Source: Mobula hypostoma (Eukaryota). Taken from it: a stretch of 64,000 nucleotides of DNA. Positions 1 through 64,000 of this stretch are shown here, piece by piece. The position numbers and the translations under genes are program-made. The stretch spans positions 36,520,001 to 36,584,000 of the forward strand of contig NC_086108.1 in NCBI RefSeq assembly GCF_963921235.1, written 5' to 3'. The first letter of the stretch is position 1. Each line of letters starts with the position of its first letter. The notes below the pieces were generated by a model. It saw only the letters and a program-made list of their open reading frames with translations. It made no database searches and had not been told where the DNA came from.

Positions 1-2045
1 AAGGTAAAATAGTACAACTGTGGCTGACAAGGGAAATCAAAGCTATTGTAAAAGCAAAAGAAAGAGCATACAACAAAGCATTGTAGGAAGATAGAGGTTT
101 GGGATTTTATATAAACCTAGAGAATGCAATTTAAAAAATCATTAGAAGGGAAAAGATGAAATATGAAAGCAAGCTAGCAAATAATATCAAACTGGGTAGT
201 AAAAACTTTTTCATGTATGTTAACAATAAAAGAGAAATGAGAGTGGATATATGACCACTAGAAGATGAGGCAGGAGAAATAATAACGCGGGACAAGGAGA
301 TGGCTGATGAACTAAATGAGCATTTTGCATCAGCCTTCACTGTGGAAGACACTAGCAGTATGCCTGATGTTGTAGTGTGTGAAGGAAGAGAAGTGGGTGC
401 AGTCACTGTTACAAGAGAGAAAGTGCTCAAAAAGCTGAAAGATCTAAATGTACATAAGTCACCCAGATCAGAGGAACTGCACCCTGGGGTTCTGAAAGAG
501 GCAGCATTAGAGATTGTGGTGGCATTGTGGTGTCCTTTAAAAAACATTGGGCTCTGGCATGGTGCCAGAAGACTGGAAAATTGCAAATGTCACTCCACTC
601 TTCAAAAAAGGAGGAAGGCAGCAGAAAGGAAATTATAGACTAGTTACCTTGACCTCAGTGGTTGGGAAGATATTGGAGTCAATTGTTAAGGATGAGGTGA
701 TGGGTTACTTGGTGACACAGGACAAGATAGTACAAAGTCAACATAGTTTCCTTCAGGGAAAATCCTGCCTGACAAACCTGTTGGAATTATTTGAGGAGAT
801 TAGAAGTAGGATAGATAAAGGGAATGCAGTGGATATTGTATATTTGGACTTTCAGAAGGCTTTGACAAGGTGCCACTCATGAGGCTGCTTACCAAATTAA
901 GAGCCCATGGTATTACAGGATAGTTACTAACATGGTTAGAGCATTCGTTGTTTGGTAGGAGACAGCGAGTGGGAATAAAAGGATCCTTTTCTGGTTGGCT
1001 GCCAGTGACTAGTGGTGTTCCACAGGGGTCAGTTTTGGGACCACTTCTTTTTATGCGGTATATCAATGCTTTAGATGATGGAATAGATGGCTTTTTTTAA
1101 ACCAAGTTTGAAGATGATACGAAGATTGGTAGAGGGGCAGGTAGTGTTGAGGAAACAGGTAGGATGCAGAAGGACTTAGACCGATTAGGAGAATGGGCAA
1201 GAAAGTGGCAAATGAAATATAATGTTGGAAAATGCATGGTCATGCACTTTGGTAGTAGAAATAAATGTGCGGACTATTTTCGAAAAGGGGAGAACATCCA
1301 GGAATCTGAGAATGCAGAAGGACTTGGGAGTCTTTGTGTAGAACACCTTAAAGGTTAACTTGCAGGTTGAGTCGGTGTTGAGGAAGGCAAATGCCATGCT
1401 AGAACTTACTTCCAGCGGTCTACAATACAAGAGCAAGGATGTGATGTTGAGGCTTTATAAGGCACTGGTGAGGACTCTCCTTGAATATTGTGAACAGTTT
1501 TGGGCCCCTCATCTTAGAAAAGATGTGCTGGCATTGGAGATGATCCAGAGGATGCTTACAAGGATGATTCCAGAAATGAAAGTGTTATCATACGAGGAAA
1601 GTTTGATGGCTCTGGGTCTGTACTTGCTGGAATTCAGAAGGATGAAGAGGGATCTCATTGAAACCTTTCGAATGTTGAAAGGCCTAGACAGAGTAGATAT
1701 GGAAAGGATGTTTCCCATGGTGGGAGAGTCTAGGACAAGAGGGCACAGCCTCAGGATAGAGGGGTGCCCTTTCAAACCAGAGATGCAGGGAAATTTCTTT
1801 AGCCAAAGGGTGGTGAATTTGTGGAATTTGTTGCCAAGTGCAGCTGTGGAGGCCAGGTCGTTGTGTGTATTTAAGGCAGAGATTGAAAGGTTCTTGATTG
1901 GACATTGCATCAAAGGTTATGAGGAGAAGATGAGAACCGGGGTTGAGGAGGATGGAAAAAAGAATCAGCCATGATTGAATGGCAGAGCAGACTCGGTGGA
2001 TCAGATGGCTTAATTCTGCTCCTATGCCTTATGGTCTTATGACCT
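1..2045 (+). mobile_element. CR1 LINE, 3' part of ORF2 (RT) plus 3' UTR, frameshifted
   Basis: ORF pieces PEDWKIANVTPLFKKG, YLDFQKA, SGVPQGSVLGP, EYCEQFWAPHLRKD, RTRGHSL..GNFFSQRVVNLWN; ends in a (CTTATGG)-type tail. Confidence 0.95.
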
Positions 2046-2469
2046 AACATCTGTGTCAACCAAGACAACTTTGGTAGTCTTCCCTTTGAAGGTGGTGGGA
2101 TCAAGTCCCACTGTGCAGCCTTCTGAGGATCACAATTACCTATCTTCACATGACATCTTAAACAAGGCCAAACTGCTTTCTTAGGAGGCTGTAAAAGATT
2201 CTATGACATTACTTTGATGTTAGCAAAATATGGAGAATAGTGTAAGCTGGTATGGAGAGTAGTGTAAGCTATTGTAGACAGGAAGCCTGTTACAGATTTG
2301 CTGAACATCTACACGCATTGATTGGCTGTTTCTTACATGCCAGCCAGTGGACTTGGATTTAAAAGTGTACAAGTGCAATGAGAATTCTGACTATTGCTGC
2401 ACAGTTATAAATAATTTCTGGCAAGTTTAATGTTTGTTTACATTTTCTGCAGTATAAATGATCACACTT

Positions 2470-2625
2470 ATGCCCAATATTCCCTTCTGGATAAACATTA
2501 CTGAGAGAAAGATTATTTGATCATTATTTTATTGTCATACATGGAAGCTTGCTCTACATAAAATTTGTAGCAGTGAGCACTTCAAAGCACCTGCTTTGTT
2601 GACTGCAAAGAAGAGCCTTGCCAAG
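2470..2625 (+). mobile_element. Degenerate Deu-domain SINE remnant (SacSINE1/AmnSINE-like)
   Basis: gcccaatattccc..aacattactgagagaaagattatttgatcattattttattg..gaagcttgct..acttcaaagcac resembles the Deu central domain (recognised by eye). Confidence 0.45.
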
Positions 2626-2951
2626 CTTTTGCAAAGTACAATATACTGTACATGCATGCTGTTTGATGCCCAATCTCCTAAATGTTCATAGATTTTACAA
2701 TGTTGTCAGTGTATTCCAGGTTACAGACAGTGGCTTACTGAACAAATGGCTTACAAAGTTCAAAAGAAATTTATTTTCACAAGCGATTCAGAATGATAAA
2801 AACCTGAGCATGAAATAACCTCCAGTTATGGTGGACTTAGCATGAAGTATGGACAGGAAACAGGTGCAACTAAAACACGTGATTTCACCATTTCACATGG
2901 AGCTGAGGGACAACGTATGTACAGGGAGGGAAACACAAACTGCCTGTTTCA

Positions 2952-3770
2952 CAGAATCAGAATCAGAATCAGTTTTAATATCACCGGCATATGTCATGAA
3001 ATTTGGTAACTTTGCAGCAGTAGTACAATGCAATAGATGATAATATAGAAAAAAAGGTAAATCAAATATATAGATATATATATATATATAGATATATATA
3101 TATAGATATATATATATAGATATAGATATATATATATATATATAAAAATATTTACATTAAAAATAGTGCTAAATCTGAAATAATAAAGGTGAGGTAGTGT
3201 TCATGGGTTCAATGTTCATTTGGAAATTGGATGGCAGAGGGGAAGCTGTTCCTGAATTGCTGAGTGTGTGCCTTCAAGCTTCTGTACTTCCTTCCTGATG
3301 GTAACAGTGAGAGGAGGGCTTGTCCTGGTTGAGGGGCTCCTTAATGCTGGACACCGCCTTCCTGAGACACTGTTCATTGTCTTGGATACTATGGAGGTTA
3401 GTACCCAAGATGGAGCTGACTAATTTCGCAACCTTCTGTAGCTTCTTTTGATCCAGTGCAGTAGCCCTCTTACCCCCGCCCCCCGCCCCATACCAGACAG
3501 AGATGCAGTCCATGGTACATCTGTTCATTACTCACTCTCTCCTCTTTCTTCTTACTGATGCTGAGTGCCAGGTTGTTGCTGTGACACCAGTCAACCGGCT
3601 GCTGTACCTCACTCCTGGATGCCTTCTCGTCTCCATATGAAATTCTGCCAACAATAGTTGTATCGTCAGCAAATTTATAGCTGGCATTTGAGCTGTACCG
3701 AGCCAGACAGTCATGGGTATAGAGAGAGTAGAGCAGTGGGCTAAGCACACATTGCTGAGGTGTGCCAGTG
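2952..3770 (-). mobile_element. Rex1/Babar-type LINE 3' fragment
   Basis: LSPLLYSLYTHDC..KFADDTTIVGRIS (ORF 3470-3748); (CTGATT)n tail at 2952-2971. Confidence 0.85.
3066..3144. repeat. (AT)n/(AGAT) microsatellite
   Basis: Seen directly. Confidence 0.95.
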
Positions 3771-4829
3771 TCGATCTAGGGCTGATCCTAGTGGATGACC
3801 TCTTTCTAGTCATGGAACTGGGGATAGTCAGTGATTTAATCCCCTGATAAGGACCAGTAAAGAAGATAAAACCTGCCACTTTCAAACTCATTTTCCATTT
3901 TACAAGGATGATGGAATCCAAATATACAAGCCACAAGCACTATATAAAACATTTTAGCTGGTTTGACCTAAGGTTTTCCAGCTCAACATGTGATGCTGTA
4001 GCAGATGTGCTTTGTAAGGAGTTTCCAGCTTTCAGGTCCATTAACTTCTCTATTGTTTTCTTTAAAACTCAACGAACCCCATTTGTTTTTTGTTGATGAT
4101 CTGGATATTCATCTGGGGACTATCTCCATCTAAGTGGCTGTGGATATGGCAATCACTGAAGCTATGGATTGTACTGTGAAATGCCAAGAGTTCCAAGCCA
4201 AACCATCAGCATTTCCCAGTATAAATATAACCAAGAGGTCCAACTTGTAGAGACTCTTCTGTGCTTACACTGAAGGGACTCTGTCTGATCCTGTGTCACG
4301 GTGGCAGAGGTATCTGTGAAGCTATTGAATTTAAATGATTCTGGGGGTGGGCGGGGAGTGGATGGTAGAAAAGGGACGAGTAAGCTCCTCTTTTACTTTT
4401 TTTAGATCAGTAATTATTTTTCAAATAGTTTTGCATTCTTTCCAACTGTCAGACATTTAGAAACATTTAAGCAGCTTTGACAGTCAGCAAAGCTGGAGGG
4501 AAGGTTGTCAAGGGCTTTTGAGGGAGCTTCAGGAGCAAGCTCTCTTCATCATATCATTCAAGGCCCCCTTGCTAGGTCCTGGGATGGTTGCAGCTAGCCA
4601 TTTGAGTTCAGTGTATCTGAATTGAATGCATTTTGGACAACGGCATACACAGTACGATGTTTTCAAGGCTTTTGACTGGGAGTAATTTAGAGACCTAGAG
4701 AGAGTCAGAATGGAAAACAGTCTTTCACCCTACCATGTAAACATTGACCATCAGCCATCTATTTACAGTCATTCTATCCAAACCCGTTTTATTCCTCCCA
4801 TATTCTTATCAACATCCGCACCCACCTCA

Positions 4830-5022
4830 CCCAGCTTTTACCACTCACTACACGTCAGTGGCAATTTACAATGGATAACTAACTTACCAACCTGCACATC
4901 AATGCGATGGGAGAAATCAATGCTCATCACAAGGAGAAAGTAAAATCGCAACATGGGCCAGATGTTGAGATTAAACCCTGGACCGTGGAATTGTGAGGCT
5001 ACAGCTCTAGGGGCTGTATAAC
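4830..5022 (-). mobile_element. Degenerate V-SINE (HE1-like) remnant
   Basis: ggcaatttacaatg..taacttaccaacctgcacatc..gggagaaa resembles the better-preserved copy at 24080-24271. Confidence 0.5.
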
Positions 5023-5025
5023 CAA

Positions 5026-5305
5026 CATATAACAATTACAGCACGGAAACAGGCTGTCTCGGCCCTTCTAGTCCATGCCAAACTCTTACTCTCACCTAGT
5101 CCCACCGACCCGCACTAAGCTCATAACCCTCCATTCCTTCCCTATCCATATAGCTGTCCAATTTAACTTTAAACGTCAACATCGAACCTGCCTCAACCAC
5201 TTCTGCTGGAAGCTCGTTCCACTCAGCTACCACTCTCTGAGTAAAGAAGTTCCCCCTCATGTTACCCCTAAACTTTTGCCCTTTAACTCTCAACTCATGT
5301 CCTCA
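5026..5305 (-). mobile_element. CR1 LINE 3' end fragment
   Basis: ORF 5096-5293 RGNFFTQRVVAEWNELP..FKVKLDSYM plus CR1 3' UTR. Confidence 0.9.
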
Positions 5306-6799
5306 GGCTGTGGCACTGTACTCCCCAATTTTGACGGCTGTAAACAGTGAGGCAAAAGGAGCTGAGGAGGGTGAGTAAAACTGAGGTTCAGATAAGGCCT
5401 GAACAGCCCACTGCTCTTCCAATGTTCAATTCACATACGTTCTATTTTCTCTTTGGTGCGATGAAATGCATCTGTAATCTGCTCGAGCCCTGGGGCGCAG
5501 AGTCAGTTTTGGAATTGCTGAACAAATTCAAATAAATGAGTAGTCACACAGGCCAGAATGTCTGTCTGTGAACATTCAAAGACAAATTGATCTCATTAGT
5601 ATGTGCAGTGCAACAGCTTGTTAATGATGTGCCCTTCAGGACTGTGACTTGCATTCCAGCAAAGTGTAATGGCTGGTGCCACTTATAATTTGAAGAGCTT
5701 TCTGCCATCTACCTTCTGTGTTTCCAAGTACCCCGGCAGTTTTAAATTCAACCTCAAGATAAACCAGGCTTGCTTGTGCTGTTCTGCAGTCGTTCTATAA
5801 ATCACGGTGAATGCTGCAGGCATTTATTTATTATGTAATATTTGCATGAAATCTAAGCTAACAATGGGTTTGGTGATGAGGATCCTACTGTTGCATACGA
5901 TAGCATGCCTGGCAGAGCTTTGCCTCACAAAGCTGGCAGGGTGGTGCAGGTAAGGAGACAGGCTGAGTCACACCTCCAGAGGCATGGCTTCACATGAGAC
6001 CTCTGGTGTTACCTGGGTTGAGGTCAGATATTCTCCCTGTGGCTGCTTGCTCTATGTGCTCTAATTTCTTCCGTTGTACTAAAGATGTGTGGAATGGTAA
6101 TTTAGTTAGTATTTAAATTGGCTTTAATTATTAAAGGGGTTATAAGCATAAATCCAGCAAAGAATTCAGAAGAAATTCCTTTATCCAGCTGGCGGCAAGA
6201 ATGTGTAATTTGCTACTGTTGGAATAGTTGAGACAAGCAGCATGAGGCACATTGGGAGGAAGAAAGGAATAGGAGGACATGTTGATAGGGTTAACTGAGG
6301 AGTTTGAAGGAGGATTGTGCAGTGGGTAATATAGGAGTATAGCAACAAAAGGACTAACTCCCCCATTATTTTCCGGCATTACAAGGTCGACAACACTCCC
6401 TGATCTCCCTTTGCCCCAAATCTCCGGATGACAACTTGGTCAGATGAACGAGCTGTGCTGAAGAGCCTGTTTCCGTGGTCTATAACTCTGTGACTCAGTA
6501 ATGATAGCTAATGCTGCTCTCATTGGTAATTTGTGTGAAAGGAATAGAACCGTGCATGATCAGATAGACTCTTGAACTCACTATGGCCTTGCACCTTATC
6601 ATTTGCTGCACAGGACTTTCTTTGCAACCATACTATTCTGCAACCTGTTATTGGTTTTGCCTTGCTTTACCTCAGTGTACTGATGTGTTGAAATAATCTT
6701 CACTTATGGCATGCAAAACAAATTTTATCACTGTGACAATAATAGAACAATTTATAACTTAAAATCTAAGGTGACTAGATCTGCATTAATCAGGAATGT

Positions 6800-7015
6800 T
6801 GTTAGATTTGGAGCAAAGTTTAGGTGCAAGGTTGCTGTTATGACACCACTCAACCAACTGATCTAACAACTCACTCCTGTACGCTTCCACTTTGCCATCA
6901 GAGATTTTACCAACAACAGTGGTGTCCTCTGTGAATTTATTGATGGCATTTAAGCTGTGCTCAGCCACATGGTGATGTGAGAAGGGAGAGTAGAAAAGTG
7001 GGTTAAGCATGCATC
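6800..7015 (-). mobile_element. Rex1/Babar-type RT fragment
   Basis: LNPLFYS..INKFTEDTTVVGKISDG..LVEWCHNSNL. Confidence 0.75.
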
Positions 7016-7164
7016 CATGGTTTAACCACATTTTTACAAGGTGACCAAACAAGTGTGGTCTCACCTGCATACAGCTGCAACACGATTGACTGGTCTGTCA
7101 TGCTCTGACTGACGAAGGTCTAAACCACCCTGTCTATATGTGACATTGCTCTCGGTGAGCTATG

Positions 7165-7842
7165 CACTTGCACCCAACGTCAGCAAGACAAGGAGTTGAT
7201 TGTGGACTTCAGGAAGAAGTCAGAGAAATGCGCACCGGGGGTCAGAGATGGAAAGGGTGAGCAGCTTCAAGTTCCTTCGTGTCAACGTCCTGTGCTCAAC
7301 ACATTGATAAAATTAGGAAGGAGATATGCCAGCAGCTTTACTTGATTAGGAGTTGAAGAAGATCTGGTATGTCACTAAAGACTCCTGTAAATTTCTACAG
7401 ATGTACCAAGGACAGGATCCTGCCTGGTTGCATCGTTGTCTGGTATGGAGGCTCCAGTGAAAATGATTTCAAGAGGATGTAGATTCAAACAGCTCCATAT
7501 CTCTAAATCTTCAAGAGGCAGTCCCATAAGAAAGTGAAATCATCACTAAAGACCCTTGCCATCAGGGATATGACCTCTTCTCACTATTACCATCAGAGAA
7601 GAGATACAGGAGACTGAAGGCCCGCACTTAGCGATTCAGAAACAGCTTCTTCACCTCCACCATCAGATTTCTGAACTGTCCATGAACTCATGGACCATTA
7701 CACAATCTTGTTATTCCATTTTTTGGAGTATTTATTTACTCTGTAGTTTATAGTAGTTTTATGTTTTTTCACTGTACTACTGCCACAAAAAACTGACAGA
7801 TCTCAGGTCACTTGAGAGTGACAATAAACCTGATTCTGAAAC
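7165..7842 (+). mobile_element. Rex1/Babar-type LINE 3' end
   Basis: Decayed NVSKTRELIVDFR..FKFL..NFYRCT..LFSLLPS..RYR; ends acaataaacctgattctga. Confidence 0.75.
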
Positions 7843-8036
7843 TAGGAAGTGCACAGAAAAGATTTGCAATGAACTTGCCAGGAGTAGAGGGAAAGCTTAT
7901 CCAAGCTTGGTCTTTATTTCTTGGTATGCGGGAGAATGGGGACGGTGACCTTGTAGAATGTTTAAAATTATGAGAGGTGTAAATGTGGTGGATGGTAGCA
8001 GTCTTTACCCGGGCTAGGGGAGACCAACACTTGGAG

Positions 8037-11000
8037 CATAGAAACATAGAAACATAGAAACATAGAAAATAGGTGCAGGAGTAGGCCATTCGGCCCTTCG
8101 AGCCTGCACCGCCATTTATTATGATCATGGCTGATCATCCAACTCAGAACCCCGCCCCAGCCTTCCCTCCATACCCCCTGACCCCTGTAGCCACAAGGGC
8201 CATATCTAACTTCCTTTTAAACATAGCTAATGAACTGGCCTCAACAGTTTGCTGTGGCAGAGAATTCCACAGATTCACCACTCTCTGTGTGAAGAAGTTT
8301 TTCCTAACCTCGGTCCTAAAAGGCTTCCCCTCTATCCTCAAACTGTGACCCCTCGTTCTAGACCTCCCCAACATCGGGAACAATCTTCCCGCATCTAGCC
8401 TGTCCAATCCCTTTAGGATCTTATACGTTTCAATCAGATCCCCCCTCAATCTTCTAAATTCCAATGAGTACAAGCCCAGTTCATCCAGTCTTTCTTCATA
8501 TGAAAGACCTGCCATCCCAGGAATCAATCTGGTGAACCTTCTTTGTACTCCCTCTATGGCAAAGATGTCTTTCCTCAGATTAGGGGACCAAAACTGCACA
8601 CAATACTCCAGTTGTGGTCTCACCAAGGCCTTGTACAACTGCAGTAGTACCTCCCTGCTCCTGTACTCGAATCCTCTCGCTATAAATGCCAGCATACCGT
8701 TCGCCTTTTTCACCGCCTGCTGTACCTGCATGCCCACTTTCAATGACTGGTGTATAGTGACACCCAGGTCTCGTTGCACCTCCCCTTTTCCTAATCGGCC
8801 ACCATTCAGATAATAATCTGTTTTCCTATTTTTGCCACCAAAGTGGATAACTTCACATTTATCCACATTAAATTGCATCTGCCATGAGTTTGCCCACTCA
8901 CCCAACCTATCCAAGTCACCCTGCATCCTCTTAGCATCCTCCTCACTGCTAACACTGCCACCCAGCTTTGTGTCATCCGCAAACTTGGAGATGCTGCATT
9001 TAATTCCCTCATCCAAGTCATTAATATATATTGTAAACAACTGGGGTCCCAGCACTGAGCCTTGCGGTACCCCACTAGTCACCGCCTGCCATTCTGAAAA
9101 GGTCCCGTTTATTCCCACTCTTTGCTTCCTGTCTGCTAACCAATTCTCCACCCACACCAATACCTTACCCCCAATACCGTGTGCTTTAAGTTTGCACACT
9201 AATCTCCTATGTGGGACCTTGTCAAAAGCCTTTTGAAAATCCAAATATACCACATCCACTGGTTCTCCCCTATCCACTCTACTAGTTACATCCTCAAAAA
9301 ATTCTATGAGATTCGTCAGACATGATTTTCCTTTCACAAATCCATGCTGACTTTGTCCGATCATTTCACCGTTGTCCGATCATTTCACCGCTTTCCAAAT
9401 GTGCTGTTATCACATCCTTGATAACTGACTCCAGCAGTTTCCCCACCACCGACGTTAGGCTAACCGGCCTATAATTCCCCGGTTTCTCTCTCCCTCCTTT
9501 TTTAAAAAGTGGGGTTACATTAGCCACCCTCCAATCCTCAGGAACTAGTCCAGAATCTAACGAGTTTTGAAAAATTATCACTAATGCATCCACTATTTCT
9601 TGGGCCACTTCCTTAAGCACTCTGGGATGCAGACCATCTGGCCCTGGGGATTTATCTGCCTTCAATCCCTTCAATTTACCTAACACCACTTCCCTACTAA
9701 CATGTATTTCGCTCAGTTCCTCCATCTCACTGGACCCTCTGTCCCTTACTATTTCTGGAAGATTATTTATGTCCTCCTTAGTGAAGACAGAACCAAAGTA
9801 ATTATTCAATTGGTCTGCCATGTCCTTGCTCCCCATAATCAATTCACCTGCTTCTGTTTGCAGGGGACCTACATTTGTCTTTATCAGTCTTTTCCTTTTT
9901 ACATATCTATAAAAGCTTTTACAGTCCGTTTTTATGTTCTCTGCCAGTTTTCTCTCATAATCTTTTTTCCCCTTCCTAATTAAGCCCTTTGTCCTCCTCT
10001 GCTGAACTCTGAATTTCTCCCAGTCCTCAGGTGAGCCACTTTCTCTGGCTAATTTGTATGCTACTTCTTTGGAATTGATACTATCCCTAATTTCTCTTGT
10101 CAGTCACGGGTGCACTACCTTCCTTGATTTATTCTTTTGCCAAACTGGGATGAACAATTGTTGTAGTTCATCCATGCAACCTTTAAATGCCTGCCATTGC
10201 ATATCCACCGTCAATCCTTGAAGTGTCATTTGCCAGTCTATCTTAGCTAATTCATGTCTCATACCTTCAAAGTTACCCCTCTTTAAGTTCAGAACCTTTG
10301 TTTCTGAATTAACTACGTCACTCTCCATGTTAATGAAGAATTCCACCATATTATGGTCACTCTTACCCAAGGGGCCTCTCACGACAAGATCGCTAATTAA
10401 CCCTTCCTCATTGCTCAAAACCCAGTCCAGAATAGCCTGCTCTCTAGTCGGTTCCTTGACATGTTGGTTCAAAAAACCATCCCGCATACATTCCAAGAAA
10501 TCCTCTTCCTCAGCACCTTTACCAATTTGGTTCACCCAGTCTACATGTAGATTGAAGTCACCCATTATAACTGCTGTTCCTTTATTGCACACATTTCTAA
10601 TTTCCTGTTTAATACCATCTCCGACCTCACTACTACTGTTAGGTTGCCTGTACACAACTCCCACCAGCGTCTTCTGCCCCTTAGTGTTACGCAGCTCTAC
10701 CCATATCGATTCCACATCTTCCTGGCTTATGTCCTTCCTTTCTATTGCGTTAATCTCTTTTTTAACCAGCAACGCCACCCCACCTCCCCTTCCTTCGTGT
10801 CTATCCCTCCTGAATATTGAATATCCCTGAACGTTGAGCTCCCATCCCTGGTCACCCTGGAGCCATGTCTCTGTGATCCCAACTATATCATAATCATTAA
10901 TAACAATCTGCACTTTCAATTCATCCACCTTGTTACGAATGCTCCTTGCATTGACACAGAAAGCCTTCAGGCGCTCTTTTACAACTCTCTTAGCCCTTTT

Positions 11001-11575
11001 TAATGCTTGCCCTGGATTTGTCGGCCTGCCACTTTTACTTTTCCCCTTTGTACTTTTTGCTTCTACGCTCACTTTACACCCCTCTGTCTCTCTGCACTGG
11101 TTCCCATCCCTCTGTTGTGAACTAACCTCCTCACACCTAGCCGCTTTAATTTGATTCCCACCCCCCAACCATTCTAGTTTAAAGTCACCTCAGTAGCCCC
11201 CGCTAATCTCCCTGCCAGGATATTGGTCCCCCTAGGATTTAAGTGTAACCCGTCCTTTTTGTACAGGTCACACCTGCGCCAAAAGAGGTCCCAATGATCC
11301 AAAAACTTGAATCCCTGCCCCCTGCTCCAATCCCTCAGCCACGCATTTATCCTCCACCTCATCGCATTCCTACTCTCACTGTCGCGTGGCACAGGCAGTA
11401 ATCCCGAGATTACTACCTTTGCGGTCCTTTTTCTCAACTCCCTTCCTAGCTCCCTATATTCTTCTTTCAGGACCTCATCCCTTTTCCTACCTATGTCATT
11501 GGTACCTATATGTACCAGGACCTCTGGCTCTTCACCCTCCCACTTCAGGATATCTTGGACACGATCAGAAATATC
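8037..11575 (-). mobile_element. Young CR1 LINE: 5'-truncated ORF1 (SGNH esterase), near-intact ORF2 (APE endonuclease + RT)
   Basis: ORF1 HIGTNDIG..DGLHLN; EN NARS/ITETWL/GDFN/SDHN; RT GVPQGSVLGP/KFADD; (TTTCTATG)n tail; broken by a TGA at 10104-10106 and a 19-bp duplication at 9353-9390. Confidence 0.97.
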
Positions 11576-11676
11576 AGATTTAGGGTGAAAGGGGAAAGGT
11601 TTAAAAGGGATGAGGGGCAACTTTTAAACATTGAGAGGAGGCAACATATGGAATGGGCTGCCCATGGCTGTGGTTG

Positions 11677-12213
11677 TGTCACAACCACGGATTCGGCAGC
11701 ACAGTAGATACGGCAATTGCGCTTTTAAATATGGACGTCAGCTAATTATTATTTAATCCTGACAGTATATATCTCCATACTTGTCTTCGTGGTGCTTGTC
11801 GAGACTTGGACAGAGCACGGCAACACTTCACTTTTGTTTGCATCGGCCTTCCCTGACAAATTGGACTGTCGGGTCAACTGACTGAAGACTAGTGGTATTC
11901 GTTTAATTAGATGTTCCTTTCAGCTGCAGCATTGGCTTCGTTTCCCATTTGAGAGTTTTAGTTAATGGCTTTGTTTTATTTTTCCTTTTAATACTGTTCA
12001 CATTAAAGTTTTATGAACTATTGAACCACGTCAGTGTCTCTCACTCTGCACTTTGGCCATATCCGAACCCGGCGACAGCAAGTCTCGACAAAGCACTACG
12101 ACGACAAATATGGAGTTAAGTGCTATCACGATTAAATAATGATTAGCTGACACGTGCATATTCACAAGCACAATTGCCGTATCTACTGTGCTGCCGAATC
12201 CGTGGTTGTGACA
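11677..12213. mobile_element. 537-bp non-coding element with long terminal inverted repeats, TG..CA ends and GGTTG TSD
   Basis: 11677-11719 is the exact reverse complement of 12171-12213, continuing imperfectly to about 90 bp; GGTTG at 11672-11676 and 12214-12218. Confidence 0.9.
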
Positions 12214-12302
12214 GGTTGAGACAGATATAATAGTATCATTTAAAAAGCATTTGGATAGGTTAGTGGAGGGGCTGGGTTTAGAAGGATATGGGCCAAATGT
12301 AG

Positions 12303-12809
12303 TGTAACTCTCACTTCGGCTAGCGGCTTAAACTTAAGAAATCTTGTTTGGGTGGATGCTGTATGATGTGTCCCCTGTTACAAATCAGTACCCTAAAATA
12401 ACAAACAGTACACAATATGCCATTGAACGTTTAAGCTTTATAATTCTTACTTTGACTAAGTGGTTAGTAAAGAAAATGAAAAAAAAGAAAAAGGGCCCAA
12501 TCTTATGAAACAGTCCATTGCGCAATGTTGGAGCTCACTGATAAGCCGGTGGTCCACCGTCGACCTTCTCCGATCATCGCTGCCCTTCGGACCCTCGTTT
12601 CAAATCTACCCCATCTGGTGGACTACCAACTCTCCCTATTTGTGGCTTCTCTCCTCATCTCTCCCTGGCCAAAGACCGTGAAAATATCTCTTCCAGACTC
12701 ACAAGAAAGAACATCAGCATTCCTGACCCTGTTTTCTCTAGTCATAACCCAAACATTGCTGCTACAGAGAAACCATTACATTATCAGTGAAACCTTACAG
12801 CATGTTACG
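12303..12809 (-). repeat. Gypsy 3' LTR
   Basis: Direct repeat of 18780-18978 + 23139-23480; adjoins the PPT. Confidence 0.93.
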
Positions 12810-12822
12810 CTCTTCCCCCGCC
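12810..12822 (-). other. Polypurine tract of the Gypsy element
   Basis: Minus strand GGCGGGGGAAGAG immediately before the 3' LTR. Confidence 0.8.
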
Positions 12823-12872
12823 AAATTTAGTCATGTCCTTATGACGTTGAGATAACTTGCCAACCCTTCCTG

Positions 12873-14470
12873 TTAAACACAATGCCCAATCCAGGTGTAA
12901 AAGGCAGTGACATGGCTCCACAACACAGTAGGGGTCACGCTCTGTTCCCCTGGTGCTACGTAGGCCAACCTATCCGGTGGTCTCCTAATTCTCTGAGACC
13001 TCCGCACCCCATCATCTAACTCTTCAGGTTCCGACACTACTGGGGATACTTCTGGTCTACCTGGCGAGGACTCTCCCGACCTATCAATCGTGCCCACCTG
13101 CAACTCGGAGCCCTCTGTCCCCTGATCAAACCCTGCTTCCTCCCCTGCAGAGTCCCGCTGCAACCCAGGCTGCCCACAGATAGCAACCCCCTCCACTTCA
13201 CTTGTCTCAATGGGAGAAGGGCTGGGAGTCTCTTCCTCAGTTACTGGGGAGTTAGCAAAAGGCAGCATATACCACACATCCAGGTCCTCATCCTTCAAAT
13301 CAGTATCCCTCTCAGGGGTGGGGGCCGGCCTAACCTCACCTGTTGGGGGCCCGGTAGTTGCCCCGCGTTTCCGCAGAATCCTCTTATTAAGTGTAGGCTC
13401 CAAGTTGGGTTCTGGGTCTACCTGCACCTCTAGACCCAGGGGCAACAAGTGGTTCTGATGGAGAATCTTGACAGGCCCATTCCCATCCTCTGGTTTCACC
13501 CGGAAATCTGGTAGATTTGGCATCTGACCTTCACCACATAGGGCGTAGCCGCCCAGCGGTCTGCCAACATATGCTTTCCAGGTAGCCCCAGTTCCTTATA
13601 AGGACTCTGTCTCCCAGCAGGAGTTGGGAGAACCTCACCTTTTGATCATACCTCTTCTTATTCCCTTGATTCTGCTTGGCTGCCGCGACTCCAGCCTATT
13701 CATAAGCCCTTTTCAGCTCTCTTCTCATATCAGACACGGACTCTAGATAAATCTTAGGTGGTAAGTCGTCCTCATCAGTCCCAAAACAAAGGTCAATGGG
13801 CAACCTTGCCTCGTGCCCAAACATCAGATAATATGGCGAGTACCCTGTAGCTTCATTTCGTGTACAATTATAACTGTGAACCAGATGCCCAATATGTTGA
13901 CTCCACCTGCTCTTCTTGCTGATCTCCAGGGTCCCGAGCATATCTAACAAGGTCCAATTAAACCTCTCAGGCTGGGGATCACTCTGCGAATAATAGGGCG
14001 TGGTCCTCGACTTCTTGACTCCAAGTATGCCCAGTAACTCATGGATGAGTCTGCTCTTGAAATCCCGTCCCTGATCATTATATATCCACCTGGGAAGGCC
14101 ATAGTAAACAAAATACTTCTCCCATAACACTTTTTCCATCGTAGATGCCCTCTAGTCCTTGGTAGGAAAAGCCTGAGCATATCTGGTATTGTGGTCCGTG
14201 ATGACTAAGACATTCGCCATGTTGCTGGCATCGGGTTCTATTGACAGGAAATCCATACACACCAGGTCCTGAGACCCAGCACTCTGCAGGTGGGACAAGG
14301 GAGCTGCCCGCATAGGCAGTGTCTTCCGCTATGTGCATCAAATGCATGACTTGCAGTATCCTTCAACCTCTGACTTCATTTGGGGCCAATAAAACTGGTC
14401 TCTGAGCAATCCTTCGGTCTTTTCCACCCCCAAATGTCCAGAATTATCACAAAGAAATTTCAACTCCAGA
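12873..14470 (-). pseudogene. Gypsy integrase (HHCC, DDE core, C-terminal extension), disrupted
   Basis: GHLGVEKT..FYWP..YCKSC; YGLPRWIYNDQGRDF..RTTPYY..QPERFN; RRSQRIRRPPDRL. Confidence 0.92.
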
Positions 14471-15600
14471 AATTCCGACTTGTGCGTGGGGTAGTTTTTC
14501 TCAGAGGGCGACAGACTCTGGCTGACAAATGCAACGGGCCTCAACCTGGAGCCCTGATCCTGATACAAAACGCCTCCTAAACCCTCTTGGCTGGCATCTG
14601 TGTGCAGTACATATGGCAATCGGGGGTCCGGAAAAGCCAGCACTGGCGCCTGGGTCAGCAACTCCTTCAGCGATTGAAAGGCCTCCTCATATTCTACATC
14701 CCACCTTGGTCCAAAGGGCTCTGATGGGCTAAGATACTCTCCACCCGCTTGTCCTTTTCTCCCCCTCCCTTTCTTCCCCAAGGGAGGGTAACTGCACAGA
14801 GGCTGATTCAAAGGGTGGCTCACTTTCACGCAGCCTTTCACAAACCTCCGATAGTAACCACAGATCTCGAGGAGCAAGCATAGAGTGCTCACAATCTGGG
14901 GACGTAGCCAAGTGGTAACCACCTCGATCTTAGCTGAGTCTGTAACTATCCCATGCCGTGAGACTATGTGCCCAACATAGCTAACAGATATTTGGCAGAA
15001 CTGGCACTTGTCCAGGCAAAGTTTTAACCCTTCAGCTTTCAGGTGGCCCAGCACCTTCAGTAGCCTTGCTTCACGTTCTTCCAAGGTGGATCCGAATACT
15101 ATGAGGTCATCCAGATATACCAATACCTCAAGCAAGTTCGTATCCCCCACCGTCTTCTCAATGACCTGCTGGAAGGTTGCAGGAGCTCCGAGATGCCCTG
15201 GGGCATCCTTTCGAACTGGAAAAATCCCAGGGGACATATAAATGCCATTTTCTCTTTGTCAGCCTCACTCATGGGGATCTGGTAATATCCACTCCTCAAG
15301 TCCAGCACATTGAGCCACTTCACACCACTCAGACAGGCCAGCACATCTTCAATCCTCGGGACAGTATACTGGTCAGGGATGGTATGCCTGTTCAGAGTCC
15401 TGTAGTCCACACACATCCGTACCTTCCCATTCTTCTTTCGGGCCACTACTATTGGGGATGCATAGGAGCTTCAGAACTCGGTGATGAACCCAGCTTCCTT
15501 CAACTTACACAAGTGCTGCTGAATGTCCTCCACTTCTGCAGCAGCCATTCAACGCGACCTTTCTCTGAATGGAGTATCCTCAGTCACCCGATAGTGTGAC
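14470..15600 (-). pseudogene. Gypsy reverse transcriptase and truncated RNase H
   Basis: RMCVDYRTLN, LDLRSGYYQI, MPQG, VYLDD, LHTDAS..GLGGVL. Confidence 0.95.
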
Positions 15601-16620
15601 GCGTGCTCTTGGAACAACCCACATCAAACTCGTCAGTGGAAAAGACACCTTCCAGCTTTAACGTCTTCTCGACCAGCCTCCTTTTCCAATTCGCAGGAAC
15701 CGGGGAGGCTCCAAAGTTGAATGACTCAGCGGTCAACTTTCCCCCCATTTCCAACAGTTTCTCCCCGGCTTGTCTCACAGGGACACTAGACATTACCGTC
15801 ACTGGGAACAAATGCACCAGGGGCATCCCCCGCTTGAAGGTGACCTCCCTCTTCGTAGTGTTCCTGATAATCACTGCCATCCTGCTTGCCTGTACAACCG
15901 AGGGCTTCTGCAATTTGGGCCTCACCAGTACCCCAGCAGGAAATCTCGACTCCCACCGTGGTCTTCTGGGAGCGTTCACTAAGAGGGCTTCGCCCTCGGA
16001 CATTCTGGGAAATTTGGGGGTCTCCATCACTCTTGCTACTTCCCCAGGGCGTACCACCATTGGCTTCGACTGGGTGAACAACACAGTCCCTCATCTAAAT
16101 TCAGTATCTGGCCTGATGCAGCCACGCACTTCCTCAAAAGCCGCTCGAAACACTGGGTGCACAGACAATGTTCCCAGAAAGCTCTCGCCGGCCTTCTCCC
16201 TGCAGGCCCCCATGAGCCTCCTCACAAGAGGGGTTTTGGTCCCCACCAGAATTGAAACGCCGCCCTTCTCAATGGGATCCGGACAAACCAGCACCACTGT
16301 ATCAAGAACCTCAGACACTCCCACATCGGCCTCTGAGAACTCCAACTTCAGTGACAAATAACTGTCGTATGGATAATCACTGGCACTAAGCCCCCAGATC
16401 TCCAGTGCCCTGAATGGTGTCAATGGTCAATGTTTCAGATACCGGTTGTAAAACGAACAGTACAACAATGGGACCTGTGACCTGGTGTCGAGTATGGCTT
16501 TTGCATAAATACCCTCTATTCGTAGCGACACACTAGAGCATAGACCCACTAAGCCTTCAGGAATTGGGCCTTTCTCTTTCGGGGGGGGGGGTTCCTTGGT
16601 ACATTGCTGGGAATGTGTTC
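15584..16620 (-). pseudogene. Gypsy aspartic protease plus spacer domain
   Basis: AKAILDTRSQV (decayed DTGS), ILVGT; beta-rich spacer VIIRNTTKREVTFKRG. Confidence 0.8.
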
Positions 16621-16787
16621 CCCCAGAGATACCAGGCCGTTCCCTCACTGGGTCTCCTCTGGGTCATCCCAACGACTCTCCCTGCTTAGGTACCTGGGAG
16701 CTCACTCTCCTTTTGGCGTAACACCTGCTTCCAGCAGCCCTCCACATTGTTCTTCCCCTTGGGGGATCTGCCCCCTCATCAGCTCCA

Positions 16788-17852
16788 TTGTGGTTTCCCT
16801 TCTGCCGTCATCAATGATGCCCTCACCCGCATCGCCTCCATTTCCCGCAGTTCGGCCCTCACCCCATCCTTCCGTCACCACAACAGGGACAGGGTTCCCC
16901 TTGTCCTCACCTACCACCCCACCAGCCTCCGGATCCAGCACATTATCCTCCGCAACTTCCGCTACCTTCAACAGGACCCCACCACGAAGCATATCTTTCC
17001 CTCTCTACCCCTCTCCGCTTTCTGCAGGGATCATTCCCTTTCTGGTCCACACGTCCCTCCCCACAGATCTCCCATCCAGCACTTATCCCTGTAAGCGTAA
17101 GTGCTACACCTGTCCCTACACCTCCTCTCTCACCACCATTCAGGGCCCCAAACAGTCCTTCCAGGTGAGGCAACACTTCACTTGTGAGTCTGTTGGGGTC
17201 ATGTATTGTATCCGGTGCTCCCGGTGCGGCCTCCTCTACATCGGTGAAACCCGACGCAGATTGGGGGACCGCTTCGTCGAGCACCTCCGCTCCGTCCGCC
17301 AAAACAGACAGGATCTCCTGTTTGCCACCCACTTCAACTCTGCTTCCCACTCCCATTCAGATATGTCCATACATGGCCTCCTCTACTGCCGTGATGAGGC
17401 TAAACTCAGGTTGGAGGAGCAACACCTCATATACTGTCTGGGTAATCTCCAGTCCCGGGGTATGAACATAGAATTCTCCAACTTCTGGTAATTCCCTCCC
17501 CCTCCCTTCCTCTATCCCAGTTTCACTCTGCCCCTCCTCCAGCTGCCTACCACCTCCCTCTTGGTTCAAGCTCCTTCTGCCACCCATTGTGTTTTCCCCT
17601 ATTCCTTCTTCACCTTTCCTGCCTATCACCTCCCTGCTTCGCCTCCCCCACCCCTTTATCTTTCCCCTTACTGGTTGTTCACCTGGTATCTACCAGCCTT
17701 CTCCTTCCCACCCTCCCCCCACCTTCTTTATAAGGCCTCTGCCCCCTCCCCCTACTGTCCTGATGAAGGGTCTCGGCCCGAAATGTTGACTGTTCATTTC
17801 CATGGATGCTGCCCGACCTGCTGAGTTCCTCCAGCGTGTTGTGCGTGTTGCT
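16788..17852 (+). mobile_element. Penelope-like element 3' fragment (GIY-YIG endonuclease + hammerhead tail) inserted in Gypsy gag
   Basis: RVPLVLTYHP; FTCESVGVMYCIRCSRCGLLYIGETRRRLGDRFVEH; CTGATGA..GAAA at about 17757-17791. Confidence 0.93.
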
Positions 17853-18740
17853 AGGACTGTATCTTGCTGATGGAGTCCTCCCGCACCTCCGCCGCATCCT
17901 CCTCTTCCTGTAACTCTCTGATCAGCTCAACAAAAGATGGAGGGGCGCGTCTTACGAGACTGTCGGAGACCCCAAGCAATCAGATCATGGGACTAGACGC
18001 CCCTAGCTATCTTAACTGATCCACCTCAGCTGGCGGAATGACCCCTCTGCGCTACAAGCAATTTAGCTGCCTCTCTAGCCGAAAAATAAAAGCAGAAAGC
18101 TTCTCCCCCTTCTCCTGAAGCATGTTCTGAAACCCCACCATGAGCTCCAGTGGGCTTCCTATTGGGTCAAAAGCATTGTCCAATGCTTGGCGATAATTGA
18201 CAGCTGTTGCTACGGGATACCGCAACCTGACAGCTCTCACAACGTCTGCGGCCCGCCCACTCAAACTTTCAACCAATTTCTGCCACTTTACGTTATCAGA
18301 GCATTGCCACTCATCTAGCAACTGAGAGGTCTGCTCCACCCAAGTCTCATACTCCCCCTCCCCTTTAGGGGTGGGCATTATTCCAGAGAATAGGTGGAGC
18401 CTATTTGAATCTGATTTTTCCATTTCTTCGCCAGAGAAGTAAGGGCGGATACTAACTCAGAATTCTCACCCTTCACCAGGGGACGTGGACTAATTAGACA
18501 TTCCAAATCTGACTACTCTTTCCCCTCCCTTCTCAGAAATGAGAGAACCCTGTCTTTGAAATCTCCGCCCCCAGCTTCCACTACCTCAGTGCTGGTCTGC
18601 ATTAAAACAAGAGCTGCGCTGGCCATTTTATCAAACCTCCGCCCACGATCACAACTTTAACAGCAGTTAACAGTGGAATTAACAATTCATCCGGAGTACA
18701 AATATCTGCCCCACTGTTTCATTGCTCAGGGTAATCACAC
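17853..18740 (-). pseudogene. Gypsy Gag, PNMA/Ma-like capsid
   Basis: RLHLFSGIMPTPKGEGEYETWVEQ..WQCSDNVK.QKLVESLSGRAADVV..QEKGEKLSAFIFRLE; C-terminal part continues at about 16620-16787. Confidence 0.88.
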
Positions 18741-18757
18741 AGCATCGAATGGAATCA

Positions 18758-18775
18758 GTCCCAGATGAGCCCCCA
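18758..18775 (-). promoter_or_regulatory. Primer-binding site, tRNA-Pro
   Basis: TGGGGGCTCATCTGGGAC, 15/18 match to the canonical Pro PBS TGGGGGCTCGTCCGGGAT, 4 nt inside the 5' LTR end. Confidence 0.85.
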
Positions 18776-18779
18776 CAAT

Positions 18780-21700
18780 TGTAACTCTCGCTCGGCTAGC
18801 AGCTTAATATAGGGGGTGATAGCCCCTGGCTAAGCCAAACTTAAGGAATCTTGTCTGGGTGGATGCTGTGCAATGAGTCCCCTGTTACAAATCAGTACCC
18901 CGAAATAACAAACAGTACACAATATGCGATTGAACGATTAAGCTTTATAATTCCTACTTTGACTATATGGTTAGTAAACATAGAACATAGAACATAGAAT
19001 AGTACAGCACAGTACAGGCCCTTTGGCCCACAATGTTGTGCCGACCCTCAAACCCTGCCTCCCATATAACCCCCATAAATTCCTCCATATACCTTTCTTG
19101 TAGTCTCTTAAACTTCACGAGTGTATCTGTCTCCACCACTGACTCAGGCAGTACATTCCATGCACCAACCACTCTCTGAGTAAAAAACCTTCCTCTAATA
19201 TCCCCCTTGAACTTCCTACCCCTTACCTTAAAACCATGTCCTCTTGTATTGAGCAGTGGTGCCCTGGGGAAAAGGCACTGGCTATCCACTCTATTTATTC
19301 CTCTTATTATCTTGTACACCTCTATCATGTCTCCTCTCATCCTCCTTCTCTCCAAAGATTAAAGCCCTGGCTCCCTTAATCTCTGATCATAATGAATACT
19401 TCTCTAAAACAGTTAGCATCCTGGTAAATCTCCTCTGTAACCTTTCCAGTGCTTCCACATCCTTCCTATAGTGAGGCGATCAGAGCTGAACACAGTACTC
19501 CAAGTGTGGCCTCATCAGAGTTTTATAGAGCTGCATCATTACATCACGACTCTTAAACTCTATCCCTCGACTTATGAAAGCTAACACCCCATAAGCTTTC
19601 TTAACTACCCTATCTAACTGTGAGGCAACTTTCAGGGATCTTTGGACATGTACCCCGAGATCCCTCTGCTTCTCCACGCTACCAAGTATCCTGCCATTTA
19701 CTTTGTACTCTACCTTGGAGTTTGTCCTTCCAAAGTGTAACACCTCACACTTCTCCGGATTGAACTCCATCTGCCACTTCTCAGCCCAGTTCTGCATCCT
19801 ATCAATGTCTCGCTGCAATCTTTGACAATCCTCTACACTATCTACAACACCACCAACCTTTGTGTCGTCTGCAAACTTGCCAACCCAGCCTTCTACCCCA
19901 ACATCCAGTTCGTTAATAAAAATCACGAAAAGTAGAGGTCCCAGAACAGATCCTTGTGGGACACCACTAGTCACAATCCTCCAGTCTGAATGTACTCCCT
20001 CCACCATGACCCTCTGCCTTCTGCAGGCAAGCCAATTCTGAATCCGCCTGTCCAAACTTCCCTGGATCCCATGCCTTCTGACTTTCTGAATAAGCCTACC
20101 GTGTGGAACCTTGTCAAATGCCTCACTAAAATCCATATAGATCACATCCACTGCACTACCCTCATCTATATGCCTGGTCACCTCCTCAAAGAACTATATC
20201 ATGCTTGTTAGACATAATCTGCCCTTCACAAAGCCATGCTGACTGTCCCTGATCAGACCATGATTCTCTAAATGCCCATAGATCCTATCTCTAAGAATCT
20301 TTTTCAACAGCTTTCCCACCACAGACGTAAGACTCACTGGTCTATAATTACCCGGACTATCCCTACTACCTTTTTTGAACAAAGGGACAACATTCGCCTC
20401 CCTCCAATCCTCCGGTACCATTCCGGTGGACAACAAGGACATAAAGATCCCAGCCAGAGGCTCAGCAACCTCTTCCCTTGCCTCATGGAGCAGCCTGGGG
20501 AATATTCTGTCAGGCCCCAGGGATTTATCCGTCCTAATGTATTTTAACAACTCCAACACCTCCTTTCCCTTAATATCAGCATGCTCCAGAACATCAACCT
20601 CATTCATATTGTCCTCACCATCATCAAGTTCCCTCTCATTGGTGAATACCGAAGAGAAGTATTCATTGAGGACCTTGCTCACTTCTACAGCCTCCAGGCG
20701 CATCTTCCCACCTTTATCTCTAATCGGTCCTACCTTCACTCCTGTCATCCTTTTGTTCTTCACGTAATTGAAGAATGCCTTGGGGTTTTCCTTTACCCTA
20801 CTCGCCAAGGCCTTCTCCTGCCCCCTTCTTGCTCTTCTCAGCTCCTTCTTAAGCTCCTTTCTTGCTTCCCTATATTCCTCAATAGACCCATCTGATCTTT
20901 GCTTCCTAAACCTCATTTATGCTGCCTTCTTCCACCTGACTAGATTTTCCACCTCACTTGTCACCCATGATTCCTTCATCCTCCCATTCTTTATCTTCCT
21001 CACCGGGACAAATTTATCCCTAACATCCTGCAAGAGATCCCTAAACATCGACCACATGTCCATAGTACATTTCCCTGCAAAAACATCATCCCAATTCACA
21101 CCTGCAAGTTCTGGCCTTATAGCCTCATAATTTGCCCTTCCCTAATTAAAAATTTTCCTGTCCTCTTTGATTCTATCCTTTTCCATGATAATGCTAAAGG
21201 CCAGGGAGTGGTGGTCACTGTCCCCCAGATGCTCACCCACTGAGAGATCTGTGACCTGACCTGGTTCATTACCTAGTACTTGATCTTGTGTGACATCCCC
21301 CTAGTCGGCCTGTCCACATACCGTGGCAGAAATCCGTCCTGGACACACTTAACAAACTCTGCCCCATCTAAACCCTTGGAACTAATCAGGTGCCAATCAA
21401 TATTAGGGAAGTTAAAGTCACCCATGATAACAACCCTGTTATTTTTGCACCTTTCCAAAATCTGCCTCCAAATCTGCTCCTCTGTATCTCTGCTGCTACC
21501 AGTGGGCCTAAAGAATACCCCTAACAGAGTAACTGCTCCCTTCCTGTTCCTGACTTCCACCCATACTGACTCAAAAGAGGATCCTGCAACATTACCCACC
21601 CTTTCTGTAGCTGTAATATTATCCCTGACCAGTAATGCCACCCCTCCTCCCCTCCCCCCCCCATCCCTTTTAAAGCACTGAAATCCAGGAATATCGAGAA

Positions 21701-23480
21701 TCCATTCCTGCCCTGGTGCCAGTCAAGTCTCTGTAATGGCCACTGCATCATAATTCCATGTATGTATCCAAGCTCTCAGTTCACCACCTTTGTTCCTGAT
21801 GCTTCTTGCATTGAGGTACACACACCTCAGCCTTTCTACCTTACTACTTTTACACTGTTTATTCTGCTTCTCTTTCCTCAACGCCTCTCTATATGTTAGA
21901 TCTGGCTTTACTCCATGCACTTCTTTCACTGCTCTATCATTCCGGGTCCCATCCCCCTTGCAAATTAGTTTAAACCCTCCCGAACCATGCTAGCAAACCT
22001 ACCTGCAAGGATATTGCTCCCCCTCGAGTTCAGGTGCACCCCATCCAATCTGTACAGGTCCCCCCTTTCCCAGAAGAGATCCCAATGATCCAAAAATCTA
22101 AAACCCTGCTCCCTGCACCAACTCCTCAGCCACGCATTCAACTGCCATCTCCTCCAATTCTTACAATCACTGTCACGTAGCACTGGCAGCAATCCTGAGA
22201 ACGCCACCCTTGAGTCCTGTTCTTTAGCCTTTTGCCTAGTTCCTGAAACTCACACTTCAGGACCTCATCCCTCTTCCTGCCTATGTTGTTGGTACCAACA
22301 TGTATCATGACTTCTGGTTGCTTTCCCTCTCGTACCAGGATGTTGTGCACCCGGTCAGAGACACCTTGGACCCTGGCACCCGGGAGGCAACAAACCATGC
22401 GGGTGTCCTTCTCACGTCCACGAAACCTCCTGTCTGCTCCCCTGACTATGAAGTCTCCAATGACGACAGCTCTCCTCTTCTCCGTCCCACCCTTCAGCAC
22501 CACCGGGTCAGACTCAGTGCAGGAGGCCCTGCCACCGTGGCTCACACCTGGTCGGCCGTCCCTGCCAACAGTATCCAGGATGGTAAACTTATTATTCAGG
22601 GTATGGCTACAGGTGTACTCTGCACTACCTGTCTGCTCTCCTTCACTTTCCCCCCTCTGACTGTCACCCAACGACCTGCTTCCGACAGCCTAGGTGTGAC
22701 TACCTCCCTGTAGCTCTCATCTATGACTGCCTCATTCTCCCTTATGAGTCGAAGGTCATCCAGCTGCTGCTCCAGATTCATTACATGGTCTTCCAGATCG
22801 CCCAGCCGTATGCACTTCTGGCAGATGTGACTCTGCGGGAGAGGGGTGTTCCCCCAAGACTGCCACATCTCACATGAGAGGCACATCACCGTCTCAGGAG
22901 GCATTGTAAGGACTAACTGCGAGCAAGCTTGTCCTCCGCCTCTTCCCGTCAAAGCCTCTCTAGTCAAAGCCTCAAAACTCCACTCCTTCACTGGCTCACT
23001 CACTCACTGGCCGCTTTCCACAGGCCGCTCCGCTTGAGCTACCCCTCCATTTATCTGTTTGAGCTTTTCAAAATGCTTGGTCACCTGACCTCGATTGCCC
23101 AATCAGCTGCTTTCTGCTGAGTCTGAGCTATTCAAATCTAAAGAAAATGAAAAAAAAGAAAAAGGACCCAATCTTATGAAACAGTCTATTGCACAATGTT
23201 GGAGCTCACTGATAAGCTGGTTGTTTACCATCGACCTCCTCCGATTGTCGCTGTCCTTTGGATCCTTGCTCCGAGTCCACCCTGTCCAGTGGTCTACCAA
23301 CTCTCTCCATTTGCGTCTTCTCTCCTCATCTCTCCCCAGCCAAAGACCGCGAAAATCTCTCTTCCAGACTCTCAAGAAAGAACAACAGCATTCCAAACCC
23401 TGTTATCTCTAGTCATAAACCAAATATTGCTGCTACAGAGAATCCATTACATTATCAGTGAAACCTTACAGCATGATACA
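18780..23480 (-). repeat. Gypsy 5' LTR, split by a CR1 (18780-18978 and 23139-23480)
   Basis: The two halves rejoin to match 12303-12809 across ggttagtaaa|gaaaatgaa. Confidence 0.92.
18979..23138 (-). mobile_element. Full-length CR1 LINE (5' UTR, ORF1 zinc finger/coiled coil/SGNH esterase, ORF2 EN+RT), disrupted
   Basis: ORF1 CLSCEMW..CQKC, VIGDFIVRG, CLPGARV, HVGTNNIG, DGVHLN; ORF2 NARS, GDFN, KFADD; (TTCTATG)n tail; possible TAAA TSD. Confidence 0.95.
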
Positions 23481-23844
23481 GTAGGAAATTGGGATTTGCT
23501 AGATGAACATCATAGTTAGCATGGACTGGTTGGGCTGAAGGGCTTGTATCTGTGCTGTAATGCTGTATTATTCTATTCATATAATAGGACAAATAGCTTG
23601 GTCTGTAACAGAGTGAGCAACACCAGATATCAGTCTCTGTGCTTCTAGAACCTTCCATATTGTGGTAAGGTCATGGTAGTCTCAGACCACAAAAGGCAAA
23701 GCAAGATCTGGAGCTGGAAAGCAATGCCAAATCCAAAAGCTCTCCAACTGATTACTACTACTTTATCAGCAGCCAAGTGCCAATTAATCACCACTATTAC
23801 ACTATAGCTGTGGAATAAACTCCTTTAGTTAACTGAGGTGCCAA

Positions 23845-24350
23845 CTTTGGTTCACAACTCTGAGTCAGTATGTAGGTGATTTAAGTCCAACTCGAAAGAC
23901 TTGAATAGAAATTCTCGGGTAAAAATTCAGCACAATGGTGAGGGAGCTTTATACTGTTTAAGGTAGGAATCCCAGCTGCCAGATGTAACATTGACTATGT
24001 TCTGCTTACTCTAACCGGTTGAAGAACAGCAACTTCTTATCTTATTTTTCTGTTTCATTATTTAGAGAAACAAGCTCATGCTGCCCAATTACCTCCATGT
24101 CACCTATTAACCTACTAACCCCTATGTCTTTGGAATGTAGGAGGAAACCAGAGCACCCAACGGAAATCCACATGTTTACAGGGAGAACGTACAAACTTCT
24201 TACAGATAACTGAACCCAGGTTGTTGGCACTAAAATAGTGTTATGCTAACCACTACGCTCCTGTGCCGTCCTAGTACCGTGGCTAATATTTTACCTGTAA
24301 CAAACTTCACTTACACGGACTATTCGCTCATCACCTCTTTGCTGATGGTT
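23845..24350 (+). mobile_element. Deu-type SINE remnant interrupted by a V-SINE
   Basis: tRNA-like head remnant (ctctgagtcag..ttaagtcc..agacttga) and Deu-like segment ggctaatatttt..aacttcact..gactatt after 24280. Confidence 0.45.
24080..24271 (-). mobile_element. V-SINE (HE1-like, tRNA-derived)
   Basis: Minus strand: head gcgtagtggttagc..gggttcag; V domain ggatttccgttgggtgctctggtttcctcctacattccaaagac. Confidence 0.8.
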
Positions 24351-24789
24351 ACCTTTACCATGACTGGGCACGTTGTCGTACTTAATGCACTACCAGAGTG
24401 GTAGTGAGGGGGGATGGCTGTTCTGCATGAGAGTACTCTGCAACAGGTAGAGTTTCCAAGTGGTGTAATCCAGCCTGTAATGTAATGGCTTTCCACTCAA
24501 CTAGTTTATTGTCAAAGTTGTATTTATTGTCATACGCACAGGTGCAATGAAAACATGACAGGCACATGGCTTCATATAAACAACATTCACAAGAAAGACA
24601 GTAAATTAAACATAAATTATGCACAATTTTTACATGCAAGAATACAACTAGAACACAAAAAGCGAAGTCTATTTTAATGCAAAATGATCAATGTCACAGA
24701 ACTGTAGTAATAAAGATTGTGCTAGTTGGTTCTAGAACCAAATAGCCAAAGGGAAGGACCTGTTCTTGAACCATATGGCATGGGTCTTT

Positions 24790-25306
24790 AATAGACAATA
24801 GACAATAGGTGCAGGAGTAGGTCATTCGGCCCTTCGAGTCAGCACTGCCATTCACTGTGATCATGGCTGATCATCCACTATCAGTATCCAGATCCTGCCT
24901 TATCCCCATAACCTTCGATTCTGCTACCTTTAAGAGCTCTATCCATCTCTTTTTTTGAAAGCATCCAGAGACTTGGCCTCCACAGCCTTCTGGGGCAGAG
25001 CATTTTTCCTCAACTCCGTTCTAAATAGCCTACCCCTAATTCTTAAACTGTGGCCTCTGGTTCTGGACTCACCCATCAGCGGGAACATGCTTCCTGCCTG
25101 CAGCGTGTCCAATCCCTTAATAATCTTATATGTTTCAATAAGATCCCCTCTCAGCCTTCTAAATTCCAGAGTATACAAGCCCAGTCGCTCCAATCTTTCG
25201 ACATATGACAGTCCTGCCATCTCGGGAATTAACCTTGTGAACCTACGCTGCACTCCCTCAATAGCAAGAATGTCCCTCCTCAAACTTGGAGACCAAAACT
25301 GCACAC
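24790..25306 (-). mobile_element. CR1 LINE 3' fragment
   Basis: ORF 24939-25304 QFWSPSLRRDILAIEGVQRRFTRLIP; (CTATTGT)n tail. Confidence 0.92.
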
Positions 25307-26350
25307 ATTCTGTATTTCCTGCCTGATAGGAGCTGCAAGAAAGTTAGCATGGCCCAGATGGTGGGGATATTTCATGATAGATGTTACCTTATTTAGGCAG
25401 TGCCTCCTGTATATAACACCACTGGTGGTGAGGAATGAGCCCATAATGTATTGGGCAAAGTCCACTACATTCTGCAGCTTCTTACATCCCTGTGCCTTTG
25501 AATTGCCATGCCAGACCATGATATAACCTATCAGAATACTTTCTACAATATACCTGTAGAAGTTTGTTGGAGTGTTTGGTGACATGCCAAACCTCCTTAA
25601 CCTCCTTCAAAAGTAATGACACTCTCCTTATGAATGCATCTGTGTGCTTGGCTCAGGATAGGTTATCCAATATGTTAACGCTTAGGAACTTAATGCTGCT
25701 GACTCTCTCCACTGACAAAACCCCAGTGCAAACTGATCCATACTCCCATCCCCCTCTCCCTTACCTTTTGTGAAGTTAAGAATCAGCTCATCAGTTTTGC
25801 TGACATTCAGCAGGAGGTTATTGTTATGTCACCACTCAACCAGGTGTCCTATCTTGCTCTGTTAAACTGGCTTATTGCCACCCACGATTGTCCAACAACT
25901 GTAGTATCTCTGGCAAATTTGCAAATGACATTGGAGCTGTGCTTAGCCACACAGTCACCTTTGTATTTAGAGTAAAACAGGGGGATAAACACGTAGTCTT
26001 GAAGTGCATCTGTGCTGATGTCATTGAGATGTTGTTACCAATTTTCGTTGATTGAGGTCTGCTGATAAGGAAGTTGGGGGGGGGGGAGAGAGAGAGAGAG
26101 AGAGAGAGAGATAAAGGCAGTTGCTGAGGTACAGAAGCTCACGTCTCGAAGCTTGATGGTGAGTTGCATGGGATGATTATGTTTAATGCTGAGCTGAAGT
26201 TGGTGTACAGCAGCCTGACGTGTGAGTTCCTATTGACAAATGGTCCTGAGCAGAGTAAAGAGCCAATGAAATCACATCTTCTGTTGACCTATTTTGGTGG
26301 TGGGCAAACTGGAGCGAATCCAGGTCATCTCTGACGCAAGAGCTGACGCA
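25307..26350 (-). mobile_element. Rex1/Babar-type LINE fragment (its 3' part probably continues at about 24500-24790)
   Basis: LDSLQFAHHQNRSTEDVISLAL; NFYRYIVESIL.G.I.VW.GN. Confidence 0.75.
26075..26111. repeat. G-run followed by (GA)n microsatellite
   Basis: Seen directly. Confidence 0.9.
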
Positions 26351-27082
26351 TGCTATAATCATAATAATAATAAATACTATAAATCCTGAATGAGAAATTC
26401 TTTCGTTACAGCAGCAACATTTGAAAACCACACCTAGCAGTGTTCAGACTTAACTAATAATAAAGTACAGAATAATCATAATAATTTACCAATGTGCAAT
26501 AATTTACATATTACTATTTAATTATTTATGATTTTGTTACTATTTAATTATTTATGGTGCAACTGTAACGAAAACCAATTTCTCCCGGGATCAATAAAGT
26601 ATGACTATGACTAATAATGTATGCAATATTAAAACAGAGACTATTGTACTATGACGTGTGTTCTCCTGTTGCACACAAGATGAACTGTCGTATATGTTTA
26701 TTGCATTTGGTAGGGAAGATTTTCTGTGATGATCCTTGTGACAGTGGAGCTGAATGAGTTCGTTCAAAAGGGTGCTCTGCTTCTTATTCAGTAGGTCATG
26801 GAGAGGATGTGCCAGATTGTCCATAATGGATAACAGTTTGTTTAGTGACCTCTTTTCCCCCATTGACTCAAAAGAGTCCAGGTTGTAGCCAAAGACAGAT
26901 CCAGCCTTTTTGATGAGTTTACTTAGTGATTTTGCATCACCAGCACCAATGCTGCTCTCCCAAAATAAGGCAGCAAAGAAGACCACACTCGCTATAACAG
27001 ACTGCTAAAAGATCTCCATCATCCTGTTGCACACATTGAAGGATCTCAGCTTCCTCAGAAAGAGTTTGCTCATTCCCTTTTT

Positions 27083-27559
27083 ATAGAAACATAGAAACAT
27101 AGAAAATAGGTGCAGGAGTAGGCCATTCGGCCCTTCGAGCCTGCACCACCATTCAGTATGATCATGGCTGATCATTCAACTCAGAACCCTGCTTTCTCTC
27201 CATACCCCCTGATCCCTTTAGTCACAAGGGCCATATCTAACTCCCTCTTAAATATAGCCAATGAACTGGCCTCAACTGTTTCCTGTGGCAGAAAATTCTA
27301 CAGATTCACCATTCTCTGTCTGAAGGAGTTTTTCCTCATCTTGGTCCCAAAAGGCTTCCCCTTTATCCTTAAACTGTGACCCCTCATTCTGGACTTCCCC
27401 AACATCGGGAACAATCTTCCTGCATCTAGCCTGTCCAATCCCTTTAGAATTTTATATGTTTCAATAAGATCTCCCCTCAATCTTCTAAATTCCAGCGAGT
27501 ATAAGCCTAGTTGATCCAGTCTTTCTTCATATGATAGTCATATCAATCTGGTGAACCTG
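27083..27559 (-). mobile_element. CR1 3' fragment, same group as 8037-11575
   Basis: RGDLIETYKILKGLDRLDAGRLFPML; same 3' UTR and (TTTCTATG)n tail. Confidence 0.93.
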
Positions 27560-28342
27560 ATAAACAACCTTGGTGTTGATCTTCCAGCCAAGTCTGTTGC
27601 TGAGGTGACACCCAAGTATTTGTACTCCTCCACCACCAGAAATTCTTCTCCCAGAATGTACACACGACTTGTCACCTCCTAAAATCAATCACCGTCTCCC
27701 TAGTTTTGACCACATTTAGGAGAAGGTGATTCCTCCTGCACCACTGCACAAATCTGTTCACCAGTTCTCTGTACTGCGACCCCTGCCCATCTCCGATACA
27801 CCCAGCCACCGTAGAGTCATCAGGGAATTTCTGCAAGTGACAAGACTCAGATTTGTACTGAAAGTTTGAAGTGTTCAGTGTGAACGGAAACAGAAACAGG
27901 ACAGTCACTAGTGGTGCTCCAGTGCCAGATACCACCACCTCGGATGGAGAACTACTGAGCCATACAAACGGGAGTCTATCTGTCAGGTAGTCAATAATCC
28001 AGGAGATAGTGTGGATTTGTCTACACCCATCCTTTGCAGCTTCTCGCTCAGAAGAAACTGCTGGATTGTGTGGGAGGCACTAGGAAAATCAAAAAATATG
28101 ATTCTCACAATGCCACCAGCATCATCCAGGTGGGAGAGAGCTCTCTGCAACAGGTAGATGATGGCATCATCCACTCCCACATGAGGTTGGTAGGCAAACT
28201 GTAGAAGGTCCAATGAAGATCTCACCTGCGGTCTAAGGTAAGTCAGGACCAGTCTGTCCAGCAACTTCATCACATGAGATGTGAGGGCAAATGATCTGTA
28301 GTCATTACATTCAGATGGAGTCACCTCCTAGGGTATAGGAAC

Positions 28343-29220
28343 TGTGACGAAACAGGGTTACAAAAGTACACATAGACTAAGATGTTAACTGTCCTGTGCT
28401 AGCACCAGTGGGATCAACAGTTGATCTGCCACCTGTCTTCAGGAGAGAGAGATAAGTAAGACAATGAGGCAGCATTTGGAAATGTTAATGAAGAGACGAG
28501 AGAGTTTAACGGAAGGAGAGATCGGTCTGAGTATTGTCAAGACCGGCTCCTTTTGAACCCTGAACTGTTTGAAGTGTGATGGACAGGCGATACCCCAGCA
28601 GGGGGATAAAAAGGGGCAGGTTTGCTAAGACACCACGAGGTAACGAGACCCTGGAAGCGGTGCGCCCCCACAAGTCGGTGGGAGTTTTGGAGGTCTGATC
28701 GCGGGACCAGCCATAGACGCAAAGGGTGGAAGGATACGGTCGGCGGGAACCTGGTGTGTGTCTGCCCTTGCCTGGGTGCCGGGTTCACTGCTGAGGAATG
28801 ATCGTGTCTGGAACAGAGGGGTCACAGTTGGTGACCTCAGAAGACATTACAAAGGGCTCGCCTGAAAGCTAACTGCGAGGAATATCGAAGGTCTGTTTGG
28901 AATCCGATTTGCATATTCATTCGTTCTCTCTCTCTCTCCAACGGCACGACGGTGGTTACTGTGAACTGAACTAAACTGAACTCTGTCACTTGTGATTGAA
29001 CATTTTACCCCTAGACTGCGATAGAGCTGATTGACCCTATTATCCTAGTTCTGTGTATGTGTGTGTTTATTCATTGCTAACCTGTTGCATTTATATCCTT
29101 ACTATTACAGTGCTGTGTTGCTTATTTCTTTAATAAAACTTTCTTAGTTCCAGTAATCCAGACTCCAACTGAGTGGTCCATTTCTGCTGGTTTGGCAACC
29201 CAGTTACGGGTTACGTAACA
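28343..29220 (+). mobile_element. Solo LTR, 878 bp
   Basis: TGTGACG..CGTAACA termini, GAAC TSD (28339-28342, 29221-29224), GATAAAA at about 28605, AATAAA at 29132-29137. Confidence 0.9.
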
Positions 29221-29384
29221 GAACCAAGCAGGAAAACTTCCACAGCTCTGACTCAGACTCAGATTGTAAAGGTGCTGCAAAATACCAGACACTGGCTCAC
29301 ACGTGCCTTCAGTACCCTGGGGCTGATACCATCCAGTTCAGCAGCCTTGCCTTGATGTAGTCTCTCCAGCTGTCTCCCTTGTCC

Positions 29385-30218
29385 ATTCATCCCTCCCCAC
29401 TGATCTTCCTCCTAGCACTAATCCTTGTAAGTGGAACAAGTGCTACATCTACCCCTACACCTCCTCCCTCACTACCATTCAGGGCCCCAAACAGTCCTTC
29501 CAGGTGAGGTGACATTTCACCTGTGAGTGTGTTGGGGTCATTTACTGTGTTTGGTGCTCCCGGTGCGGCCTCCTCTATATCAGTGAGACTCGACGTAGAT
29601 TGGGAGACCGCTTCACCGAGCATCTATGCTCTGTCCACCAGAACAAATGGGATCTCCCAGTGGCCACCCAGTTTAATTCCACTTCCCATTCCCATTCCAA
29701 TATGTCCATCCATGGCCTCCTCCACTGTTAAGATAAGGCCACACTTACATTGGAGGAACAACACCTTATATTCCGTTTGGATATCCTCCAACCTGATGGC
29801 ATGAACATCGACTTCTCAAACTTCCAGTGTTGCCTCCCCACCTCCTTCACCATTTCCCATCCCCTTGTCCCTCTCTCATGTTATCCCCTTGTCTACCATT
29901 GCCTCCCTCTGGTGCTCCTCCCCCCCCCCACCCATTTTCTTTCTTCCATGGCTTTCTGTCTCTTTCACCCATCAACTTCCGAGCTCTTTGCTTCATCCCT
30001 CCCTCTCCAGGTTTCACCTATCACCTGGTGTTTCTCTCTCCCCTCCCCCCACCTTTCAAACCTACTCCTCAGCTTTTTTTCTCCAGTTCTGCCGAAGGGT
30101 TTTGGCCCGAAACGTCAGCTGTGCTTTTTGCCATAGATGCTGCCTGGCCTGCTGACTGCCTCCAGCATTTTGTGTGTGTTGCTCGGATTCCCAGCATCTG
30201 CAGATTTTCTCTTGTTTG
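29385..30218 (+). mobile_element. Penelope-like element 3' fragment
   Basis: GIY-YIG coding remnant (LEEQHLIFRL..QPDGMNIDFSNF), pyrimidine-rich tail, degenerate hammerhead at about 30086-30120. Confidence 0.9.
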
Positions 30219-30924
30219 TGAACTGAAACGGAAGTTGGGAATTCCCGAGACAAATAATATGGCCGTATCCCAATGGCTAAGGGCTCGATGTCCGGGCTAC
30301 ATAAACATTCCTTTGCAGTAACATGTCTGTGATTACACCACCTTTCATTCACAGACACTGCAATCCCTTCTCCCTTCTTCTTACCGCTCAGTGTAACATC
30401 CCTTTTTGCTCGGATGGTCTTGAATCCTGGTACGGTAGCACGACGGTCTGGAAAATGCACGTGGAGCCAGGTCTCAGTTAAGCACAAAACACTGCACTCC
30501 AGGTATTTTGTCTGGGTCTTAATCAGTGCACCAGGCTCGTCCATCTTATGTTCCAAGCACCTCACGTTTCTCATGATGATCTTGGGGACAGAAAGTTTTA
30601 TATTTCCTCCACCTAGCCTCAACCTTCGGTGGAGACCTGCCGCCTCAGCATCGCTTCCTATGCTCCCATTGGATCTCAGGCCAAACTCTGGCAGTAGCAT
30701 CGGTGTGCATAGCTCAATCAGCTGGTCTCTGGAATAAACACAACCTTCGCCCCAAACACAAGGTGGCCATCACAAATGGTCCAGGTGAACAATAATCCAG
30801 AATGACACACAAGAAAACATAAAAATAACATAAAATAATATGAAAAACAGTAAAAAAAAAACACAGGAGTTACTGCAACAAGCTGCCACTAGTGCATCTC
30901 GATGAACCTTTCCGAGGGTTTCAT

Positions 30925-31620
30925 TGCGGTTGATGTAAGTGCTACCAGATGGTAGTCATTGAGACAGGTCAGTTTACTCTCGGGCAGTGGGACAATTTTT
31001 TGAAGCAGATAGGAATCTCAGAATGCAGAAGTGAGAGGTTGAATATGTCTGTAAATACTCCAGCCAATTAGTCTGCACAGGTATTTAATACTCAGCCAGG
31101 TATGCCATCTGGACCAGACATCTTTCATGGATTCATCCACTTGAAGGATGCCAAGATCTTGGCCTCAGAGTTTGAAATTACAGGTTTAGCCAGAGATATT
31201 GGGGCCTGTGTAGATCTGTCATGGTTCTCCCTATCAAAGCATGCATAAAACACACTGAACTCATCTGGGACTGATGGGTTATTGTCACTCATGCTACCCA
31301 ATCTCGTTTTGTTGGAAGTTATATTGTGCAATCTTTGCCACAGCTGTCAAATGTCCATCTATATTTCCAGTTTAGTCTGAAATTGCCTCTTTGTACTTGC
31401 AATGACCTTCTAAAGGTTGTACTTGAACTTTTTATATAACATCCTTGTCACAGCTGTCAAGTGTCCATCTATATTTCCAGTTTAGTCTGAAATTGCCTCT
31501 TTGTACTTGCAATGACCTTCTAAAGGTTCTACTTGAACTTTTTATATAATACTGGGTTGCCGCACTAAATGCCTCAGGTCCTGCCCTCAAGTGTGTGAGA
31601 ATCTGCTGGTTCACCAATGG
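30925..31620 (-). mobile_element. Rex1/Babar-type LINE fragment
   Basis: PDEFSVFYACFDREN..ASFKWMNP..SGPDG; LNDYHLVAL remnant. Confidence 0.7.
31331..31549. repeat. 110-bp tandem duplication (2 copies)
   Basis: 31331-31440 nearly equals 31441-31549. Confidence 0.92.
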
Positions 31621-31869
31621 TTTTCAAATTTGTACTTTTGAATACAGTACAGTTAAGCAGGTCCTGCATTGTCTTGAGATCCTCAGCTGTCTGTCTCTTT
31701 GGCCTTTATAGTCAGCATGGATCTGGGCACTGACTTCCACAAGAAGCGCAACCTTTAAGTGTGGTGGAGTGCAAAGTAGGGACAGTCTCAGTCAACGCAG
31801 ATGGTTGCATACACACAATGGCTTTGACAGCTGATCATCTTGTGTCTTCCAGGTTCACTGGCTGTCAAA

Positions 31870-33322
31870 GCTCAAACATCAAAGTAAATTTATTATCATA
31901 GTACATATACAACTCTGAGATTCATTGTCTTGCAGACATACTCAATAAATCCATAATAGTATCAACAAAAGACCCTGCCAACTTTGGCATTCAACCAGTG
32001 TGCAAAAGGCAGCAAACTGGACATACAAAAATAAAGAAATAATAATAATTAAATAAGCAATAAATATCAAGAACATTAGATGAAGAGTCCTTGAAAGTAA
32101 TTCCACAGGTTATGGGAACATTTCAATGATGAGGCAAGTGAAGTTGAGTGAAGTTATCCCCTGTGGTTTAAGAACCTGATGGTTGAGGGGTAATAACTGT
32201 TACTGAACCTGATGGTGTGAATCCTAAGGCTCCTGTACCAGCTTCCTGATGGCAGCAGCGAGAAGAGAGCGTGACCTGGGTTGTGGGGTCCCTGTTGATG
32301 GATGCTGCTATCCTGTGACAGTGCTCTGTGTAGATGTGCTCAGTGGTGGGAAGGGCTTTCCCGGTGATGGACAGCCGTATTTACTACTTTTTGTAGGATT
32401 TTCCATTCAAGGGCATTGGTAATTCCATACACGCTGTGATGCAGCCGCTCAAATTACTCTCTTCCACACATCTATAGAAGTTTGTCAAAGTTTTAGATGT
32501 CATGCCGAATCTTCACAAACTCTGAAGGAAGTAGCACTGCCATGCTTTCTTCGTAACTGCACTTACGTGCTTGTCCCAGGACAGGTCCTATGACATGACA
32601 ACACGGTGGAATTTAAAGTTGCTGACCCTCTCCAATTCTGATCCTTTGATGAGAACTGGCTCATGGATCTCCAGTTTCCTCTTCCTGTGGTCAATGTCCA
32701 GCTCCTTGGTCTTGCTGACATTGAGTACAAGGTTGCTCTTGTGGAACCTCTCAGCCAGATTTTCAGTCTCCCTTCTATATATTGGTTCATCACCACCTTT
32801 GATCCAGTCTACAACAGTGGTGTCATCTGCAAACTTGAAACTGGCATGGGAGCTGTGCTTAGCTGCACGTTCATAAATATAAAGCAAGTAGAGCAGGGGG
32901 CTAGGCACACAGCCTTGTGCACCTGTGCCGATGGAGATTGTGGAGGAGATGTTGTTGCCAATCCAAACTGACTGGTGTCTACAAGTGAGAAAATCTAGGA
33001 TCCAATTGCACAAGAAGATATTGAGGCCAAGGTCCTGAAGCTTATCGATTCATTTTGAGGGGATGATAGTGTTGAATACTTTAGCTATAGTTGATAAAGA
33101 GCATCCTGATGTATGCAACTTTGCTGTCCAGAAGTTCCAGGGTTGAGTGAAGAGCCAATGAAATGGTATCTGCAGTGGACCTGTTGCACTGAACTGGAGC
33201 AGATCCGAATCGCTTCTCAGGCAGGAGTTGATATGTTTTGTCACCAGCCTCTCAAAACACTTCCTCACTGTGGATGTAAGTCCTACTGGACAATGGTCAC
33301 TGAGGCAGTTAACCACGTTCTT
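31870..33322 (-). mobile_element. Rex1/Babar-type LINE RT and 3' end
   Basis: [39 protein letters not shown]. Confidence 0.88.
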
Positions 33323-33504
33323 CAGTGTCAGTCATTGTCTGTGAATGTTTTTCATAAATATTTACTTATACTTGAGACTTTTAAAAAATTATGTATAAAA
33401 TTAAATGTCATATTTTAACATTCTTACATACAAGTGGATTTTTGAACTAAGTTTCAGTTAAAGACATCGAATCTGTAATAAAAAGTAAACACTAATATCA
33501 CCTG

Positions 33505-33896
33505 ACAACATACATCAAAGTTGCTGGTGAACGCAGCAGGCCAAGCAGCATCTATAGGAAGAGGTGCAGTTGACGTTTCAGGCCGAGACCCTTCGTCAGG
33601 TATGTTGCTTGAATTTCCAGCATCTGCAGAATTCCTGTTGTTTACTAATATCACCTGTCCAGCTCTTGGCTCCATCCCTCCCCCTCCTGTCTTCTCCTAT
33701 CATTTTGGATCTCCCCCTCCCCCTCCAACTTTCAAATCCCTTACTCACTCTTCCTTCAGTTAGTCCTGACGAAGGGTCTCGGCCTGAAACGTCGACTGTA
33801 CCTCTTCCTACAGATGCTGCCTGGCCTGCTGCGTTCACCAGCAACTTTGATGTGTGTTGCTTGAATTTCCAGCATCTGCAGAATTCCTGTTGTTTG
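33505..33896. mobile_element. Penelope-like terminal (pseudo-LTR) fragments in inverted arrangement
   Basis: 33505-33600 is the reverse complement of about 33765-33860; each arm carries a hammerhead core. Confidence 0.9.
33762..33797 (+). ncRNA. Minimal type I hammerhead ribozyme (PLE-associated)
   Basis: agtc-CTGACGA-agg gtctcgg cct-GAAA-cGTC-gact: helix I, intact core, helix II, palindromic ACGT helix III. Confidence 0.8.
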
Positions 33897-35227
33897 CACT
33901 AATATCACTGTTCATTTGGACAGGGCTGCTGTACTCGAGCCATCTTTATCCTGTGCAGCCTCAGAGGCACAATTCCCTGCCTGAGATTTGTGAAACGTTT
34001 GCCGTACTCAATCCACTGGGGCATCTGTAGCCAGCGATAACTGAGTGCCAGATCAGCACTTCCTCGAGCAGATCCGGGAAGGCCCCAGCATGAGTGCTTG
34101 CACTGGGGCTGAGCAATTTGGTCTAATCAAACCTCTGGGCCTAGGTTACAAAAAAAAAACTAACTTGCAAGGGTAATTTTCATTTCCACTACTCTCCTGT
34201 AGGGCTCCAAATATTAGACGTGTGACAATGTTTGTTGGTAAAGATCTAAAGCTGATCAACCAGAAAGTAATCCAATACTTTTTAAGGAAATGCATATGTA
34301 TGCATGCATTTGTGTAGCTAGGGTGGGATGGATGTGCCTTTGTGTATAGGAGTGTAGAGGTGGGGGAAAGGAGGAGAGGTCCCATGTGTGCTTGCATGGG
34401 TGGTGGAGGAGGAGAATTCCCATGTGTGCATGTACTGCGGGCGGGGGGGGGGGGTGCGGTGGTGCGAAGGAGAGAGGAGGGGAAGAGAGGTCCCTGTGTA
34501 TGTGTCTGTGTCTACGTGTCTTTTATGCTGCTGCTTCTACACAAAACTGCTGTTTTTGCACGTGCAACAAATCCCTTAGGTGAGAGACGGGAAGCATTAA
34601 CAGACTATAATTGGTGAAAATACTGACCTTGAAGTGGAGGCTTTTTTTTATAGATCAGTGTGTAGAGGGTTTAGGGGAATGAAGATTTAAGGTTATCTTT
34701 CTGAAAATATTTTTGCAATACTGCGAACAGCAATCAAAGTTAAGTGCATAGTAAAAATTGGTGTTGGTGTAATATTTTCTTCATTTAGCTTGGAGACAAA
34801 TTTTAAATGCATCAAGTAATCAAACTGTGAATGAAAATAAAGGTTGATTGAAGTAATTTAGTTTAAAAGAAACAAATGCACTGATCCTATTTACATTTTG
34901 TAGTCTTTGCATAGGTTTCTGAATGAAAATATCTTACAGCAAATGGATCACTTTCCCCAGGTCCTTATGAAATCCATATTGCTCTGAGAAAAAAATGTTC
35001 TCCTTCCCATTTCTGTAAAGGTCAGTGTTCATGATGTTTTAAATGCCTAGCTCCTAATCTTATGCAGTGGCCTATAAATAGAATAAAGCTTTTTTTTAAT
35101 TATTTAGAGCATTTCTGCAGTCAAATGTTAACACTGTCCATAAAAATGGTTTCGCTTCGCATTTGAGGAAGGAAAGGGTATTTTTCAATAACTATTTCAT
35201 CATATGTTCATTTGTCATATTATGTTA

Positions 35228-37484
35228 CATAGAAACATAGAAAATAGGTGCAGGAGTAGGCCATTCGGCCCTTCGAGCCTGCACCGCCATTTATTATGAT
35301 CATGGCTGATCATCCAACTCAGAACCCCGCCCCAGCCTTCCCTCCATACCCCCTGACCCCCGTAGCCACAAGGGCCATATCTAACTCCCTCTTAAATATA
35401 GCCAATGAACTGGCCTCAACAGTTTCCTGTGGCAGAGAATTCCACAGATTCACCACTCTCTGTGTGAAGAAGTTTTTCCTAATCGCGGTCCTAAAAGGCT
35501 TCCCCTCTATCCTCAAACTGTGACCCCTCGTTCTGGACTTCCCCAACATCGGGAACAATCTTCCAGCATCTAGCCTGTCCAATCCCTTTAGGATCTTATA
35601 CGTTTCAATCAGATCCCCCCTCAATCTTCTAAATTCCAACGAGTACAAGCCCAATTCATCCAGTCTTTCTTCATATGAAAGTCCTGCCATCCCAGGAATC
35701 AATCTGGTGAACCTTCTTTGTACTCCCTCTATGGCAAAGATGTCTTTCCTCAGATTAGGGGACCAAAACTGCACACAATACTCCAGGTGTGGTCTCACCA
35801 AGGCCTTGTACAACTGCAGTAGTACGTCCCTGCTCCTGTACTCGAATCCTCTCACTATAAATGCCAGCATACCATTTGCCTTTTTCACCGCCTGCTGTAC
35901 CTGCATGCCCACTTTCAATGACTGGTGTATAACGACACCCAGGTCTCGTTGCACCTCCCCTTTTCCTAATCGGCCACCATTCAGATAATAATCTGTTTTC
36001 CTATTTTTGCCACCAAAGTGGATAACTTCACATTTATCCACATTAAATTGCATCTGCCATGAGTTTGCCCACTCACCCAACCTATCCAAGTCACCCTGCA
36101 TCCTCTTAGCATCCTCCTCACTGCTAACACTGCCACCCAGCTTCGTGTCATCCGCAAACTTGGAGATGCTGCATTTAATTCCCTCATCCAATTCATTAAT
36201 ATATATTGTAAACAACTGGGGTCCCAGCACTAAGCCTTGCGGTACCCCACTAGTCACCGCCTGCCATTCTGAAAAGGTCCCGTTTATTCCCACTCTTTGC
36301 TTCCTGTCTGCTAACCAATTCTCCACCCACACCAATACCTTACCCCCAATACCGTGTGCTTTAAGTTTGCACACTAATCTCCTGTGTGGGACCTTGTCAA
36401 AAGCCTTTTGAAAATCCAAATATACCACATCCACTGGTTCTCCCCTATCCACTCTACTAGTTACATCCTCAAAAAATTCTATGAGATTCGTCAGACATGA
36501 TTTTCCTTTCACAAATCCATGCTGACTTTGTCCGATCATTTCACCGCTTTCCAAATGTGCTGTTATCACATCCTTGATAACTGACTCCAGCACAGTTTCC
36601 CCACCACCGACGTTAGGCTAACCAGTCTATAATTCCCCGGTTTCTCTCTCCCTCCTTTTTTAAAAAGTGGGGTTACATTAGCCACCCTCCAATCCTCAGG
36701 AACTAGTCCAGAATCTAACGAGTTTTGAAAAATTATCACTAATGCATCCACTATTTCTTGGGCTACTTCTTTAAGCACTCTAGGATGCAGACCATCTGGC
36801 CCTGGGGATTTATCTGCCTTCAATCCCTTCAATTTACCTAACACCACTTCCCTACTAACATGTATTTCGCTCAGTTCCTCCATCTCACTGGACCCTCTGT
36901 CCCTTACTATTTCTGGAAGATTATTTATGTCCTCCTTAGTGAAGACAGAACCAAAGTAATTATTCAATTGGTCTGCCATGTCCTTGCTCCCCATAATCAA
37001 TTCACCTGTTTCTGTCTGCAGGGGACCTACATTTGTCTTTACCAGTCTTTTCCTTTTTACATATCTATAAAAGCTTTTACAGTCCGTTTTTATGTTCCCT
37101 GCCAGTTTTCTCTCATAATCTTTTTTCCCCTTCCTAATTAAGCCCTTTGTCCTCCTCTGCTGAACTCTGAATTTCTCCCAGTCCTCAGGTGAGCCACTTT
37201 CTCTGGCTAATTTGTATGCTTCTTCTTTGGAATTGATACTATCCCTAATTTCTCTTGTCAGCCACGGGTGCACTACCTTCCTTGATTTATTCTTTTGCCA
37301 AACTGGGATGAACAATTGTTGTAGTTCATCCATGCAACCTTTAAATGCTTGCCATTGCATATCCACCGTCAATCCTTTAAGTGTCATTTGCCAGTCTATC
37401 TTAGCTAATTCACGTCTCATACCTTCAAAGTTACCCCTCTTTAAGTTCAGAACCTTTGTTTCTGAATTAACTATGTCACTCTCA
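35228..37484 (-). mobile_element. Young CR1 LINE, 5'-truncated, same subfamily as 8037-11575
   Basis: ORFs 36566-37507 and 35319-36593 nearly identical in protein to the first copy; one 2-bp insertion near 36590. Confidence 0.97.
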
Positions 37485-38239
37485 TTTACGAATGGACATA
37501 TGTACATATAATTAAAAATTATTACTTGACACTCAGTGACAATTTTAATAAATGCTGTATTTTTTTCTTGGCTTTAAAATTACATGATATAAAATGTTTC
37601 TTCCAAAATTAGAAACCTTACTTCCATGGATTTAAAAAAATCAGTCCACTTCCATGTAACTGATTATATATATTTCACATTTTCTGTGATGAGTGCGATC
37701 TAAAGTAAAGTCTTACTTTGGTTATACAATTTATGATGTTTTTAATTTACACTGCCAGCTTCCCTGTACACTTATGATTAGGAATTTAATTTGTATACAG
37801 CTAGCCTCTTTGTCATTAAATAGCATTTTCATTTGCATGTAGGTCAATGTAGCTTATGGGTGTTATGAGTCACAGGTCATGGGCTGGACCCAAATCAGCT
37901 TGTCCTAATGATTGCTATTCTATGTATGATATACATAAATTAGGACAGAAAAATTGTGAAATTGATAAATATGCTGATCTATTTTTTAAAAAGCCTGGAG
38001 AGGCATCAGTAGGAATGAAAATGATCTTGCAAAGTAGTCGCACGACAAAATACATTGCAATTTAATTTGAGTTAGATACACAGAATGTGCTCTATCAGTG
38101 TAACAAATAGGATGTTCTGTCAATGTTTTGATACCAGAAGTATCTCCTTTAGTGTGGTATCTCCTCTGTGTTGTAGGGGAAAAGAATAGTGAGGGTTAGT
38201 AGCCAGTAAATAAGGATATGGATTGTACTACTGTGGTAA

Positions 38240-38482
38240 TGGGGAGCTGCAGACAAAGCCGAGAGGTAGGGACATTGAATGCAGCAGTGATGGCGGGTGC
38301 CTTGCAGCATCTGGTCCATAGCCTCCTGCCAGTGCGGATGCAGAAGCTACTCCAAAAATAAGCCTATTGTAATGATAAAGCCCTTTGTGAGTGCTTGAGG
38401 TGAGAAACACTTCTTCCATCCCCATCTGTAGATAGGCTTCTTTGCTGAGGTGTTTCCCACCACAAAGGTTTGCAAAGAGCAT
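38240..38482 (-). pseudogene. Isolated Gypsy RT fragment of a different family
   Basis: LFANLCGGKHLSK.EAYLQM..LTSSTHKGLYHYNRLIFGVASA. Confidence 0.75.
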
Positions 38483-38610
38483 GCACCTACTGTTCTAATA
38501 GAAAACCAGATTTACTCTTAGACCCGTTGATAATCATTTTACTCTGTAATCTGGATTTAGTTGGTTACTTAATTAAGTCTTAAGTCTTCCTGTAGCCACC
38601 ATTCTGTTAT
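38483..38610 (+). repeat. Putative ERV 5' LTR remnant
   Basis: tgcacctactgttctaatagaaaac..tttactctgtaatc..ttacttaattaagtc..ctgtagccaccattctgt matches 52309-52426. Confidence 0.65.
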
Positions 38611-38614
38611 TAGG

Positions 38615-38738
38615 CTAAAGAAATTGCTCCTCATCTCCATTCTAAGAGGACATCCCTCTATTCTGAGATTGTGTCCTCTGGTCTTAGACTCTCCCACCAT
38701 AGGAAACATCCTCTCTATCAAGGCCTTTCACTATTCAG
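38615..38738 (-). mobile_element. Short CR1 fragment in the ERV 5' region
   Basis: Reverse complement of RMFPMVGESKTRGHNLRIEGCP. Confidence 0.8.
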
Positions 38739-38759
38739 TCGGGTTCAGCCATGTCCCCT

Positions 38760-39400
38760 GGCGCCTCAGTTTTAACTGGCCAATGAGGGCAGAAGTGGAG
38801 AATGTGCAGCATAGTGGCAGGTGTAAGATGGGACAGACAAGTTGATGCTGAATATTTTAGGTGCAGACAAAGAGAGGATCCAGTCTGTGATTGTAAGGAC
38901 AGGGGAGAAGGCCAAGTTAGGTTCAGATGCTGTGAGAAAACGGTATACTCGGGACAAAAGTTGGTCGAAAGGTGGAGAGGAAGCAAGACAAGGACTGTGG
39001 ACACAGCAAGCTGAGGATCGCGACTTTGCTCCAAGAGGCAGTGTAGCAGGAGCTGTTCTCCAGATCTTCGCAGAAGAGTTAGAACAACTCTGGATGAAAT
39101 GACTAGCAACAGCCCTCAGTGACATTGGTAGGTACCCCAGAATGTTTGTCAATGCGCTGTTACGGGGCTGGCAGTACACTATGTTAGCAGATACCGGGGC
39201 TCAGTATTGATAACAAATCTCGACTTACCCATCACAAGTAAAACTACAATGGTGGTGAGGGCAGGACAAGGATCCATAACGTGAATCTGTCCCAACGTAG
39301 ATCATCGACACGAGTCCTACTGTACCTACCTGGGTTTGCTACATATGTGAATTCCTGGGGATAGATCTGTTGTAACAGCTGGGGTCTGTAAGGGAAATTA
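38760..39400 (+). pseudogene. ERV gag C-terminus, UGA-CUAG junction and aspartic protease
   Basis: ORF 38842-39102 ends TGA; the same frame continues CTA GCA..PRMFVNALLRGWQYTMLADTGAQY; FLGIDL-like remnant near 39350. Confidence 0.8.
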
Positions 39401-39589
39401 CTTGGGGAGTAAAGACTCATTCTTGGTGACAGAAGGGGAATGGCGATGATTTATACATACATGTATATCAGGTGTCACAAACTTAAAGGGCAAACGGGCA
39501 GTGGTGGGAGTGTGAGGTATTGTTGCCAAAATATATCCCTGGGTGTTGGCTCTTATAAACAAGTCTGTGGACTTGCTGAGGTGACATCC

Positions 39590-40280
39590 ATTCAGATGTC
39601 CATCACACCCACCCCACAGACAGTGCTCCATTAAACTCAAAGCAGAGGCTGCAGTGGTAAAAATAGTTACAGAACTACAGTAACAAGGAGTGGTCTGGCC
39701 AGCCCTTTCACATATGAATTACCTGATCTGGCTGGTACATAAACGAGATGGGTCCTACTGATCATATACCTCCCTGAACAAATACGCCACCCAGGGAGTA
39801 TCCTACAGTGCCAAGCCCATCTATCATTTCCAATGGCCTGAGGCTGGAACAGGATACTTTTACTGTCTTAGATATTGTAAATATTATAAATTCCAATACA
39901 TCCTGCTACGCAGGATGTTAGCTTTTACCGTCCATGGACAGCTATTTACTTGGGTAAAGTTGCCCTTAGGGTTTCCTTAACAGTCCTGCTATTTCCATCA
40001 ATGTTTGGCTAAAGTCATTGCTTGTGTTCCCTGGGAAGATACTAGGTGCAGTATTCAGCAATATGTGGATATTCTAATTGCATCTCCGAGAGAGAAAGAG
40101 CACATCCAGGTGGTTTTAAGGACTTTACAAGTTATCGAAAATGCGGGTCTGAAATGCGGTAAACCCTCCAGTGTAGAGTTTGGACAGTCAGAAGTATTGC
40201 ATTTGGAATACAAGATTAGACATGGTGAGAAAGTAATACACAAGGAATGTAAAGAAGGAATTCTTAACCTCTTCTTTTCT
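39590..40280 (+). pseudogene. ERV reverse transcriptase (fingers/palm)
   Basis: MNYLIWLVHKRDGSY, FTVLDIVN, AFTVHGQLFTWVKLPLGF, SPAIFHQ, QQYVD(D lost)ILIAS. Confidence 0.88.
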
Positions 40281-40286
40281 TAATTC

Positions 40287-41129
40287 TTAAGCGGAACAAG
40301 TGCTACACATGCCCTTACACTTCCTCCCTTACCACCATTCAGGGCCCGAAACAGTCTTTCCAGGTGAGGCAACACTTCACCTGTGAGTCAGCAGGGGTGA
40401 TATACTGTGACCGCTGCTCCCAATGTGGCCTTTTATATATTGGCGAGACCCGACGCGCACTGGGAGACCGCTTTGCTGAACACCTAAGCTCTGTCCGCCA
40501 GAGAAAGCAGGATCTCCCAGTGGCCACACATTTTAATTCCACATCCCATTCCCATTCTGACATGTCTATCCACGGCCTCCTCCACTGTAAAGATGAAGCC
40601 ACACTCAGGTTGGAGGAACAACACCTTATATTCCGTCTGGGTAGCCTCCAACCTGATGGCATGAACATCGACTTCTCTAACTTCCGCTAATGCCCCACCT
40701 CCCCCCGGACCCCATCTGTTACTTATTTTTACACACACATTCTTTCTCTCACTCTCCTTTTTCTCCCTCTGTCCCTCTGAATATACCCCTTGCCCATCAT
40801 CTGGGTTCTCCCCCCACCCCCTTGTCTTTCTTCCTGGACCTCCTGTCCCATGATCCTCTCGTATCCCTTTTGCCTATCACCTGTCCAGCTCTTGGCTCCA
40901 TCCCTCCCCCTCCTGTCTTCTCCTATCATTTTGGATCTCCCCCTCCCCCTCCAACTTTCAAATCTCTTACTAATTCTTCCTTCAGTTCGTCCTGACGAAG
41001 GGTCTTGGCCTGAAACGTCGACTGCACCTCTTCTTAGAGATGCTGCCTGGCCTGCTGCGTTCACCAGCAACTTTTATGTGTGTTGCTTGTATTTCCAGCA
41101 TCTGCAGAATTCCTGTTGTTTGCGTTTTT
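40287..41129 (+). mobile_element. Penelope-like fragment A, with an approx. 21-bp TSD
   Basis: GIY-YIG ORF 40364-40690; flanked by aattcttaacctct(t/c)cttttc at 40259-40279 and 41131-41151. Confidence 0.93.
40988..41023 (+). ncRNA. Minimal hammerhead ribozyme
   Basis: gtc-CTGACGA-agg..cct-GAAA-cGTC-gac. Confidence 0.75.
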
Positions 41130-41630
41130 AAATTCTTAACCTCTCCTTTTCATACACATAGAAGGGAATCCATCAGAACTTGGGGCTTCAAAATTCTTTT
41201 GTGGAAAATTACGCAGAGCTTGCTGAATCTCTGCAAGCTCTTGCAAGAGGAGGGAAATGGCAAAGAACAAGTGGAATGAAAGCTGGAGTTAGACCAGGCC
41301 CTTTCGCATCTAAAGCAAACCCTCGCTGCAGCATTGGCTTTGGGCTTGCTGGACATGAGCATCTTTTTTCTGACAACCAAGGGGAGTTTTATACAGCTGT
41401 ACACATCAAGAACATGGTGACAAGTCGCACCCTGTAGCACATTACTCTGTAAAATGGGACCCTGTAGTGGCAGGAATACATCAGTGTATGTGAGCAATAG
41501 ACTGCGCTACTTGGGCGTCAGAACACTCAGAACTGACATTCACAGCCACGAAGCCAGTCATCACTGCAGCCCATCCAGAAGCCTGTTAGTTGCAGGCCAC
41601 AGCCTCAGTTCAGCACAGGGATGAGTAAAA
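41130..41630 (+). pseudogene. ERV RT thumb and tether (repeated from 43429 and 45729)
   Basis: FVENYAELAESLQAL..LDQALSHLKQTLAAALALGLLD; HPVAHYSVKWDPVVAG..C (cf. RPVAYxSxKLDPVAxG). Confidence 0.82.
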
Positions 41631-42358
41631 CTTGCTAAGTAGTGAGCTGTACACCAGCCCGTCCCTCATCTCTGGCTTTCACACCCCAACCTTTTCAATC
41701 TGGCCCTGCGCTTAAATCAGACAGATCTCGGGTTGTTCCTCGTTCTCAGATCTGGGCCCTGTTGCTTTGATATGTTCTTGGGCTGGGCCCCTCCTTGATT
41801 CGACCCACACTAGACCTTTCTAATTCGACCTGGCACTTAAATTAGTAAAACCTTAGCTTATTCCTCCCTCTCAGGGCTGGGCCCTGTCTCCTCAATTCTG
41901 CCGATTCAAATTGCCTCCCATGTCCACTACAGCAGCCAAATATTGGCTTGTTGCCTGCTGTTGGGGCCAGGCCCCACTGTCACAGTTCTGCCTGAGCGTG
42001 CCATGCCTACACTTCCCTGCAGCTTTGAGATTTCAGTTCACACTGCAAAAATGCCAGGTCATGCAGGTGGTTCAAAAGCTTCACTCTGAAAGGGAAGTTA
42101 CAGGTTATTGACTGCAGTGATTATTTCTGAGAAAAAGTGTGATTAATGAAGTAGTTACTAGTTGTTTTTGCTGCTAGCAGGTCTTTCCTGTACTTCAACC
42201 GTATCATCTTAGTCACTCACCTAGAGGCAGGGCAAGTACAGGAGGTGTCTGCCAACAGATGAGCACAATGGAGGCAGTGTTGTTACCTGTTGACAAAGAT
42301 GTACAAATAAGGCAATTTCTGGTTAGACCGGTGTGGTAAACCATATATATATGTTGTA

Positions 42359-43428
42359 TCCTCCCACCACCCCACGAGGAATAGGGTTCCCCTGGTCCTC
42401 ACCTACCACCCCACCAGCCTCCGGGTCCAACATATTATTCTCCGTAACTTCCGCCACCTCCAACGGGATCCCACCACTAAGCACATCTTTCCCTCCCCAC
42501 CTCTCTCTGCATTCTGCAGGGATCGCTCCCTACACAACTCCCTTGTCCATTCGTCCCCCCCATCCCTCCCCACTGATCTCCCTCCTGGCACTTATCCGTG
42601 TAAGCGGAACAAGTGCTACACATGCCCTTACACTTCTTCCCTTACCACCATTCAGGGCCCCAAACAGTCCTTCCAGGTGAGGCATCACTTCACCTGTGAG
42701 TCGACTGGGGTGATATACTGCATCCGGTGCTCCCGATGTGGCCTTTTATATATTGGTGAGACCCGACGCAGACTGGGAGACCGCTTTGCTGAACATCTAC
42801 GCTCTGTCTGCCAGAGAAAGCAGGATCTCCCAGTGGCCACACATTTTAATTCCACATCCCATTCCCATTCTGACATGTCTATCCACGGCCTCCTCTACTG
42901 TAAAGATGAAGCCACACTCAGGTTGGAGGAACAACACCTTATATTCCGTCTGGGTAGCCTCCAACCTGATGGCATGAACATCGACTTCTCTAACTTCCGC
43001 TAATGCCCCACCTCCCCCTCGGACCCCATCTGTTACTTATTTTTATACACACATTCTTTCTCTCACTTTCCTTTTTCTCCCTCTGTCCCTCTGAATATAC
43101 CCCTTGCCCATCCTCTGGGTCCCCCCGCCGTCTTTCTTCCCGGACCTCCTGTCCCATGATCCTCTCATATCCCTTTTGCCAATCACCTGTCCAGCTCTTG
43201 GCTCCATCCCTCCCCCTCCTGTCTTCATTTTGGATCTCCCCCTCCCCCTCCAACTTTCAAATCTCTTACTAACTCTTCCTTCAGTTAGTCCTGACGAAGG
43301 GTCTTGGCCTGAAACGTCGACTGTACCTCTTCCTAGATATGCTGCCTGGCCTGCTGCGTTCACCAGCAACTTTTATGTGTGTTGCTTGTATTTCCAGCAT
43401 CTGCAGAATTCCTGTTGTTTGCGTTTTT
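42359..43428 (+). mobile_element. Penelope-like fragment B1 (chimeric)
   Basis: GIY-YIG ORF 42677-43003; 5' part like copy C, 3' part like copy A. Confidence 0.93.
43287..43322 (+). ncRNA. Minimal hammerhead ribozyme
   Basis: agtc-CTGACGA-agg..cct-GAAA-cGTC-gact. Confidence 0.78.
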
Positions 43429-44658
43429 AAATTCTTAACCTCTCCTTTTCATACACATAGAAGGGAATCCATCAGAACTTGGGGCTTCAAAATTCTTTTG
43501 TGGAAAATTACGCAGAGCTTGCTGAATCTCTGCAAGCTCTTGCAAGAGGAGGGAAATGGCAAAGAACAAGTGGAATGAAAGCTGGAGTTAGACCAGGCCC
43601 TTTCGCATCTAAAGCAAACCCTCGCTGCAGCATTGGCTTTGGGCTTGCTAGACGTGAGCATCTTTTTTTCTGACAACCAAGGGGAGTTTTATACAGCTGT
43701 ACACATCAAGGACATGGTGACAAGTCGCAGCCTGTAGCACATTACTCTGTAAAATGGGACCCTGTAGTGGCAGGAATACATCAGTGTATGTGAGCAATAG
43801 ACTGCGCTACTTGGGCGTCAGAACACTCAGAACTGACATTCACAGCCACGAAGCCAGTCATCACTGCAGCCCATCCAGAAGCCTGTTAGTTGCAGGCCAC
43901 AGCCTCAGTTCAGCACAGGGATGAGTAAAACTTGCTAAGTAGTGAGCTGGACACCAGCCCGTCCCTCATCTCTGGCTTTCACACCCCAACCTTTTCAATC
44001 TGGCCCTGCGCTTAAATCAGACAGATCTCGGGTTGTTCCTCGTTCTCAGATCTGGGCCCTGTTGCTTTGATATGTTCTTGGGCTGGGCCCCTCCTTGATT
44101 CGACCCACACTAGACCTTTCTAATTCGACCTGGCACTTAAATTAGTCAAACCTTAGCTTATTCCTCCCTCTCAGGGCTGGGCCCTGTCTCCTCAATTCTG
44201 CCGATTCAAATTGCCTCCCATGTCCACTACAGCAGCCAAATATTGGCTTGTTGCCTGCTGTTGGGGCCAAGCCCCACTGTCACAGTTCTGCCTGAGCGTG
44301 CCATGCCTACACTTCCCTGCAGCTTTGAGATTTCAGTTCACACTGCAAAAATGCCAGGTCATGCAGGTGGTTCAAAAGCTTCACTCTGAAAGGGAAGTTA
44401 CAGGTTATTGACTGCAGTGATTATTTCTGAGAAAAAGTGTGATTAATGAAGTAGTTACTAGTTGTTTTTGCTGCTAGCAGGTCTTTCCTGTACTTCAACC
44501 GTATCATCTTAGTCACTCACCTAGAGGCAGGGCAAGTACAGGAGGTGTCTGCCAACAGATGAGCACAATGGAGGCAGTGTTGTTACCTGTTGACAAAGAT
44601 GTACAAATAAGGCAATTTCTGGTTAGACCGGTGTGGTAAACCATATATATATGTTGTA

Positions 44659-45728
44659 TCCTCCCACCACCCCACTAGGAATAGGGTTCCCCTGGTCCTC
44701 ACCTACCACCCCACCAGCCTCCGGGTCCAACATATTATTCTCCGTAACTTCCGCCACCTCCAACGGGATCCCACCACTAAGCACATCTTTCCCTCCCCAC
44801 CTCTCTCTGCATTCTGCAGGGATCGCTCCCTACACAACTCCCTTGTCCATTCGTCCCCCCCATCCCTCCCCACTGATCTCCCTCCTGGCACTTATCCGTG
44901 TAAGCGGAACAAGTGCTACACATGCCCTTACACTTCTTCCCTTACCACCATTCAGGGCCCCAAACAGTCCTTCCAGGTGAGGCATCACTTCACCTGTGAG
45001 TCGACTGGGGTGATATACTGCATCCGGTGCTCCCGATGTGGCCTTTTATATATTGGTGAGACCCGACGCAGACTGGGAGACCGCTTTGCTGAACATCTAC
45101 GCTCTGTCTGCCAGAGAAAGCAGGATCTCCCAGTGGCCACACATTTTAATTCCACATCCCATTCCCATTCTGACATGTCTATCCACGGCCTCCTCTACTG
45201 TAAAGATGAAGCCACACTCAGGTTGGAGGAACAACACCTTATATTCCGTCTGGGTAGCCTCCAACCTGATGGCATGAACATCGACTTCTCTAACTTCCGC
45301 TAATGCCCCACCTCCCCCTCGGACCCCATTTGTTACTTATTTTTATACACACATTCTTTCTCTCACTTTCCTTTTTCTCCCTCTGTCCCTCTGAATATAC
45401 CCCTTGCCCATCCTCTGGGTCCCCCCCCCGTCTTTCTTCCCGGACCTCCTGTCCCATGATCCTCTCATATCCCTTTTGCCAATCACCTGTCCAGCTCTTG
45501 GCTCCATCCCTCCCCCTCCTGTCTTCATTTTGGATCTCCCCCTCCCCCTCCAACTTTCAAATCTCTTACTAACTCTTCCTTCAGTTAGTCCTGACGAAGG
45601 GTCTTGGCCTGAAACGTCGACTGTACCTCTTCCTAGATATGCTGCCTGGCCTGCTGCGTTCACCAGCAACTTTTATGTGTGTTGCTTGTATTTCCAGCAT
45701 CTGCAGAATTCCTGTTGTTTGCGTTTTT
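44659..45728 (+). mobile_element. Penelope-like fragment B2 (chimeric)
   Basis: GIY-YIG ORF 44977-45303 identical in protein to B1. Confidence 0.93.
45587..45622 (+). ncRNA. Minimal hammerhead ribozyme
   Basis: Identical to 43287-43322. Confidence 0.78.
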
Positions 45729-46958
45729 AAATTCTTAACCTCTCCTTTTCATACACATAGAAGGGAATCCATCAGAACTTCGGGCTTCAAAATTCTTTTG
45801 TGGAAAATTACGCAGAGCTTGCTGAATCTCTGCAAGCTCTTGCAAGAGGAGGGAAATGGCAAAGAACAAGTGGAATGAAAGCTGGAGTTAGACCAGGCCC
45901 TTTCGCATCTAAAGCAAACCCTCGCTGCAGCATTGGCTTTGGGCTTGCTAGATGTGAGCATCTTTTTTTCTGACAACCAAGGGGAGTTTTATACAGCTGT
46001 ACACATCAAGGACATGGTGACAAGTCGCAGCCTGTAGCACATTACTCTGTAAAATGGGACCCTGTAGTGGCAGGAATACATCAGTGTATGTGAGCAATAG
46101 ACTGCGCTACTTGGGCGTCAGAACACTCAGAACTGACATTCACAGCCACGAAGCCAGTCATCACTGCAGCCCATCCAGAAGCCTGTTAGTTGCAGGCCAC
46201 AGCCTCAGTTCAGCACAGGGATGAGTAAAACTTGCTAAGTAGTGAGCTGGACACCAGCCCGTCCCTCATCTCTGGCTTTCACACCCCAACCTTTTCAATC
46301 TGGCCCTGCGCTTAAATCAGACAGATCTCGGGTTGTTCCTCGTTCTCAGATCTGGGCCCTGTTGCTTTGATATGTTCTTGGGCTGGGCCCCTCCTTGATT
46401 CGACCCACACTAGACCTTTCTAATTCGACCTGGCACTTAAATTAGTCAAACCTTAGCTTATTCCTCCCTCTCAGGGCTGGGCCCTGTCTCCTCAATTCTG
46501 CCGATTCAAATTGCCTCCCATGTCCACTACAGCAGCCAAATATTGGCTTGTTGCCTGCTGTTGGGGCCAGGCCCCACTGTCACAGTTCTGCCTGAGCGTG
46601 CCATGCCTACACTTCCCTGCAGCTTTGAGATTTCAGTTCACACTGCAAAAATGCCAGGTCATGCAGGTGGTTCAAAAGCTTCACTCTGAAAGGGAAGTTA
46701 CAGGTTATTGACTGCAGTGATTATTTCTGAGAAAAAGTGTGATTAATGAAGTAGTTACTAGTTGTTTTTGCTGCTAGCAGGTCTTTCCTGTACTTCAACC
46801 GTATCATCTTAGTCACTCACCTAGAGGCAGGGCAAGTACAGGAGGTGTCTGCCAACAGATGAGCACAATGGAGGCAGTGTTGTTACCTGTTGACAAAGAT
46901 GTACAAATAAGGCAATTTCTGGTTAGACCGGTGTGGTAAACCATATATATATGTTGTA

Positions 46959-47994
46959 TCCTCCCACCACCCCACTAGGAATAGGGTTCCCCTGGTCCTC
47001 ACCTACCACCCCACCAGCCTCCGGGTCCAACATATTATTCTCCGTAACTTCCGCCACCTCCAACGGGATCCCACCACTAAGCACATCTTTCCCTCCCCAC
47101 CTCTCTCTGCATTCTGCAGGGATCGCTCCCTACGCGACTCCCTTGTCCATTCGTCCCCCCCATCCCTCCCCACTGATCTCCCTCCTGGCACTTATCCGTG
47201 TAAGCGGAACAAGTGCTACACATGCCCTTACACTTCTTCCCTTACCACCATTCAGGGCCCCAAACAGTCCTTCCAGGTGAGGCATCACTTCACCTGTGAG
47301 TCGACTGGGGTGATATACTGCGTCCGGTGCTCCCGATGTGGCCTTTTATATATTGGTGAGACCCGACGCAGACTGGGAGACCGCTTTGCTGAACATCTAC
47401 GCTCTGTCCGCCAGAGAAAGCAGGATCTCCCAGTGGCCACACATTTTAATTCCACATCCCGTTCCCATTCTGACATGTCTATCCACGGCCTCCTCTACTG
47501 TAAAGATGAAGCCACACTCAGGTTGGAGGAACAACACCTTATATTCCGTCTGGGTAGCCTCCAACCTGATGGCATGAACATTGACTTCTCTAACTTCCGC
47601 TAGGCCCCACCTCCCCCTCGTACCCCAGCTGTTACTCCTTTTTATGCACACATTCTTTCTCTCACTCTCCTTTTTCTCCCTCTGTCCCTCTGAATATACC
47701 CCTTGCCCATCCTCTGGGTCACCCCCCCCCGTCTTTCTCCCTAGGCCTCCTGTCCCATGATCCTCTCGTATCCCCTTTTGCCTATCACCTGTCCAGCTCT
47801 CGGCTCTATCCCTCCCCCTCCTGTCTTCTCCTATCATTTTGCATCTCCCCCTCCCCCTCCAGCTTTCAAATCCCTTACTCACTCTTCCTTCAGTTAGTCC
47901 TGACGAAGGGTCTCAGCCTGAAACGTCGACTGCGCCTCTTCCTGGAGATGCTGCCTGGCCTGCTGCATTCACCAGCAACTTTGATGTATGTTGC
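46959..47994 (+). mobile_element. Penelope-like fragment C, with a 13-bp TSD
   Basis: GIY-YIG ORF 47277-47603; tatatatgttgta at 46946-46958 and 47995-48007. Confidence 0.93.
47896..47931 (+). ncRNA. Minimal hammerhead ribozyme
   Basis: agtc-CTGACGA-agg gtctcag cct-GAAA-cGTC-gact. Confidence 0.78.
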
Positions 47995-48214
47995 TATATA
48001 TGTTGTAACTGGGTTACCTGTCTGGACACGCCCCTCTGCTGACTGCTCCTGTGGCTCCCCCCACAGACCCTTGAATAAAGGCAATTGTGCCACTGCTCCT
48101 CCTCTCAGTCCAGGGGCAGATACTCAGCATGGTTGAGGTCACACTTTACTGCTAATAAAAGCCTTTCAGTATTTACTCTACTTCCAGTTTTTTGGAGTAA
48201 TTGATAGTGCATCA

Positions 48215-48745
48215 CCTGGCCAGTTTGATGGCAACAGGATGTATGCCACGTAAGCGCATGGAGCTAAGGCAAAGGCACCTAACCAGTTAGTTACAGGAGA
48301 AACACCCTCATGGTGTTCCTTTTCGTAGATGGGTCTAGGAAGTACCATGATGGTACTCCACGAACGGGATGGGCTGTTGTGGATAAAGGAAGGAACCCAA
48401 TGGCAGGAGAAAAGCTCCCAGGCCACAGGTCAGCACAACTGGCAGAACAAAAGCACTAACAGAGGCTCTTAAATTAGGTAAATGAGTGAGGATGAACATT
48501 TTCACAGACAATAGATTCACATTTGGAGTAGTACGTGATTTCATGGCATCTTGGGAAAGGAGAGGGTATGTGACCTCGTCAGGAGGGTATACATCATGAA
48601 GAAGTGGTGAAGGAGTTAGTTGAAGCAGATAAACTGCCCTGGGAAGCGGGAAGTCATAAAGATTCAGGTGCACAGAAGGGTAGACTACCCTGAGCAAAAG
48701 GGAAACGCCTTTACTGATCAGGCAGCTAAGGCAATTGCAGGAATC
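48215..48745 (+). pseudogene. ERV RNase H
   Basis: LFVDGSRKYHDGTPRTGWAVV; SAQLAEQKALTEAL; NIFTDNRFTFGVVRDF..WERRGYVTSSG; GNAFTDQAAK. Confidence 0.9.
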
Positions 48746-48879
48746 TGATCAGTCCCAGTAGATGTAGTGACAATCAGAGAGGAGAAGGAGCAAAATTTAA
48801 AGGTGTTTCAAGAGGGTACATCTTCAGAGGAAAAGCGGATTTGGGTACAGGCATGCGTAGTGAAAAGAGAAGACGGATT

Positions 48880-49843
48880 GTAGTGAGGTAGCCCCAGGGT
48901 GCACCAGACATACATTGTTAAAAATCTACCATAGTTTACCTCATATAGGGCAGGATAAGATAAGGATCCAGCTAGAAAGATGCTGGAGATGGCCGGGATG
49001 GGCAGAGATATTGCTAAATTCTGCCGGCAGTGTAAAATAGGTGTCCAGCGCGACGCAGGAAAAGCCGTTAAAATCCAACTGGGGCACCAGCCATGGCCTA
49101 AAGGTCCATGGGAGAAACTTCAGGGGGACTTCACAGGGCCAGTACCCCAGTCTATGGGTAATCGGAATTGCCTAGTGATCGTTGATCGCTTCACCGGGGG
49201 GTGGAACCATTTCCATGTTGGGATTACTCTGCTGAGAGGGTAGCTCGTGCACTCGGAGGGGGGAGTACCGGCCAGCCTCGACTTGGATCGGGGGCAACTT
49301 TACTGCGAAGGCAATCAAGAGAGCTTGTACATTGTCAGGTGGCAAAGAGAAGTTTCACATTGCATACCAAGAGCACTGGCTTGGTGAGAGAGCAAATCAC
49401 AGCCGAAAGGAGGCCGGGGAAGGCTGGTCTAGGGTCTAACAGCAGTACTGATGAAGTTCCAAACTTGCTCTGCTCAAAGGATACGGTTTACTCCTTTTGG
49501 ATTAATGAGAGGACGCGCTACACAAGTAGCAGAGGGAGGACCAAAGGTAAGGACTGGATTACCCAGTTTGTTCGGGAGTTGGCCATTTGTCAGTGTCATC
49601 TAAAAGGAAAAGTCATTGACAGACAGTGTTTGCAGTACTCGAACCAGAGAATTCCCAAGTGAAGAGGGACCGGGAGGTAAGGTGATGGTTAGAGTTGTAC
49701 CAGCAAAACTGGAACTACAACCCAGATGGACGGGACCGTTTACAGTGATCTTGACTGGAGAAAGATGTGCCCTGGTGGAAACTAAGAAAGGGCCAATGTG
49801 GAAACACTGGTTCACCCTGAAAATGTTCCTTGCGTATGAATGA
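48880..49843 (+). pseudogene. ERV integrase
   Basis: HSLPH..FCRQC; PWEKLQGDFTGP..CLVIVDRFT; LQPRWTGPFTVILT..WKH. Confidence 0.9.
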
Positions 49844-51508
49844 TTTAACCACACAATGGTATTTTCACAGGAAAAGGAAACATGGAACCCAACAAGTTAC
49901 AATCAGAGTAACTTGGATAATTGAGTACGTCAGTCTTTCAGGCTACCTCTTGAGAGCAAGTAAAATGCAGGCTGTAAACCGAGTGAATAACAACGAACGG
50001 CCGGCTGTGGGGAGTAACAATGGTTCCACATGGGAGTCAAAATAGCATGCGGTGCTGTGAAATGGACATTTGAATACTGAACAACGCTTGGGGGACATCC
50101 AGTGGGGAGTGATCATGTGCGAGAGGGGTATCCCATGTTTATATTCATCGTGCTGAGACACAAGACCAACGGATCATTCACACTTAAGTGTGGCAATGAA
50201 ACTTGTATGGTAATGCCACAGGGCTGCTCTGTTGGGGAATTGATCACTGTGGGACCCCCTGTTACCGTAAGAGCATCAACAGTGTAACGAGAACCAGAGG
50301 GACACTGGCGATAAGGGTTAGTAATGGCAGATATGGGCAAAAGGCTTACTCTAGTGTTCTTTACCCTGACTGCTTTGCAACTTCCCTAGTTTTTGTGGAG
50401 ACAGTACGAGTTGTCTTTTCCAACTTTTACACGCAGGTGCTCCCAATAAGGGGTCCACAGACCCTTGGCATAACAAGGGGCATATATCCCTTCTGTATAG
50501 GCAAGTGGCTCATAGTGAGTTAGACCAGAAAGGCAAGAAGGAAAAGGGGCTTCACTAAGTTATTAGGAGCAGGATATTCACTAGGGGCCTCCACATTCAA
50601 TACTTTTGATTTAGGTATTGCAGAAATACAGTAAATACACAAATTATTTTCCTCCATGGAACTCGAAGGGGATCAAAAAACAAAATTGTGGTGACTTGGA
50701 ACAAGCGAGCACAATCGGAAAGCAGGGGCAGAAACAATCCAGTTATTGCAGCCATTAAAGGATATAACTAACAACGATATTGATAGAGTGAACAATAACA
50801 CTTGACACTGTGGTAAAAATGCAGCCTGTACAACATATGATGCCTAGCTCCTGTCTGTAGTCAGAACAAACATTCTGTGTTAGAAGCCACAGAGTTGCGG
50901 ACTGGATATCAGAATAACAGCTGAAAGAATAGTTGGGTAGAGGTGCTCCCGTGTGACACGTTTGAGATCTCACTCTGACTAATCGAAATCTCACTCCCAT
51001 ATGCTGGGAGGCTATGAAAATGAGAGGAGTCCGCTATATGTGGCAGAAGTCCTTCACATTCCCCGACACGGTGACAAATCAGATGTACTCTCTTATGAGA
51101 CTGCATAATGTTGGAAAATGCCATGAGGGAACTTGGATATCTCGAAGCAATTGAGTTACACAAGTCAAAGAGTGGGGTGAACTTGATGCAGTGTCTCCAA
51201 AGGGTGGACCACTGGGCATGTCCAGAGGAGGCTATAGGATGCAACTTGATGGAATGGGTTTTGCTATGTATGATAACTGTTCCCTGTCCTTATCGCCAGT
51301 TAATAATGAAACGTTTTGAAGTATATTTTGCTGAACAACACCTACTGCATCACAACATCCGTGAGAGCATATTAAAAAAAGGTGATTGCAATGCAGTCTG
51401 ACTGGCTTTAATGTGACAATCTGTGATGTCTCAACTGAATTAATGATTGTGGGTCAGAATTTGCTTAAGACATGTGCAGTAGTAACACAGACAAAGGATT
51501 GCACAAGT

Positions 51509-51593
51509 CCTGATGAAGGGTTCCGGCCCGAAGCGTCGACCCATCGTTTCCACGGATGCTGCCTGACCTGCTGAGTTCCTCCAGCGCGTTGTG
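51509..51593 (+). mobile_element. 85-bp Penelope terminal (hammerhead) insertion with a 14-bp TSD
   Basis: aggattgcacaagt at 51495-51508 and 51594-51607; CTGATGA-ggg..ccc-GAAG-cGTC. Confidence 0.88.
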
Positions 51594-51614
51594 AGGATTG
51601 CACAAGTATGTAGC

Positions 51615-51846
51615 CACTGAACTATCACCCATTCCACACTTTATTACCTCACTTCTTAAAAAATATACAGTATTTCTGTTTTGCACGTTTCAATAGATGT
51701 AATAGATTTACTTGTTTATTTATTATTATTTTATTTTATTTATTTTTTTCTCTCTCTGCTAGATTATGTATTGCATTGAACTGCTGCTGGTGCGAAGTTA
51801 ACAAATTTCACATCACACGCCGATGATAATAAACCTGATTCTGACT
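51615..51846 (+). mobile_element. Rex1/Babar-type 3' tail inserted in env
   Basis: Ends acaaatttcacatcac..gataataaacctgattctga, like the tails at about 7830 and 2952. Confidence 0.7.
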
Positions 51847-52308
51847 GGGAAAAAAAATTCTAGGAGTTAAAGAAGTCATTAAAAATGGGATACACTGTCA
51901 AAAATGACAATGGGATCATAAGAATGGAGCTAAGGTGGCTCTAAAAAACTCCTTTTAGGACAGTATTTGGAATTGGGGTTTGAATGTACAAATCCACCCC
52001 TGGATTTGACTTATCTCTCAGCTGATCGTTTTAACGACTGGCATTATTTTAGTGTGCGTACTACAACAGCAGGTAAAGTATTGGCGTTAGGACAATTGTC
52101 ATTTAGAAGGTCAAACAAAGGTACTGTTGAGGATCTAATCTATAGGCCCTATTGGTCTGTGGTAAGGGAAAAAATAAATAGAGGTAGTAACTAGTACGTC
52201 AGTACAGTTGTGGATTGTGCTACTGTGATAACAAGGAACCGCAGACAAATGCTGGAAGTAGAGACGTGACATCCAAGGTTCAGGAGTTTTGTTAATTATT
52301 TTATAGTG

Positions 52309-52426
52309 TGCACCCATTGTTGTAATAGAAAACTGGATTTTCTGTTAGACTTGTGGACAATCACTTTACTCTGTAATCAGGACCTAATCCATTACTTAAT
52401 TAAGTCCTGTAGCCTCCATTCTGTAT
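52309..52426 (+). repeat. Putative ERV 3' LTR remnant
   Basis: Diverged direct repeat of 38483-38610, downstream of env. Confidence 0.65.
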
Positions 52427-52534
52427 TCAAAATGTAATTTTATTGGTAATCCGTATATTCTTATATTTCAAAGACCAAATCCATGTGATCTTTCAATTTG
52501 CTCAGACTACTATTTCAAGATGTAATTTTTTTCA

Positions 52535-53487
52535 TTTCAGAATAATTTCATCAGTGATGAAATTGGCATATAAGACGGAGATTGAAAGTTTGGCTGAGTG
52601 GTGGCACACCAGCAACTTCCTAATCAAGGTCAGCAAGACCAAAGAACTAATTATTGACTTCAGGAGGAAAAAGAACAGAAGTTCATGAACCAGTCCTCAT
52701 CAGTGGATCGGAGGTGGAGCGAGTTGGTAACTTTAAATTCCTTGGCGTTACCATATCAGAGGATCTGTCCTGGGACCATCCTGAGTGCCATCACAAAGAA
52801 GGCACGACAACACCTCTACTTTCTTCGAAGTTTCACAGATTCAGCACGTCATCTAAAACTTTGACTAACTTCTATAGATGCACAATGGAGAGTTCCCTGA
52901 CTGGTTGCATCATGGGCTGATGTGGAAACACCAAGCCCAGAAACAGAAAAGACTTAAACTTAATGGTGGACACTGCCCAGTCTATCAGGCAAAGCCATCC
53001 AAACGATTGAACACATCTACAGTGAGTGCTGCCGTAAAAAAGCAACGCCCATCATCAAGGAATCCCACCATCTCGGCCATGCTCTCTTCTCACTACTGCC
53101 ATCGGAAAGGAGGCACAGGAGTCTCAGCTTACTCACCACCAGATTCAGGAACAGTTATTTCCCTTCAATTAGCAGGTTCCTGAACTTCACTCACCTCAAC
53201 TCTGAACTGATTCCACAATATTCCACAATGCAACATTTTCACTTTCAAGAACTCTGCCACTCATGTTCTCAGTATTATTTATTAGTTATTTACTTTTTTA
53301 TTTGTAGCTTGTCTTCTTTTGCACATCAATTGTTCATCAGTTTTTGTGTGTAGTTTTCCATTGATTTTATTCTATTTCTCTGCTCTACTGTGAAGGTCTG
53401 CAAGAAAATTAATCTCAAGGTAGTACTGTAAACGGCGACATATGCCTACATTGATAATAAATTTACTTTGAACTTGGAACTTTGAAT
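52535..53487 (+). mobile_element. Rex1/Babar-type LINE 3' end
   Basis: VSKTKELIIDFRR, VERVGNFKFLGVTISEDLSW, NFYRCT.ES.LTGCI; aataaa followed by (ACTTTGA)n. Confidence 0.88.
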
Positions 53488-53519
53488 TAATCCTGGCCAA
53501 ATATCTCTGGGCTTTTACT

Positions 53520-54797
53520 CAAGTATATAAAACATCGATGAGGCCTAATTTAGAATATTCTGTGCCGTTTTGCTCAGATACTTACAGGAAATATGTAAAC
53601 AGGTTTGAAAGAGTAGAGAGAAAATTTACAAGGATGGTGCTGGGTCTGGAGGATCTGAGTTATTAAGGAAAGATTGAATAGGTTAGGACTTTATTCCTTA
53701 GAATGTAGGAGGTTGAGAGGAAATTTGACAGAGGGATACAAAATTACAAGGGGTATAAATAGGGTAAATGCAAGCAGGGTTTTTCCACTGAGGTTTGGTG
53801 GGACAACAACCAGAGACCATGTGTTAAGGGGAACATGAAGAGAAACATCCTCACTCAGGGGGGTCATGAGAGTGTGGAATGAGCTGCCAGCACAAGTGGT
53901 GTGTGTGAGCTCGATTAGATTAGATTAGATTAGATTAGATTATGAGGACACTCAGTCCTCATTTATTGTCATTTAGAAATGCATGCATTAAAAAAATGAT
54001 GCAACGTTCCTCCAGAATGATATCACAAGAAAACACAGGACAAAACCAAGACGAAAATTGACAAAACCACATAACTATAACATATAGTTTACAACAATGC
54101 AAAGCTATACCATAATTTGATAAAGAGCAGATCATGGGCATGATAAAAAAAAGTCTCAAAGTCCTGATAGACTCATCATCTCACGCAGGCGGCAGAAGGG
54201 AGAAATTCTCCCTGCCATAAACCTCCAAGCGCCGCCAATTTGCCGATGCAGCACCATTGGAAGCACCCGGCCGCAGCGGACTCTGAGTCCGTCCGAAAAC
54301 TTCAAGCCTCTGACCAGTCCTCCGACACAGCCTCTCTGAGCTCCATCCTCTGCCGAGCACTTCGACCCCGCCCCGGCCACCGAGCAGCAGGCAAAGCCAA
54401 GGACTCAGGGCCTTCTCCTCCGGAGATTCTGGACCACACAGTAGCAGCAGCAGTGAAGCAGGCATTTCAGAAGTTTCACCAGATGTTCCTCCGTGCTCTC
54501 ACGACGGTCTCCATCAAATCAGGATTGTGCACGGCGCCCTACTTGACAAATAACAGACATCACTACCGCAGTGGCCGCTGCGAGCTGCGTCGCGCCACCA
54601 TCTTCTCCTCCCGCCTTGTTCCAACATTTGATTTCAACATTTAAGAGAAGCTTGGATAGGTACATGGATGGTAGGGGTATGGAGGGCTATGGTCCCGGTG
54701 TGGGTCAATGGGAGTAGGCAGTTTAAATGATTTAGCACAGACTAGATGGGCCGAAGGGCCTGTTTCTGTGCTGTACTTTTCCATGATTGTGATTCTA
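53520..54797 (+). mobile_element. CR1 3' fragment split by an insertion (about 53520-53913 and 54630-54797)
   Basis: RPNLEYSVPF..ERVERKFTRM..RVWNELPAQVV | FKRSLDRYMDG plus CR1 3' UTR. Confidence 0.8.
53914..54620 (-). mobile_element. Non-coding retroposon with a (TCTAA)n tail
   Basis: (ATTAG)n at 53914-53942 with minus-strand AATAAA just inside; GC-rich 5' part; interrupts the CR1. Confidence 0.65.
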
Positions 54798-55439
54798 AGT
54801 GACGGCCTAAATCTGCCTGTGGGCTCTATTATTGCAGTTTTAACCTGAGAATGAGTGTTAGTTCCATTTCCAAACACCTGTAAATTACTTTCAGGTTTCA
54901 GAAGATGTGAAGGTTATTAAACCAAGGAAGAAAAAACAAAAAAAGAAATTTTGATAAATGCACCAAAGGTCTGTTGTGCTGGTATCCATGGAGTAATTTT
55001 GTTCCAATATCAAGTAGCTGATTATCATCCTGTGACAACACCATTCTCTATCTATAAAATTTGCCTGACCAGCTGAGTTATTTCAGCCCTTATCATTTTT
55101 ATTACAATTAACTTTTGCATGCCAAAAAGTGAGGTACTGTTATTTACATTATTTTGCTTATACAAAGCAGATCATTCCCTGTTGAATGGAAATACAAGAC
55201 CAAGTTGTTGTTTACACCTGAGCAATCATTAACATAACAAAATCACCTCCATTACCTGAACTCTAGTGGGCATATGCATTCATCATTATGCTCTGATGCT
55301 TTGCAGTCCAGGCTTTGATATGGCAAGAGTGGCTCGGCTATTCACGCTGAGCTCGTGCATCTGGTACCATTTAATAGTTGTTGTTGCCATTGCTCTCTGT
55401 TGCTTTGTTGCCAAGCAGGGGATCTGACAAGAGGCATGA

Positions 55440-55675
55440 AAACAAACTGCAGGAGGAACTCAGCAGGTCAGGTAGCATCTGCGGAGGCAAATGGATGGTG
55501 AATGTTTGAGATCGTGACCCTGCATCACGAGCAGTCCTGACGCAGGGTCACTATCCAAAATGTGGACTATCCAGTTGCCTCCACAGCTGGAACTCAGGAA
55601 CTCGGGAACTCAGCCTGACCTGCTGAGTCCCTCCAACAGTTTGTTTTATTTTGCCTCTGGTTCCAGCATCTCCAG
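55440..55675. mobile_element. Old inverted pair of Penelope termini with degenerate hammerheads
   Basis: ggaggaactcagcaggtcagg.agcatc versus cctgacctgctgagtccctcc; ctgacgcagggtca..aaaatgtggac. Confidence 0.7.
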
Positions 55676-56289
55676 AATTTAGAGGAAGCTGGAACCACTG
55701 CACGCGGCAAGAGTGTGAACCAACTTAAGCAATGATTTTAAATAAGGCTCAGTACTACTGCAGTCCCTATAAAGTAAAAGAATAATCAGAATCAGGCTTA
55801 ATATCACTGGCGTATGTCATGAAAATAGTTAACTTAACAGCAGTACAATTAAATATGGTGAGAGGACATAAAGAAAATGTTTCAGGTTTAATAAATTTGC
55901 TTAAAATTTCTGCTTTTACTTTTATCGTATGATGTCTCCATTGTACATAACGGTAGCATAAGAAGTAATAAAGTGATTATCAATGCCCATCAAAGGGTTT
56001 CTTGGATTCATTTTGTGTTTCTTTTTCTGCTTGTCAATTTGTTAGAAGTAGCATTATGGTCATATGGATAGATGAATGTCCTTCCTTCCCAGCTGACGAC
56101 TAAGTCCATTCACTTTTTCTTTCCTACAGAAAGATGGATGAGCAGGGATGTGTAGTGTTTGGCATTCTGGAGGAGCAGTGAGGGAAGTAAATTGTGATTT
56201 TTTACTTGTTACTTGAAGGTTAGATGTCTTCCAGATTGTGTCCTGTTTACTTTGGGAAATGTATTAACCATTTCTCACTCATGCTTGGC

Positions 56290-56712
56290 AATTGACTGGT
56301 TTGTTTTCTAGATGAACTTGTTACTTCATGATGAAAACTTCAGTGGATTTGACCTGTACTCATTAATTGAGGACATCTGAGGTGATATTTTACAAGCATA
56401 TTTAATTCTATTAGGCTGGATGATTAGAGGATATTTCCCAAGAAGTTTCTCAAAAACCTGGGGACATAGCTTCAGAATAAAGATTTGCCAATTTGAAATG
56501 GAGTTGAGCAGGGATTTATTCTCTGAGGAGGTCCTATATCTTCGGAAATAATTGCCCCTGAGAGCTGTGGAGGCTGAATCCTGTAAGGATTTAAGGTCAA
56601 AACAGAGAGGTGAATGAGGGATTGCGGGGAACAGGCAAAACAGAATTAAGGCCAAGATCAGATGTCAGGACTTACTGAATGGTAAATAGCATATTCCTGC
56701 TCTTATTTCTTA
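56290..56712 (+). mobile_element. Old CR1 3' remnant
   Basis: GHSFRIK..EMELSRDLFS..RK.LPLRAVEAES and 3' UTR remnant. Confidence 0.65.
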
Positions 56713-57814
56713 TTTTTTTCTTTTCCTAATTGTTAATAGTAGGATGGATTTCAGTCAGATATGCTGTATGCATTGACCCTGCTGGTATTTAAAGAGTGTT
56801 GAAAAAAGGCCATGCCAAATGCTAGACTACTACAAAGCTTCAGCGATGAATCTGTTAAGGTTTGCTCATTAGAGACATCCACTGACCTTGACTGAGTATC
56901 TTTTACCAATGCAGATACTGCGTTCATAATCTTCTCATGCTGGGACAAGCATTGACTGATGACTGTCTTGGACACCTGGCCCAATAATTACTTTTGCTCG
57001 ATGATACCAAGTTTACTTCATATTCACTGCTGTGTTGGTTCAATCTCAACGGTGCTCTGCAGATTTAGTTTCTTGTGTTAGGGGTAGGGTGTTCACTGAA
57101 TTCCATTGTCCTGTGTAAGAATCAATTTCACTGATTCCATGAGGGAAAAAGGTAGTAGCTTAGTCTGAAAAATGGGGCTGGAACATTTCATTATGGGGTT
57201 TTGATGACTATTGAAGTTGGCAGTCATGTCAAGAAGGACAGACATTTATTGACAATTTCACTCTCCTGCTTGTTTTTCTACCTTTTGCTGTTTGTTTTCC
57301 TCTGTGTAAATCAGATTTGATTTCCAGTCCAAAGAGAAACATTTTCTTTCACTAACAGAGTCAGTAATTCTTACAGAGCGAAAATGACTGAGCAATGGCA
57401 TGGTCAATCTTCCTTGACAGGAGTTATTGATTTGGCCCTCTTTGCACAAAGATAGTGTAAAACGTATCAGCTAAGTGCCCACTTCTGCCTGGATTACTTT
57501 CAATGTTCTACAATGTTTGTCTTTAAGATAGGCTGTTTAAGTACTCTGGCAACATCAGCTCGCAAGGGCCAGGTTTTCCTCTGAAGCTACTTCCACTCTA
57601 CCGCAACGATTTTGTAAGTTTTCTGTGGAAACACCCCTTTTTGTGACTGGCACTGAATTTGCATCACGGTTATAGTATGGGAACGGTAAATCCTTTGCAC
57701 CTGCATTTTGTGTTGAGGGAATGCCACTACCGAAGTGGGCTAAAGGACCTGTGCACTACTTTCTCTGGCTACGATTGTGCTCTCGAACAGTCTTGAGCAC
57801 ACACTAACACAGAG

Positions 57815-57990
57815 AAGAGATGATGGAGCTTAGCAGGTCAGTCAGCATCTATGGAGAGAAATAGACAGTGATATTTCAGGTTGAGACCCTTTATCTGGAC
57901 TTCCAATATACGTCCGTGTCTCTCCCTGGACACTGAGTTGAGTTCCTCCAGCTCCTTTTTGGTTTCCAGCATCTGCAGACTCTTGTGTCT
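57815..57990. mobile_element. Penelope terminal remnant
   Basis: cagcaggtcagtcagcatctatgg..tttcaggttgagaccctt.atctggac (minus-strand hammerhead remnant); ccagcatctgcag. Confidence 0.65.
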
Positions 57991-59851
57991 TCCTTGAACA
58001 TTGACTCTTGCCTTTGGGTACTGGCAATAAACATTTGCAATGGTGTTGTGGGCTTGCTGCATTTACTCAGATGGCTGATTGGACTGTATCGTGCTTATGC
58101 CTGATGATTGATTTTATACCACTTTCTCACTGACTAGCTGACTTGTCACAGTGCCCCAACAGACGTCTGAGACCATCAAGGTTATTTTATTCATTTGGGA
58201 TATGGACTTTGCAGGCTGAGTTGACATTTAATCGTCCATCCTTAACAGCCCTTGTAAAGATGGTGGGGAGCTGCCTTTGTGAACCAGTAAGGTCTTTGAC
58301 TTGTCGATGTAAGTTACACAACTTGCTGCTTAACACAATCCTCTTAGGGAGGAAGTTCCTGCATTTTGACTGAGTGACAATCCCATGATGTACAGTATGT
58401 ATCTACATCTGTATGATATCACCATCTTCACCGGTTTCTTGTCAGGATATCAGTGTGTTGCTTTCAGTTACAAGCATGTAGGTTGAAGGAAGGCAGAACC
58501 TCTCTGGCTTGCAGCAGTGATGTGAGGCTGTAGTGTAGCCCTCAGACAGGGGGCATGTTCCTGACAGATAGATACTGCCCATTGGGGTATGGGTTCACTG
58601 ACTATCACCCCAGGCAAGCATTATAACGGGCACTCGGAGATGAAGTGACCAGCCACTACTTCCGGGCCCTTGATGCTTGGCTCTGCTCATTCACATCCTG
58701 GGTAATCTCCCATGAGATTTTTGCTTTTAGCTGCATCTCTTCTTCTTTGCACACCCAGGAATAAGTACAGTGCTTGTTCTACGATTATGGCAAGCTATTG
58801 GCCACATTGCTGTTACAGTTCCTGAAGCCATCATGCACTCCCTCTTTAAGAGGTGCACACTAGCTTTAAACAATATGGACTAGATTCAGCTAACCTAGCT
58901 GCTTACAAACCTGGGCCTCTCTTCCCAATTCAGGCATTAACTTAGCAGAATGTTAATGTTCGTTAGACCCTGTAACTATGCTAATGGTAGGAGGGAATAT
59001 CGCGTGCTTGGGGATGGATGTGTACAGATTTATCATACTTAGTGATCCTTGTGCATCTTTACCCATTGCTAACCAATTTATCCCTTGCAGAGTCTAAAGT
59101 GGGAAAGTTAATTTCTATTGGCTACATGTTTTAAACCACATTTAAAGGGAATGAAAGTTGCAATTAAGAAAAAAAGGGGAGGGGAGGAATTAAAATATAT
59201 CAGTTTGGATCTCCATCTCAGATTAAAATTTTTCAGGAATACTTTCAGGATCAGAGAGATTGTTTAGAAGTAATTATCTTAACACATTGTTAAAATTGAA
59301 TTTACTTCTGAATGCAGACATGCAGATCCAGATTTTCAGCATCTGAGCCTGAAACATTGACTGTTGATGCTTTCTGGTCCACTGAGTTGCTCCAGTATCT
59401 TGTGTGTGTTAGTTCTGAATGCATCAGCCCTACTTTTCCTGTGAAGTTTATTGTGTCGCTGTAGTAAGTGTAGAAACATAATGCACTTGCATTGATTTTA
59501 ATGTAAAGTCTCTTGGCAGGGGTTATTACAGTGCACAATGAGCAGCAACTGTTCCAGATCTACAGAACTGAAAGCAAAAAATAGATACCTATGCAGTAAA
59601 GTTGAAATAAAGTCAGGAAATGCTGAAAGCTATCAGTAGGTCATGCAACTTGTGTAGCAAGAGAAACAGATTTAATGTCAGGTCATCAACCAATAAGGTT
59701 GACTCTGTTTCTCACTGCATAGATGCTGCCTGCTTGTTGAGTGTTTCCATCTTTCAAGTTTACAACTTTGACAGTGTGGGGACTAATGAAATTTATGTCA
59801 GATTTGATGACCTGTTTAGTATCAACTCAAAATCTCTGCATTTGTTCTATA

Positions 59852-60166
59852 TATATATATAGGCATCCATTAGTCTCATGAGACCATGGATTTGCGCCTT
59901 GGAAGGTTTCCAGGGCACAGGCCTGGGCAAGGTTGTATGGAAGACCAGCAGTTGCCCATGCTGCAAGTCTCCCCTCTCCACACGACCGATGTTGTCCAAG
60001 GGAAGGACGTTAGGACCCATACAACTTGGGACTGGTGTCGTCACAGAGCAATGTGTGGTTAAGTGCCTTGCTCAAGGACACACACGCTGCCTCAGCCAAA
60101 GCTCGAACTAGCGACCTTCAGATCAACTAGACGAACGCCTTAACCACTTGGCCACATGCCAACAAA
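59852..60166 (-). mobile_element. tRNA-derived SINE with CORE-like centre and (TA)n tail
   Basis: Minus strand A box TGGCCAAGTGG, B box GTTCGAGC, gtgtccttgagcaaggcacttaacc; possible TTCTATA TSD (59845-59851, 60167-60173). Confidence 0.82.
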
Positions 60167-61199
60167 TTCTATAAACTCTTATAAATCCCCTGAAAACCTG
60201 TATCAGGTCTTCTCTCAGACTTCTACTGGAGAATGGAGTATCAGTGCCTTCAGCTTTTTCTTAGAGTTGCTGCATATTTCTTAGCATTTACAGTATCAAA
60301 TTCCGATTTTCAGCTTTCATGGTTTTCACTTGATCCCTGCTGCAGGGATTAGAATAATCCGTTTGAATTCCTGCTGAGCTATAGATACATCCTGGACTCA
60401 TACTCCTCTGAGTTGTTCTTCCTTCAGGATACATATCCAACTCTTCAGTGCACAACTTGAAGGAGATAGAATGGTTTCTACGAGACCCAAAGAAAAAACA
60501 AATTTTATGCTCAACATGTTAAAAAGGAAGTAAGGTCATAGATGTCCGTGCACATTTGCATAAATATGAAATTCTGACATTTAATAGTTTGAGTTTCTTT
60601 GTTTTGACAGCTGTACCTTGAGGGACAGGCCCATAGCTGAAGTGAGAAGTGTCTGGCTGAGCAGCTGGCAGTAGACTCGGAAGTAATGGGCTGCTAACCA
60701 GTCACTCATTGGAGTAGTGGGGGTGGAGGGGAGAAATCTCCCATTTTTCTATGCTGTTCCATGCTTTAGTTCCAAACCCAAGAGCAATACCATAAGAAAG
60801 GATGTGAACTCATGGCTCACAAAGCATTTAAACACTGTTCTAGCTATCACTGAGTTTATACATATATTTGTAATAAATTGACTGTTATGTTCATCAGTTT
60901 CTTTAAGATTGGTGGGGAAGCCATTGCCTAGAAAAGCTGTGTATGTGATTAACTATTGCCTCATTGTGTGCACAATTCTGCAGTTCTGTTGAAAGTCTAC
61001 TGTGACAATAGATATTTCTCCTTGACGCCCCCAGTCTAAATGAGTTACAAAACAATCTACACTTTAAATATGAGAAGAACCTAAAATACTATAAGAATGG
61101 TCAAGAGATTGATTGAATATCAGAAAAGGACCACATCATTAATATGTCAAGCCTGTTGTGCCATTCAGTCAAATTAATCATATCAGCTTTATCAAAAGA

Positions 61200-61910
61200 T
61201 TCATTTGGCTGACCAATCTCAGCCTTGATAAAACATCCACATATTTGTGTGGAATAAAGTTTCCATTGCCCTTTGTGTGAAAATTACGTGGACAACGTCA
61301 GACTCACAGGATTGAAGATTTAAATTTTCAGAACATAAGGTTGAATTAAACAGCTGCAGTAACATTGTCCTTTGAGAGAGAATCAAGATTGAAGTTATCA
61401 AGGATACTGTATACCTGAAGAGACTGTTCTTCTCACACTGCTCTCGTAGACAGCTCCCAACCAGCAGAAGTTGGAGCATCCACCATGTGTGGACTGCCCT
61501 GAAGTTCACCATTATTAGCACCTTTGAAGAGACTCTTTGCTTCTCCCAGCAGAAAGCACCAGGACTATTTTAATGACAATGACCAGAAGTTCCGGAAGGT
61601 AGTTAATCACGAATCAATGAAGTTCTTGAATTGGAAGCTCTGCATGGCTGAAGGGAAAATATACAGCTCTACAAGTAACAGATGATAGAGGTACAACTGA
61701 ACCCTCATGACGTAAAGAATAATCATAGGTGAAAGGAAGGCAGGGGATTCTACAACTCCTTGAAAATCATAGCACGCACCAATTCTTCTAGCACTATCAA
61801 GGCAGTCAACAACCCAAACACACAAGGGCCCATGCTCCTGAGAAGCCAGGTAAACAGGACACTTCATAAAAGGACAATGAATGTCCATATTTGTTGGAAC
61901 AGATGGTATG
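61200..61910 (+). mobile_element. Ancient RTE-clade LINE remnant
   Basis: RKHQDYFNDNDQK (cf. DWFDEND), ggattctac..aatc..caagggccc..ctgag..cataaaaggac segments. Confidence 0.55.
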
Positions 61911-62914
61911 CCTGATGAAATTTCCAGAGGGCAAAACGTGTGACAAACGCGGTGTTTCTTTGCTTTTGTTCTCATATGTGGGGGATGATAACATTGAATG
62001 ATAACAGTGCTCGGGTCAGAGAAGGCAAATATTCACCAAATGTGTTACTTTATCCTTTATCATTACTGTAGCAGTGTTCTTTCCATGTAAGTAATTGGTT
62101 GTATTTGCAATGATCTTAAACAAAACTTCCTTTCCCTCTTGGGTATATATTTTTGAGACTCCCCTTTGTGCAGTATGGCTGCAAGGTGCCAGGAGTAATG
62201 ATGATTTATGTTGTTTTGTAGCTGATACATGTTATTGAGGTCAAATTATACTTTGTCATATCCTCAGTCGTGTTCTGTTATGCTGCTGATGTGAAGCGTT
62301 CAGTCAAAAGCAGTAGTTAAAATCAAAGCTGTTTAGGCCAACTTCAATTTTATAAACCTTCACTTATATTTAAACTGGGCCATGAAGAACAATCATTTAT
62401 CATAGGCATTCACTTTGGCAAATACTTAAGTCAATGAAATAGCGCAGAGGCCCCTGGCAGTTCATAAAATTGAAGGGAAATGTAATTTTCGCTGTAAATG
62501 ATTGGGGATGGGCATGGTGATGGTGAAGGTACAAAAAAGTCATCAAGCTCTTGGGTTGTTAACTTGAGGAAGAGAACCTCATCCTGCCCTAATTGCTTCT
62601 GGTTTAATCACTGCAGTTCTGACTCCTTCAAATAATGGAAAGGTAGGATATTTTTATAATCTGTAAATATGTTTGCCCAAAGCTTGAGAAAACCCATCTG
62701 GAGTTGGAATCATATAGTATGGAAATAGGTCCTTCAGTCCATTGAGTTTGTGCTGATCGTCAGCCACCCATTTACACTAATCCTATATTAAACCCATTTT
62801 TTTATTTTCCCCATATTCTCATCAACAATTTCTATCATTTACCTATTACTTGGGAAATTTTACAGTCACCATTTAACCTACCAACCTGCACTTCTTTGGG
62901 ATGTTGGGGAAACT

Positions 62915-63531
62915 GGATTTAATTTCAAGAGGAATAGAATATAAAAGCAAGGAGATAATGCTGAGCCTTTATAGGACACTAGTTTTGGGCCCCATATCTC
63001 AGGAAGGATGTGTTGTCATTAGAGAGAGTCCAGAGGAGGTTCATAAGGATGATTCTGGGAATGAAGGGGTTAACATATGAGACGTGCTTGGCAGCTTTGG
63101 GCCTGTACTCACTGGAATTTGGAAGAATGCTGGGGATCTCATTGAAACCTACCGAATGTCGAAATGACTGGATAGGGTGGATGTGGAGAGAATGTTTCCT
63201 ATGATGGGGGTATCCAGAACTAGAGGGCACAACCTCAAAATTGAGGGCGACCCTTTAGAACAGAGGTAAGGAGGATTTTTTTTTTTTAGCCTGAGAGTAG
63301 TGAATCTGTGGAATGCTCTGCCACAGACTGTGCTGGAGGCCAACTCTGTGGGTATACTTAAGGTGGAAGCTGATCGTTTCTGTCAAGGCATCAGTCAAGG
63401 CATCAAAGGATATGGCGAGAAGGCAGGTGTATGGGGTTGAGTGGGATCTGGGATCAGCCATGATGGAATGGCGGAGCAGACTTGGTGGGCTGAATGGCCG
63501 ATTCTGCTCCAATGTCTTATGGTCTTATGGT
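62915..63531 (+). mobile_element. CR1 LINE 3' fragment
   Basis: FWAPYLRKDVLSLERVQRRFIRMI..RTRGHNLKI..RVVNLWNALP; tcttatggtcttatgg tail. Confidence 0.92.
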
Positions 63532-64000
63532 TGAAAGCAATTTGCCACAGGCAGGGTGTGCAAAGTCGACACCGACAGCGCTGGAGGTCAGGACTGAACC
63601 CAGGTTTCTGGCGCAGTGAGGCAGCAGCTACACTGGCAACCTGAACTACCAAGAGGAAGTTGAAGCTCATGGTATTTGTACTCCTGAGTGCTACTTGCAG
63701 GCCAGGAGAGGCCCTGTCCCTCAGGCAGAACTTCTGCAGTTCTGGCCAACCTCCCTGCCTCCCCACTTCCGAGAGTCCTTACGAATCCTAATCCCTACAC
63801 CTTACTGATTGCCAATCCAAAATATCGCACTAATATGTATTGTTTGTCAGAGGCTTTCCAGCTGACCAGCCAGCCAGCCATCCCAGCAATCTGATAGCCT
63901 ACTGCACTGAAAAGAGGCTAAACAATCATAAAGGTTTTAACTTCTGGAATCTCACCCCAACCCCCACAACAGCCATGCTCCCTTACGTCCTGCTCCCTTG

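Follow-up and report, generated by a model that had tools for sequence, protein, structure and literature searches.

A dead provirus in Mobula hypostoma, probably an old insertion of a canonical retrovirus of SnRV-like grade with a likely F-type envelope

Among described systems, the closest are the SnRV-like endogenous retroviruses (ERVs; clade Huo), which have a Pol outside classes I and II, an in-frame gag/pol stop, an MLV-like integrase tail and a long non-gamma TM subunit (PMC6001957, PMC4977317). In a cartilaginous-fish host, CmiERV lineage I of the elephant shark was described as clustering with SnRV (Han 2015, PMC4422223). Lokiretroviruses combine dual RNase H domains with an Env bearing an RxKR site, and were reported in none of five chondrichthyan genomes (Wang & Han 2021, PMC7947760). 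Foamy virus Env is structurally related to the F protein of paramyxo- and pneumoviruses (PMC11468914), and ERV4 is described as having no GPY/F equivalent after the integrase (Chong 2014, PMC4299795). All of these statements follow the available portions of the cited papers.

We analysed a stretch of 64,000 nt of the Mobula hypostoma genome (the window) and found a dead provirus on the + strand at 38169–52424, which spans 14.3 kb, about 7.9 kb of it later inserts, and measures about 6.4 kb without them. The order between the LTRs is gag remnant, protease, reverse transcriptase (RT), tether, second RNase H, integrase and env. Frame-aware profile alignment through the provirus passed 34 frame changes and 7 stops, and the element is masked by repeats nested within it and by a 2.3-kb unit present in three tandem copies. 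The features are as follows.

38169–38607, + strand: 5′ LTR, two blocks matching the 3′ LTR, separated by about 165 additional bases; position of the outer end uncertain
38610–38718, − strand: later LINE fragment in the leader, 80% complementary to 1699–1807, within a LINE-type ORF
38884–39102, + strand: short remnant upstream of the protease, probably the gag end, as its position suggests
39103–39560, + strand: protease, broken; LADTGA at 39184
39566–40271, + strand: RT, broken; 12 frame changes, 2 stops
40280–41131, + strand: nested Penelope-type fragment; 20-bp target duplication with 1 mismatch
41132–41600, + strand: RT thumb and tether (degenerate first RNase H) of canonical retroviral type; tblastn matches
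41620–42150, no strand assigned: stretch of about 530 bp inside the tether, probable insert; internal 74-bp repeat
42196–42309, + strand: probable tether end, weak (score 31.2 vs shuffle maximum 31.0)
42332–48214, + strand: nested high-copy TG...CA element, probably a solo LTR of another family, with two tandem units
48319–48750, + strand: second (catalytic-type) RNase H, broken; FVDGS 48322, SAQLAE 48430, IFTD 48498, GNAFTD 48701
48760–49843, + strand: integrase with MLV-like C-terminal domain, broken; DFTGP 49127, PRWTGPF 49721
49960–52100, + strand: env, broken; N-terminal part like P0001; z 72 and 47 in frame-aware alignment
51509–51604, + strand: nested short repeat tail in env; 13-bp target duplication
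51659–51843, no strand assigned: another high-copy insert nested in env, with approximate ends; high depth
52158–52424, + strand: 3′ LTR; flank junction bridged in organism B

An earlier note on this DNA had listed decayed, collinear retroviral motifs, and every one it named was found on the + strand in the order given, with the broken env following the integrase. We scored the domains in a frame-aware manner against a four-lineage retroviral profile, with the maximum of 20 shuffles as control. The scores exceeded the shuffle maximum for protease (54.9 vs 45.6), RT (414 vs 101), thumb and tether (170 vs 51) and RNase H plus integrase (827 vs 119). The RT motifs were LDIVN (39868), LPLGF (39960) and QYVD (40059, one Asp missing), and the tether motif PVAHYS at 41431 was repeated by the tandem duplication at 43731 and 46031. 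Twelve single frames searched against Pfam gave three weak matches (RVT_1, 4.7e-4; MLVIN_C, 0.0053; RNase_H, 0.044); in PDB, the top RT matches were MLV and the top integrase match was prototype foamy virus (E 0.017). A word-based homologue search with the RT frame gave no match, which is weak evidence. The collinear domains and the matching LTRs around them uphold the reading that a true retrovirus left a single old provirus here. The earlier note had taken a tether plus a second RNase H as the mark of such viruses; this was too strong, as Odin and plant Athila/Tat elements also carry both, according to the part of PMC9040795 available.

An in-frame TGA at 39100 closes the gag remnant, 28 codons ahead of LADTG, and an in-frame gag/pol stop also occurs in SnRV, L113 and a WDSV-labelled row. 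CCHC was absent from the remnant, and most of gag is missing. The living virus would have had the layout LTR-gag-(in-frame stop)-pro-pol-env-LTR, and its Pol was probably produced by read-through of the stop. Today the locus is non-coding, with gag mostly lost, dozens of breaks and six or more nested inserts, and it shows no sign of function; Rfam gave 0 matches and no tRNA was found.

The flanking direct repeats proved real and longer than first stated. Their alignment score was 141, compared with a maximum of 59 across 100 shuffles, and a second repeat block (38169–38273 vs 52158–52265, 71%) shifts the left end to about 38169. The LTR pair showed 78.6% identity over 220 columns (K2P 0.258 ± 0.041), a divergence of 0.26 against 0.033 for CmiERV-I. 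Conversion to absolute age (59, 129 and 587 My at 2.2e-9, 1e-9 and 2.2e-10) was rejected as limited by the rate. We identified no target-site duplication of the provirus itself and no clear primer-binding site in the leader. Three other organisms have homologous stretches, and in one of them (organism B) a record bridges the junction of LTR and flank; for organisms C and D, X10 record 14 reaches only about 20 bases into the shared insert. The insertion is thus common to at least one other organism.

Among the inserts, a second Penelope copy splits the TG...CA element at 42332–48214, and the sister Penelope copy gave a GIY-YIG match (E 6.8e-5). Two extra 2.3-kb tandem units repeat the thumb and tether at 43430–44645 and 45730–46945, the copies being 99.3–99.8% alike; this recent triplication probably arose by unequal crossover between the two Penelope copies. 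Depth was very high at 47990–48391. The stretch at 41620–42150 showed no Rfam match and no long terminal repeats.

An RT tree placed the window with the fish ERVs P0075/P0172/P0141/P0079/P0080 (98/91), a group that the note had not named. In the RNase H plus integrase tree, the window was sister to P0172, a cyprinid ERV (96/92), and both adjoined class I together with P0077 (93/96). The teleost ERVs P0075/P0172 (Pimephales), P0077 (Anguilla cluster), P0079/P0141 and L108 gave the top Pol scores and were the nearest tree neighbours, and identity to these unclassified ERVs reached 42% over RNase H plus integrase. RT identity was 84/242 to P0172, 75/243 to SnRV and 69/235 to the lokiretrovirus row L118. 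A lokiretrovirus row, when added, fell outside all canonical rows (96/90 and 98/97 in two trees); support for the nearest group fell to 87/77 and 84/81 once L108 and this row were included. Class I formed a 97–100% clade excluding the window in every tree, and the node shared by the window, SnRV and class I stayed open at 86/90. The window row came from automatic frame-aware alignment and has a long branch (1.05–1.27). The RT tree omitted 9 of 48 rows and later trees omitted more; lokiretroviruses were represented by one row, and ERV-L, ERV4, Ovex1 and fish foamy-like ERVs lay outside the sampling, with P0095 and P0101 taken by us as stand-ins for ERV-L/ERV-S (ERV3).

AU tests on RT plus tether rejected grouping with lokiretroviruses (p = 0.0009), Gypsy (p = 0.007), foamy viruses (p = 0.028) and gamma- plus epsilonretroviruses (p = 0.035), the foamy and class I rejections being modest (p 0.03–0.04). 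RT alone rejected neither lokiretroviruses (p = 0.057) nor foamy viruses (p = 0.103). The suggestion that pol was compatible with epsilon-, spuma- or lokiretroviruses thus failed for all three on RT plus tether and survived for the latter two on RT alone, and a Gypsy origin is rejected, as the note had held. SnRV was never sister to the window in free trees; their pairing was not rejected (p = 0.115), larger groupings with SnRV gave p = 0.016–0.017, and the SnRV-like rows formed no single clade. Grouping the window with P0095 and P0101 was rejected (p = 0.009), and by eye the CmiERV-I Pol resembles P0095. The MLVIN_C-like tail of the window argues against ERV4. These results indicate that the Pol is that of canonical Retroviridae, outside Gypsy and lokiretroviruses, and falls among the SnRV-grade fish ERVs with the cyprinid family P0172 nearest.

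The env contains a furin-like RRKR at 50536, two loki-type motifs (A and B) at 51086 and 51180, and a membrane anchor at about 52000–52060. No match to the immunosuppressive domain or CX6CC was found in three frames of env, so the Env lacks the gamma-type signature; L108, by contrast, has a gamma-type Env (TLV_coat, 1e-20), and CmiERV-I, judged by eye from the available text, has an env with a gamma-type immunosuppressive domain and CX6CC. The furin-to-anchor distance was about 393 residues, compared with 355–390 in SnRV, WDSV and two foamy viruses and 145–166 in two gamma-type Envs. The two motifs, selected after the window had been seen, were present in seven of the eight lokiretrovirus Envs compared (of 23; the eighth is truncated) and each had a single occurrence in the six frames of the 64 kb, with a spacing of 94 bases; 200 shuffles yielded motif A at 0.055 per window and neither motif B nor the loose pair. 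None of 142 reference ORFs from 34 viruses, SnRV, WDSV and foamy viruses among them, contains either motif, and looser forms are kept in the shark protein P0012. Searches of the Env against Pfam, PDB and 10 reference Envs gave no significant match, pairwise frame-aware alignment to those 10 Envs gave z below 2 throughout, and neither BLASTP nor hhalign reached significance with the Env of SnRV, WDSV or foamy viruses. The SnRV Env part matching the window resembled Fusion_gly/Baculo_F clusters at 0.92 in the atlas (low recognition, 1539), which gave no usable match for P0012; a word-based search of P0012 against longer proteins found none (weak evidence), a scan for lokiretrovirus Env sequence returned one match that was not Env-like in appearance, and AlphaFold models of the Env failed (pLDDT 36 and 28, too low). 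The Env is probably F-type, and the resemblance to lokiretroviruses, as read from these motifs, sits in Env and not in Pol. For cell entry the virus probably relied on a class I fusion protein of F type, cleaved by furin and with a TM subunit of about 390 residues, like that of lokiretroviruses. Compared with SnRV, the window has a shorter surface part and no accessory ORFs seen in this heavily decayed locus, and its Env carries motifs that SnRV lacks.

Several other placements were weighed. An early-branching class I (epsilon-like) ERV with a WDSV-like long Env is improbable: the MLV matches in PDB, the MLV-like integrase tail, the place beside class I in the RNase H plus integrase tree and the comparably long TM subunit of the WDSV-labelled Env all favour it, but the class I clade consistently excludes the window, the AU test rejects the grouping and the Env has no match to WDSV. 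A foamy or foamy-like ERV would fit the PDB integrase match, the RT identity to foamy rows (73–81/238), the RT-only AU result, the length of the TM subunit and the published F-like structure of foamy Env. It is nevertheless very unlikely, since tether identity is 16–24/112 to foamy rows vs 41–45/113 to fish SnRV-grade rows, RT plus tether rejects it, gag, stop and pro lie in one frame, and only about 230 codons separate the pol stop from the furin site, compared with a surface part of about 575 residues in foamy Env; tree position differs as well. That the provirus is a true lokiretrovirus, the first in cartilaginous fish, seems more unlikely still. The Env motifs, the dual RNase H, integrase matches named NYNRIN-like and the RT-only AU result speak for it, and the AU test on RT plus tether largely refutes it; the RT and tether motifs are of canonical type, no smc-like gene was seen, and RT identity is higher to P0172 than to L118.

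A different alternative keeps the Pol as placed and treats the Env as lineage-specific, its likeness to lokiretroviruses reflecting deep F-type ancestry no closer than that of SnRV or WDSV Env. We regard this as rather unlikely, though a serious contender: the likeness rests on motifs and not on quantitative comparison, and the register in which hhalign aligns P0012 with SnRV Env is plausible, though at E 0.1, but the motifs found in the window, and more loosely in P0012, occur in none of the reference ORFs. Least credible is that unrelated fragments lie side by side or that the assembly is at fault. Over half of the span consists of inserts, and the near-identical tandem units are read from the assembly alone; however, removing the two inserts with target duplications restores continuity, matching LTRs bound the whole element, and RNase H, integrase and env are covered by a contig of organism A (48331–50760) with zero differences and by one of organism B at 97.5%. 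These contigs rule out unrelated insertions, which the earlier note had named as its refutation, for the 3′ half. We favour, with reasonable confidence, one old integration into the germ line by a canonical retrovirus that belongs to neither class I nor class II and comes from the loosely defined SnRV-like grade, with an F-type Env being probable.

The note's suggestion that the lineage is undescribed among such hosts is plausible: the SnRV-like lineage known from a chimaera has, by eye, a gamma-type env. More tentatively, the provirus may be a very old member, shared by several species, of a cartilaginous-fish lineage that has yet to be described; this lineage would consist of canonical retroviruses bearing an F-type Env with a specific kinship to that of lokiretroviruses. 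We found no paper describing a canonical Pol paired with a loki-motif Env, in a literature search that covered few subscription papers. If the pairing holds, it would be a counter-example to independent Env origins, which were preferred on the grounds that canonical and lokiretrovirus Envs show no detectable similarity (Wang & Han; PMC7947760, PMC9040795, available portions). Either env was exchanged between lokiretroviruses and canonical retroviruses, or F-type Env was ancestral to both, in which case gamma-type Env would have taken its place on several occasions in this grade of Pol; each option, if true, would contradict the published preference. The surprise is only moderate, because an F-like Env has been described before, in foamy viruses. 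Among the SnRV-like Pol neighbours, L108 and CmiERV-I bear gamma-type Env and SnRV an apparently F-like one, so that the grade records repeated envelope swaps and makes it possible to test which type of Env was ancestral in retroviruses.

Three-frame reading and a motif scan recovered all the motifs listed in the earlier note, collinear and on the + strand, within a decayed provirus at 38169-52424. Its diverged flanking repeats proved to be LTRs, represented by two matching blocks (220 columns, 78.6% identity, K2P 0.258 ± 0.041). The provirus spans 14,256 bases, or ~6,400 after removal of inserts, and gag is mostly lost. It was aligned, frame-aware, against a profile in which four retroviral lineages have equal weight, with the maximum of 20 shuffles as control. 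Scores were high for RT (414 vs 101), thumb/tether (170 vs 51) and RNase H plus integrase (827 vs 119). Protease rose modestly above its control (54.9 vs 45.6), and the tether end was no better than chance (31.2 vs 31.0). Over the whole aligned reading the frame changes 34 times and 7 stops occur. An in-frame TGA lies 28 codons upstream of the protease motif; an in-frame TAG stands at the gag/pol junction of SnRV, metagenome contig L113 and a WDSV-labelled record. Pol was probably made by read-through of the gag stop. The following inserts interrupt the provirus:

Provirus leader: LINE fragment
RT thumb: Penelope-type insert bearing a 20-bp target duplication
41620-42150, tether: ~530-bp stretch of no assigned identity (zero Rfam or Pfam matches), in which a 74-bp sequence recurs at 125-bp spacing
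Tether: high-copy TG...CA element, divided in turn by another Penelope copy
env: two inserts

The segment between both Penelope copies occurs three times at 40280-48007 (99.3-99.8% alike), and each 2.3-kb unit combines some of the provirus pol with a GIY-YIG fragment of Penelope type. The triplication looks like the product of a recent unequal crossover in which two Penelope copies with the same orientation recombined, or else like an assembly effect.

Elsewhere in the window, a separate decayed Gypsy element (12300-18900, - strand) carries RT, a single RNase H, integrase and an internal Penelope fragment. Its probable LTRs match near 12330-12470 and 18837-18978, and sequence related to it recurs at 23139-23479. 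A pair of young CR1-type LINEs with long open frames lies at 8144-11623 and 35319-37573 (- strand; 97-100% alike over the blocks compared), and inverted arms of ~135 bp (87% alike) at 11677-12213 mark a possible MITE.

One window frame retrieved 64 relatives among 1.84 billion proteins, and a second protein search led to full Pol proteins from Pimephales, an Anguilla cluster, Xenopus, Latimeria and further sources. Reference viruses were drawn from viral contigs; L081 is SnRV, its RT agreeing with the lokiretrovirus (loki) supplement, and the rows that we take to be WDSV, SSSV, gamma, foamy and beta were labelled from lengths and motifs. In tblastn, the cyprinid family scored highest (~360 bits) and every reference virus reached at most 245. 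Trees were built from rows without ERV-L, ERV4, Ovex1 and fish foamy-like ERVs. Five fish ERVs joined the window in the RT tree of 39 rows (98/91), and the window paired with the Pimephales protein P0172 in the RT+tether (89/81) and RNase H+integrase (96/92) trees. When L118, a loki-type RT/tether fragment from a metagenome collection, was added, loki became sister to all canonical rows including the window (96/90 and 98/97), and nearest-group support dropped to 87/77 and 84/81.

The alternatives were weighed by AU tests on RT+tether (19 rows, 442 columns). A Gypsy placement was rejected (p = 0.007); with RT lying among the canonical rows, this upholds the earlier reading of a true retrovirus rather than a Gypsy element. 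Odin and Tat elements likewise carry a dual RNase H (PMC9040795). The proposed epsilon-, spuma- or loki-like Pol fared less well: class I (p = 0.035), foamy (p = 0.028) and loki (p = 0.0009) placements were all rejected, and RT alone left foamy (p = 0.103) and loki (p = 0.057) unrejected. Grouping the window with the rows P0095 and P0101 was likewise rejected (p = 0.009), as were two larger SnRV-containing groupings (p = 0.017 and 0.016); the window with SnRV alone was unrejected (p = 0.115). From these tree positions and AU rejections, the element is a canonical retrovirus that falls outside classes I and II, within the loosely defined SnRV-like grade.

In env, an RRKR site lies at 50536 and a hydrophobic anchor around position 52000; an immunosuppressive domain and CX6CC are absent. 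With inserts removed, its furin-to-anchor length of ~393 residues is similar to those of SnRV (355), WDSV (386) and foamy viruses (385-390), and unlike the 145-166 of gamma-type Envs. Only two proteins, P0012 and P0001, matched significantly, the best named match being from the shark Heterodontus francisci; none of 10 aligned reference Envs did. With that match, a repeat content of the kind found in rays and sharks suggests a cartilaginous-fish host. In seven of eight loki Envs examined (of 23), Y.LK...NVG.W is followed ~30 residues on by NL..C....DIH..CP. In the window, Y.L....NVG lies at 51086 and is followed by NL..C....DHW.CP at 51180, each being the sole match when all 64 kb are read in six frames. 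Shuffling 200 times gave the first motif 0.055 times per window and neither the second nor the loose pair; the motifs had been picked after the window was viewed. P0012 contains looser forms, and none occurred in 142 ORFs from 34 reference viruses. Searches with profiles and against the PDB, like folding, brought no result. In the atlas, SnRV Env (L081 7700-9100) lies close to clusters of F and baculovirus-F proteins (0.92, recognition being low); by structure, foamy Env is F-like (PMC11468914). The WDSV-labelled Env (L015) has a TM subunit similarly long to that of SnRV; the literature searched gave no paper stating an F-like character of SnRV Env or a long WDSV TM. The window Env is therefore likely F-type, and would have been furin-cleaved and mediated F-like fusion; the data hint at a specific relationship with loki Env. 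By eye, Cys/Trp spacing in the Env N-terminal part (50030-50430, matching P0001 and P0030) and in that of SnRV suggests an Ig-like module, with no Pfam support.

Comparison with four related organisms covered region 47990-54000 and the public contigs of 4 of 24 listed runs. Long pieces matched exactly in organism A, at ~97% in B, 92-95% in C and ~91% in D. Because a single B contig joins the 3' LTR to its flank (52353-52660), the insertion is common to B; it is likely common to C and D too. At 48.4-51.4 kb, all four runs also held, besides single-copy contigs, short ~87%-alike pieces, and therefore older family copies elsewhere, in low number. LTR divergence is ~3 times the A-D distance, and the absolute age depends on the rate assumed, from 59 to several hundred My. 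The element would have entered by germ-line infection and then decayed; nothing suggests a present function. We conclude that the locus is a real, old and dead ERV, a variant within the SnRV-like grade.

In PMC7947760, loki was found in none of five chondrichthyan genomes, and its authors (also PMC9040795) describe Env as without similarity to canonical retroviruses. The elephant shark also carries SnRV-like ERVs (PMC4422223), and the element there appears by eye to have a gamma-type env, whereas that of the window is non-gamma. The same difference separates the window from its Pol neighbour L108. Both metagenome contigs L108 and L113 hold an intact SnRV-grade Pol with a gamma-type Env, and the L113 gag contains a captured RNase H-like piece. 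No paper pairing canonical Pol and loki-like Env turned up in the literature searched. The interest of this locus lies in the apparent mismatch between its Env and its Pol.
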